This document shows, one piece after another, positions 1 to 64,000 of a stretch of 64,000 bases of DNA. The notes beneath the pieces are model-generated. The model worked only from the letters and a program-made list of their open reading frames with translations. It was not told where the DNA came from and searched no databases. The stretch is taken from assembly GCF_001194135.2 (NCBI RefSeq), contig NC_069005.1, positions 454,717-518,716 on the forward strand. Direction: 5' to 3'. Positions within the stretch are counted from its first letter, which is position 1; every line of letters starts with the position of its first letter. The stretch is from Octopus bimaculoides. Its lineage: Eukaryota. Made by a program: the position numbers and the translations under genes.

Positions 1-539
1 GCGTTGAACCCTGCCTTTCGTCCTTCTGAAGTTCTTGAAATCAAGTACAAGTCAAGTATTAAAGTCAATGTTATCAACTAACCCCGCTACTACCCTAAAA
101 AGAGTGGACTCGACGCGCGCACCCGCACTAGTCAGTGGCATCCGCGATAAAAAAAAAAACCTTTCACATGTATAAATATGAGTAAACTTTAAATGATGAC
201 TTTTGTGTACTGCCATCATAGTCTTGAATCTGCGTTTTGCATTTTTCCAGTAACATTCAACTGAGTTTCTTTGGAGGGAAAAATATGAGAAAACTGGGGA
301 TGAATGTTTTCAGAACATAGCTTTCAGATTGGGTAGTGACCAGCTAATTCCTGCACAGCGAGAACAGTTCTCTCCTGCTGACGTTGGTACCCAACTCTGG
401 GATCTCATTCCAGCCTCCTCCGACTCTTTGAAACTTAAGTCCCTGTGCAGCTTCTCCAGCAATTGGCTCCGGTGGCTTCGCAATCAGCCCAAATTCCTTC
501 AGATGAGCGCAGTTGTGAGCATCATGGACAAAATTAGCA

Positions 540-1737
540 GATGGGGGGGGGAGTCTCAACTTGCATCACCAACATGGTTTTGGTTCTCAGACATCCCCAA
601 GACAAGTGCAGAGAGCAAAACAAAGGACTTCACATAACCTTTGTCGACCAAAGCATTCGACACTGTAAGCAGAAAAGGTCAATGGTAAATCCTAGAAAGT
701 CGTGGAGCCACCCCGCTCCCCAATTCTTCAGCGTGAGCATCCGAATACATGGAAACCTGCAGGACCAGGTCAGGTACAGCAACGATCTTTCTGAGTCCTT
801 CCCTATTAGCAACAGTGGGGGGGGGGCTGTGTCCTAGCGCCGACTCTTTTCATCTTCAGTGTGATGCTCTAACAAGCAACCGAAGACCACGACGATGAAG
901 ATGGCATCTTCATGCCGTACTCATGGCAACCTCTTCANNNNNNNNNNNNNNNNNNNNNNNNNNNNNNNNNNNNNNNNNNNNNNNNNNNNNNNNNNNNNNN
1001 NNNNNNNNNNNNNNNNNNNNNNNNNNNNNNNNNNNNNNNNNNNNNNNNNNNNNNNNNNNNNNNNNNNNNNNNNNNNNNNNNNNNNNNNNNNNNNNNNNNN
1101 NNNNNNNNNNNNNNNNNNNNNNNNNNNNNNNNNNNNNNNNNNNNNNNNNNNNNNNNNNNNNNNNNNNNNNNNNNNNNNNNNNNNNNNNNNNNNNNNNNNN
1201 NNNNNNNNNNNNNNNNNNNNNNNNNNNNNNNNNNNNNNNNNNNNNNNNNNNNNNNNNNNNNNNNNNNNNNNNNNNNNNNNNNNNNNNNNNNNNNNNNNNN
1301 NNNNNNNNNNNNNNNNNNNNNNNNNNNNNNNNNNNNNNNNNNNNNNNNNNNNNNNNNNNNNNNNNNNNNNNNNNNNNNNNNNNNNNNNNNNNNNNNNNNN
1401 NNNNNNNNNNNNNNNNNNNNNNNNNNNNNNNNNNNNNNNNNNNNNNNNNNNNNNNNNNNNNNNNNNNNNNNNNNNNNNNNNNNNNNNNNNNNNNNNNNNN
1501 NNNNNNNNNNNNNNNNNNNNNNNNNNNNNNNNNNNNNNNNNNNNNNNNNNNNNNNNNNNNNNNNNNNNNNNNNNNNNNNNNNNNNNNNNNNNNNNNNNNN
1601 NNNNNNNNNNNNNNNNNNNNNNNNNNNNNNNNNNNNNNNNTCAAAAGCCATCGTTCTAATCACCTTCTAATCTATGGTTCAGAGTCGTGGGTCGTCTATT
1701 GGCACCACCTGTGACTCCTTCAGCGATTCCATCAGGA
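540..1737 (+). mobile_element. RTE-clade LINE reverse-transcriptase remnant spanning an assembly gap
   Basis: Frameshifted TNMVLVLR..QDKCREQNKGLHITFVD..KAFDTVSR and GCVLAPTLF before the gap; KAIVLITL..YGSESWVVY..H..LLQRFHQ after it. Confidence 0.8.
938..1640. other. Assembly gap (N-run); other gaps at 3807-3862, 22140-22635, 28780-29190, 34645-34767, 38019-38093, 39376-39385, 43475-43484, 48633-49012 and 60160-60922
   Basis: Runs of N. Confidence 1.
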
Positions 1738-1778
1738 ATAGTAGGAATAGTGGAACGGATTGTTATTATTATTATTTT

Positions 1779-1990
1779 GAAGGCGGCGAGGCTGGCAGAA
1801 TCGTTAGCATGCCGGGCGAAATGCTTAGCGGTATTTCGTTTGTCGCTACGTTCTGAGTTCAAATTCCGCCGAGGTCGACTTTGCCTTTCATCCTTTCGGG
1901 TTCCAAGAAAAAAATTACCAGTCGAGTACTGGAGTCGATATAATCAACTATCCCCTAGGCCCAATTTCAAGTCTTGTGACTATAACAGAA
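1779..1990 (+). mobile_element. tRNA-derived SINE, family A (GGCGGCGAGCTGGCAGAA...GAGTTCAAATTCC...GTACCAGT)
   Basis: A-box-like and B-box (GAGTTCAAATTCC) motifs; many dispersed copies in the window. Confidence 0.75.
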
Positions 1991-2412
1991 AGGATTAAAC
2001 TAAAGTGTTTGACCCCAGCCAAAAAAAAGGGAGAAATAGATGTACAACATGTAGAAAACGAATATAAAAACAAAAACAAAATGCACGCTGGCGAACGGGG
2101 AGGAGAGGACTGGGAAAATTCACATCAGGAATGTTCCGAGTCCTCTCATCACTTCCCTATCCGTCGGTGAATTTTTTCTTCTTCATATTCGTTTACTACA
2201 CATTATTTTACACTTAGTACGCCATTTTCCTCCCTTTTTGTAATGGCGAACGGGGGAGAGGACTCGGAACATTCCTGATGTGAATTTTCCGAGTCCTCTC
2301 CCCCCGTTCGTCAGCGTGCATTTTGCTTTTTTCATATTCGTTTACTACATGTTGTTGTACATCTATTGCCCCCTTTTTGTTTGGCTGGGGTCAAGCACTT
2401 TAGTTTAACCGT
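1991..2412. mobile_element. Foldback/MITE-like palindromic element with internal hairpins
   Basis: 1995-2150 is the reverse complement of about 2255-2408; near-perfect 23-bp stem at 2247-2310. Confidence 0.7.
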
Positions 2413-3682
2413 CATTATTTACTGGCTTTGTTTTCAGCTTCATGCCCCACAACATCTTGTGTACTTCAATTTCGAGGTATTTGTACCTAAACAGTGAATA
2501 AGTTTACTTTAAAGTTTACTTTTAAAGTGGTTCTCAATGGATTATGTGCGTGATGGGGGGGGGGATAACAGTAAACAAAAAGTTTGATGCTCCCTGGTTT
2601 ACAAACACACACACACACAGAGCAGTAATTGAAATGATGTGGGACTGTAGGGAAGAGGTTAGGATGTTCCTCTGCGAAAGGGTAGCTTATGTTTTGTCTC
2701 AACTTCCCATCATTAGCTTCTCCGAACTTCACACATAACAATTTGCGAATAAATTTTAGGAACGACAACGAGAGAGAGAGAGAGAGAGTCTTTAACTTTT
2801 AAGGAATAAAGTTACCATAACAACAACAATAAAAGGACCAAGATACAGATGTGTCTCTCATCCTTCTGATTTTGTTTTCTCATAAATTTATGAAAAATGG
2901 CTTCTTTTTTCAATAGAATTTTCAACAAATACATTTAGGATGGAATAGATTACGAAAAATATTGGAATCTGATGTGGAAAAAAATTGTCGTCGGTGAGGT
3001 GGTGGATAATTTCCATACAGACTCAAAACTTCAGAGGAAACAAAGTCGAGAATTTATGAAATATGTGACCCAGAGTTTTTCATATCAAATTCCAACATCT
3101 GAAGCGGGTTTGTTGAAAATTTCATTAAAAAATATCCATTTTTCAGAAAGTTGAAAAGACAACAAAGTTGAGATGCGTGAATTATTGAAACTCGTCTCTC
3201 CTCAATCTTTCTAAAAAGGTTTTACAACAAAATTTCGACATCACTTTAATCTTCTTTCTGTGGGAAACTTTCAGAAAATTATAAAGAAATAAAATCGTTG
3301 GGATGAGGGAGGATAAAAATAATCCGTTAATTTGCAAAGAAAGAAAAAGACAGGAATTTGAAGAAAGAAAACAATGTATGAAAATACCTTCTATGTCATG
3401 AAATATTCCAAAGTTCTATTGTGAAGATAAGTTTGTTCTGTGCAAATCATTCATTGTCTAAGTGTACTTGACACAAAAGGCAAAATACTGTGAGTGAGAG
3501 CGTGAGTGAATGAGTGAGTGAGTGAATATCCGAGTGAGTGAACACACACACACACACACACACATACATATAAAGAAGGATGAAAGAATGCAGTCGACAA
3601 TCGTCGTTGGTATCCAGGGGTTTCGAAACTGGATTAAAACACTTTTTATTTAGCACTTTCGTCTTCATCAATGATTTCTTCA

Positions 3683-3806
3683 AGCTGGCATAAATGTTAG
3701 CACGCCGCCGGACGAAATGCTGAGCGATATTTCGTCTGTCATTACGTTCTGAGTTCAAATTCCGCCGAGGTCGACATTGCCTTTCGGGGTCGATAAATTA
3801 AGTACC
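3683..3806 (+). mobile_element. SINE family A, truncated by a gap
   Basis: Same head and B-box as 1779-1990. Confidence 0.7.
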
Positions 3807-4542
3807 NNNNNNNNNNNNNNNNNNNNNNNNNNNNNNNNNNNNNNNNNNNNNNNNNNNNNNNNAAAAATTTCGGGCCTCGTGCCTAGAGTAGAAAAGAATA
3901 ATGAGAATCTTATAAATGACAATATCCAGAGACAATTTTCGTTTGGTTTCGTCCGGGAAATTTTTTTTTAGTGAGAATTTCTTATGCTGTTTATGAATAT
4001 ACTTGTTAGGCGTTTAGTTTTGGAATAAATAAATTTTATGAAATGTAGTTCCATTGCCTTTCGGTGCATATACATATACAAACATACATACATACATACA
4101 TACATCAATAGTTATTTATGTATACACTAGCGTTGCTAGAGTGTGTGTCGCCCGCGACAGCCCTTCCGTTTGCCGTCCCCTGATCCCACAAAAAACACAT
4201 TGCCTACAGCAAACTCAAAAGTGCTGTCTCATTAAAAGAATATCATGCAATTATTTGGGCAAAGTTTCTTCTTTCACCCACAAACCAGCAAAGAGTTTGA
4301 CTTGTGATAACAGTGAGGGCAGGTAAACTGAAAATGGCAGGTATGCATTTGCAAGCTCAAACGTCCCACAGCTGACTGACGATAAATGCAAATACTCCCG
4401 CTCAGAGCACATTCCCTCTTGCTGAAATTAATTTTTGACAACATCAATGATGCTGAAAAATTGCTGATGCCAGTCATCGATGACAGAGAGATCACCTTCT
4501 TCAGTAGTTGCTGTATGTCTGAAGCGCAGCATTTTGCCATCA

Positions 4543-4702
<160 letters not shown>

Positions 4703-4924
4703 GCTGGGTAACCAAGTATCTCCTTTACAACAGCACACCTATTTCAGTCCTCATTCTCTCACTCTCTCTCCAGTCAGGTAACCTTGTACCTCCTCTACAG
4801 CAAGAAAACCTGTTTCTGTCTCTCTGCCACACTCTAATCTTTCATCGTCTGACACAAGACCACCTCTTCCAATGCCCCCTCCCCTTTCCCAAAGGATCCT
4901 TGTCTTGCAAGTTACTTGGTGACC

Positions 4925-5115
4925 CTGCCAGTGCTGGTGCCATGTAAAAAGCACTCCTTCCACTCTGCTGGGTGTTAGAAGGGCATCCAGCCATAAAAAA
5001 CCCTGCAAAAACAGATACAGAAGTCTGGCGCAGGCTCCCACCTGGCCAGTTCCTGTCAAACCATCCAACCCATGCCAGCATGGAAGACAGACGTTAAACG
5101 ATGATGAGGATGATG
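4925..5115 (-). mobile_element. Dispersed repeat family B (CGTTTAACGTC...CATGCTGGCATGGG...CTGGATGCCCTTC)
   Basis: Reverse-complement match to copies at about 6889-7100 and 21265-21480. Confidence 0.7.
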
Positions 5116-5178
5116 ATGATACATATATATATATATCCCCACATACACCCACCCATAGAGTCCTTGTCAACTGTAGAC

Positions 5179-5374
5179 CAGTGCTTCTCAAACTATCTCA
5201 TGTGGTTTACCAGCAGTTTTTGTTTCCCCCCCCCCCCAATGTGCCAGGGACAGGTAATATTTCTTAGTAATATCAATTTATACAGGAAACAAATAATACA
5301 ATATTACATTTTATGAGCATTTTATGTTTCTTTCTTTTCTGGAAGCTTGCAGACCAGCACTTTGAGTAGCAGTA
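5179..5374. mobile_element. hAT-type MITE
   Basis: TIRs CAGTGCTTCTCAAA / TTTGAGTAGCAGTA; 8-bp TSD ctgtagac / ttgtagac (7/8 match). Confidence 0.7.
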
Positions 5375-6888
5375 TTGTAGACAACAATAACCACTTGGCA
5401 GACAAACCCCATAACCTAAATTGTCTTCAGTTTTCTTTCAGATATACATTACATCCAAAATGTGTTACATAAGTCTGTTATACACCCACATCTATAACAC
5501 GTTATATAACATAACATTCCATACAGTTTAATTCCTTGCATAGAAATCTCTTGAACTTTTTAAACTTCAGACATAAACTGTGATTTTAAATGTCTTTGGT
5601 GGCAGGAGGAGGCAGTTGTTTGACACTTGAAATATTTAATTGCTTAGTGTTACAATAAGTAAATAAAGTTAAGGGTTATTATATATTAAATACAATTAAA
5701 CCTTGGGAGAAGCTGGTAATAAACACACACACTGGTTCAGTCCTTTATTAATTTATATAGTTTTTTGTTAAATTATTTCATTGCACTGAACCAAGGTTTA
5801 ATTGTATTTCTTTCAACACACGTATCCACATCAAGAATCTTGCACACGAAATACACATATGAAATATACTAAATAGTTTGACAGAAAAATATCTCCATTT
5901 TTGTTTTCAAAACAAAAGAATCACTTTTCAACTTGAAACGGTCTCATTTTCAAAGCAATGTTAACAATAAATATTTGGGCAGTTTTGAAAATTGTCCACT
6001 TGAACAAAAAAGAAAATGGCTAAAGTGTGTGTTTTAAAAAATAAAATATTTCACAGTCCATTTTTGGAACAGTGAATCTCAAAGTATTTATACATAAGGC
6101 TATAAGTAATTGGATGTAAATATGGGGTTGAAAATCCCTTTTGGATAGAAAAAGTTGCAGCCTGCTTCTGAATATTTCTATCCAAAAGGGATTTTCAGTC
6201 CAATATTTGCATGCAGTTGTTTACAGCCTTATGTGCTTCAAGATTCACAGTTCCAAAAAAGAATCATTTCACATTCTCTCAAAAGTTTCTCAATTCTTTT
6301 TAAATCAACACAGTACGCTTCCATAAATAATTTGCTCTTTTGAAACTATAACAGTTGTTGGGTTGGGAAAATAAATTGATAGAAAAATATCAACAAACTT
6401 GTCTTTAATGCAAGGCTTCAGCACAGTTGCAAAACTGAAAGTATTCACATCCAAGATTTCTCTTCTCTTTTCTTTTCTGACTTCTTCTGAACAATGACTA
6501 CAATAAATATTCAGACAATTTAACAACTCCTATTGTAAACAAAAGAAAAAAAACCCCAACTAAAATGTGTGACCCAAAATAAAGTATGACTGTGTAAGCA
6601 TTGGTCCTTTTGAGGTCGTACAGATTGAGTTACAAGAGAGACACCTCCTCAACAGAATTCAAACTCTAACAGATGTTATTGTTTAGTTTTATCTCAGATA
6701 AAATTAGCTGAAGTCACTGACTGTGGTCTTATCAAGGAAGCACCAGGGAAATAGCAGCATAATTGCCCTCAAATCATAGTCCACCGTTTTAAATACATAC
6801 ACACACACATATGCACATGCAACAATAAAATCTAGATAAGCAGATGGCTTTGACTGAACAATTCCCATGTCTACATATCAGAAGATCA

Positions 6889-7100
6889 TCATCATCATCA
6901 TCACCTTCATTTAACTTCTGTTTTCCAGGCTGGCATGGGTTGGACAGTTTGACTGGAACTGGTAAGCTGGAGAGCTGCACCAGGTTCCAATCTGATTTGG
7001 CAGGGTTTCAATGGCTGGATGCCCTTCTTAATGCCAACCACTCCAAGAGTGTAATGGGTACTTTTTACATGCCACCAGTACACTGGTATCGGCCACAACT
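6889..7100 (+). mobile_element. Dispersed repeat family B
   Basis: (ATC)n head followed by the shared CTGGATGCCCTTC..GCCAACCACTCC core. Confidence 0.7.
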
Positions 7101-7239
7101 ACACTTTCACGTGGCTTGATGAGTCTTCTCAAGAATGGCATATCGTTAAAGGTCTCAGTCACTTATCATTGCCTCCATGTGGGCCCACATGTGAATGGTG
7201 CTTTTTAAATGCCACTGGCATGGGTGCCTCTTACATGAC

Positions 7240-7900
7240 ACCAGCATTGCCTATGACAACATCTGCTTGACCACCTCATCCCATTTCTTCCAGGGTTTAC
7301 CTCTACCACAGGCTCCCTCCACAGTTAGGGATCAGCACTTCTTTACACAGCTGTCCTCATCCATATACATCATATGACCATACCAGTGCAGTCATCTCTC
7401 TTGCATACGTTTGATGCCTCTTATACCTAACTTTTCTCTCAAGATGCTTACACTCTGTTGAAGATGCACACTGACATTGCACATCCATCAGAGCATACTA
7501 GCTTCATTTCTTTCAAGCCTACACAGGTCCTCAGCAGTCACAGCCCATGTTTCAATGATGTGTAGCATGACTATTCACACACAGGCATTTCTTATTCTAG
7601 CAGCTACACTCTCAGAGCATCCACCCCCACTACTGACTTGGTCACCTAGGTAATGGAAGCTGTTAACTTCTACCTTTCCCCCTTGGCATTTGATGGAGTC
7701 TATTTTTCTGTACATTTCTAGTGTTTATTGTACTTGTGCACCTTCCACACACAAGAACTATTTTCCCTGTTAACCTTCCCCTGATATTGGTACACCTCTT
7801 ACATGTTCATTGCTTACATCAGGTCCAGGTACATCTTATGGATTTTCTATGCCTTTTCTACAGATCAAGCAGGGCCATCTACCTGAAGGCATTTGTGATT
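7240..7900 (-). mobile_element. RTE-clade LINE 3' remnant
   Basis: Decayed translation WAVTAEDL.RLERNEASML.WMCNV...LREKLGIRGI...QERRLHWYGH..YMDEDSCVKKC. Confidence 0.75.
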
Positions 7901-8124
7901 TGTCTGCTTACCTTCTTACTAAGACTTTGGTTTTTGCTAGGTTAACTCTAAGGCCTTTTCATATAGATACCAGTAAATACATATATAGCTAATTAGTCAA
8001 TTGATTATTATTCTCATCACCGGTGACAATGATAAAAGTACATTTGCACCTAAAGATAATGAACATCTCTCTGATAACAATATTTCCAACAAAACGTAAT
8101 CATGCTCTGCTGAGCAATATCTTC

Positions 8125-8279
8125 AGGACCCAATCCTAGAGATATCATCATCTATGTCATTCTACAAACAAGCAATCACATCATCAAAATCTCAAAGCTA
8201 CAAGATAATACAGGATTAACTTAAAACCATGTGAATAAATAAGCATTTGATAGAATGATCTGAATGCTAAAGAGTTAAT
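8125..8279 (-). mobile_element. Half copy of a piggyBac-like (TTAA) MITE
   Basis: Ends CTGAATGCTAAAGAG|TTAA; shares sequence with 47363-47753. Confidence 0.6.
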
Positions 8280-8362
8280 CTTACAATCTTAAATACAAAG
8301 CGGATGACATCCAAAGAAATTATCTGAACATAACTCCAAGCATTGATTAAATCATATAAACT

Positions 8363-8406
<44 letters not shown>

Positions 8407-10369
8407 TTGTACTTTACAAGTTTTCTAGTTGCAGTAGAGATGGATATGTAATGCTGTCAGTTATTGACTGATCTTCTCACGATTGTTGTTGGATATTCAA
8501 CTCATTTTACTACAGGGACAAACAACAGCAAACACTCCTAGTTGAAGAACCAAGTGAAGTATTTTGTCACTAAGCTCAAGCATTCATTTACACAGAATCA
8601 ACAACGAGAAGTAGAAAAGGAAAGAAGTCCTCGAAACATTTTTACTGAATGGTCAACGGACATTTAATCTGCAAGTCTCCAGATGATGAATTTAAACATT
8701 GCATACATTCTTGAATTCAATGCAACAACAAAAATCTAAACAGATGTTTCCCATCCTTAGAGAAAAATATCAGTAACAGACACAGAATGCAGACTAAATA
8801 TTTCAGAGTGGTTTAACAAATCTATAGCACTTTCCCTTGTAACTTATCTCTACAGATATTCTAAAGAATTTAGAGCCAGCTCTGAAAGTTATGACATTTC
8901 GTATATGTGAACATTTATATGGACGTGTTCATATTTGAAACATTCTGTCTTCGCTCTAAATTCTATAGAATATCTTAAAAGTAACTGAATAGCATTGCTG
9001 ACACAGAAAGGTAGGACACAGTGTTGCCTTATGTGTGTTTATATGTATCTGTCTCCTGGTTTTGACAACATGTGATGGTTGTAAAGGAACATCACTGTCA
9101 TACAAGCAGTGTCATTTATTCCCAATCTTTCATAACATGTCCAGTCATTTAGGAAAATTACCTTGGTTGGGAACAAGTGAGGGTTGGTGACTGGAAAGGC
9201 ATCTGGTCAAAGAAAATCTTCCTTGATGTATTGCATCTGACTCATTTAAGGATAGAAAAGTTAACATTGAAATGATGACGATGATGATAATTTCTTACAA
9301 AAGTCTGCCAGTTTATTAAAGTAAGAATATGACGGTACTAATATCATTCTCAGACAGTTTTGTACACTTGTTGTATTACTCCAAGCTGGGTCTGATCACG
9401 TTGACCTATGTTCTGATCAAACTATCACCATCCTGTCTTTTTTTTTTAAACATTGTACACCCAAGCTATATTACCGAATGTGTCTTTATAAGATGGCAGG
9501 ATGAGATATGAGGCTGATTTAGCTGCTATGTTTCATTGAACAATTTGATCAACAGCAGAACCTCTTCAAGTGTTGTTGTTTTGTTGGCCAACATTTCTCT
9601 GTAAAGTCTTAATTTAAATTTCTTTTTCAATCTTCTTAATCCTGGTTTTAAAAAAAAACAGCCATTGTTATGTTAGATCCTGGTTAACAATGACTTAGAA
9701 CAAACTTATGATCTGAGACATTCCATTCATTTCTCTCTTGCATTCAGCGTGCTCAACGTACCTAAAACAGACATTATTATCTGTTGTGTCAAACAAGCAG
9801 GTACAAAACGAAGGTAGTCGGCTGCTGTCTCCTACCAAATGCTGTGAACAATCAGATTTCAAAGTTTACCTGTAATTAATTATAATTGTCATTTATAAAG
9901 CTTTTATTGGCCCGTTGTACTTATTGCTCATTGTTGACAGTATTTCAACATGAGCTACTCATAGTTGCCTGCCAAGGAAACACAAGAATCAGGCAGATGT
10001 ATGTATAACATGCCTACAACTATTAAAAACTCTTATTTAAATATTGTGTATATTAAATGATATGTATGTATTTACGCATGCATGTATGTATATACACATG
10101 TATGTATGTATGTATGCATGCATCTATGTACTGGAGAGTTGTAAGAGCATTGAACAAAATACCTTTCCCAAAATTTTCTGTGACTCTTTATGTTTTGAAT
10201 TCCAATTTTGTTGAGGTCATCTCTGTCGTTCACCTCTGTTGCGGGGTGATGAAATAATGACCCATTCCCTTCCTGCAACAATTACACACAAACAGTGAAA
10301 GGAGACAAAACAAAGACTGCAATGCAATTTTTCTCAGGTTCTCATCAAACTCTGCCAGCTTTTGCACCC

Positions 10370-10404
<35 letters not shown>

Positions 10405-10424
10405 GATATTATTATCATTACTAA

Positions 10425-10640
10425 TAATAATGACTTCCAATTTTGGCACAAGGTCACCAAGCTTCAAGGCGTTTGACTACATTAACCCCCAATGCTCAAC
10501 TGGTACTTATTTTATTGGCCCTGAAAGGACAAAAGGCAAAGTCCAACTTTGGGGTATTTGAACTCAGAACATAGACAGACAAAATGCCTCTAAGCATTTT
10601 ACCAGGTCTGCTGACAATTCTGCCAGCTCACCGGGTAAAA
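10425..10640 (-). mobile_element. SINE family A
   Basis: Reverse complement of the family A head and body. Confidence 0.65.
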
Positions 10641-11392
10641 TAGTAATGATAATAATAATAATACTTTCTAATTTTGACACAAGGCCAGCAGTTTTGAGGG
10701 AAGGAGAAAACAAATTATATCAACTGCAGAGTTTATCTGGTACTTATTTTATTGTCCCAAAAGGATGAATGGCAAAGTCAACCTTGGCAGTTTCTTAAAT
10801 TATATTGAACTAATTTCTTAAATAATATTGCACTTTCCTTCTCTGAAATGTATATTTTATAAAAATTAAAAAAAAAAAGAAATAACAAAAAAGAAAAGAA
10901 ATAAAAAGTACCTTTCTTATGTCTTTACCCCTGCCCCTCCAAACAAGCTGAAAATTTTGCTGTGAAACCATTATTGCTTCCTGTCTTGTAATTTATTCGC
11001 CTGATTAAGTTAATTCTTGCACAAATACTAACAGTTATTTGGGTTGTACATTCCACATCATGTCCCAGATTTGGCACATCTCAATTCCATTTCAGACAAA
11101 TAAGTGCTTTCCAAGAACACAACTACCATCATCAATTCAGGATCAAAGACACCAGTTCCAGGCCTGCCCCCCTCCCTCTTTTCCCCCATTTTGCCATTCC
11201 AGTAAGTTACCAACAACTGCCAATTAAAGCTACCACCATTACTATCACTTGGTGTAACTAATGGTTGTCTTAATTGAATAATTACACACTCCTGAATAAT
11301 TCTGTAAATATATTTTGCCCTAATTCACTTTCACCAAGCATTAAAAGTCCTGCATAAACAGGGTAAAGTATTAACACAATGTGTGTGTGTGT

Positions 11393-11423
<31 letters not shown>

Positions 11424-11959
11424 AACCACTCCGAGAGTGTAATGGGTACATTAACGTGCCACTGGCACAGGTGCCATTTGCATGTCTTTGATTCTTCCTT
11501 TTATTCTTCTTTCCTAGCTTCCATTTAAGAGTTCTTCCGACAGTATGTCTATTCTGTTTCCATTTCTATTTTTGTCTTTAGACCTGCTGCCTAGAACCAC
11601 AAGTGTCCCTGGCTGTTCCCAGAGTCTCCAAGACTTGTAGGGAGGAAAGAGGGAATCGTTAAACATCAGGCTTGACCCACAGATGCTCGCAACAGATTTT
11701 GCACTTTGTAGCCATAAGCCGGATGCTGTTGTTGAACTGGACAAAGGGTCGAGTCTGTGCCTGTTTCTCTTCCATCACTTATATGTGTATAGGGTGTCTT
11801 ATCGCTTAAGTTGTGGGAGTCATCGAACTGAGGCAATGCTGGAGCAACACTTTGAAGGGGTTCTAGTGAAAGAAATCAACTTTTTTGTTTTGTTGAAAGT
11901 CTGGCACTATTGTTTCTGTTTTGTTGAACTGCTAAGTTAAAGGGACATAAACAAACCAA

Positions 11960-12085
11960 CAGCAGTTTCCACCTAACAAACTCACTTACAAGGCATTGGT
12001 TGGTTCAGGGCTATATTAAAAGACACTTGCCCAAGGTGCCACACAGTGGGACTGAACCTGAAGCCCTGTGGCATTAAAGCAATCT
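11960..12085 (-). mobile_element. SINE family C (GGTTCAGTCCCACTG..GGCACCTTGGGCAAGTGTC)
   Basis: Matches copies at about 28520-28640, 54245-54400 and 57095-57490. Confidence 0.65.
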
Positions 12086-12154
12086 TCAATAAAACTTCAA
12101 TAAAATAAACAAGAAAAAACAACAAAGAAACAAACAAACAAATGCTGATTAGGG

Positions 12155-12468
12155 TTACAACTTTTGTTTTGCCAATGTTGCAATTTGCACTTTTTCCTTC
12201 AATTTGCCAGGCAACTGGTATTGGACCGCATCGGTAGCAAACTGAACGGAATATTTGTCAGACATGTGGATGAGGAGCAAATGGTTGATGTCGTCGAATA
12301 AGGAAGCATGTTCAATGATCTCTGACAAATGGGTGTGGCCACGTTGTCTTGCTTTGCTGATGATGCCAGGGGTGAAACCTTCCAAATAAGTGGCTTCCAT
12401 TATCAACAACTTGACCTTCAAGAGGTCAGGTGGTGGGTTCATCAGGAACACTTCAAATGTTGTGTCAC
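12155..12468 (-). CDS. TM-type short tRNase Z, coding exon 4 (GDT, MEAT, GHTH, LIHMS) to stop
   Basis: Acceptor ctctgtttcag|GT completes FTGDT. Contains LLIMEATY, RGHTHLSEI and LLLIHMSDKYS. Total spliced CDS is 1182 nt = 393 aa plus stop. Confidence 0.93.
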
Positions 12469-12742
12469 CTGAAACAGAGAATGGTGAGGCAGGAGGAGAA
12501 GAAGGTTAATCAGTCATGTGCGAGAGAGGGGGGGACAAGGGGGAGTGAGCAGTGAGCGATAAAGATGTAAAGAAAAAAAAGCAAAGAAATAAGCAGAGAG
12601 AGAGAGAGAGAGAGAGAGAGAAATGGGCAGGAAGACAGAGTGTGTTCTAGAAGCAATAGAAAGGGCAGAGAGAGAGAGAGAGGCGACGATGCTTGCATTG
12701 GTTGGGATGTGTCTGTTAGTGACATGACACCAATCAAGTGAG

Positions 12743-13035
12743 AGTGTGTGGCTAAGTGGTGAGGGTGCTCAGCTCAAGACTGTAAGGTCATGAGTTCAAT
12801 ACTTGGTGGCACATTGTGCCCTTGAGCAAGACACCCTATGTCACATTGCTCCAGCCAGCTCAGCTGGCAAAAATCCACTGTACCTGTAATTCAAAGGGCC
12901 AGCCTTATCTCTCTCACAACTATGTTAAGGGTGTCTGTGGAGTACTCGGCCATTTGCATGTTAATTTCACAAGCAGGCTGTTCTGTTGATCAGATCAACT
13001 GGAACCCTTATCATTGTAACTGACAGAGTGCCAAT
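12743..13035 (+). mobile_element. tRNA-derived SINE in tRNase Z intron 3
   Basis: A-box TGGCTAAGTGG, B-box GAGTTCAATAC, body GTGCCCTTGAGCAAGACAC; related head at about 56460-56560. Confidence 0.65.
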
Positions 13036-13185
13036 TATGCCAATCAATTAGGTGGCCCTTTTCTGGATGATTGTGTTTGAAGAAGAGAGACCCTTGTAGA
13101 AAGGGTTGATGGTTCCCTTATGATTTTGCTTTCTGTTTGATGGATGAAAGGTTGTGTCAAGACAAAAACACCAGCAATGACTTAC

Positions 13186-13384
13186 CTGTAAAAGCCACCT
13201 CGGGGACATAGTGGACATCATAAAGAGACAGATTCTTATTCTCTGCTTCCAGAGCAGTTAATTGTTTTGAGCTCAGATGTCTGAAATGAGGCTTTGGCGT
13301 CAGAGTCCGATGATAAACCAGGTAACCCTGGCTCAGCACTCGGTGGTACGTGGCAAATGGACGGACTATATATTGAGAAGATAT
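13186..13384 (-). CDS. TM-type short tRNase Z, coding exon 3 (motif III, short flexible arm, start of motif IV)
   Basis: Acceptor ccattgcag|ATA. Encodes VRPFATYHRVLSQGYLVY...PEVAFT. Donor ACAG|gtaagt (phase 1). Confidence 0.92.
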
Positions 13385-13499
13385 CTGCAATGGAAAAGGA
13401 AACTCTAAGATTAAAATCAAGGAGGAGGAGAAGGAGAAGAAGAATTGGCCAGGCCCATGCCTATAAATCTATATAAAAAAAACACCCCAAACCCACGTA

Positions 13500-13760
13500 T
13501 GCCAGCCTCAACATCACTATTTTAAGACCTCCTCAACCAACTCTCATTCTTGCACGAGTTGGTTGGACAAGATTTTTCCAGAAATTCATTAGAACTTGTT
13601 AGGATTTCTTTCATGATGGTCAGCATTCTGAGTTCAATCTGCATCAGTTCTTTCCCTATCTGCCTCTTCTACAAGTTCCTGGTTCCACTTTAATCATTTG
13701 GCATTTCTTCATCCCAGCTGCCATCTCTCATCCGAATAACAGCAATAAAGGCTTATTCCT
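13500..13760 (-). mobile_element. RTE LINE 3'-end remnant
   Basis: IKVEPGTCRRGR..GK-like translation shared with other RTE 3' fragments in the window. Confidence 0.5.
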
Positions 13761-15120
13761 CTCTTGTGCACTGCGACAGACTCTTATGTCTAATTTATTT
13801 TTCTGAATGGGTGAGTGAGTGAGTGCGTGTGAAGTATGATTTCCACTCTTGAAAATCATGACAGATTTGGTAAATGATAATCACTTCATGTTGCCGGTTG
13901 TTATGTCAACAAGAGGTTTTTGTGAGTCACCCAATTTGAGTGAAATTGACCTCATTTACCAGACAACATCCGGTGCCTTTTATAAACATTTCTATAATAA
14001 ACTAATTAGTGTTAGCAAATGATAACAAGGGTTAATGAAGCTGGATAATATGAAATGTTCAGAGTCGTCTCCTTTGCAAAACTTTACTATTTTTCCTAGT
14101 CCCACATGTTTTAATATGGCTGTAACATGTAGATATATTCCAGTCTATCGTTAGATTATTTAAAAATGTAACCAACGACCTTTTATAAATGTCTACAGTT
14201 TTGTATGAAGGTAAAAACATGTTAAGAAGTTTCCTCTGCAGCCACATTGCTCTGAGTTTCTGGATTCAACCCCCACTGCTTGGTTCCCTGGACAAGGGTC
14301 TTCGACAGCTTCACATCAATCAGTTCCTTGTGAGACAGAAACTGTGCAGAAGCCTTTCATTCCCTCTTTGTTTCTCCATGCTAATATCAGTTGGTCAGGG
14401 AGGTAGTAGAAGCTGGATTTTTAGGGCTGGATGCTCTTCCTGTCACCAAACCTAATCTCTTTTCCAAATAAGGGACTTTCTACTCCAGAGGAATTCAAAT
14501 GTGCACAGCTGGAGGATGATTTGTTGAACAGGAAATGTCAACAAACGTCACCAGTTGCAACTCAACCTCAAACTTGTAATTGAGCCACAAACATTTATGT
14601 ATATCATCATCATCATCATCATCATCATCATTTTAATGTCCACTTTTCCATTTGTTGGTTGGAATGGGCTGAGACAGATTTTCTTTGGCCAGATATTGTT
14701 CCTGTCACCAGCTCTCACTTGTTTCCATGTAAGGTAATATCTCCCCCATGGTCAGACATGTTCTCACAAAAGAAAAAAAAAAATTTTAAAGCTGTGCTCC
14801 AGAATGACCAAAGTCCAATGAAAGAAACCAGTCAGAAAATATGATAATATTTTCTACCTGTTCTAAAGAATTTACAGTCAAAAGTGCCATGCGGTAGGAT
14901 TGAACTCCTAATGTTTACATTAGGAGTTCAAATTTGACTGACATCAACTTTGTTTTTCTTCTTTCTGGGGTTGAAATCAAGAAGAATTGCTTTTTTTCAT
15001 GAATTCTTAGAGAATCTCTTCACGGAAGATGAGATGATACACTGTACTGAAGTGGATTAACTAATCCATTAAAGACAAGGAGATGACACAGAATACAATA
15101 AAGGATCAAGCAAGCTTTCA

Positions 15121-15343
15121 TTAAACCTTAAGCATTGAAACTAGCCTAATCTGGCTCAAATATTCTACTTGTTTTATCTTAAAACTGGCTAGATCCTACC
15201 TCTCACACCTAGCCTACAATGTCATTTTAAAAATAAACAATCACATCAGTGAAATCTTGAAGCTACAAGATAATGCCTGATTCATTGAAAACGTGAATAA
15301 ATAATCATTAAATTTGAAATCTGAATGCTAAATAAAGGATTAA
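15121..15343 (-). mobile_element. Half copy of the piggyBac-like MITE
   Basis: Shares CTACAATGTCATT..AAAATAAACAATCAC..CTGAATGCTAAA with 47560-47753. Confidence 0.6.
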
Positions 15344-16151
15344 TTATTGATATGAGTCCACATGGCTTTGGTGAAGGGTTCAATGCTTTACTTCAGCCAA
15401 TGTTGGTGGAATCTTTCATAAAGCTTCATTAAAATAAACTTCCTGAAATATGTGGCTGCTGTTATTATAAACTCACCAAAAGCAACCATCATAGAACAAA
15501 CACAGTCAAAGGGAAATAAATCCGAATAAATCAAAACCGTTTTTTTTTTCCCAGCTGATATTTTTTGTTTCTTAAGATTTATCTCTTTTTGTTGGTGGCT
15601 GATATAAGGATTAGTTTCATTCTGGTTAGGATTTTGAAAGGAAAGGATATAATGCAAGATGGCACAAGTGTGGCTGTGGGGGTTAAGAAGTTTTTGTTTT
15701 TGTAACCATGTCGTCTTGGGTTCATGTCGTCTTGGGTTCATTCTCACTACATGGCTCCTTGGGCAAGTGTCCTTTACCACAGCTCTCACAAGGCTAACCA
15801 AAGGAAGGAGAATCCACTTTTAAATTTTAGAAGAACCAGGATCCAAATATCAAAAATTGTTGTTGTTACTGCATCTATGCACATCTCTCATCTCCACAGT
15901 CTTTCACAGAGGATTCAGAATTTTGATGGGAATTTTGCCAAAAGAAATTTGATGAATTCTATAGCCTAAATAGCTAACCAAATGAAACCTATTAATCACT
16001 CAGTGGCTAAAAGCATCTGATAAAATCGCTGATCTCTTTTAGGACATCGAACTGACCATCCCATTTTTATTTCGTTATTTTTTTAATTTTATTCTTTCTT
16101 CCCTAACCAAGCCTCCAACAATCGTTCATGTATGCTTTGTTTAAAAATTCA

Positions 16152-16187
<36 letters not shown>

Positions 16188-16332
16188 TCAAAATGACAAA
16201 GAACATCTGTCAGACCCATGCCAGCATAGGAAAGTGGACATGAAAAGGATGAAAATGAGGATGAATGTGTTTGACCAGGGCCAACCTAGGGCCAAAAAGA
16301 AAGAAAAGCAGTGACCCCCACCAGTGTCTTAC

Positions 16333-16540
16333 CTGTACACTATTGCCTTGCTCAATTGGTTGAATGTCCAGCTGTTTCAGAACAGGTGGTGTGTTGGACA
16401 AAGAATACATCTGTTCTCCAATCTCTTTCAAGGGTACAACAAGGTGTGGAGGGACGTAGTAGGTGGCCGGTGTCCAGTTGTACAAATTCCTTTTAGTTGC
16501 ATGCTGGAACAGTCCTGACACATGGTCTAAATGTCCATGG
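16333..16540 (-). CDS. TM-type short tRNase Z, coding exon 2 (His motif SHGHLDH)
   Basis: Acceptor taatag|C; AG+C=Ser gives ISHGHLDHVSGLFQHATKRNLYNWTPATYYVP, like plant TRZ1 THAHLDHIGGL...RGLY..PP.IFVP. Donor CAG|gtaaga. Confidence 0.93.
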
Positions 16541-17556
16541 CTATTAGAATGATTGGCAGCAACCGAAAACGAAAAAATAGAACAAAAAAAAAAAAGGAGA
16601 AAATAATTAATCACTAATCAAAACCTGAGTAAGTGCATGCATGTGTGTGTTTGGGGGGATATATCCTTTCCCAAGTGCAGAGAAGGGGAGTGTGGTACAG
16701 TTTAGTCTGGTCCCTGTAGATGTGTGTTCTAGAGATGATAATTGATCAAAGCCCCCATGAAAGTGAGGTGTCCTCACCTCAAGGGGGAATGTGAAGATGT
16801 TGCCTAAATGGAGAAGAGCTATAAGTAGAGAAACCATCACCCAGCCTCCCATTTATAGACTTCCCAATCAGCAGCCGACCCTCTTTTCTTCCTCTCCATT
16901 CCTTGATTCTGCTCCAACCACTTTCAGAAGCACTGGAAAGGAATCGAACTGACAAGCTACTTGCTTTGAATTACAAGGACTCAGGATTTTTTGTTCAAGT
17001 TGGGCTTCCATAGTGTTAAACTGATAAAAGATACATTTCTCCAGGATAAGAAGCTAGTTTTTCAGTAAGAACTGAACTCAGCAATAAAGTCCCAATAAAC
17101 GAATCCCTAATTTCCAAGTCTCTTATATTCTCTTTGGTTTCTAACTGAAGCTATGTGGACTTGACCCTTGACAATAAACTGTTCGTCCCACATTGTCATG
17201 CCGTTGTCATCTCACTTACAATTTCACTCCCTCCCATCCTTGCCAGTACTTCACTGTGTGTGAGTGTGTGTGTGTGTCTCACACACACAAAAGGCAATGG
17301 CTTTCAAAACAGTACAAATAGGCTGACAGGGATGGACACTGAAGAACAAGGTCTATTGTTAAATATTTAAATACAAGATAAAAAAAAGTGATTAATGGTT
17401 GGGGGAGGAGGTGTGGGGGGGTCCTTCAGCAGGTCAGGAAAATACTTCTCTTCTTCAACAAAGTAATCTGTCCATAATACTAAATACCAATACAGTAATG
17501 TACTATGCAAACACCTATTCCTTTTAGTTTGGGGTTTTTACCATCCACATCCTTGT

Positions 17557-17597
<41 letters not shown>

Positions 17598-17614
17598 TGA
17601 TGATCTTTCTTTAG

Positions 17615-18130
17615 CTAACCAGTCACTGCATACAAATATCATTAAGGCTAAAATAGACAAATCCGCAAAGAGTGCAAAGTGCAGAGTTTGTAACAAGAAA
17701 GGGGAATCCATTGTGCACAAAATGAGGTCATGAAGTCGTTTGGTGCAGAGGGAATATAGACACAGACCTTACTGTGTAGGCAAGGCCCTACAAAGGGACA
17801 TATAGACACAGACCTGAGTGTGTGGCCAAGGCCCCACAATGGGAACATAGACACAGACCTTACTGTGTAGGCAAGGCACGACAATGGGACATATAACAGC
17901 AAAGAGGATTTGAAATGGGAAGAAAATGGTAAGAACATGAACCAGAAAGTGTAATAGAGAATGACCAGAATAAGGTTTTATGGGATTTTAATGCACAGAC
18001 TGACTGCAAAATGCATGCCAGGTGACCAGATATTATGGTTCTGCACAAGTGGGGGGGGGAGTGCCTCATCATAGATATGGCTACATCTGTGGACATGAAT
18101 GTAGCAGTGAAAGAAGAGGAAAGAATGATT
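17615..18130 (+). mobile_element. R4/Dong-like non-LTR retrotransposon remnant (zinc knuckle plus REL endonuclease)
   Basis: KCRVCNKKGESIVH and NKVLWDFNAQTDCKMHAR*PDIMVLHK..CLIIDMA..D.NVAVKEEE. Confidence 0.75.
17751..17886. repeat. About 45-bp tandem repeat x3 inside the R4-like remnant
   Basis: Unit GGA(A/C)ATATAGACACAGACCTTACTGTGTAGGCAAGGCCCTACAA(A/T)G. Confidence 0.85.
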
Positions 18131-18494
18131 TGGCAAAGGAAATACAATGACTATGGATGACTTTTTCTACAAAAAGTCATCTCCTCTCTGAATCACAACC
18201 AAATCTGTATCACCAATATTCTATTGAACTCTTCTCTGTTCGAGGACAGGCATCAAGTATTCTCCATTATAGCGCCAAGAGCAGCAGAAAACAATGTCCA
18301 TTCTAACTTTATGCCTGAATAACATGAAACATTGTTTATTCTTAAGAAACATAAATAGAGAGTCATACAAGCAATGGTGTGTGGAACAATTCTTGCAGAG
18401 CAGAGAGGAGTTTTACAATTTTAGTAATTATTTTTGGATTAAAAAAAAAACTAACAATAATAAGCATGTTGTTTTGTCTTATATTACAAGTCTT

Positions 18495-18707
18495 CTTTCC
18501 TACTCTAGGCACTAGGCCCGAAATTTTTGGGGAGGGGGCCAGTCGATTAGATCACCCCCAGTACACAATTGGTACATAATTTATTGACCCCAAAAGGATG
18601 AAAGGCAAAGTCAACCTCGGTGGAATTTGAAAGTATAGACAGACGAAAGATTTCTAAGCATTTCGCCCAGTCTGCTAATGTTTCTACCAGCTCGCTGCCG
18701 CCTTCTA
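18495..18707 (-). mobile_element. SINE family A
   Basis: Reverse complement of the family A consensus. Confidence 0.7.
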
Positions 18708-19348
18708 CCCCAAGTCTTGTCACATCTGGGATGTCATACGAGAATATTAAATTGACCCCAGTACATGACTGGTATTCCATTGACTGACCTTTGAAGACGA
18801 AAAGCAAAGTTGGCTTCAATAAGATTTGCATTTGGAATGTGAAGAACTGCAATTCAATGCTCCTGCCATTTTGACCACATCCTGACAATGTTAGATTTTT
18901 ATTTTAGGATGATTGAAAATTAGAACCAGTAAGAATATCAAGAACCAATTCAGTCGACTCTATCCCTCACCTATATGTGTCACCTTAATAACATATAATT
19001 ATTATTATTTATGCGTTTCCATGCCTGTACATATTACAGTTATTTGTTTCTTCGCAAAGCAGTCTTATCTTAACGTTCCATTCTCTTTTACATGTCTACG
19101 AAGGGAGCGTCTCAGTATTTGTGTGACCTGTTTAATGTAAAGGAGAATCAATGACATTACACTCCCCACTTTCTTTGAAGTAGACACCATTACATTTTAG
19201 TGTAACACATTGAAGACAGGCACGGCGAGATAACACTAACCACTTTGTTCGTTCTGCTGTCGCCTGCGTCATGTGTTCAGCAACAACAACACGATAAACA
19301 TTATACACACTGGTTGTGAATGTTATATCAATATTCATAACGATGACG

Positions 19349-19530
19349 ACGACGGTGGTGGTGGTGGTGGTGGCAATGATGGTATTAAACGACGTGGTGG
19401 TGGTGGCAATGATGGTATTAAACGACGTGGTGGTGGTGGCAATGATGGTATTAGACGACGTGGTGGTGGTGGCAATGATGGTATTAGACGACGTGGTGGT
19501 GGTGGTGGCAATGATGGTATTAGACGACGT
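19349..19530. repeat. 33-bp minisatellite, about 5 copies
   Basis: Unit GGTATTA(A/G)ACGACGTGGTGGTGGTGGCAATGAT. Confidence 0.9.
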
Positions 19531-19576
19531 TTACATTGACAGCGATGAAAACTATTGCAAACTTGAAAACACCCAC

Positions 19577-20037
19577 CTTATGAAAACATGTTTACAGCGA
19601 ACACTCGCTCGGGTGGCGTAACCGATGTCAAAGGCAACCGACAAACTTTTGTCTTCGACCGTCTGCACCACGACACTTGTCTCCAGGCCCGAGAGGGACC
19701 AAGCATGCACCTGGTATTTACCGCAGGGCATCCAGTCTTTTCGAAGCTTCGATATTGCAGAGCTTTTGACCTTCGCAATATTGTTGTTCCGCTTGTCTGA
19801 GGTAGAGTTGTGATAACAGCTGCCACAAATCTTCATAACACCATGAATATCAGGTGTCTTTTTGCAATCAACAACCGGACGAGTGGCATTTTGGCAAGGT
19901 GTTAACAGGGAAAGACGTCCAACAGAGGAGAAAGTTCGAGTCCAACGGTTTACACCGGCAGAATGAAAAAACAGCTGAAAATCACAGAGACATCGTAGAG
20001 TGAGGGTCACGGTAGGGGTGACACATCGTAAAGACAT
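19577..20037 (-). CDS. TM-type short tRNase Z (metallo-beta-lactamase fold), coding exon 1 of 4
   Basis: ATG at 20037 (acaATG). Encodes an Arg/Ser/Thr-rich N-terminus, then HAWSLSGLETSVVV..AFDIG..VFI. Ends AG|gtgggt (phase 2) and splices in frame to the HxHxDH exon. Confidence 0.88.
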
Positions 20038-20957
20038 TGTAGCTAAATTTTAAACAAAAATATATTTGTGTGTGTATTCATACACATATATAAATGTATT
20101 CTGAGTCTGTCTTTGAATTTAAAAAATAAAATAATAATAAAATACAAACGAGAAATAATGACAAATGCAAATCAGTCGAGAATTAACATAAATTCGACGA
20201 TATTTATAAATTATTAGCTGAGATTTTTTGTTTTTTTTGGATAAAATGTGTAATTTTGAGTTTGATGGGGAATTTACTTTCGGTCGAATGAAAGTCTTTC
20301 GTAAGTAAATCAAAACCACAGAGGCTTATATGATGCAATACGTGTGTTTATGTGGTATAATGTAAAGCAGATACGGACATTGTACATCTATATTTATATT
20401 TATGTACGCATATATATGTGTGTTTGTGTGTTTAGAATAACTTTGTTAGCGATCGATGGTTAAAGGTAAAAAATTAACGAAGCAAACAAATGCCGATCAA
20501 ATCTGTGAAAATTCCTTGATGAATATTTCGTCCCTACTTGTCCATAACGAGAGCTGAATAAGGGGTGAATTCGATGAGTGAATGATTGGTTCAGTACAGT
20601 GATAAGATCGATAGAAAAGGTTTGAAGCAGCGAAAGTTTGAAGGAGGAATCCAGTGGCCAAAAGGTTTGGCATGCTTGTCTCCATTGTATTGAAGGGGAA
20701 ATCACTCTGAATAGCATTGTTACGTAAAAGGAAAGCGAAACGGGTCGAGGAGTGGGGGGTCGGCGCGGATGGATATTTAGTTGGGAGAAGATGCGAGGGA
20801 GGATGTTTATGAAGGAGTTTACTGAATCACGATTATTAGTACATGTTAGTACATGTCGACGAAACAAGCAGTTAGACAAAAAAGGAAAAAAATCGAAACA
20901 AACTAGTGCATATACACACGCACACACATATTTTATATACATAAAATTATTGTTTTA

Positions 20958-21150
20958 GCCACTTAAATGCGGCCATGCTGGAGCAGCATCGTCTTAAATG
21001 GTTTACTCGAACTAATCGACCTCATTATAATTATTTCTAATTATTATAGTAGTGCATTGGGCCGAACCGCTAAGTTACGTAAACAAACCAACATGTTATC
21101 ATGCAGTAGGAGGGGGGATAATCACTGAGACACGCTCACACACACACAGA
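20958..21150 (+). mobile_element. Dispersed repeat family D (GCGGCCATGCTGG..GCCGAACCGCTAAGTTACG)
   Basis: Matches copies at about 28310-28500, 33390-33530 (-), 40630-40800 (-) and 54530-54730. Confidence 0.65.
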
Positions 21151-21264
21151 TAAATATATACATACATATATGCATACATACGTACGTACATACATACATA
21201 CATACATATATAATACATACATACGTACGTACGTACATGCATACACGCATACATACATACATAT

Positions 21265-21480
21265 ATCATCTTCATTTAACATCCATTGTCCATGCTGGCA
21301 TGGGTTGGACTGTTTGACCAGGGCTGGCAAGTTGGAAGGCTGTACCAGGCCCCAGTCTGATTTGACATGGTTTCTACAGCTGGATGCCCTTCCTAATGCC
21401 AACCCCTCTGAGAGTGTAATGGTGTTTTTACATGCCCTCAGCACGGGTTCCAGTTGTGTGACACCGGTATCTGCCACAAC
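21265..21480 (+). mobile_element. Dispersed repeat family B
   Basis: Shared core sequence with the other family B copies. Confidence 0.7.
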
Positions 21481-21793
21481 TATGATTTCACTTGGCTTGG
21501 TGGATCTTTCTTCTCAAGCACAGCATATTGCCATTTTTACTGTGATGGCTGAGTATTCCGGAGCACAGCAAATCACCTCTTGCCTTGATGCTCTGTCATC
21601 TCCTCTCTAAGGCTCAGCATCTTCAGATCAGCCTTCAATATTTTCACTCATGTCTTCCTTTTTCACAAGTTTCATCAACTTTAAGCAATTGGCACATTTT
21701 ATGCAACTGTCTTCATTCATACATATCACATGACCATATCATGTGTGTATGTATGTGTGTATGTATAAATATATATGTGTGTGTGTACATAAG

Positions 21794-21830
<37 letters not shown>

Positions 21831-22104
21831 GTGAGTAAAAATAAATACAAAAAAAGGGTTTTGTATGATCGTGTATAGAGGAATATATTATTTTATTTAA
21901 AAGAGTTCCAACTCTGTCTGTTTTTTATGTTTTTTATTTATATTCTTGTAAAATTTATGTGCGATATAGAATATGGAATATATAATATATAATATAAAAA
22001 AAGATGGATGGTGCAATGAAATGAAGTATTGAATGTCTTATTGAATATATGGAATATGTCTTATTGAATATATGAAATATTGAGTGTTCAATATAAAGGA
22101 TAAA

Positions 22105-22139
<35 letters not shown>

Positions 22140-22813
22140 NNNNNNNNNNNNNNNNNNNNNNNNNNNNNNNNNNNNNNNNNNNNNNNNNNNNNNNNNNNNN
22201 NNNNNNNNNNNNNNNNNNNNNNNNNNNNNNNNNNNNNNNNNNNNNNNNNNNNNNNNNNNNNNNNNNNNNNNNNNNNNNNNNNNNNNNNNNNNNNNNNNNN
22301 NNNNNNNNNNNNNNNNNNNNNNNNNNNNNNNNNNNNNNNNNNNNNNNNNNNNNNNNNNNNNNNNNNNNNNNNNNNNNNNNNNNNNNNNNNNNNNNNNNNN
22401 NNNNNNNNNNNNNNNNNNNNNNNNNNNNNNNNNNNNNNNNNNNNNNNNNNNNNNNNNNNNNNNNNNNNNNNNNNNNNNNNNNNNNNNNNNNNNNNNNNNN
22501 NNNNNNNNNNNNNNNNNNNNNNNNNNNNNNNNNNNNNNNNNNNNNNNNNNNNNNNNNNNNNNNNNNNNNNNNNNNNNNNNNNNNNNNNNNNNNNNNNNNN
22601 NNNNNNNNNNNNNNNNNNNNNNNNNNNNNNNNNNNCACATGACTCAACTTTGTCTAGTCTGTCTTGCTGACAAACACCTCCCATTGCCCACTGGTACCTC
22701 GCAGGTAAGTAATAGGACACAGGTGAGTAAGTAGGATAAAAAAAAAATATAAAATAACAAAAGGCATCAGTAAAGACAAATGTTTCAGCAGTTTGAGGAT
22801 GTTACTGCATGCC

Positions 22814-22865
<52 letters not shown>

Positions 22866-23516
22866 CATCACAAACACACAAGCATCACACACATTAGAAA
22901 CACTACATACATATATGCATATGACACACACACACATGCATACATGTAGTACATCACACCACATCCACATGTAAATTCTTACAAAAAAAATTAATCAATT
23001 TTACTCGTTCGCCCCCTGAAGGAATTTAGCTGATTGAATCCGATCCTGTCTATTCATTGATGGTTCTAATTTAATCTGAATGGAGCTGAATACAAAACCC
23101 AGGCCAGGATGAAATGCTTACTGTCAGATAATCATTATTTATGCCTTGGTACATATCGTAAACCTTAAAACAATGATGCAATAAAAATATTTTTTCATGT
23201 TTTGGGGTGTTTTTACCTTTTTAAAATACATAAACATGTGAAACTTTGAGGTTGTTTAGTTTCTGTGGCGAATTATGAAAATTTTTGGAAACAAAACAAA
23301 ATCTCTTAACGAAAGGAAATCAAAATCTGACCTCCTAAAAACAGTTATTTCCCCTGAATTATTCACCGATGAGTCTAGAGTGGGTAGCATCTGTTGCTAG
23401 AATGGATTTTTGGTGCAGATTCTGGCGCTTAATTGTTTAAGAGGCACACAAACACAAAATGGATAAACTTGCTTCATCAAAACCAACTCCAAAGTATTGT
23501 TTTATGGTTTTGATTT

Positions 23517-24617
23517 TCAGTGAATTACGAGGATGTTAGGCATCCCAAACAGTTGGTAATTTAGTGATTTGGCAATCTGAGCAAAGCCTTCGCTTTCTAG
23601 GTGATGGTTGACAAGATATGGTGGGAAGATAACTCCACGACGATGCACATTAGCATCAACCAACAGACAAGAGGACCCCACACCATCCAGACTGACCACT
23701 TTGCCCTCATGTTTTAGTTCAGGTAAATACTGTCGTAGAGACTTGTTCGTATAACCTTCCAGCATCAAATATCCGGGCTCTTTTGAATTTAAATATTCTT
23801 TTGATTCTTTGGTTTCTCGCCAGGAATTTCGGTCATAAATATCGAGAATGTTTGGTGCCTTTCGGTACATGCATGAAGGCACCACAATCGGGACGTGAGC
23901 GGAGAGTAAAGTTTGGATAAGATCTTGGGGCACTTCCCGAAGATCGCTGTCAAGCCAGAGGACGTATTTTTCATCGCGCAAAGCACTCATCAGAAGGAAG
24001 TTTCGAACTTGTGCCAACCTCCTGCGACGATTCAACTGAATTGTCTCGTTATGTTTGTCTGAATGGCTCGCCAACATAAGCGTTGCATCATCTGGAATGT
24101 CTAAATTGTAAACTTCAATAGAACGAAATTTGTGTGAAATCCTCGATATCTGCCGTTTAGCAAGTTTAGGGGAGGGGACTCCGTATTTATCAATGCCGAG
24201 TGCAATCCTCAGACGGCAATGGGGATAAGACAAGGAGTTCAGAAGATTGAAATATTGATGGAAAAAACTGGCGAAATTATCAAATGGAGTCAGTATGAGG
24301 ATTGATGGGAGGACAAAGAGGCACTCATTCTTGGTTTCAGAATCTGTCGTTGTGTATTGCATTCTGTCTGTGTTGGGTTGTGAAGTTACCTGTTGTGTAA
24401 CTGTCCGACAGGTTTGGTTGAGAAGACGGAACGTATGGTGGCGATAGGCTTTGGCTTCTCTCATGTGTAAGTGGTACAGACATATGTCTAACTTTAGTCG
24501 GGCATCAGTCCGAAAAATGTCAGCAGTTATGAGATAGGTAAGACTGGATGTAAGTACCACGATACAAAGCATCAGAAGATGCCAGGGTTTTTGGTAAAAT
24601 ATTTTCGGTAGATTCAT
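23517..24617 (-). CDS. Mnn9/Van1/Anp1-like (GT62) glycosyltransferase, type II membrane protein, intronless CDS
   Basis: 366-aa ORF with an N-terminal hydrophobic anchor (LLMLCIVVLTSSLTYLITA). Motifs ILILTP, RRRRLAQVRNFLL, YVLWLDSD (DXD), YDRNSW, LDGVGSSCLLV..VHRRGVIFP and ESEGFAQIAKSLNYQLFGMPN are collinear with yeast Mnn9 as recalled. Confidence 0.9.
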   Translation of the reverse strand: MNLPKIFYQKPWHLLMLCIVVLTSSLTYLITADIFRTDARLKLDICLYHLHMREAKAYRHHTFRLLNQTCRTVTQQVTSQPNTDRMQYTTTDSETKNECLFVLPSILILTPFDNFASFFHQYFNLLNSLSYPHCRLRIALGIDKYGVPSPKLAKRQISRISHKFRSIEVYNLDIPDDATLMLASHSDKHNETIQLNRRRRLAQVRNFLLMSALRDEKYVLWLDSDLREVPQDLIQTLLSAHVPIVVPSCMYRKAPNILDIYDRNSWRETKESKEYLNSKEPGYLMLEGYTNKSLRQYLPELKHEGKVVSLDGVGSSCLLVDANVHRRGVIFPPYLVNHHLESEGFAQIAKSLNYQLFGMPNILVIH

Positions 24618-24753
24618 GATTCTAGCAGAAGTCTTGGAGAAATCATTGAAATGGCTTCAACTCTCTATTCCATGGTAGTTATATTTCTGTTCCTTCTTTC
24701 TCACCATCAGATTTCTGTACAAGGTTCAATGGAAAGATTCAAAAGTTGCCATG

Positions 24754-25013
24754 CTAGATAAAAAATAAATAAAAGAAAAGAAAAAGGAAATTAAAAGGCC
24801 AGTAATTTGGGGAGAGGAGGTAAGTTGAATACATCGACCCCAGTGCATAACGGGTACTTATCTCATCGACTCCGAAAGGATTAAAAGCAAAGACGACTTC
24901 GGCAGAATTTGGAATAAAGTTCCGCTAAGCATTTTGTCCGGCATGCTAACGGTTCTGCCACCTCGCCGCCCTCTGTCGCTCCCTAATTTTATGGCAATTT
25001 TTACACGACTTAC
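24754..25013 (-). other. Probable 5'-UTR intron of the GT62-like gene (contains a SINE)
   Basis: Minus-strand donor ACAG|gtaagt at 25013. Long pyrimidine tract plus tatctag acceptor at 24754, 136 nt upstream of the ATG. Confidence 0.6.
24795..24975 (-). mobile_element. SINE family A within the GT62 5'-UTR intron
   Basis: Reverse complement of GAGGGCGGCGAGGTGGCAGAACCGTTAGCATGCCGG... Confidence 0.7.
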
Positions 25014-27175
25014 CTGTTTCTTTCGATACGTTAGGAAATAAGCGAGGTGAATCCACGATCGCTAAGCAACTTAATCTATAGCTTTAGGCTCTACTGCAGA
25101 AGATCTATGCAAAATTATAAAGTAAACAGGAATAATGTAAACATTAGTATAATAAATAATTAACACTTAATTATTCCCTACAATGAGAGTAATTTGAAGA
25201 AGCGAAAGTTTTACGAATCTACACTTTCACTTTCTATTATTTATTATTATTATTATTATTGAGATGGGAACTAAAGAATATTAATATATTTTTATAAATA
25301 GATTTTCTCGGAGTACACAGAATAAGATTCGCAAAATAAGATAAATTGACGTTTAGAACAAGGCCGGAAGCCTTCTTCGGAAAACATCAGAACTGTCACC
25401 TTGCTTACGGAATGGACTTCTTATTTTTGTAGACGTATCATTAATTTCTATGAGTTTTCTTGTCTTCTTTCTTTGTTTGCAGACAAAAGAAATGATGGAG
25501 TGGATGAAATAAAGCGAAATAATATAAGGAAGGTTTATAAAATACATAAGTCTCAAGAATCTCAGTGCTATGGAACCACAGGGAGAGAGAGCAACGTAAG
25601 GAACAGGAAGCATGAGATGAAAGGATCAACATTAAAAGTCGAATCAAGCAGTGAATCTCTTGTCATACGAAATGTTAGAATTAATCGTTTTCAAAAAAGA
25701 AGGATACGACAACAAAGTCCTGGTTAGAGAAACATAAAATGGGGTGGTCACGAATGGCACGCCTTTGATCAAATGTTTACTCAATCAATGTTAACAGGAG
25801 GGTTAAACGATATTAAACTGTCAACGAACAAAAGCAGATAAAATAAAGGAAACGATTAGTTTTGATATTAAAACAACAAAGAGTAAATAAATACCTTTTT
25901 AACCAAAATACTGGCGACTTACTTTTCTTCTTCCGAAAACCATTCCTTTGGAAAAGTCGGTGATCTTTTATAAAACCCTAAATCTCTTAAACTGTTATTA
26001 TAGAATCAGAAAAAAATCTGTTGCTTAAAAGTGGTTGGCACACGGTTGGCAATGTCTTCTTCCTGCTGAGACGAGCGGAGAAATTGTTTTTTCTTTCAGG
26101 CCCAAAATAAAAGAAAAAATTCTGGAAGGAATAATTGAATGTGAAACAGCAAATAACACAAACATGAGAGAGAAAAAAAAAACAAAGGAAAATATTAGCA
26201 AAAGTAATTTACGTTAATTTTAAATGGATTATACCTTTAATGAGTTTTTTCTTCTTCTTCTTCTCGTTCGTGTCCTACTTTCTAACTAAAGTATATTTGT
26301 AGTTTTATATCAACAAGTGTGGCAGATTGAGTTTATTATGGCCAACAGGTAGAGGAAGGCAGAGAGGGGGAGGCGTAAATAGAGGGAGAGAAAGAGAGAG
26401 AGAGAGGGGGGAGAGACAGACAGAGATGAGCAAGAATGGATTCGAGTGGGGGGAAATAGAAGGAAAAAGAAAAGAGAGCAAAAAGTTAGGGTAAAAGGAA
26501 GATAAAGAACAGGAAGGGAATTAAATCATTCATACATACGCACACGCACACATATATACACACAGACACACACACGACGCACAAACACGAATATAGCGCG
26601 CGCGCTTTTACTTTTATTGGTTTCAGTCAGGGTTCGTGGCCATGCTGGGGCACTGCCATCATTCTGATTATTGACATATTTCAGCTCACTCTCACGGTTT
26701 TCTGTGTTGAATGAGGAAGCTGAACACCATTCTTTGTGTTTCTTGCCACGGCGGAGGTTCATCTGGTATTTGAGATAAAAATTTGTCTAAATTGTTCTTT
26801 GAATTAATCCCTATCTTATAATACCTTGTAGATCTTTTGGGAGATGGTGTCGGCAAGGAATTGAAACGCTGTGTTTCGGTATTGGTTCCTTACTTTTGGT
26901 GGAACAGTTGAGATCTTTGGTACTATGCAGTGGCGAGTTTAGGGGTTGCCATAGCTTTCAATCCTAGAGTTAGATGCTAGATCCTCTGGTATATTCCATG
27001 TGTGTGTGTGCATGTCTGTGTGTCTGTGAGCTGTATGAAACTATCTTCCCCTGCTCAGCCCCTTATTTCAACAATACACTTTATTCTATTCTAAAAACTC
27101 CATTGTAACAGCTCTGCAACAATGCTTAGATACATAAATTCCATGCTCTAAAAACTGAGGCTTGGCTAGGCCGGT

Positions 27176-27459
27176 TTGCCGAACTTTCCATATTCGCCCG
27201 ACTTTGAGCCTTCAGATCTCCATTTGTTTGGGTCTCTTCAAAATTCATTGAATAGACAAACCCTCAACTATGAAGAGCATGCAGAAAGTCACAGCAGGAA
27301 ATTTTTTGAGCTGGGAATAATAGCTCTGCCCACAAGAAGGCAGAAGATACTGGACAGAAACGGTAATTATATCACTGATTGAGTAAATCACTGATTGAGT
27401 TTAAAACTCGTTTATTTTCGTTTAAAAAAACCGAACGGACTTTTTGGCTAAACCAAAAT
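27176..27459 (+). mobile_element. Mariner transposon 3' remnant with terminal inverted repeat
   Basis: PYSPDFEPSDLHLFGSLQNSL...GIIALPTRRQKILDRNGNYITD* followed by the AAAAACCGAACGGACTTTTTGGCTAAACC TIR. Confidence 0.85.
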
Positions 27460-28304
27460 GATTCAGTTTTTCTTCATTTTTAAGGATACATTGAATAATA
27501 TATTCGTAAAAAAGAATCCGATGATTGCAGACGACAACTGACGACATTTTGAGGGGGTTTTTGTCTCTTTTTTTCCTTCCCACTTTCACCCTTCTCCCCC
27601 TCCTTCTCACTCTTTCTGCCTTTATAAGTTATTCTCCCCGTCCTCTCGATTTCTCCTCCCCTGCCTCCCGTTTCCAATCACCTAGTCTTTCCCCCACTCA
27701 CCCTCTCTCTCTATCTCTATCTATCTATCTGTCCGTCCGTCTGTCTGTCTGACATCTGCAGCTCATCTTTTATCATTCTCGCGCTTTCTCTTCCACTCCC
27801 ACCCCCACTCCCATATAATCCGACGTCGGAGTGTTTCTGTTGTTTTGACCTTTGACCTTCATCCATTCTCAGCCGACAACATTCCCGACAAATCCAGTCT
27901 CAAAACATAGACTCACACAGACGCACGCGAACACACACACACACACACACAAGTTAAGCGATGGCGGAGAAGGAAAAGTAATAAATGATTTCGTGTCACG
28001 ACTGAATTCCTGCGTTGGCACCATAAAAAATAGTTGGAATGAGGAAGTTCTTGTTTGTGGAATGTAAAACAACAACAACAGTTCGAGACAATGAGGGAAA
28101 TACAGGGCGTCGCTCAATCTGTTAGAAATAACAGCTAACCTCCCTCAAACTTCATCCAGCTGTCTTTAAAAAATATAATATGATCTTCACAAGAGAGTAT
28201 GGGCAATGGCTATGGGTGGAATGTCTTGTGATGACAGACCTGATTGATCAGAACTGGTCCGGTGGGAAGATACTGACACAAATAATCTACCCAATATTTT
28301 TTAT

Positions 28305-28640
28305 CTCTCACTTGTTTTAGTCATTAGACTGCGGCCATGCTGGGGCATCGCCTTGGAGATACTATAGTTGAATGAATAGACACTAGTACTTGTTTACTTT
28401 TAAGCCCGGTACTTATTCTATCGGTCTCTTTTGCCGAAACGCTAAGTTACGGGAACGTAAACATACCAACAGCGGGTCACGGACACAAACACACACGCAC
28501 ATACATACAACAGGTTTTTTTTTTTCAGTTTCCGTCTAGCAAATCCACCCATAAAGCTTTGGTCGGCCTGGGGCTATAGTAGAAGACACTTGCCCAAGGT
28601 GTCACGCAGCAGGACTGAACCTGGAACCATGTGATTGAGA
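28305..28640. mobile_element. Composite of family D (+) and family C (-) repeats
   Basis: Both consensus cores are visible back to back. Confidence 0.65.
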
Positions 28641-29312
28641 ATTCGTTTGATTCGAACCTTTGATTCGAACCTTTCCCCACTTAATTTTTTTTTTATGAGA
28701 TTTGGCTGTTATTTCTAGCATGTAAATAGCCTGCTTGGAGCTGTGTGGAAATTGAAATTTTACAAACAATATTTTTTCANNNNNNNNNNNNNNNNNNNNN
28801 NNNNNNNNNNNNNNNNNNNNNNNNNNNNNNNNNNNNNNNNNNNNNNNNNNNNNNNNNNNNNNNNNNNNNNNNNNNNNNNNNNNNNNNNNNNNNNNNNNNN
28901 NNNNNNNNNNNNNNNNNNNNNNNNNNNNNNNNNNNNNNNNNNNNNNNNNNNNNNNNNNNNNNNNNNNNNNNNNNNNNNNNNNNNNNNNNNNNNNNNNNNN
29001 NNNNNNNNNNNNNNNNNNNNNNNNNNNNNNNNNNNNNNNNNNNNNNNNNNNNNNNNNNNNNNNNNNNNNNNNNNNNNNNNNNNNNNNNNNNNNNNNNNNN
29101 NNNNNNNNNNNNNNNNNNNNNNNNNNNNNNNNNNNNNNNNNNNNNNNNNNNNNNNNNNNNNNNNNNNNNNNNNNNNNNNNNNNNNNNNNNAGAAATGAAA
29201 TTAAATTGCGGTCAAAGGGAGATAACCGAAGCCAACAAATGGAAGGGAAACAACTCAAAATAATTGATTTCTGATTCAGACGCAACAAATGGAATTTCGA
29301 CAACTTAAAAAT

Positions 29313-29313
<1 letters not shown>

Positions 29314-29397
<84 letters not shown>
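29314..29397. repeat. (TAG)n microsatellite
   Basis: Direct inspection. Confidence 0.95.
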
Positions 29398-29609
29398 CAA
29401 TTTCTTTTCATTCAATTTAATTTTCTGTTGCAGATTTAGTCTGTTTAGAAAGACTTCCTTCGCATTTTTTTTTCTTTTCATTTTCTCATTCAGAACTTTG
29501 TTCAGCTCCAAAATGTCCAGGTATTTGTATCCGATATGCTCATGGTCACCAATTGATAGTCTATCAGAAGATTCGGTCCCGCAATTACATAGAAGCCTAC
29601 CTCTTTTCA

Positions 29610-30150
29610 CAGTCAGGGTGGCACACTTTACATGACCCTACACTCAGATAAAACAAATAAGTGTAGATTATGTGGGAAGTGTGACGTGCTTACACAGGGA
29701 GAATGTAAAAGATATCTCGATAAAGTGTGCTTATGCATCCACTGGTCTTTACGCAAGAAATATAAATTTCTCTGAGAAATAGTATCGGCACAAACAAGAG
29801 AACGTCATAGAAAATCAGGCTGTGAAGCTCTTGTGAGACTTTACATTCCAGACAAAGAGTTCTTGAAGTTATGCAAGGCATAACTCTGGTGAAGAAAAGT
29901 ACAGTATGGAGGTGTTTGTTGATTGATGTAGCTTGGCCGGAAGATCATTATATCAACGATAAAGAAAACCAGGAAAGTTGTAAAATATTCAGAGCTGAGA
30001 ATAGATGTTGAGAGAGTGAGGAATATGAAAGTAAGAATGGTACGAATTGTGACTGAAACACTTGGGTTCGTGACAAAAAGTCCCCAGAAACATTTTGGCA
30101 TGATTAGAATCAGTCACAGCATTATGACATTGCAAAAGACAACGATTTGG
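29610..30150 (+). mobile_element. R4/Dong-like LINE remnant (REL endonuclease region)
   Basis: ITLVKKSTVWRCLLIDVAWPEDHYINDKE...KYSELRIDVERV.NMKV..V.IVTETLG. Confidence 0.65.
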
Positions 30151-30689
30151 GGAATTGAAAATATCCCGTGGAGCGAACATTTTTTCTGAGGTTGTATGAT
30201 ATGATAGGGAGTCAAACAATCCAATGTTAACAGAATCATTACTATGCAGATGAAGAAATAATAAGAAACTCTGCCTCTCTCTGGCAATCTTCCATTCCGA
30301 TCTCAGTTTAGCGGAATGAGCACAATAGCATCTAAAAGTGTCACCTTCGTCTTCAAAATCAGAAAATGTTCCAGCACAGAACTGTTGTTAAAAGCTCTTC
30401 GGGTATTAAAGCCACATCGAAATGTTACTCACACATCTGGTTCAGCTTTGTTACAACACAGAAATATTTAAGACAATATTCCTCCACACTATCCAGGTTA
30501 CTTGATTGTAACCTGGTCTCTATGGCTGAATGCCCTTCCTAATGCCAACTACTTTACAGAGCGTACTGGGTGCTTTTATGTAGCACCAACACAGGTGATT
30601 TTTATGTGACACCAGCACCTACGAACCCATGAGATTAGGGATACTCAACTGGAGAGTGTTGCAGGGGATGAGCCTGTATGCAAGGCCAA

Positions 30690-30950
30690 CCATGTTTTTA
30701 CTTAGCCTGACATGTCTTTTCAAGCTCAGCAAACCACCAGGGGTCTTGGTCCCCTGTCATCCCCTCTGTGAGTCCCAACATCTGTAGATCCTTTCTAACC
30801 ACTTTGTCCCATGTCATCCTGGGTCTACCCTTTCCACATGTTCCCTCCACAATAAGAGATCAACACCTCTTGATGCAGCCGTCTTCATTCATATGCATTA
30901 CATGGCCATACCAAAGCAGTATTCTCTCTTGCACACAACATCTGATGTCG
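30690..30950 (-). mobile_element. RTE LINE 3' remnant
   Basis: RCCVQERILLWYGHVMHMNEDGCIKRC; same family as 7240-7900. Confidence 0.7.
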
Positions 30951-31162
30951 TGTGTATATACACACATTCGTATATATATGTGTATGTGTGTGTGTATGTG
31001 TGTATGTATGTCTATGTATGTATGTACATATACACACATATGCATGCACACGCTGTGTAGTCAGGCTAAATTTGACATTTTGCAGGACAAGAATAGAAAA
31101 CACAATTACCCATCCAAAATTAAAAGTATTTTTTAAAAAATCAAAAAAAAATATCAACAAGA

Positions 31163-31800
31163 TTATGGCTGGGAGATGAAAGTTTTGCCAAAGTAGCCAC
31201 CCTCAGCTTCCACCATGACCTCAACACAGCTCTGGAACTTGGCATTTATGTTGTTCACTGTGTCCGGGAAGATCTTTGGACACCTCCCTGATCTTGACCA
31301 CCAGTTCAGCTGTGGTGTTGCAAGCAGTGGGGTCATTGTCTTTCTCAACTGCAGTCCACACACAATAATCCATGGCGTTAAAATGAGGGGAATTAAGAGG
31401 CCAGAAATTTGGGTTGTTGAAGAGGGAGAAATTCTCTGATAACCACTTCTAACTCTTTCTGGAGGTATGGCAAGGAGCCAAATCCTGCTGCCACACATAT
31501 GGCCTTCCAGCAACAACTCCCTCCAGCTACAGCTTGACCAATCTCCAGCGGCTTCATATAGCTGTATGAATTGAGCCTAAGGCCCTTCTCAAAGATGTGG
31601 GGACGAATTCTGGTGTGTGGATACAGTCAGAACACTTGCTGTGTCCCTTCCTGCAGGCGACGGCTTCATAGTCTCAGTTGTGGCTGTCCTTAGTTTTTAC
31701 AGTGTCTAAAGACGATTGAACAGCAGTCATGATGTCAGCCTTTTGATAACCTGTGCAAATCATCATGATACAGGTAACTCTTTTCCAATATTCAGATGAC
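31163..31800 (-). mobile_element. Tc1/mariner transposase remnant
   Basis: Frameshifted WP..SPD.NPLDY-like segment and KFQSCVEVMVEAEGGYF C-terminus. Confidence 0.7.
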
Positions 31801-31819
31801 TTCCAGTCAGTTAACCTTT

Positions 31820-32050
31820 TCTCTGCACAATTTTGCCATTTTATTGGCAGCTTATTTATGTCAGCAGCAAAGAATTCTGTAGAGTAAGAGGTGGTGAAAT
31901 CACGAAAGGCTGTTTTTGCATCTTCTTCAGATTTGAAGTTTTTTTCCTTGCAAAAAGTTGTCTAATGCCTGGAACATGTGATAGTCAGTTGGTGCAAAGT
32001 CTGATGAATATGGTGGATGACAGCATAAAATATTACAGTTAACAACTGTC
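31820..32050 (-). mobile_element. Mariner transposase remnant
   Basis: HPPYSSDFAPTDYHMFQALDNFLQGK. Confidence 0.8.
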
Positions 32051-33724
32051 AAACTTGGTGTGTAAGAAAATCGGACATTTCATTCTTAATGACCTGATGC
32101 TTCCTTCTCCTTAAAGAGGAGAACAAAAGTTGATTATGGTAAACATTAAAAACTGTAATATTCTGGCCAAGTTATCAGGGCTCAGAATTTCTGCCTTCAT
32201 CCTCAGGGACTGGATAAATAGAAAATGGGTTGAAGGGTGTCAAAGATTAAGATGAAGTGAAAGTGTAAAGAGGTAGAATGGGGAGGTCCTTGACATAGCA
32301 TATAGCTGCTGCACTGGATCACAGTGTATGAGGTCCCATGAGGATAAGAATTATTATTAATTTCTCTATTCCAGCATCATAAAATATTCTGACAGCAATG
32401 AAGCATAGGAGATTCTACCATGATCAAGAAATAGTTGAACTCCAATCTGACAGGAATATAAATTCAATTATAGAAATATAATTAGGGAAGAGAAGTTCTG
32501 GAATGACCATTTGCTATTAAACATCCAGGGCCCCGCATATGATCGTCCTGTTTTTACTTTCCTGTTAGCAACATCACCAGGTCTTTGACTACCTTAAAGA
32601 GGGCCCATTCTGTAGCAAGGATTTAGACAAGGTCTGCAATTTGTGGATGATTTTTTTGTCTGTTTATGCCACAAATGTCATATGACCGAGAAAGAATCAT
32701 GGGGAGGGCTTCCAAGAGAAATATTGCAAAGCAAAAATATAGATAAACTGATTTAAGCTCATCCTAGGTAGCAAAAACTATTGACCATATCCTGTGAGTT
32801 GTCCATTCATGACTATACACTCATATTGCTCATTGTTGTTGTACATCTATCACAATTCAAACTCTGTTGAGTTCCTGGTACCCTAGCAGAGATCTAACTG
32901 CATCTTTGTACCCCTTTTATAAGTGGCCGAATTCTGGCACAGCCTGAAGACTGAAGACCAGTGTATAAGCAAATTACGAGCATTCCATCGTTTATGTTTG
33001 CCAAAGCGAATTAGAAAAATTCTTGGATAAAATAATGATCTTTTGTTTGTTTATGGCTATAAACCCTGCTCTTTGTTTTTTGGTTATTTTTCAAATTACC
33101 ATTCTTAAATGTAATTTTTTTGTTTATTATTTATTTTTTATTTTACAGTTTGTAATATCAAATCATTTAAAACACGAACTTTATAAACATTTATAGAAAT
33201 TTATCTTTGAGGAAAAAATATCAAAATGGGAAGAGAAAATTGATGCAAGTATTGTAAAATAATGTTTTTATTAAATGTTATATTTATTTTTTCACTAATA
33301 AATGTCAAAGAAATTTGTTGTCTGAAAGAGAGAGGGACAATACATGTATATATGTATGTGCGTCTTTCTGTTTGTCTTTTCCACCGCCCCTTGGCAACCG
33401 GTGTTGGTTTATTTACGTTCCCATAACTTAGAGGTTCAGCAAAAGAGACCTATAAAATAAGTTCTAGATTTTTTTTTTTTTATGTATTGAGATCGACTCA
33501 ATCCTTCAAGGTGATGCTCCTGCTTGGCCGCAATCCAGGAACTGAAATAAAAGAATTTTTTTTTTTTTAAATAAATAAAATTTAAACTAAAATAGGGAAA
33601 ATAGGGAAAAGCGATTGAGGCAAAGAAGTTGTCGTCTGGTAAAGTGACTTGAGTGGTCGTCGCCTCTGCAGTGAAATAGAACAACGAGAGTCATTGATTG
33701 TGTTTCACGACAGAGGCTCGGAGT

Positions 33725-33734
33725 AAACATGGCG
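33725..33734 (+). promoter_or_regulatory. YY1-type motif (AAACATGGCG) near the likely AKAP10 transcription start; its ATG opens a 6-codon uORF (MAPAKL*)
   Basis: Reverse complement CGCCATGTTT matches the YY1 core. It lies about 230 bp upstream of the AKAP10 ATG in a locally CpG-containing stretch. Confidence 0.4.
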
Positions 33735-33961
33735 CCTGCCAAACTCTGAGGAATCACTCTGGCAAATACAAACGGGAAAATATCGAAATTGTACATATTT
33801 TACCGGCTTTTTAAATTTTATTTTACATCTTTCTATTTGTTTTTTTATAATGGCACAGGACATAAACTTGTTGTTTCTAAAATACAAGCTCAGGAGGCTG
33901 TAAGCCAACACCAACCATCATTATTATTATTGTTATTATTATTATTAATATTATTATCAAA

Positions 33962-33986
33962 ATGCCGCTTTTCAAGAGGAAATCAG
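33962..33986 (+). CDS. AKAP10: A-kinase anchor protein 10, coding exon 1 (MPLFKRKS)
   Basis: aaaATG then MPLFKRKS, resembling vertebrate AKAP10 MSFFRRK. Strong donor TCAG|gtaaga; phase 1 matches the next exon. Confidence 0.72.
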
Positions 33987-34371
33987 GTAAGATGCGAGTT
34001 TCTTGTTTTAACAACACCAAATAGCTTAGTCAGGTTATTTGTTTTATATCAATCTCTCATCTATTTTCATCGTCTCACCTATCTCGTTCCGTTTACCTTA
34101 TTTATGATGTTGGATGTCTTATTAATTGTAAAACGATACTGAATGTGGTCATTGCAGCCAATGTTTTTGTGTGCATGTTATTGTATTATATCATAAAATA
34201 ATTGTGTTGTGTTTTCGTCGTCCTTGAAACAATCGTCACTGCCGTCTTGCTGAAGACGTTGTCTTTGGAGTTGCATGTGTCTTAAACGTCAGTGAAAACT
34301 CCACCCTCCTGGAAGGGTGACAATCCCCTCAAACAACTAACCTTTATTTATACATACATACATATGTATAT

Positions 34372-34435
<64 letters not shown>

Positions 34436-34815
34436 ACTCTCCCGTCCTAAATTCATTGTTAAAAGCATTAAATAAACTCGGTGCTGTATTATTATTACAC
34501 ATAGTATTTCTATTTAAAAGGTGCATCAAGTTAATATCCGTGTTTTGGACGCGGTCCCTTAATTATTTATTGTCTCTGCTCTCGTCTTTGCTGCATGTTG
34601 TGTTTCTGTTGTTGTCAAGGATTTTCAACATACCCACCTCCTTTNNNNNNNNNNNNNNNNNNNNNNNNNNNNNNNNNNNNNNNNNNNNNNNNNNNNNNNN
34701 NNNNNNNNNNNNNNNNNNNNNNNNNNNNNNNNNNNNNNNNNNNNNNNNNNNNNNNNNNNNNNNNNNNTTTTTTTTTTTTTTAACAGGAAACTCACTAAAA
34801 ATAATGTGGCGTGTA

Positions 34816-34850
<35 letters not shown>

Positions 34851-35049
34851 GTGGAGTAGATTGAGTCGGTTTCCTAGTTGAACACTATCACCTGGCATGG
34901 TGGATACCTTTCGTGGAGTCGTTCGGACCAGATCTTCACACTGAGGGTATCATCCTCCCTTCTTCCTCTAACAATCCAAAAAGGGCCATGGTCGTTCCTT
35001 CCTAACTGGCTAAAGATTACACACGCAAACACGTATGGATGTTTGTGTG

Positions 35050-35084
<35 letters not shown>

Positions 35085-36116
35085 AAACATCAGACAGACG
35101 CGGCGAGCAAGCCGAAACTTCGAAGTCACTATCAGTTCCTTGAAAATGTAGTAAATGCTCTCCACTAAAAAGCAGTGTGTGGTCCTTCAGTTAAATGTTT
35201 TTATGTATGGCTTGACTTTAAAAACAAACAAATGTGTGTATTTGAAGTGGCCACCAATTTTATAAAACAGGGAGGTGACAAATAAACCTTTTCGGATTGG
35301 AAGAATCGGAAAAAGATGGAGTATAAACAACAGACACCGAAGTGAAATGAATGTGATTCATTATTTATACTGTGGTGCGGTATTATTTTAGTTTATCTAA
35401 GAATGTGAAACCTGTGTTTGTTCAGTGATATAATAGTTCAGGGTAAGATGGATAAATAAGAATTTAGAGTACGAAGTCAAGATCGTGATGCTAGGAGGAC
35501 ATGTAGAATTTTTATTGAGTTATTATTATTATTATTTCAACGCTCTCTATATTCCACACAGTAATGTGTATACGTATATATATATTATGTAATTTTAAGT
35601 TGTGTTGTTGAATCAGAAGAAGTGGTGTGTCTCCTCTGCTAGTTTTCTAAATATGTCTCCGCCCACTCAAGCAGTTTTTTCCTATGAAATGAAACACAAA
35701 AATTTCCTTTCATGCACGGACTTCCGTGTTTTTAATTTCTCGATTAAAAACAAAAACAATGTGTCAATAAATACGTGATTTTCTTCCCATAATAACAACT
35801 GTTGCTTTGGTCGCCACGACCAGAAAGATGCACCACCCCCAGGCCAGATTCTCCCTGGTCGAGCCCCAAAAATGTATAAAACCACTTTAGAATCGAAACT
35901 GTCCCGTTGTTTTGTTTTTTGTTTGTTTTGGTAGACTCCGGCCAGAAGTGATGTGGCGAGAATGCGTACCTCCTGGGGCAGGGTATCAGTTTCCTGACTC
36001 CCCGAACCCCGGGCTCCCCACCAAAAATACAGGTTTATACAGCGTTGCCCGAGGTGGACCGCCCCTTCGTCCAACCCCTACTACAGTTTATGTCCTTATG
36101 TCCAGTTATGTCCTTA

Positions 36117-36165
<49 letters not shown>

Positions 36166-39100
36166 GATGCTAATGTACGATCTGAGGCGAATTTTGCTAT
36201 TGTTTCTGACGAACCAGCGAGCGGCCGTGTAAGAGACTTTCTCCATAGTTGTCATCCATAATATTTCTTGTCTGTTTATAGTGCAGAGGGGGGTGGGCAA
36301 TGATTGCTTCTATTTGTGCCAAACGGAAATCAAAACCAATAACGATACAACAAAATAGGTGAGGCTAATGTCTCGAGCGAAGTAATATATATTCTTGGAT
36401 AGATAGATAGATAGATAGATATAATTAATGGTGTTTCACTGCTTTCGGATCAAAAGGTTTTCATTTTAATATTTGCCTTTACAACTTCCAATTAATTCTC
36501 GATAAAAAAAAAAAATTCTTAAAACACCGATCCGTTTAAATCTGGTTAATTGACTTTTACCTTTCGTCTCTTGGGATTGATAAAAAAAATATCTGTAATG
36601 TTCTGGGATCGATTCAAAATTTATATTTATATATATATATATAAATCGTACGGTATTTTGTTTATTATTTGCTATTAATTCTGACTACCCTGCCTTTTTA
36701 TTTATTTATTTGCTAACATATTTCATGCAGTGTGCGGTTCAACTTGTTGCTTATGTCAGCAACGACCTTCTTAGGCTGACGACATATTACTGTTGTTGTT
36801 GTTGTTATTATTATTATTATTATCATTATTTTTATTATAAATATTATTATCATTATCAGATACGTGTGTGTGCACGCGCGTATGTGTATCTGTACACACA
36901 CACTCACACACGAAAGCTAATGCCGCAGAACGATTTCGTTGTCGGTTGTGGAGAGGTCTTTCTATGAAGCAGTGCCAACACTACGATGTTTATCCTCGTG
37001 TGCCCACATCTGTAGTGTGTGTGTGTAAGGTAGACTCTCTCGTATGAGTTGAGAAAGCTTCAACTAATTAAGATTATCTAAGCAGTTAGTGGACAAAATC
37101 TCCCTCTAGGCGTGTTAAAAACCTGAAAGACAAGGGATTCAATTCCACTAAAATCAAATAATCAAATTTTTTTTTTAAATAAAAGTGTCGAATCGTGTCT
37201 GGTTTTTGAATCCAACTGGTGAAAGTAATGTACATGTTCCTGTCTCATTAAACCTCTTCAACTAAGCATCTACTCAGTTGGCAAGACTTAGAACGATTTA
37301 GTTGGTTTGTTTGTTTTAACGTCCGTTTTTCCATGTTTACATGGGTTAGATGAATATGTTATTGAAGTATTGTTTTACAATGCTAGATGCCTTTCCTATC
37401 TCTAACCATTACTTGTGAAGAATATTTTATTCCCTGTGGCTTCAGAGGCATGAATCCAGAAAATAATCTGTTGATGAGAGCTGACAACAATATCACCTAC
37501 AAATTGCAACTTAGCTAGATGCAAGCAAGCTATATTGTCATCGTCAATGTTTTGGTGTTCATTTTTCCATGCTGGCATGGGCCAGGTGGAGTTTGCTGAG
37601 GCATATTTTCTGTAGCTGGATGCCCTCCCTGTAGCCAACCTACACTTGTTTCCCAGTAAGCTAATATTTCCTCATGGCAGGACACATTTTCATAGAAGAT
37701 TGGAAACAAAGAACACCACTTGTATGAAGGTGACACTCGTTTACAACTGTCATGTGATGTCAAGGAAAAAGTGACACACACACACACTCACCCCACCATA
37801 TGCACACACACATGCACACGCACACCTACATTTTCCGGTTAGCATTATTCTTGGTATGGTTCCAGTAGTGGTGCACTGGTTCAGGGGTTCCAGTGTTTTG
37901 ATTAAAGAAAAGAATGTTTGTTAGTTCAATGGATTCGTTTATCTCAGACGTTGTGGGTTAAAATGACTTTTGTGTAAGATAGATTTACTTTCTATAAGGG
38001 TAGATTTTAACATGAACTNNNNNNNNNNNNNNNNNNNNNNNNNNNNNNNNNNNNNNNNNNNNNNNNNNNNNNNNNNNNNNNNNNNNNNNNNNNTGGGGTG
38101 GGGGTGAATAAGACCTGAGATTTATCAATGTCTTGTGATCAATTATATTTATCTATTGATTTAAATTTTATCTGAAGGTTTTTTGAAGTAAAAAACTGAA
38201 TTGACAATCATAGCATTTGAACTTTAGAACTTTCTAATATCATCTACACAAACAATACCACATCAGTGAGAAAGCCTATATCCAGTCACTCAGCTTGCTA
38301 GAAATAGCAGCAAAATCTCTCTTTTGTCTTGAAAAAGGAAAACAAGGGTGTTTTATATGTAGTCCTAGATGCATTATGTCTCAGAACCATAGATGTGATG
38401 GTCAAGGTTGTAATGACTTTGATCAGATATGTATGGTCATATGTGACCTAGGGTTAAACACTAATAACAGTCATTAGAGACTTAGTTTTGATCTCTGAAA
38501 GAAGCCGAGAACTTTGTTGCTTAGTTATATGGCTCTTGTTGTTAGCCGTGGGTCTGTTGATGTTTCGCCAATCGGTCAGTCGAATGATTTCACAGCCATA
38601 GTGAAAGTGACCCGTCGAGGAAGCCGAGCAATCCCAACAAACCCAACAGTTTGTCAAATCTGTTTTACTTGGAGGAGACGTAAATTCTGTGAGGTACCAG
38701 CAATTGAGGCAGCCCACTTAGAGGAGCAAGGAAGTGATTCAGCGTTGAGGACAGGCACTTAAGCCTTGACTGATGACAACCTCTCAAATGCTTGTGATGG
38801 GATAAAATGCATACAATCCATGCTGTGCAAAAGTGGCTAAATTTATGAAACCAAAATAAACAGCTTATATAGTAAAATTAATCAGTTTTATTCTGTTACT
38901 GGAATGAAGGGCAGTAATTAGGGGTCAGGAGGCATTGTGAGGCCTGTTTGACCTTTCAGTGTAAGAAGAAATGGACATAAAACACTGCTACGTGTGGTGG
39001 TGGTGGTGGCACTAAGGAGTCTTCTTGGTCCAATAAGTTAGCCTCTGCATGGTTGCTCACCCTGCTAGAAATAACAAACTCCCCTTAAATCACATCAAGA

Positions 39101-39385
39101 TAACAGCAATGTAGTAGTGGTAGTAGTAGTAGTAGTAGTAGTAGTAAGTGTTAGATACCCTGGGTGATCATGGTTACTGTGTTACTGATTATAAAAGACT
39201 ATACAATGAAATGCTTGTATTTGGGTTAAACAACATAAGTCTCCCTACTGGATGAGTTATTTCTATTTCAAACATAAACACTTTTCTGTGTCGCACATAT
39301 TTTAAATGCTTTGGTTTGTTGAGTTTTATTCTTTTTGATTCTCAATTCAAATATGAGACATTATCAATGAAACCANNNNNNNNNN

Positions 39386-39426
<41 letters not shown>

Positions 39427-41759
39427 ATATATGGTTGAGGGTAGCAGTTGTGATTGACCTAAAAGAAGATGGAGGCAACCACTCTACCTGTGGGGCATGG
39501 CAGTATTTTGGTTGGCATCGGTTACTTCAGAAGGGTTAGAAAAGGGTCTGTAAAAAGGGAATAAAGTTTCAGCTAAAATGTTCTTTTACTCATGTATGTG
39601 TGTGCATATACATGCACACACATACATATACACACATTCACCAGAATGTTCCATGCTGGTTCTAAATATCTCATGCCATCAACACATGACTAACAAAATA
39701 CTCCACCAAGACATCCAATATATCAGAGAGAGACAACAATATGACCACCCGGGCTGTGATTTATTGGTCAGTGTTATAAAGAAGAGTCTGGTTGCTCTTG
39801 TATGGCAACCTTTTATTTTTGTATTTCTTTGTGTTATAAACTTTACTTCCAAATGTCAGTTTTACGTCCTGCCAGGATCAGCTTCCTCTTTCATCCATCT
39901 CGTATCAATAAACTAAAGCACCAGTGTTGAGTACTGACGTAGATCTGATTGACTATAACCCTTCATCACAAATCTAAAGCCTTGTGCTTGGGATGGAAGT
40001 TAATTTTATGCTTCTGCTACAACTTAGACTCATGAGTCATTGCCATTCTATGCTGTTTGTTTATAGCCACAGCTGGACTCTACCATTAAGAATGGAGAGT
40101 TTTAAGGACATGCGGCAAGACACTGTAAAAGTTGATTATAATTATCTGTAACTCCAAATCACTGATGTGATCTCTTTAATTCCATACATTTAATTGTTGA
40201 TGGACATTGCACCGTCTTTACCCTTATCAAAGACGGTTGATTAAAGTCAACTCTTGATTTCACTTATCAGTCCACACTTGTTTTCATTAATTAGTTTTTA
40301 ATAAGTACAAATGTAACATGTACTCACCCTTCGTTACCATATTTCTCTCAAAATATCTTTGTCATTATTATTATGAAACTGATGTTTGGAAGATGAATTA
40401 ACATGAAATTCTGATGTGCCTCGCGAGTGAAATTGTGAGATGGTTACTGTGCTGAAACCCTTCGTATGCCTCTGTGTGTGTGTGTGTGATTCTCCAGGAA
40501 GCTGGCTTGTAAGAACCTATTTCTTATTCAGGAAGGGCATCTCCCTCAGATATTTAATATTTGTAATTCATATATGTGTACGTGTGTGTGTGTGTGTGTG
40601 TGTGTCTTGAACATCTTTGGAAAAATGGTGTCTATGTTCATATCCCATAACTTAGTGGTATAACAAATAGAGATTGTTAAAATAAACACCAGACTTTAAA
40701 ATATAAGTTGTGTGTGTGGTGTCATTTTGGTTGAGTGGAGCCTTTCAAATCATTGCCCCAGCATGGCCACAATCCAGACTGACTGACTGAAACCATCAAA
40801 ACATTAAAAGAGTATCAGTAGTGTGAGATAAGGCAGATTCAGCTGCTACTTTTGGCAGGTCAAGCAAAGCAACTGCATAAAGGCTTCTCTCAAGGCTTGC
40901 TGGTGTATCATGGGATGTGTCTGTTTAGATTTCATTTTGTTTGTTCTACGCACAGATATTTCCTTCTTGCTATTTTTGTTTGCTGCTATTTGTTCTGTCC
41001 CACTGCAACCATTGCTTTATCATCTAATCTTGGCAAGCTTGCAGTTACCTTCAGCTCAGCATCATATCCCCATCTACCGCAATTGTCTCTGAGCACTCAC
41101 CTCCCTATCACTGTGACTGTTTCTCCTGGGCCTTCCTTGGCCTTTACTCACCTCTGAGCACTTTCTGTAGCAAGGACCCCCTTCCAGCACCTTTTTTTCA
41201 CTGAGCATCCATTCACAATTACACATCAATGCTTATATAATTAATTCTCTTTCCTGCACACCTCAACAAAAGTATTCAACATTCAGTTACCTTTCCAACT
41301 CATTTTTACGCTGCCTTTCATCTTTCTTGCAAGTTGACATAAATTGTGATTAATGTCTCCACAAACTAGATTTACATTCCAAATTCACTGCTGAACCGAC
41401 TAACCTTGTCCAAAGGCCCACCATTAATGACCATGGGATCCCTAGTCTCTTTAACTTCATAACCGTTTAGTGATGTCTATTTGTTTCAAAGTACATTGCT
41501 GCATGTAGCAAGGTCCTTATATATATATATATATATATAGAATGTTTGTACTTTAAGGGGTTCTACAAACCCCTTAATTATGGAGCCCTGCATTGTGTAC
41601 TTGTACTCAAATAATTGTATAATATTGTTTTTGATGTTGCTATTGTTGTTGTTGTTCTAGTGTTAGACATTTACTTTTCAATATTATAAACCCATGTTTG
41701 TGATCTTGACCATTTTCTGTTTGTTTCGATTTTTTTCCTCTTTATGATGTGTAATTTTG

Positions 41760-42060
41760 TTTAAATTCTCTCTGGTACCGATTGGTCATTTTTAGGAAAC
41801 GTTTCCAATTCCTGGTTTCATTTTGCCAAAGCTAAACCACTGCCGCCTGGTAAGACCTTCCAAATACTCTCGCTTCTCTGCTTCCTGTTCTCTTTTAACT
41901 CTTTCCTTTAAAGTCTTGGAGCTGGACAACTCTTCTATTCTTTTATTGAACTCGGTACTAAGTCGCTTTTTCGGTAGAAGAGACTCGTATTGATATTGGT
42001 AGATTACTGATATTTATTTCTGTTAAGGCATTTGGTACACTTCAGACAAAATGCTGCCCT
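41760..42060 (-). mobile_element. Probable LINE ORF2 C-terminal remnant
   Basis: Open frame ..SKTLKERVKREQEAEKREYLEGLTRRQWFSFGKMKPG resembles the K.L..Y...K.....E.YL..L.R.QR..F.K.R.G region of L2/CR1-type LINEs as recalled; in-frame stops lie upstream. Confidence 0.4.
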
Positions 42061-42083
42061 CCACTACGCTAAATATTAGTTGT

Positions 42084-42148
42084 AATTATGGTTTGCAATT
42101 ATGGTTTGCAATTATGGTTTGCAATTATGGTTTGTAATTATGGTTTGC
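42084..42148. repeat. 13-bp tandem repeat x5 (AATTATGGTTTGC)
   Basis: Direct inspection. Confidence 0.9.
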
Positions 42149-42588
42149 AAAGTCTGCTGGCATTTATGAAGGATATTTGAGTGTAAACCACAGCTACCAT
42201 AAAAGTAATGTCTTCAAACAGCTTACCACAAGTGGTTTGGCTGCTATTTCTTGCGGGTGAAGTGATCACATAATGGCTTTCTCTCAGCTTGAGGTCACGT
42301 AACTAAATATTCTACAACAGTAAGTTTGTTAAAATTTCATGAAATGGAATAAATTATTTTAGTTTCATCTGCTTCCTTCCTGCAATTAGCTCACAAACGG
42401 GATTCAACTGGGAGTTTATTTTCTGCTTGATGATTCTAGCCAAACATTGAGAATATAAAACTGGAAATAAATATCAAATGGATGGAATCTCTCTCAGTTT
42501 CAATAATGAGAATTCAATCATTTAATCACCTGGAATTGCTGCTCATTGAATTGTCATGTGACCGAATATTCCACAGACACATGTAATC

Positions 42589-42805
42589 TTAACCCTTTAG
42601 CATTCAGATTATTCTGTCAAATTTAATCCTTATTTATTCACATTGTTTTCAACTAATCCTGCATTATCTTGTAGCTTCGAGATTTTGATGATGTGATCAG
42701 TAGTAATTAGTGTGACATTATAGGATAGGTGTGAAAGGCCAGATCTGTTTTGAACATAAAACAAGTAGAATATCAGGGCAGGGGTATGGCTAGTTTAAAG
42801 GTTAA
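42589..42805 (+). mobile_element. Half copy of the piggyBac-like MITE
   Basis: Starts TTAA|CCCTTTAGCATTCAG and ends AAAGG|TTAA. Confidence 0.7.
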
Positions 42806-44003
42806 AGAGTAGAGTAATTCTCAAAACAGAATCAGTGTGACAAGGCTGGACATTTGACTCACTGGTAGAATTCATTTGATGGGCTTCTTTACAGTTTCCA
42901 TTTACCCAACTTTACTAACAAGGTATGGCCTGAGGTTGACCTGGGGATTGTGCAAAATGATATTTAACCAAAATGTCACACAGTGAGATGGAATAATTTG
43001 CCTGAGAGATGACAAGGGGGCATGCCTGTTAACCCCTTTTGTTACCCTTTTTCTGTTGAGATTCTCTGTGTTCCTTTCAGTTAATTCTAAATATAACAAA
43101 GAATTTAGTAAAATAACTGTTTAATAAGATAAACTGTTGAGAGTGGGAAGCCTTTACAAGATCATTTGACCTGCTGAAAATAGCAGCTAAAACACCCTCA
43201 GATTTCATTCTGATGACTTAAAATACAGAATGGTTCATTGAGCAATAGAGTCTATAACAAGGTCATGGGTGTAATGTGCTTGATTAGGTTCTATCATCTA
43301 ATGATGTCATGCTTATTCTTTTGTTTGTTTTTTTGCTATTTTGCTGCTGCTGCTACTACTACTACTACTACTACTACATTTATTTTGTTCTACTTTGTTT
43401 TATGATATTCTTGTTCTGCAAGTTCCCACAATTTGACTGCAGCCTTCAAAGGTTTTAGTCAGTTGACCCCCCCCNNNNNNNNNNCTTCAGCCTGGTACTT
43501 ATTTGATCAATCTCTGTTTATCTACTGGTAGGTCACCTAGCTTTTTTTTTATAACATCAGTTTTTACACTGCTTAACAATAAACACACACACACACATCT
43601 CTCTGTCTATTTGTTTGTGTAGATATTTTGTAAATTGTAAACCGGAACCTTCTCTGTGACCGAGTTTCATGTTTCCAGCCTATGAGAATGTGAAACCTGG
43701 AGTAATTGTTTGTGAAGTTTTTAGCTTAGAGTAAATAGGACCAAATGGACGAGTAAATTGGGCGAAATATTGTAATATTTTGTTTTTGAGTAGCCTTTTT
43801 ACTCCTCCTCCTTTGCCCAATTCTTTGGAGCATAACATAAATGCATGCACACACACACACAGCGCTGTTTAATTTCACTTTGATAGCACAAACTGGTAAT
43901 TAAAAGCATTCCAACCGTGACCAACCCCACTTTTCCTATGTCCAGCACGAATATTATCCAATGGGTTCTTTGTGTGCATGGGTGTGAGTGTGTTGATTTG
44001 AGG

Positions 44004-44228
44004 CAGCGTTTCTCAACTGGGTTTCCCTGGAACCCTAGGGTCCCATGAGAAAGAGTGAGATAAACTAATGCTAATTTCATGATGGTAGTATTACTATACA
44101 TACACAACATATTATTGTAATATTGTAATATAGACATCATCCTATCTAACCTATTATGTTATTAAGAAAATATAACAACCATTGGGAATATATTAGAGAT
44201 GTCTGTAATATATGGACACCGTGTACTA

Positions 44229-44287
<59 letters not shown>

Positions 44288-44421
44288 GTGATATTTACCA
44301 CGTGAACTATGATGAAGGAAATATGAGAAAGTCATGGTATATAATTTTTTTGGTGCAGGCATTCTTTCAGAAGTAATTTATTTTAAGGGTTACACAAGGG
44401 TAAAAAGGTTGAGAAACACAA
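44004..44421. mobile_element. hAT-type MITE with perfect 8-bp target-site duplication
   Basis: TIRs CAGCGTTTCTCAAC / GTTGAGAAACACAA; TSD ATTTGAGG at 43996-44003 and 44422-44429. Confidence 0.85.
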
Positions 44422-44828
44422 ATTTGAGGGTTTGGTTGCTATTTCTAGCACTGAATGACCATATAGAGGCTCCTTCTATGGTTCATGCTAGTGATGGTGG
44501 TGGTAGTGGTGGTGATGATAATGCTGATGATGATTTACTAATTCCAATATATTTTATTGATCTAAATCCATTTTGGTTAGTGAAGCATTTAGCATAACAA
44601 TATTTGGTGTTCTTAATGTGAAACTAGTGCAATTCTGTTGCACTATGTTGAAACTGGTGCACATTTGTTGCACATTCATCTTTTGAGTGCTTTCCAGTCA
44701 ATTACCTGTTCATTGATGTCATTCTATGGCGAAGAAGAAGTTCCATTTGCAATCATTCCATTCTAGGTTCAATCTCACTGTGTGGTACATTCAAGGAAAG
44801 CCCCCTCTCTCTCTCTCTCTCTCTCTCT

Positions 44829-44866
<38 letters not shown>

Positions 44867-45792
44867 CACCACTGTCAACATTATCATTGAACATCCGCTT
44901 CCCATGCTGGTAGGGGTTGGACGGTTTGCCTGAGGACTGGCGAGCCAGGAGGCTGCACCAGGCTCCCATTTCATCTGGCAAGGTTTCTACAGCCAGATGC
45001 TTTGCAGCTTTTTACCATTTTACCATTACGGCGTCTACACAGGCTATATTCCTTAATGTCTGAGAAGAGTTAACGTTGTCTTGTGTTCCCAAAACGTGGT
45101 TCTAAATATTCATCTTTGCCAGAATAAAGAGATGATCTTTAATGGAATTCAAACTGAGAAATAGCCAGGAAAATCTAATTGTTGTGCCAGGCTGTTCATT
45201 AAGCTATCAATAGTCGTTACTCAACATCTTTGTCATTATTTGTTGTGTTGTTGTTTTTTCATGAACACACGGTTTTCATGTAATTCTGATGATTACATAC
45301 TTCTGTGCATACCTGCATATATGTAGGCAACTATGTATACACATATACAACGAAATTCATACATATATATATATATGTTGTACAAACACATACGTTGTAT
45401 TCATGTATGTATACTCATAATATAGTCATCCATGTATATGCATACACACCGATAGTTATACATGTTATACATTCACACACATCTCATACACAAACATCTG
45501 TTCAATATAACGCAAACATGGAACAGCTGCAAAAAAATTTGATATTTTTACTGCAGTAAATAGAAATCAAGGTGTTTACTTCTTTTTTTGTTATTATTAT
45601 TTAATTTCTGCAGACGGGGATTTTTTTTATATTTTGAATTAGAAATTATTATATTTCTATTATAACTCTTTTGTCTTCATTTTGTTTTTTCTGTCAAAAA
45701 TTCATGACCTAGGAAAATGGTTGCTGACCATTAAGAACATTGTGCACTCAAATTTATACGTTATGCTTGTGGCTCTGCTGATGATTTTATAT

Positions 45793-45945
45793 ATATTGGG
45801 TCATCCCATAAATAATGAGGTTTTTTTCAATTGTATGAACTAAAAGTCAGAGGGGGACGAGATAAACTACCTGCATCAATTCGCTATAAAAGCAGGAAGC
45901 AATTTTACCTTGTACTTATTCTTAGTGAAGAACTTTTTTGCCATG
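45793..45945 (+). mobile_element. Probable mariner 5' end (TIR, TATA-like CTATAAAAG, up to ATG)
   Basis: TATATTGGGTCATCCCATAAATAATG terminus resembles mariner TIRs; truncated at the putative ATG. Confidence 0.45.
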
Positions 45946-46410
45946 ATCATCTTTGGTGTTACAAGGTCTCTCACTCAACTGTGCTCCACACATAATAAGG
46001 GGTTTGCAGTCTGGAGAGTTAGGTGGCCAGATTTTAGGGGTGATGTGGTCGCAGAAATTGTCTGACAGCCATGACTGGGTTCTCCTGCTTGTGTGGCATG
46101 GTGCAGAGTCCTGTTGCCAGACACAAGGTCTTCCAGCAGCCATTCTCTTGACCCAGGGCAGCACTACCTCCTCCAGGCACTTGATGTAGGCCCCCCCCCC
46201 CATGTTGAGTCTGAGGCCATGTGGGAAAATGAATGGAGGCCTAGTGTTGCCATCACTAGTGATCACTCCAAACACCATGAGGTTGACTGGATGTTTGATG
46301 TTTATCCCTCTCGGTACATGATTTGGGGACACGGCAAGCCAATGGTTGTTCTGTGTGTTCACCATCTGATCCTGGCAGAAATTTTTCTCATCTAAGAAAA
46401 ACCAAAGCAT
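45945..46410 (-). mobile_element. Tc1/mariner DDE transposase remnant
   Basis: FLDEKNF...MVFGVITSDG...WQQDSAPCHTSRRTQSWL...WPPNSPDCKPL. Confidence 0.88.
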
Positions 46411-47186
46411 GTTCAGTTGGAGGAGATGCTTGAGTCTCGAAAAAGTGAAGATGAGGGCACATCTGAGCAGATAGATGGGTTGTTGTATCAGTTGAGTTCA
46501 AAAGATGGGGCGGTGGGGGTGACACTAGGGATGGTGATTAACCCTGAAACTAAGGAGAGAGTTGGATCTTATTAAGTTTATTTATTCATCAATTTACATT
46601 TCTGTCCTTTGTATGTCATTAAATATAAAACAACCTCAGATATTTATTACTCATACAAGAAGAAGACTTACACACACACACACAAACACACACACATACA
46701 CACCTTTTGTATTTCATCCTTTGAAAAATGAATGTTAAAATGACGATAGAAATAGAAAAAAAACAAGAATCTGATGAAACAAGTGATTTTTTTTTTAATA
46801 TTTTATTTATTTATTTATTTATTTGCCAATTCAAATCATCAATAATTTCTTCAGAATCTGTCTTTTGTTATCTTTATGAACCAATTTCTATTTCTTGTCT
46901 CTTATTTTCTCTCTCTCTCTTTCTTTTTATCTATATTTACAACTTCTTTTTTTTCCAACTTCTTAAAATCTTTATTGTTGTCTTCTTCTTCTTTATACAC
47001 AACTAGCTTTGTTTCTTTCTCTCTCTCTCTCTGTCTCTCTCTCTCTGCCTCTCTCTTTCTCTCTCTCTCTCTCTTGCCAGTCTTTTGCAAAGTGTTTGCT
47101 CCTCAGTCTCTCTCTCTCTTGATTTCCTACACTTTGTCTAACCATCTCCTCCTCTTCCTTTTTCCCTCCTTGTCACTCACCTCCAA

Positions 47187-47218
<32 letters not shown>

Positions 47219-47362
47219 CTCACTGCTAACACTCCTCTTTCTTTTATCGTAAACATAAGATAAAAGCCACAATGTCTCAAGTTTATCAAGACTTTTCTAG
47301 GATCGGTTCATTTGACTGGAGAAAACTGTTGTCCACAAAGAAATTTCTGTTCACTGCAACCT

Positions 47363-47753
47363 TTAACCCCTTCACATTCAGATTACTCTGCCAAAGGTTT
47401 CCATTGTACTCAATTAATCATGCATTATCTCATAGCTATGAGGTTTTGTGGATGTGATTATTTTTAGAATGACATTGTAGGATAGGTGCAAGAAGCAGAA
47501 GCTGGCCAATTTCAACACAAAACAAGTAGAATATTCAACCCAATTTAGACCTTAAACCAGCCATAACTGGCCCAAATATTCTACCTATTTTAAGTTAAAA
47601 CTGACCAGATTCAGCCTTTCACACCTATCTTACAATGTCATTCTAAAAATAAACAATCACAGCATCGAAATTGCAAAGCCATGAGATAATTCATGATTAA
47701 TTGAAAACAATGTGAAAGAATTTGACAGAGAAAACTGAATGCTAAAGGGTGAA
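47363..47753. mobile_element. Complete palindromic piggyBac-like MITE (about 190-bp arms)
   Basis: TTAA|CCCCTTCACATTCAG ... CTGAATGCTAAAGGG|TGAA; the two halves are reverse complements throughout. Confidence 0.8.
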
Positions 47754-49099
47754 AGAGATATCTCTTCTCTCCACAACCGATTAAATATGGAGTTTAAATA
47801 AATCTTATGTGATTCTAGAGTCGAGATATTTGTAGCAGAGTAAATGTTGCAGTATACTGTCTTGTGTACCTCAATGACCCTGAAAGCCAAGCTACCGAAG
47901 TGCAAGCTCTTAGCAGGGTCACCCATGCTAGACAGATCACAGGAAAGAGGCCAGACTAATCTGGATCACCCCTTCCCAGGGGTAAAAATGGGCTTCTGTA
48001 GAGCCAATGCTCCTACTTAGAAAAAAAAGTAAAGTTGCAGAAGCTTCTGCAATTTTATCATTTTGAGTTCAATAAAATAAGTAGCGTTTGAACCCTAGAA
48101 GACCAATGTAATCAACTTATCCCCCCTCCCTGGAAACTGCTGGCCTTGTACCAATCTTTGAAACCAATATTATTCAGGATTTTCAAATTAAGGCAACGAT
48201 GTATTTCAATAGAAACCCAACAGCAAAAGAGTCAAGCACATCCAACCAGGCTCTTCTATTCGACACTCTCTACTCTTTCCGTTGTTTTTCTCAATCTCTG
48301 CCCAATCCTCTCTCGTTCTGTTAACTCTTCTCTTATCAATTGTTTCCTTCACTTACTGGCCTACTTTTTACTATTCACATCTCATCTAGTTTACTCTCTT
48401 TGCCAAATGACATCATAACGGACACTCCCTTGTCCGTCCACTTGCACCCTTGAAACCGTGCATTAAACTATGCTGGTTGCTATGGAAATTAAGTTGGCTG
48501 CAAATGTTTTTTGGTGGGGTTTTAAAAAGTTTTGAAGTAGATTAGCTGCAAGTGACAGCAGTGACATCTGATAATTCCATGTAAACAATCTGTAACATAA
48601 CTAATGTGTACAAAGATATATATATATATATANNNNNNNNNNNNNNNNNNNNNNNNNNNNNNNNNNNNNNNNNNNNNNNNNNNNNNNNNNNNNNNNNNNN
48701 NNNNNNNNNNNNNNNNNNNNNNNNNNNNNNNNNNNNNNNNNNNNNNNNNNNNNNNNNNNNNNNNNNNNNNNNNNNNNNNNNNNNNNNNNNNNNNNNNNNN
48801 NNNNNNNNNNNNNNNNNNNNNNNNNNNNNNNNNNNNNNNNNNNNNNNNNNNNNNNNNNNNNNNNNNNNNNNNNNNNNNNNNNNNNNNNNNNNNNNNNNNN
48901 NNNNNNNNNNNNNNNNNNNNNNNNNNNNNNNNNNNNNNNNNNNNNNNNNNNNNNNNNNNNNNNNNNNNNNNNNNNNNNNNNNNNNNNNNNNNNNNNNNNN
49001 NNNNNNNNNNNNCTGGGCTCCAGTTCAATATCTGGACCCTGTAAAATAGTCAAAATGCATTTGTGTGTTTGTGTGAAAGTTATGGACAGCAGGATGTAT

Positions 49100-49100
<1 letters not shown>

Positions 49101-49157
<57 letters not shown>

Positions 49158-49181
49158 GGTAGTAGTGGTGGTGGTAGTAGT
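49101..49181. repeat. (TAG)n/(TGG)n microsatellite
   Basis: Direct inspection. Confidence 0.95.
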
Positions 49182-60159: not shown

Positions 60160-63100
60160 NNNNNNNNNNNNNNNNNNNNNNNNNNNNNNNNNNNNNNNNN
60201 NNNNNNNNNNNNNNNNNNNNNNNNNNNNNNNNNNNNNNNNNNNNNNNNNNNNNNNNNNNNNNNNNNNNNNNNNNNNNNNNNNNNNNNNNNNNNNNNNNNN
60301 NNNNNNNNNNNNNNNNNNNNNNNNNNNNNNNNNNNNNNNNNNNNNNNNNNNNNNNNNNNNNNNNNNNNNNNNNNNNNNNNNNNNNNNNNNNNNNNNNNNN
60401 NNNNNNNNNNNNNNNNNNNNNNNNNNNNNNNNNNNNNNNNNNNNNNNNNNNNNNNNNNNNNNNNNNNNNNNNNNNNNNNNNNNNNNNNNNNNNNNNNNNN
60501 NNNNNNNNNNNNNNNNNNNNNNNNNNNNNNNNNNNNNNNNNNNNNNNNNNNNNNNNNNNNNNNNNNNNNNNNNNNNNNNNNNNNNNNNNNNNNNNNNNNN
60601 NNNNNNNNNNNNNNNNNNNNNNNNNNNNNNNNNNNNNNNNNNNNNNNNNNNNNNNNNNNNNNNNNNNNNNNNNNNNNNNNNNNNNNNNNNNNNNNNNNNN
60701 NNNNNNNNNNNNNNNNNNNNNNNNNNNNNNNNNNNNNNNNNNNNNNNNNNNNNNNNNNNNNNNNNNNNNNNNNNNNNNNNNNNNNNNNNNNNNNNNNNNN
60801 NNNNNNNNNNNNNNNNNNNNNNNNNNNNNNNNNNNNNNNNNNNNNNNNNNNNNNNNNNNNNNNNNNNNNNNNNNNNNNNNNNNNNNNNNNNNNNNNNNNN
60901 NNNNNNNNNNNNNNNNNNNNNNCCCCACTAAAAACAAAATCTGTGGCTTTGTGCCTAAGTTAGAAATTATTATTTTGCTGTGTTAGTACAATCGTAAGCA
61001 TGCCAGAGAAAATGCTTTGTGGTCTTTCTTCCAGCTCTTAACATTCTGAGTTCAAATTCCACTAAGGTTGACTTTGGCTTTTATTCTTTTGCACCCCCAC
61101 CCCCACTCAGTCCCACCAAAATTCCAGACCTGGTGCCTATCATAAAAAGAATTATTATTATTCTAAGAACAGCGGCAGAATTGATAGAGTGCAAAGCAAT
61201 GCAATTTTTAATTCCATTTTCTTTTAGTTTCTGGGTTCAAATTTCCTTTGGTGTCTCCGAGGGAATAAAATAAATATTGAATGTGAGCATCTTCAATGTT
61301 TGTGGCCCTTTGCTGAAGTTAGAAATGATTCTTGTTATTAGTTTGTCTGTCTGGTGATTGCAGACTGGCAGAATAGTTGGAGCATCAAATGAAATCTTTG
61401 TGCAATTTGTTTTGGCTCTTTACATTCTGAGTTCAAATCCTGCCCAAGCCAGCCTTGTTTTTTACTCTTCCAGGGTTGATAAAATAAAGTACCCCTTAAA
61501 TCTCGGGTTGATTTAATCAACGATTCCTTCTGAATGTTTCTTTGACCTTCAGCTGGTCATTTTGGGGATACAAGTCATCTTTCTGTGGAATGTTACCAAA
61601 TGGTGGAATATTCTAAAAACAGGATGACTCACTGTATGGACATTATTGGTCAGATATCTTATCCAAACTGGCCCTTATTCAAATTCTTCAACCAATAATC
61701 TGCAAACTAAAAACCACCAAAGGAGCCTCTGAGATATATCAACATGCTAGTAATAGGAGCTAAATTCCCATGCCATTGAAGAAGTCTCTATGCAGTTGCT
61801 CAACCAACAAGTAGCAGCCAAATGTCTTTGCACCACACGTATTGCCTAATAGAATCTTATCCCTGTACATTTTAGAATCCTAAACCCTTAAACTTATGGG
61901 ATGCCTGCTCAGGGGTTCGATTCTACTGAAGGGGGTTGTTGTTGTCTGAAAATATTTGTTATATAGTCCCAGCTGCTTGAAAGAGATGGCACGGCACCTT
62001 CTATAAAACTGAAATACCTTTAATCCAGGCCTTTCTGCTTGGCCTGATGATGGGACAAACTAGAAAACTAACCATTTTCTTTTGTTTTTCTGTTTTTGTT
62101 CAAACTGAGATACTCACTTTTGTTGTTGTATTCTAAAGGACATCCAAGGAGGGCCAGATGCCCTTCCAAATGCCAACCACTTCACAGAATATGCTGGATG
62201 CTTCTTTCTGTGATACCAGAAGTAGTGATGTTGTTGAGTAACTTGCGAGTCAAAGAAAAGACTCTACTCAGTCGAGGGTTTCGATTTGTGAGTCACTTGG
62301 CAACCTCACATTCTTTAAATGGACTGGTTTTAGGAAAGGGCATCCAACCATAGAAACCATGCTTTATCTCTTCTTTCTGTATCAGAGTTGGACCCTGTTG
62401 AAATCAAGTCATTGTATTGGTAGTAATCCCCTTGTGTCTATTCTCATTGGCAATTTGCTTGTACTTCTGTAGAAATACCAGCAGATTTCAAAGAACTGTT
62501 GATGTCTGGCAAACATTCCATGTTTCTCTGTCCTTGTGTCATTTATCTGTAAAGCAAATAGTTTGTCTGTGGCCACTCAACCTCATAATGGTAGAGAATT
62601 ATGAAAACCTAAGTCCAACACCCTCAGTCTTTCACACTGAGTTTAATGTCACTTCAGTCTTCTTTCAAAAGACAGTCACAGGTTGTTTTGTTTTGTTTTT
62701 TTTAGTTTAAATAACAACAAAATAGTGAAAACCCCATCTCTTCCAACAAAAAGGATAGAAAGACATAAAGAAACTCGTGTTTAAGTGTTGATATAGTGTC
62801 ATAGTAATCATACATCTTGTCCTTTTCTCTATCAAAACCACATTGTCTCATCATGTCTTCTCTGAGTTGAGGGAGATTCAACTGGTATTTACAGAACAAA
62901 AGGAAGAGATATAACTATCACAGGTATTTTTGTTTGGTGGCATAATAATTACTGGTACAGGGTTACTAACTCCTCTTCAGTGTCTTTTGAGCTTAACATT
63001 CACCAAGTTAATCAAACATTCACCAATGATATAGTGTTCCTGCTGCCTACAGCAGTGACCTCTACTCCTCTCGCTTAATATTTTACTTGGTGGGTTCAGT

Positions 63101-63275
63101 AACAAAGCAGGCAGAGTAGTGAGAGACAAACCAGAAGCTGTTGAGAATGGTAGGATGGCCTTAAAATATCGGGTGGCTCTGGCTTTGGTTTGTGGAGATC
63201 AGAAAGATGTGGAGGGGTGTCAAAGCAGACGTGTCTGTTTATTGATGTAAATGAGTGAATCAATGAGTCAGTATG

Positions 63276-63308
<33 letters not shown>

Positions 63309-64000
63309 CGTACATATATATTCTTACACACATATATACATATTTATAAACACACACATACACATGTATATGTGTGTGTGTGTGTGCATATGTATGTGTA
63401 TATACATACACTAAATATGATGTAAAATATTAATGACTTTTTGGAGATAGGGGTGGGAACTAAGTTTTCTTCTTTGCTCTGTAGACAATGGCACAGAATG
63501 TAGCAGCTGGATACAGCCTGGGCCTCCTTAAGTTGCAAGGCATTGAGGACCTTCTGCTGTTCATCCCTCCCTAGAATTTCTTACTATTTTCATCCCACCC
63601 CACTTCCTGTAAAACTGTTTTCTATCCACTTTTCTATGCTAGCATGGATGGGATGAGATGAGATGGAGGGAAGAAGGGTCTTTCGCTGGTAAAATTCAGA
63701 AACTTAAAATAATATTGTTAAAACCATTTTTTTTGTTTTTCACATTATGGAAATTCTTTATTTTACAACTGGATATCCATTTGTTGTTACTGCTAATTAT
63801 TAACGTGTCAAAGAACTGTCTCAAGAACTATGTTTAGAATCGAACACAATGACAACGTCTTCTGGCATTTAACGTTGTCTCCTGCCATGTGTGATTGACT
63901 TTTATCCTTCATCCTTCCCCCCTCCCCCACCTCCCGTAAGATTGATCAAACCAAATATTAGTAATGATTAATAAACTTATTGGTGACTGATGGATGACTT

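What the first reader, a model, noticed from the sequence alone, without database searches (positions are those of the whole stretch)
12155..20037. A plant/Thermotoga-style (TM-type) short tRNase Z in an animal genome
Seen: an intact 4-exon, 393-aa gene with HxHxDH, a short flexible arm, MEAT (xExT), GHTH (HxH) and LIHMS, and WSLSGLET where TM-type enzymes have EGxSxxG.ET. It has no PxKxRN/PxPxRG loop and no GP-type arm. Established: the characterised animal tRNase Zs are ELAC2 (long) and ELAC1 (bacterial-type short); TM-type short forms are characterised from Thermotoga and green plants (TRZ1/TRZ2). Inference: this animal has a third kind of tRNA 3'-processing or repair nuclease, gained by ancient transfer or kept by patchy retention. 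Spliceosomal introns and host SINEs argue against bacterial contamination.
Basis: partly seen in the sequence, partly recalled or inferred. Interest (0 to 1): 0.72.

Follow-up and report, generated by a model that had tools for sequence, protein, structure and literature searches.

The report
Plant-type short tRNase Z in octopus
Octopus has an intact, conserved gene for the plant/Thermotoga-type short tRNA-end nuclease alongside the usual animal ELAC1, and molluscs, worms, brachiopods and acorn worms share it with the same introns, so it is an old bilaterian gene that vertebrates and insects lost, not a recent import.

Summary
Window 20037-12155 (minus strand) holds a 4-exon, GT-AG, 393-aa gene identical to Octopus bimaculoides LOC106869555.

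Sequence, motifs and predicted fold all place it in the TM-type (TRZ1/TRZ2/TMS5-like) short tRNase Z family, not the ELAC1/bacterial type. The best solved relative is rice RNase ZS1/TMS5, then the T. maritima enzyme. Octopus also has a separate ELAC1.

The gene is not peculiar to octopus. Orthologues occur in four mollusc classes, annelids, nemerteans, a brachiopod, flatworms, three hemichordates and a tardigrade. Seven of these species, protostome and deuterostome, share three introns at identical positions and phases. Plant genes share none of them. So the gene was already intron-bearing in the bilaterian ancestor and was later lost in many lineages. Recent transfer and contamination are excluded. 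Its origin before that ancestor is unresolved.

All catalytic residues are invariant, and the core evolves under purifying selection (dN/dS 0.15). The 102-aa N-terminal extension is disordered and weakly constrained, and may be a targeting peptide.

The function is inferred, not shown: a di-zinc tRNA 3'-end endonuclease and/or 2',3'-cyclic-phosphate tRNA repair enzyme.

Databases auto-name some orthologues "TRZ1/TRZ2". No paper I could search describes them, and the 2012 metazoan tRNase Z survey lists none of them.

The parts
12155..20037 (-). Whole coding gene (ATG to stop), 4 exons, 393 aa; O. bimaculoides LOC106869555
19577..20037 (-). Exon 1 (461 nt): N-terminal extension aa 1-102, second Met M103, WSLSGLET, motif I AFDIG; ends in phase 2 inside codon S154
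19732..20037 (-). N-terminal extension (aa 1-102): disordered in the model (pLDDT about 30) and weakly constrained (dN/dS 0.72). Possible targeting peptide, or upstream of the true start M103 (19729-19731).
16541..19576 (-). Intron 1 (GT-AG, phase 2), at the same position in all 7 animal orthologues mapped. Contains a 33-bp minisatellite (19361-19530) and a 45-bp repeat (17749-17895).
16333..16540 (-). Exon 2 (208 nt): motif II HGHLDH (16522-16539), aa 154-223
13385..16332 (-). Intron 2 (GT-AG, phase 0), position shared across animals; contains a dispersed repeat copy at 15138-15292
13186..13384 (-). Exon 3 (199 nt): motif III (H237; 13337-13351) and the short TM-type flexible arm with a degenerate KL motif (13199-13309)
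12469..13185 (-). Intron 3 (GT-AG, phase 1, inside G290 of FTGDT), position shared across animals
12155..12468 (-). Exon 4 (314 nt with stop): motif IV D291, MEAT (12389-12400), GHTH (12329-12340), motif V LIHMS (12260-12274)

Best explanation
This is the octopus orthologue of a bilaterian gene in the TM-type (TRZ1/TRZ2/TMS5-like) short tRNase Z family.

Shown:
- The gene is intact, spliced and embedded in host chromosome sequence.
- Its catalytic core (aa about 103-393) is under purifying selection.
- The core keeps every metal-binding and proton-transfer residue of the family.
- The predicted fold is closest to rice RNase ZS1.
- The gene was inherited vertically from an intron-bearing gene in the protostome-deuterostome ancestor, then lost in many lineages. 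No vertebrate, arthropod, nematode, echinoderm or cnidarian hit was found.

Inferred mechanism, by homology:
- The protein is a homodimeric di-zinc metallo-beta-lactamase phosphodiesterase.
- H155/H157/D159/H160, H237, D291 and H357 hold the two metals. E314 and H334 relay the proton.
- The short arm (about 250-285) clamps the tRNA elbow.
- The enzyme hydrolyses at the tRNA 3' end. It either removes the 3' trailer after the discriminator or, like rice TMS5, opens and removes the 2',3'-cyclic phosphate of CCA-less tRNAs left by Vms1/ANKZF1, so that the CCA-adding enzyme can rebuild them.

It works beside ELAC1, which is also present in octopus. The cephalopod N-terminal extension may send part of the protein to mitochondria.
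For: Gene model and identity.

Family placement:
- PDB sequence search gives rice RNase ZS1 7XGT at E 6.7e-39 and T. maritima tRNase Z at 5.4e-10, with no ELAC1, B. subtilis or E. coli hit.
- The AlphaFold core has pLDDT above 90.
- Foldseek order is 7XGT (E 9e-26, TM 0.87), then 2E7Y T. maritima (1e-15), 1Y44 B. subtilis (4e-12) and 3ZWF ELAC1 (3e-10).
- The protein is 34% identical to Coffea TRZ1 (E 1e-43), against 23% (E 2e-5) to octopus ELAC1.
- The TM-type defining motifs of PMC3161902 were checked.

Catalytic residues: invariant in 20 animal sequences.

Selection: O. bimaculoides against O. sinensis gives core dN/dS of 0.148 at dS 0.23.

Vertical descent: three introns at identical alignment columns and phases (2, 0, 1) occur in Octopus, Liolophura, Haliotis, Owenia, Spirometra, Saccoglossus and Ptychodera, and also in O. 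sinensis. The seven plant introns are all elsewhere.

Distribution.

Separate ELAC1 in octopus and in 10 other species that carry the TM-type gene.

Expression in a relative: a 60%-identical cephalopod-like orthologue is encoded without introns on polyadenylated transcript contigs.

Function of the closest characterised relatives: TMS5 and ELAC1 both remove the 2',3'-cyclic phosphate from cP-deltaCCA-tRNAs (PMC11831146, PMC11897441).
Against: - There are no expression data for octopus itself and no biochemical data for any animal member.
- Curated models score it far below their equivalog cut-offs: TIGR02651 52 bits against 293, and TIGR02650 Thermotoga-type 31 bits against 507.
- Two TM-type signatures are only partly kept in octopus. 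EGxSxxG is HAWSLSG. The KL motif has 3 of 9 consensus residues identical and 3 conservatively replaced.
- The N-terminal 102 aa are weakly constrained and could be a mis-called start.
- NJ trees are poorly resolved. Animal monophyly gets 12-58% bootstrap, and rooting with ELAC1 falls inside the animals.
- Tardigrade introns differ.
- ELAC2 in octopus was not checked.
Confidence: 0.75

Rival explanations
1. The gene entered the animal lineage by horizontal transfer from a bacterium or another eukaryote shortly before the protostome-deuterostome split. It was not inherited from the eukaryotic ancestor. Everything after that, including introns and losses, is as in the best explanation.
For: No named hit comes from cnidarians, sponges, fungi or choanoflagellates in the profile searches. 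Animals and plants share no intron. Close bacterial homologues exist in Bdellovibrio, Spirochaetota, Acidobacteriota and Myxococcota.
Against: The family is also present in green plants and in stramenopiles (oomycete Lagenidium, Nannochloropsis, Mallomonas, Cladosiphon). In NJ trees the animals sit next to stramenopiles rather than inside any bacterial group, though with weak support. Many representative hits are unnamed, so absence from early-branching animals is not proven.
Confidence: 0.35
2. Recent horizontal transfer into octopus, or contamination of the assembly by plant, algal or bacterial DNA.
For: The nearest characterised relatives are plant enzymes. NCBI auto-named the O. sinensis orthologue 'TRZ2, chloroplastic'.
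Against: Three spliceosomal introns of 0.7-3 kb carry host dispersed repeats. The gene lies on a 35.5-Mb chromosome record. O. sinensis has an orthologue with the same introns. Intron positions are shared with other phyla and not with plants. Identity to plants is only 31-38%.
Confidence: 0.02
3. The enzyme does not act on tRNA ends. It is a general RNA endonuclease, or a small-molecule or cyclic-nucleotide phosphodiesterase of the same fold. The first would resemble the reported UbL40 mRNA cleavage by rice RNase ZS1 or the NdhD/NdhF transcript decay by RNase ZS2. The second would resemble Apyc1 or E. coli ZipD acting on model substrates.
For: Plant family members have reported non-tRNA RNA targets (reference list of PMC11897441; abstract of PMC13477058). 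The precomputed Pfam list includes weak Anti-Pycsar_Apyc1 hits. Apyc1 structures appear in the fold search at E 6e-11.
Against: Apyc1 is far weaker than the tRNase Z structures by sequence (E 0.58) and by fold (rank 10). The tRNA-clamping arm is retained and its KL motif is clear in most animal orthologues. All characterised TM-type enzymes process tRNA in vitro (PMC3161902).
Confidence: 0.12
4. The locus is a decaying or non-functional relic in octopus.
For: No expression data for octopus were available here. The N-terminal third evolves almost neutrally (dN/dS 0.72).
Against: The 393-codon frame is intact in two species. Core dN/dS is 0.148. All catalytic residues are kept. Splice sites are canonical. 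A related cephalopod-like orthologue is transcribed and polyadenylated.
Confidence: 0.03

Closest known systems
Rice RNase ZS1 / TMS5 (PDB 7XGT) and Arabidopsis TRZ1/TRZ2 (green-plant TM-type tRNase ZS)
   Same: This is the best sequence and fold match: E 6.7e-39; Foldseek E 9e-26, TM 0.87, rmsd 2.7 A, 31% identity. It shares motifs I-V, xExT and HxH in place of HEAT and HST, the lack of a PxKxRN loop and of a GP motif, and a short arm with a KL-type motif. The size of the core is also the same (about 290 aa).
   Different: Identity is only 31-38%. The plant EGxSxxG is replaced by (A/P)WS(I/L)SG in animals. The KL motif is degenerate in octopus. No intron is shared, with 3 in animals against 7 in plants. 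Octopus has a 102-aa unrelated N-terminal extension. It coexists with ELAC1, which flowering plants lack (PMC3161902).
Thermotoga maritima tRNase Z (PDB 1WW1/2E7Y), the name-giver of the TM type
   Same: Second-best solved relative (E 5.4e-10 by sequence, 1e-15 by fold). It has the same kind of short arm without a GP motif.
   Different: Identity is about 20%. The NCBIfam Thermotoga-type equivalog model scores 31 bits against a cut-off of 507. Bacterial homologues from Bdellovibrio and other phyla are much closer than Thermotoga.
ELAC1 (animal bacterial-type short tRNase Z)
   Same: Same superfamily and catalytic motifs I-V. It is reported to carry out the same cP-deltaCCA-tRNA repair step as TMS5 (PMC11897441).
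   Different: It is a separate gene in octopus (P0120), only 23% identical over a gappy alignment (E 2e-5). ELAC1 has the PxPxRG loop, a GP-motif arm, HEAT, HST and the C-terminal AxDx (PMC3433465). None of these is present here.

Membership tests
TM-type tRNase ZS (as defined in PMC3161902) | MBL motifs I-V including HxHxDH | tested here: met
   D137, H155/H157/D159/H160, H237, D291 and H357 are present and invariant in 20 animal orthologues.
TM-type tRNase ZS (as defined in PMC3161902) | [quoted passage not shown] | tested here: met
   No regex match in the protein.
TM-type tRNase ZS (as defined in PMC3161902) | Gly-rich EGxSxxG in the place of PxKxRN | tested here: inconclusive
   Octopus has HAWSLSG-LET. 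Only S, the last G and the following ET match. The animal consensus is AWSISGxET. The paper notes that variants occur.
TM-type tRNase ZS (as defined in PMC3161902) | xExT in place of HEAT and HxH in place of HST | tested here: met
   MEAT 313-316 and HTH 334-336 are present, with no HEAT or HST. E314, T316, H334 and H336 are invariant.
TM-type tRNase ZS (as defined in PMC3161902) | TM-type flexible arm: no GP motif, KL motif KLKxxYxxLxGxxIxxLK | tested here: inconclusive
   There is no GP dipeptide anywhere, and the arm is short with one helix. The KL motif is clear in most animal orthologues (KLKPEY.GL....I). In octopus it is degenerate: TPKPHFRHLSSKQLTALE, 3 identical and 3 conservative of 9 positions.
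TM-type tRNase ZS (as defined in PMC3161902 and PMC3433465) | No C-terminal AxDx motif | tested here: met
   The C-terminus is ...KVQIATLAKQKL, with no Asp at the equivalent place. ATDA 367-370 is in a helix and is not conserved.
TM-type tRNase ZS | Closer in sequence and fold to TM-type than to bacterial-type or ELAC1 enzymes | tested here: met
TM-type tRNase ZS | Endonucleolytic cleavage of pre-tRNA 3' trailers, or removal of the tRNA 2',3'-cyclic phosphate | not testable with these tools
   Needs an enzyme assay.
ELAC1 / bacterial-type tRNase ZS | PxKxRN or PxPxRG loop, GP-motif arm, HEAT, HST, AxDx | tested here: not met
   All are absent. The genuine octopus ELAC1 is a different protein (P0120).
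NCBIfam TIGR02650 RNase_Z_T_toga (Thermotoga equivalog) | Whole-protein score at or above the curated cut-off | tested here: not met
   31.1 bits against a cut-off of 507. It is a family relative, not an equivalog.
Apyc1 anti-Pycsar cyclic-nucleotide phosphodiesterase | Significant similarity to Apyc1 over the tRNase Z enzymes | tested here: not met
   7U2R gives E 0.58 by sequence and is rank 10 by fold, behind all tRNase Z structures.

The most novel reading that the evidence does not exclude
Spiralians and hemichordates run two parallel short tRNase Z enzymes with divided labour. The TM-type one carries an acid-poor N-terminal extension and a second Met just before the core in many species. 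On this reading it is dual-targeted and is the mitochondrial or stress-specific tRNA 3'-end repair enzyme. Vertebrates and insects would have lost this layer of tRNA quality control and handed its job to ELAC1/ELAC2 and other enzymes.
Probability: 0.2. Interest if true: 0.6.

Novelty: new member of a known kind. Interest (0 to 1): 0.45.

Why it matters
Textbook and survey accounts give animals two tRNase Z types, ELAC2 and ELAC1. The dedicated metazoan survey of 81 species lists no TM-type enzyme and states that Capitella has no short form (PMC3433465). Capitella and at least seven animal phyla in fact carry one.

The plant member TMS5 is the gene behind most two-line hybrid rice. It was recently shown to repair cP-deltaCCA-tRNAs in ribosome-associated quality control, which is the job ELAC1 does in mammals. 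Animals that keep both enzymes therefore offer a natural test of whether the two short forms are redundant or specialised.

The shared introns also give a clean example of an ancient bilaterian gene surviving only in 'non-model' phyla.

The finding is a distribution and evolution result, not a new mechanism.

Tried and rejected
- **Rooting with ELAC1:** rooting the NJ tree with ELAC1 put the root inside the animals. I treat this as a long-branch artefact and rely on intron positions for common descent.
- **Naming unnamed representatives:** 30 unnamed representative hits were looked up by cluster. About half had no name, so the eukaryotic breadth is known only from the named ones.
- **Repeats as SINEs:** Rfam and ARAGORN scans of the window found nothing, so the intronic repeats cannot be called tRNA-derived SINEs.
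- **All-frame ORFs and repeat family D1:** the apparent all-frame ORFs at 895-1714, 21955-22734 and 59957-60986, and the repeat finder family D1, are runs of N.
- **Tardigrade introns:** the two tardigrade introns do not coincide with the shared animal introns, so that gene adds no support from intron positions.
- **N-terminal extensions:** the extensions of different cephalopod lineages show no detectable similarity.
- **Literature:** searches for animal TM-type enzymes, TRZ1-like names, or HGT reports of ribonuclease Z in invertebrates found nothing relevant.
Full report
**1. The observation.**

On the minus strand of the window I rebuilt the gene from the raw sequence.
- The exons are 20037-19577, 16540-16333, 13384-13186 and 12468-12155. 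Every intron is GT...AG. The 1182-nt CDS gives 393 aa.
- An in-frame TAA lies 15 nt upstream of the ATG, and no assembly gap interrupts the locus.
- The product is 100% identical to NCBI 'uncharacterized protein LOC106869555 [Octopus bimaculoides]'. It lies on chromosome record CM046625.1 (35.5 Mb) of GCA_001194135.2.
- PxKxRN, PxPxRG, GP, HEAT and HST are absent.
- Dispersed repeats with other copies in the window lie in intron 2 and just beyond the stop codon.

**2. What family it is.**

- Pfam sees only the generic Lactamase_B_2 domain. NCBIfam ranks RNase Z models first, but far below their equivalog cut-offs.
- Against solved structures by sequence, the best hit is rice RNase ZS1 (7XGT, E 6.7e-39), then T. 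maritima tRNase Z (1WW1, E 5.4e-10). ELAC1, B. subtilis RNase Z and E. coli ZipD do not reach E = 1.
- An AlphaFold2 model built on 20 animal orthologues is confident for residues 100-393 (pLDDT above 90). Residues 1-95 are left unstructured.
- Foldseek against the PDB gives the same order: 7XGT (E 9e-26, TM 0.87, rmsd 2.7 A), T. maritima 2E7Y (1e-15), B. subtilis 1Y44 (4e-12), and human ELAC1 3ZWF only at 3e-10.
- Pairwise, the protein is 34% identical to Coffea TRZ1 (E 1e-43) but 23% identical to octopus' own ELAC1 (E 2e-5).

The paper that defined the TM type lists its features (PMC3161902). Most are met:
- no PxKxRN;
- xExT and HxH instead of HEAT and HST;
- an arm without GP;
- no AxDx, as noted in PMC3433465.

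Two features are only partly met in octopus. The Gly-rich EGxSxxG reads HAWSLSG. The KL motif is degenerate, although it is clear in most other animal orthologues. I therefore file the protein as a TM-type family member. It is not an equivalog of the Thermotoga enzyme itself.

**3. It is not an octopus oddity.**

A single-sequence search found orthologues at 40-60% identity in gastropods, bivalves, a chiton, three hemichordates and a cestode. Green-plant TRZ1/TRZ2 came next at about 35%, then 270-281-aa bacterial proteins.

A profile of 20 animal sequences added more species:
- more molluscs;
- the annelid Owenia;
- the nemertean Lineus;
- cestodes, trematodes and Macrostomum.

An exhaustive HMMER scan of 1.84 billion representatives gave 583 clusters at E <= 1e-30. 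Its top unnamed representatives resolved to Tubulanus, Lingula ('tRNase Z TRZ1'), Capitella and the tardigrade Paramacrobiotus. The first non-animal was the oomycete Lagenidium.

Further relatives are stramenopile algae (Nannochloropsis, Mallomonas, Cladosiphon). Bacterial relatives come from Bdellovibrio, Spirochaetota, Acidobacteriota, Myxococcota, Fibrobacter and Planctomycetes.

No vertebrate, arthropod, nematode, echinoderm, cnidarian or sponge name appeared.

**4. ELAC1 is separate.**

I rebuilt the Lottia ELAC1-type sequence from the 2012 survey's supplementary alignment and used it as a query. It retrieved 'zinc phosphodiesterase ELAC protein 1 isoform X2 [Octopus bimaculoides]' (P0120, 373 aa, on a 168-Mb record).

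The same search found ELAC1 in Patella, Haliotis, Liolophura, Pinctada, Mizuhopecten, Lymnaea, Owenia, Lineus, Saccoglossus and Ptychodera. All of these also carry the TM-type gene. The two short forms therefore coexist widely.

The survey reports a long form in the metazoans it examined (PMC3433465).

**5. Descent.**

I fetched the genomic loci of eight orthologues and mapped their exons exactly.
- Octopus, the chiton Liolophura, Haliotis, the annelid Owenia, the cestode Spirometra, and the hemichordates Saccoglossus and Ptychodera share three introns.
- These fall at identical alignment columns and phases: phase 2 in the Ser codon before HGHxDH, phase 0 after octopus Q223, and phase 1 in the Gly of FTGDT.
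- O. sinensis has the same three.
- Marchantia and Nymphaea share seven introns with each other, and none with the animals.

Identical positions and phases across protostomes and deuterostomes show that one intron-bearing gene existed in their common ancestor. The present patchy distribution is due to loss.

The tardigrade gene lies between ordinary animal genes, but its two introns are elsewhere.

Neighbour-joining trees with bootstrap give the following:
- Hemichordates (100%), cephalopods (99-100%) and green plants (81-82%) are recovered as clades.
- Animals never join plants (0%).
- Animals are contiguous in the unrooted tree, next to stramenopiles.
- Deep nodes are unsupported, and an ELAC1 root falls inside the animals.

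So 'plant-style' describes where the family was characterised, not where the animal gene came from. Whether the bilaterian ancestor inherited it vertically or by an older transfer stays open.

**6. Is it functional?**

- All metal ligands and the Glu/His proton-relay pair are invariant in 20 animal sequences.
- Between the two Octopus species the core (aa 103-393) has dN/dS of 0.148 at dS 0.23.
- A 60%-identical orthologue, which groups with Octopus at 99-100% bootstrap, is encoded without introns on two Logan contigs. One contig ends in a poly(A) run. In-frame stops lie upstream of a start codon that opens a 190-aa N-terminal extension. This is a spliced, polyadenylated mRNA.

Octopus expression itself was not testable here.

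**7. The N-terminal extension.**

Residues 1-102 are disordered in the model. They evolve at dN/dS of 0.72, with one in-frame 3-codon indel between the two Octopus species. They have no detectable similarity to the extensions of the other cephalopod-like sequences.

Hemichordate and chiton proteins start at the core. Many spiralian orthologues have an acid-poor, basic and hydroxylated N-terminus followed by a second Met right before the core (octopus M103). This is the layout that the 2012 survey proposed for dual nuclear and mitochondrial ELAC2 (PMC3433465 abstract). A targeting function is plausible but untested.

**8. Mechanism and comparison.**

By homology the protein should be a dimeric di-zinc phosphodiesterase that clamps tRNA with its short arm and cuts at the 3' end.

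The closest characterised relative, rice TMS5/RNase ZS1, removes the 2',3'-cyclic phosphate from cP-deltaCCA-tRNAs produced by Vms1 in ribosome-associated quality control. ELAC1 does the same in mammals (PMC11831146, PMC11897441). Plant and Thermotoga enzymes also remove 3' trailers (PMC3161902).

I commit to a tRNA 3'-end processing or repair role at about 0.75. Non-tRNA substrates are the main functional rival.

**9. Novelty.**

NCBI pipelines already label some orthologues by similarity: 'tRNase Z TRZ2, chloroplastic' in O. sinensis, 'TRZ1' in Lingula, 'TRZ1-like' in Mizuhopecten, and 'Ribonuclease Z chloroplastic' in Fasciolopsis.

In the searchable literature only the 2011 plant survey and the 2012 metazoan survey use the TM-type concept, and neither reports an animal member. 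The latter states that Capitella has no short form.

The finding is a new animal branch of a known enzyme family, with a clear evolutionary story. It is not a new kind of system.

Noticed in passing
window 23517-24617 (-): An intronless 366-aa ORF lies 3.5 kb upstream of the tRNase Z gene on the same strand. It is called as a gene in the assembly. It matches Pfam Anp1 (PF03452, E 1.4e-51) and yeast Mnn9 (3ZF8, E 4.9e-32), so it resembles a fungal-type GT62 mannosyltransferase. Its distribution in animals was not checked.
   Followed up: partly
window 51077-52117 (+): A 346-aa ORF has a weak RGS-domain hit (E 1e-4, just under the Pfam cut-off). It is possibly an exon of a neighbouring gene.
   Followed up: no
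orthologues P0006, P0011, P0201, P0202, P0197, P0015 and window 19729-19731 (M103): Many spiralian TM-type orthologues have an acid-poor basic N-terminal extension and a second Met just before the catalytic core. This is the two-AUG layout proposed for dual-targeted ELAC2.
   Followed up: partly
P0286 (Capitella teleta CAPTEDRAFT_108450): The 2012 metazoan survey states that Capitella has no short tRNase Z. This partial protein is a TM-type member.
   Followed up: partly
window 19361-19530 and 17749-17895 (intron 1): Intron 1 holds a 33-bp minisatellite (5 copies, 95% matches) starting 47 nt inside the intron from the exon-1 donor, and a 45-bp tandem repeat (3.2 copies).
   Followed up: no
window 938-1640, 3807-3862, 22140-22635, 28780-29190, 34645-34767, 38019-38093, 39376-39385, 43475-43484, 48633-49012, 60160-60922: These are runs of N (assembly gaps). 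They produce spurious all-frame ORFs and a spurious 292-copy repeat family.
   Followed up: yes
P0033, P0368, P0370 and similar representatives: Stramenopile (Nannochloropsis, Mallomonas) and unnamed eukaryote-like homologues carry long low-complexity C-terminal tails after the tRNase Z core.
   Followed up: no
L010 (Paramacrobiotus metropolitanus, 3001-5397): A tardigrade carries a TM-type gene between BTB/BACK and GLTP genes. Its two introns are at positions different from the shared bilaterian ones. It was the only ecdysozoan hit seen.
   Followed up: partly

What the first reader, a model, noticed from the sequence alone, without database searches (positions are those of the whole stretch)
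23517..24617. Fungal-type mannan-polymerase (GT62, Mnn9/Van1/Anp1) glycosyltransferase with an intronless CDS
Seen: an intact 366-aa type II membrane ORF with a DXD motif and all recalled Anp1-family blocks, encoded in a single coding exon in an intron-rich neighbourhood. Established: in yeasts, Mnn9/Van1/Anp1 form Golgi M-Pol I/II complexes that extend the alpha-1,6-mannan backbone primed by Och1; vertebrates and the standard invertebrate models lack this pathway. Inference: either an undescribed animal mannosylation or polysaccharide pathway (mucus, egg case, skin glycans) or a repurposed GT62. The intronless CDS fits horizontal transfer or retroposition.
Basis: partly seen in the sequence, partly recalled or inferred. 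Interest (0 to 1): 0.7.

Follow-up and report, generated by a model that had tools for sequence, protein, structure and literature searches.

The report
Octopus GT62 (Mnn9-like) mannosyltransferase gene
This is a real, conserved octopus gene for a Golgi sugar-adding enzyme of the family that builds yeast cell-wall mannan; it belongs to an old, unstudied branch of that family shared by molluscs, annelids and ribbon worms, so it is not a recent import from a fungus.

Summary
Window 23517-24617 (-) is an intact 366-aa ORF matching Pfam Anp1/GT62 (E=1.4e-51). Its closest solved structure is yeast Mnn9, by sequence and by predicted fold. It has one N-terminal membrane anchor. All five residues shown to be essential in ScMnn9 are present: R197, D223-x-D225, D262 and H366.

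The window is Octopus bimaculoides chromosomal DNA, with flanks that align to O. sinensis.

The gene is not "fungal-type" by descent and is not a recent HGT or retrogene. It belongs to a lophotrochozoan GT62 clade (NJ bootstrap 82%) that is separate from fungi (94%). Named members come from cephalopods, chitons, gastropods, bivalves, annelids and a nemertean. Octopods carry two paralogues, A (this gene) and B.

The single-exon CDS is shared by every relative checked, across three phyla and both paralogues. A cephalopod-like relative has spliced 5'UTR transcripts. An AKAP10-like RGS neighbour lies head-to-head with the gene in both octopus and chiton. dN/dS between octopus species is 0.12.

The most likely function is a Mn2+-dependent, GDP-mannose-using retaining mannosyltransferase of the Golgi; its acceptor is unknown. 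The deep origin is unresolved: either one ancient transfer or opisthokont inheritance followed by many losses.

Databases already auto-name these genes "mnn9-like". The literature I could search does not describe them.

The parts
23517..24617 (-). Complete CDS (366 codons plus TGA) of GT62/Anp1-family glycosyltransferase, octopod paralogue A
   Evidence: ORF; Pfam Anp1 E=1.4e-51; ScMnn9 3zf8 E=4.9e-32; 94% identical to the O. sinensis 'mannan polymerase complex subunit mnn9' protein; dN/dS 0.115 against O. sinensis
24513..24584 (-). Signal-anchor / transmembrane segment (about aa 12-35), preceded by an 11-aa basic cytoplasmic tail
   Evidence: The only Kyte-Doolittle 19-residue windows above 1.6 start at residues 12-17, peak 2.18; the AF2 model has a long N-terminal helix at 11-72
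23520..24317 (-). Luminal GT-A catalytic domain (aa 101-366); the protein ends on the Mn2+-ligand histidine H366
   Evidence: Pfam match 101-334; PDB alignment 99-366; AF2 pLDDT above 90 over most of it; Foldseek best hit 3zf8, E=2.4e-24, TM 0.75 normalised by target
23943..23951 (-). DXD motif D223-S-D225 (equivalent to ScMnn9 D236-x-D238)
   Evidence: Alignment to 3zf8, whose D236N mutant is inactive (PMC3787745); invariant in 74 of 74 aligned family members
24618..24753 (-). 5'UTR part of the coding exon; contains short uORFs, including a 10-codon uORF at 24614-24646 that overlaps the start codon
   Evidence: Sequence; three-octopod alignment. The upstream ATG used in the O. sinensis model is out of frame here and is GTG in a third octopod, so MNLPK is the conserved start
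24754..24795 (-). Probable 3' splice acceptor (polypyrimidine tract plus AG) of a 5'UTR intron
   Evidence: The tract and 'TCTAG|C' are conserved in three octopods. The equivalent acceptor is proven in a cephalopod-like relative by comparing transcript and genomic contigs. No octopus transcript was available, so this is inferred
24796..24995 (.). Interspersed SINE-like repeat inside the presumed 5'UTR intron
   Evidence: Diverged copies at 1779-1949 and 58269-58364; alignments to O. sinensis and another octopod break at 24795
33962..55110 (+). Neighbouring multi-exon RGS-domain (AKAP10-like) gene, head-to-head with the GT62 gene; it continues beyond 55110
   Evidence: Gene call of 772 aa with Pfam RGS in L005; exons 51077-52117 and 54706-55110 hit RGS weakly; exon 51014-52114 is 67% identical (E=1e-28) to the RGS gene next to the Liolophura GT62 gene
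13517..20037 (-). Downstream multi-exon metallo-beta-lactamase-fold gene (393 aa); it continues below 13517
   Evidence: Gene call in L005 with Lactamase_B_2; exon ORF 16210-16614 hits Lactamase_B_2 weakly

Best explanation
This is a genuine, functional Octopus bimaculoides nuclear gene for a type II Golgi membrane glycosyltransferase of CAZy family GT62 (Pfam Anp1). Shown here: it has the Mnn9 GT-A fold and the complete set of residues that ScMnn9 needs for catalysis. It is under purifying selection. It is one of two octopod paralogues, A and B. It belongs to an old lophotrochozoan GT62 clade, inherited vertically at least since the common ancestor of cephalopods and chitons and probably since the common ancestor of molluscs, annelids and nemerteans. 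Inferred from the family: the luminal domain binds GDP-mannose through Mn2+ held by D225 and the C-terminal H366, and transfers alpha-mannose with retention of configuration, most likely in alpha-1,6 linkage, to a glycan on a secretory-pathway substrate. It may work as a hetero-oligomer with paralogue B, as Mnn9 does with Van1. The acceptor and product are unknown. The intronless CDS is an ancestral trait of the whole animal clade and is not a mark of recent transfer.
For: Family and chemistry: Pfam Anp1 E=1.4e-51. ScMnn9 is the only PDB sequence hit, E=4.9e-32. The AF2 model has pLDDT 86, and its best Foldseek hit is 3zf8 at E=2.4e-24, ten orders of magnitude ahead of the next fold. R197, D223, D225, D262 and H366 correspond to ScMnn9 R209, D236, D238, D280 and H389. 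All of these except D238, the metal-binding DxD carboxylate, were shown to be essential. All five positions are invariant in 74 of 74 aligned members. There is a single N-terminal TM segment and three luminal N-x-S/T sequons.

Genuine host gene: the window is 100% identical to the O. bimaculoides chromosome CM046625.1. The non-coding flanks align to O. sinensis at 85-91%. Host interspersed repeats abut the gene.

Constraint: dN/dS is 0.115, 0.167 and 0.182 for the three pairs among three octopods.

Age and vertical descent: named relatives are from Mollusca (four classes), Annelida and Nemertea. NJ bootstrap support is 82% for the lophotrochozoan clade, 94% for fungi, 97% for cephalopod A plus chiton, and 95% for mollusc group B. 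The RGS neighbour lies head-to-head in octopus and chiton, with exon-level homology at E=1e-28. The CDS is single-exon in O. sinensis A, O. vulgaris B, Mya, Owenia, Lineus, Liolophura and a cephalopod-like relative.

Expression: a relative with 53% identity has transcript-like contigs from three runs carrying a spliced 5'UTR exon.
Against: There is no biochemical or glycomic evidence. Yeast-type mannan has not been reported in molluscs; a review of mollusc N-glycans mentions none and names no such enzyme. I had no octopus transcript, so expression in this species is inferred from selection and from a relative. I could not test for partners such as Och1, Mnn10 or Mnn11. The trees are neighbour-joining on about 250 columns. 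Several unnamed metagenome or SRA sequences sit inside the 'lophotrochozoan' clade and I could not assign them to taxa. Absence from other animal phyla rests on the names attached to only a fraction of hits.
Confidence: 0.78

Rival explanations
1. Ancient horizontal acquisition: a single GT62 gene entered the stem lineage of Lophotrochozoa (or Spiralia) from a fungus, alga or other protist as an intronless gene, then duplicated and has been inherited vertically since. This concerns only the deep origin and is compatible with the best explanation.
For: Among named animal hits only Mollusca, Annelida and Nemertea appear. Vertical descent from an opisthokont ancestor would need many independent losses. 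All members checked have single-exon CDSs. GT62 is patchy outside fungi, and its presence in green algae has been published as HGT. The nearest unnamed outgroup examined lies on a compact AP2-bearing eukaryote contig.
Against: No donor clade encloses the animal sequences. Fungi form a separate clade (94%), and identity to the window protein is about the same (34-37%) for the Dikarya, Mucoromycota and Capsaspora proteins listed. A holozoan, Capsaspora, has the family, so it could be ancestral to opisthokonts. The animal-type hairpin motif was not found in 185,579 prokaryotic genomes.
Confidence: 0.4
2. Vertical inheritance from the opisthokont (or older eukaryotic) ancestor, with loss in most animal lineages and retention in Lophotrochozoa.
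For: The family is present in Fungi (Dikarya, Mucoromycota, Zoopagomycota) and in the filasterean Capsaspora. The lophotrochozoan clade is not nested in any of them.
Against: This requires at least five or six independent losses in animals. In the NJ tree Capsaspora does not come out as sister to the animal clade. No non-lophotrochozoan animal was seen among named hits.
Confidence: 0.4
3. Recent HGT from a fungus into octopus, or fungal contamination of the assembly.
For: The intronless CDS; the family is best known from yeasts; automated names read 'mnn9'.
Against: The best fungal identity is only about 34-37%. The gene has orthologues in O. sinensis, Argonauta and a chiton with shared flanks or a shared neighbour. 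It sits on a 35-Mb chromosome between intron-bearing animal genes. Octopus repeats abut it.
Confidence: 0.02
4. Lineage-specific retrogene: a processed copy of an intron-bearing parental GT62 gene.
For: The single-exon CDS in an intron-rich region.
Against: No parent with introns was seen. Octopod paralogue B is also single-exon, as are the annelid, nemertean, chiton and bivalve genes. There is no poly(A) tract after the 3'UTR. The only bracketing direct repeat is a 14-nt A-rich match. The gene has its own 5'UTR intron, at least in a cephalopod-like relative.
Confidence: 0.03
5. A repurposed GT62: same fold and metal site, but a different donor sugar or a non-N-glycan acceptor (mucin, egg-case or matrix polysaccharide, glycolipid), so the product is not an alpha-1,6-mannan.
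For: No yeast-like mannan is reported in molluscs. The Mnn9 hairpin loop, proposed to position the acceptor, is about eight residues shorter here. The clade is only 30-37% identical to characterised enzymes. There are large bivalve expansions: at least six genes in Mercenaria.
Against: The residues lining the mannose site in ScMnn9 (R209, D236, D280) are all kept. To my knowledge every characterised GT62 enzyme uses GDP-Man.
Confidence: 0.3

Closest known systems
Saccharomyces cerevisiae Mnn9 (GT62; PDB 3zf8), a subunit of mannan polymerases M-Pol I and II
   Same: Same Pfam family. It is the best sequence match and the best fold match among solved structures. Type II topology is shared. The DxD motif, R209, D280 and the C-terminal-region His389 equivalents are all conserved. 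A beta-hairpin is present at the equivalent place, strands 244-254 and 257-260.
   Different: Identity is only about 30%. The octopus protein is not an orthologue, because the lophotrochozoan clade lies outside the fungal clade. Its hairpin is shorter. The protein ends exactly at the catalytic His. No cell wall exists in the host, and the Och1/Van1/Mnn10/Mnn11/Hoc1 context is unknown.
Anp1-domain proteins of early-diverging fungi (Mucoromycota, Zoopagomycota) and of Capsaspora owczarzaki
   Same: These were the highest-scoring named non-animal hits to the animal-based profile, at E of about 1e-100 for the fungi and 1e-85 for Capsaspora. Length and architecture are similar. Their functions are also uncharacterised.
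   Different: They fall in separate clades in the NJ tree. Identity to the window protein is 32-36%.
Automatically named lophotrochozoan proteins: 'mannan polymerase complex subunit mnn9(-like)' in Octopus sinensis, O. vulgaris, Argonauta and Haliotis, 'anp1 subunit-like' in Pecten and Mizuhopecten, and 'MNN9' in Mytilus edulis
   Same: These are the true orthologues and paralogues of the window gene. O. sinensis is 94% identical, with colinear flanks.
   Different: They exist only as pipeline annotations. I found no paper describing them. One survey of Golgi N-glycosylation genes states that PF03452 occurs only in fungi.
GT62 (MNN9) genes of green algae (Sphaeropleales), reported as HGT-derived
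   Same: A precedent for GT62 outside fungi and for an HGT reading of its patchy distribution.
   Different: A different recipient lineage. I did not test the relationship to the animal clade.

Membership tests
CAZy GT62 / Pfam Anp1 (PF03452) | Match to the family HMM above the curated threshold | tested here: met
   175.9 bits against a cut-off of 28.8, E=1.4e-51, profile positions 18-262 of 263
CAZy GT62 / Pfam Anp1 (PF03452) | GT-A fold of the Mnn9 type, including the extra beta-hairpin | tested here: met
   AF2 pLDDT 86. Foldseek top hit 3zf8, E=2.4e-24, TM 0.75 by target, rmsd 3.2. Hairpin strands at 244-254 and 257-260. The loop is about 8 residues shorter than in ScMnn9
CAZy GT62 / Pfam Anp1 (PF03452) | DxD motif, Mn2+-ligand His and mannose-site Arg and Asp (ScMnn9 R209, D236, D238, D280, H389) | tested here: met
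   R197, D223, D225, D262 and H366 by alignment to 3zf8 and the mutagenesis in PMC3787745; invariant in 74 of 74 sequences
CAZy GT62 / Pfam Anp1 (PF03452) | Type II membrane protein with a short cytoplasmic tail | tested here: met
   A single hydrophobic segment at about residues 12-35 and none elsewhere
CAZy GT62 / Pfam Anp1 (PF03452) | Retaining alpha-mannosyltransferase activity with GDP-Man and Mn2+ | not testable with these tools
   Needs an enzyme assay
Yeast mannan polymerase M-Pol I/II complex (Mnn9-Van1; Mnn9-Anp1-Mnn10-Mnn11-Hoc1) | Orthology to fungal Mnn9, Van1 or Anp1 | tested here: not met
   The lophotrochozoan sequences form their own clade (82%) outside the fungal clade (94%). 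Paralogues A and B arose within animals: group B has 95% support inside the animal clade
Yeast mannan polymerase M-Pol I/II complex (Mnn9-Van1; Mnn9-Anp1-Mnn10-Mnn11-Hoc1) | A second GT62 subunit available for a heterodimer | tested here: inconclusive
   Paralogue B exists in O. vulgaris (P0323) and Argonauta (P0040) with all catalytic residues. It is not in this window. Physical interaction was not tested
Yeast mannan polymerase M-Pol I/II complex (Mnn9-Van1; Mnn9-Anp1-Mnn10-Mnn11-Hoc1) | Presence of Och1 (GT32) initiator and the Mnn10/Mnn11 (GT34) and Hoc1 partners in the same genome | not tested
   No tool searches the octopus proteome or genome as a whole
Horizontally transferred gene (recent) | Nested within a donor clade, narrow recipient range, no conserved synteny with relatives | tested here: not met
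   Not nested in fungi. Present in three phyla. The RGS neighbour is shared with a chiton
Processed retrogene | Intron-bearing parent gene, poly(A) remnant, target-site duplication | tested here: not met
   All relatives checked are single-exon. There is no poly(A) tract. There are only chance-level short repeats. A 5'UTR intron is present in a relative

The most novel reading that the evidence does not exclude
Lophotrochozoans (molluscs, annelids, nemerteans) have kept for over 500 million years a family of catalytically intact GT62 'mannan-polymerase-like' enzymes. The family has two ancient mollusc paralogue groups and large bivalve expansions. Under this reading the enzymes act as A/B hetero-oligomers in the Golgi and build an alpha-mannose-based glycan or polysaccharide that has not yet been described in animals. 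The family would have entered the lophotrochozoan stem by one ancient horizontal transfer, making it a clade-defining biochemical innovation.
Probability: 0.25. Interest if true: 0.65.

Novelty: new member of a known kind. Interest (0 to 1): 0.42.

Why it matters
In the literature I could search, GT62 is treated as a fungal family; one survey states that PF03452 is found only in fungi. Reviews of mollusc glycosylation list no such enzyme. This work shows that an intact, selected GT62 gene in octopus belongs to a clade spanning three lophotrochozoan phyla, with conserved synteny. That points to a missing piece of invertebrate glycobiology: a mannosyl extension step or polymer with an unknown product. 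It also gives a clean test case of ancient HGT against differential loss. On the practical side, it warns against reading 'intronless plus fungal-looking' as recent transfer, and against taking pipeline names such as 'mannan polymerase complex subunit mnn9' as statements of function. The finding is modest: the family, fold and chemistry are known, and the genes are already in databases.

Tried and rejected
1. Contamination or recent fungal HGT was rejected.

2. A recent retrogene was rejected.

3. I looked for transcripts of the exact O. bimaculoides protein and found only the genome record. The 87%-identical octopod contig L006 turned out to be genomic, not cDNA.

4. I tried to name the unnamed nearest relatives. 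Three cluster look-ups named only 9 of 30 proteins. ENA, JGI and Logan records carry no taxon names, so P0006, P0029, P0031, P0038 and P0050 inside the 'lophotrochozoan' clade remain unassigned.

5. The profile search with A2 was swamped by Mucoromycota and did not return several of its own query members.

6. Two scans of prokaryotic genomes found nothing: one with the animal-type motif and one with a JGI protein of unknown origin. I therefore make no claim about bacterial GT62 relatives.

7. Literature searches for GT62, Mnn9 or PF03452 in animals found no description. The search was too loose and uninformative.

8. RGS synteny in Owenia could not be verified at sequence level, because only 354 nt of that gene lay in the fetched locus.

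9. No second Anp1-like copy or pseudogene exists in the window.

10. A direct repeat bracketing the gene (23312-23325 and 24783-24796) was judged a chance A-rich match.
Full report
OBSERVATION. Pfam Anp1 (PF03452, the GT62 domain) matches residues 101-334 at E=1.4e-51, with 175.9 bits against a curated cut-off of 28.8. The only solved structure found by sequence is S. cerevisiae Mnn9 (3zf8, E=4.9e-32, query residues 99-366). Hydropathy analysis shows one membrane-spanning segment at about residues 12-35 and three N-x-S/T sequons on the luminal side. The DXD motif is D223-S-D225.

PROVENANCE. The window is 100% identical to Octopus bimaculoides assembly GCA_001194135.2, chromosome CM046625.1, near 0.47 Mb. 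It contains ten N-gaps. The gene lies between two intron-bearing animal genes. One is an RGS-domain (AKAP10-like) gene of 772 aa that starts at 33962 on the plus strand. The other is a metallo-beta-lactamase-fold gene of 393 aa at 20037 and below on the minus strand. The non-coding flanks align colinearly with the O. sinensis orthologous locus at 85-91% identity. An interspersed SINE-like repeat with other copies in the window abuts the gene at 24796-24995. This excludes contamination.

FAMILY MEMBERSHIP AND CHEMISTRY. I predicted a structure with AlphaFold2 from a 40-sequence alignment (A2). The model has mean pLDDT 86; only the stem region, residues 63-95, is disordered. Its best match in the PDB is ScMnn9 at E=2.4e-24, TM 0.75 normalised by target and 30% identity. 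The next folds, COLGALT1 and other GT-A enzymes, are ten orders of magnitude weaker. Striebeck et al. 2013 (PMC3787745) showed that ScMnn9 R209, D236, D280 and H389 are each required for activity and that Mn2+ is bound by the DxD carboxylate and H389. In the alignment the chain numbering is offset by 90 from ScMnn9 numbering. On that basis these residues correspond to octopus R197, D223 (with D225), D262 and H366. All are invariant in the 74 family members I aligned, including both octopod paralogues, Capsaspora and fungi. The protein ends on the metal-binding histidine. The Mnn9-specific beta-hairpin is present (strands 244-254 and 257-260) but is about eight residues shorter. Every sequence and structure criterion for GT62 is met. 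The activity itself (GDP-Man, retaining, probably alpha-1,6) is inferred from the family.

GENE STRUCTURE. The CDS is a single exon. The gene, however, is probably not intronless. A conserved polypyrimidine tract plus AG ends at 24754, 136 nt upstream of the ATG, and it is conserved in three octopods. In a relative with 53% identity that groups as sister to the octopods, transcript-like contigs from three sequencing runs carry an upstream exon joined 72 nt before the ATG. At that same point two genomic contigs show ...TTTTATTGCAG|. This proves transcription and a spliced 5'UTR in that lineage. The ten-residue N-terminal extension in the O. sinensis RefSeq model is not conserved. In O. bimaculoides that ATG is out of frame by one base and forms a 10-codon uORF overlapping the start; in a third octopod it is GTG. 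MNLPK is therefore the real start. There is no poly(A) tract after the 3'UTR and no convincing target-site duplication.

DISTRIBUTION AND PHYLOGENY. An exhaustive HMMER search of 1.84 billion representative proteins gave 946 hits at E<=1e-3. About 60 of them scored above the best fungal Mnn9. Every animal name I recovered belongs to Lophotrochozoa:
- Cephalopods: O. sinensis, O. vulgaris, Argonauta.
- A chiton: Liolophura, with three genes.
- Gastropods: Haliotis, Patella, Lottia, Batillaria, Littorina, Nucella, Babylonia.
- Bivalves: Mytilus, Pecten, Mizuhopecten, Argopecten, Ylistrum, Saccostrea, Pinctada, Potamilus, Ruditapes, Mya (at least 4 genes), Mercenaria (at least 6 genes).
- Annelids: Owenia, Capitella.
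- A nemertean: Lineus, with two genes.
These names come, with taxonomy confirmed. Named non-animal relatives are Capsaspora, Mucoromycota, Zoopagomycota and the Dikarya Mnn9/Anp1 proteins. One unnamed relative lies on a compact, AP2-bearing eukaryotic contig.

I built a neighbour-joining tree on about 250 domain columns (the support values below are from 150 bootstrap replicates). It gives:
- a lophotrochozoan clade at 82% support (including a few unnamed sequences);
- a separate fungal clade at 94%;
- cephalopod A plus Liolophura_1 at 97%;
- a mollusc 'group B' at 95%, which contains O. vulgaris B (P0323) and Argonauta B (P0040).
Octopods therefore have two old paralogues, and the window holds A only.

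SYNTENY AND INTRONS ACROSS PHYLA. The CDS is single-exon (gene span equals CDS length) in O. sinensis A, O. vulgaris B, Mya, Owenia, Lineus, Liolophura and the cephalopod-like relative P0005. In the chiton the A-type gene is head-to-head with a 770-aa RGS gene 1.8 kb away. An exon of that gene is 67% identical (E=1e-28) to the octopus RGS exon at 51014-52114. Octopus has the same head-to-head arrangement, 9.3 kb apart. Owenia also has an RGS gene next to its GT62 gene, but too little of it was fetched to confirm homology. Intronlessness and the genomic neighbourhood are therefore ancestral features that predate at least the cephalopod-chiton split. The gene has been inherited vertically since then.

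SELECTION. Nei-Gojobori dN/dS is 0.115 for O. bimaculoides against O. sinensis (dS 0.245). It is 0.182 for O. bimaculoides and 0.167 for O. sinensis against a third octopod. This is clear purifying selection on the protein.

MECHANISM. My best-supported reading has shown and inferred parts.
- Shown: a type II membrane protein with a short basic tail, a helical and disordered stem, and a luminal GT-A domain with an intact Mn2+ and nucleotide-sugar site.
- Inferred from ScMnn9 and the rest of GT62: Golgi residence; GDP-mannose as donor; retention of configuration with alpha-1,6 linkage; a glycan acceptor on proteins or polymers in the secretory pathway; and possibly obligate pairing with paralogue B, by analogy with Mnn9-Van1, where Mnn9 both primes and activates its partner.
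The product is unknown. Mollusc N-glycans are described as high-mannose or paucimannose with methylated mannose, xylose and fucose, and no yeast-like mannan is reported. The shortened hairpin, which was proposed to position the acceptor in yeast, is where specificity most plausibly differs.

ORIGIN. Recent HGT, contamination and recent retroposition are refuted. The deep origin is open. A single ancient transfer into the lophotrochozoan stem is favoured by the restricted animal distribution, by universal intronlessness, and by a published precedent for GT62 HGT into green algae. Opisthokont inheritance with many losses is favoured by the presence in Capsaspora and all major fungal groups, and by the lack of any enclosing donor clade. 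I rate the two about equal.

COMPARISON AND NOVELTY. This gene works like, and is a member of, GT62. It is not an orthologue of Mnn9, Van1 or Anp1, and I cannot call it part of a mannan-polymerase complex. The orthologues are already in public databases under automatic names such as 'mannan polymerase complex subunit mnn9' in O. sinensis and 'anp1 subunit-like' in scallops. I found no paper describing animal GT62, and one survey states that the domain is confined to fungi. I therefore class it as a new member of a known kind, of moderate interest as a pointer to an uncharacterised lophotrochozoan glycan.

LIMITS.
- The trees are neighbour-joining only.
- Many close relatives are unnamed.
- Absence from other animal phyla is not proven.
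- I had no octopus RNA evidence.
- I could not search the whole genome for pathway partners.

Noticed in passing
window 24796-24995 (also 1779-1949 and 58269-58364): An interspersed SINE-like repeat lies immediately upstream of the putative splice acceptor. Alignments to O. sinensis and another octopod both break at 24795, and O. sinensis carries about 2.6 kb of extra DNA there (L001 7235-9853).
   Followed up: partly
window 24614-24646 (-): The upstream ATG used as the start in the O. sinensis RefSeq model (which adds MISPKTSARI) is shifted by 1 nt in O. bimaculoides. It forms a 10-codon uORF whose stop overlaps the main start (ATGA). In a third octopod the codon is GTG. The annotated O. sinensis N-terminus is probably wrong.
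   Followed up: yes
window 33962 to beyond 55110 (+); L015 1-6177; L013 16745-17098: An AKAP10-like RGS gene lies head-to-head with the GT62 gene in octopus (9.3 kb apart) and in the chiton Liolophura (1.8 kb apart). An RGS gene also neighbours the Owenia GT62 gene. This may reflect an ancient shared bidirectional promoter.
   Followed up: partly
L014 6417-15020 (Lineus longissimus): The nemertean GT62 gene P0046 is nested, on the same strand, inside the first intron of the ribosomal protein S4 gene.
   Followed up: no
L002 10001-18292 (Mya arenaria); Mercenaria proteins: Bivalves have expanded the family. Mya has a tandem pair, one single-exon and one modelled with introns. Mercenaria has at least six paralogues, five of them on the same 88-Mb contig and four with pairwise-adjacent locus numbers.
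   Followed up: no
window 45922-46410 (-): By eye this 162-aa ORF looks like the C-terminal half of a Tc1/mariner-type DDE transposase, lying inside an intron of the RGS gene. Pfam gave no hit at E<=0.01.
   Followed up: partly
window 938-1640, 3807-3862, 22140-22635, 28780-29190, 34645-34767, 38019-38093, 39376-39385, 43475-43484, 48633-49012, 60160-60922: Ten assembly gaps (N runs), mostly flanked by (TA)n or (CA)n microsatellites. One lies only about 0.9 kb downstream of the GT62 stop codon, so the end of the 3'UTR may be incomplete.
   Followed up: no
L016 (JGI metagenome contig, 121 kb): An unnamed GT62 relative from one of the unnamed groups outside the animal clade lies on a gene-dense, intron-poor eukaryotic contig with an AP2-domain gene, SPT16 and an exportin. 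It looks like a picoeukaryotic green alga, so GT62 is more widespread in protists than the literature implies.
   Followed up: partly
AF2 model of window 23520-24617: After ScMnn9, the next structural matches are human collagen galactosyltransferase COLGALT1 (GT25) chains at E of about 1e-13, ahead of other GT-A families.
   Followed up: no
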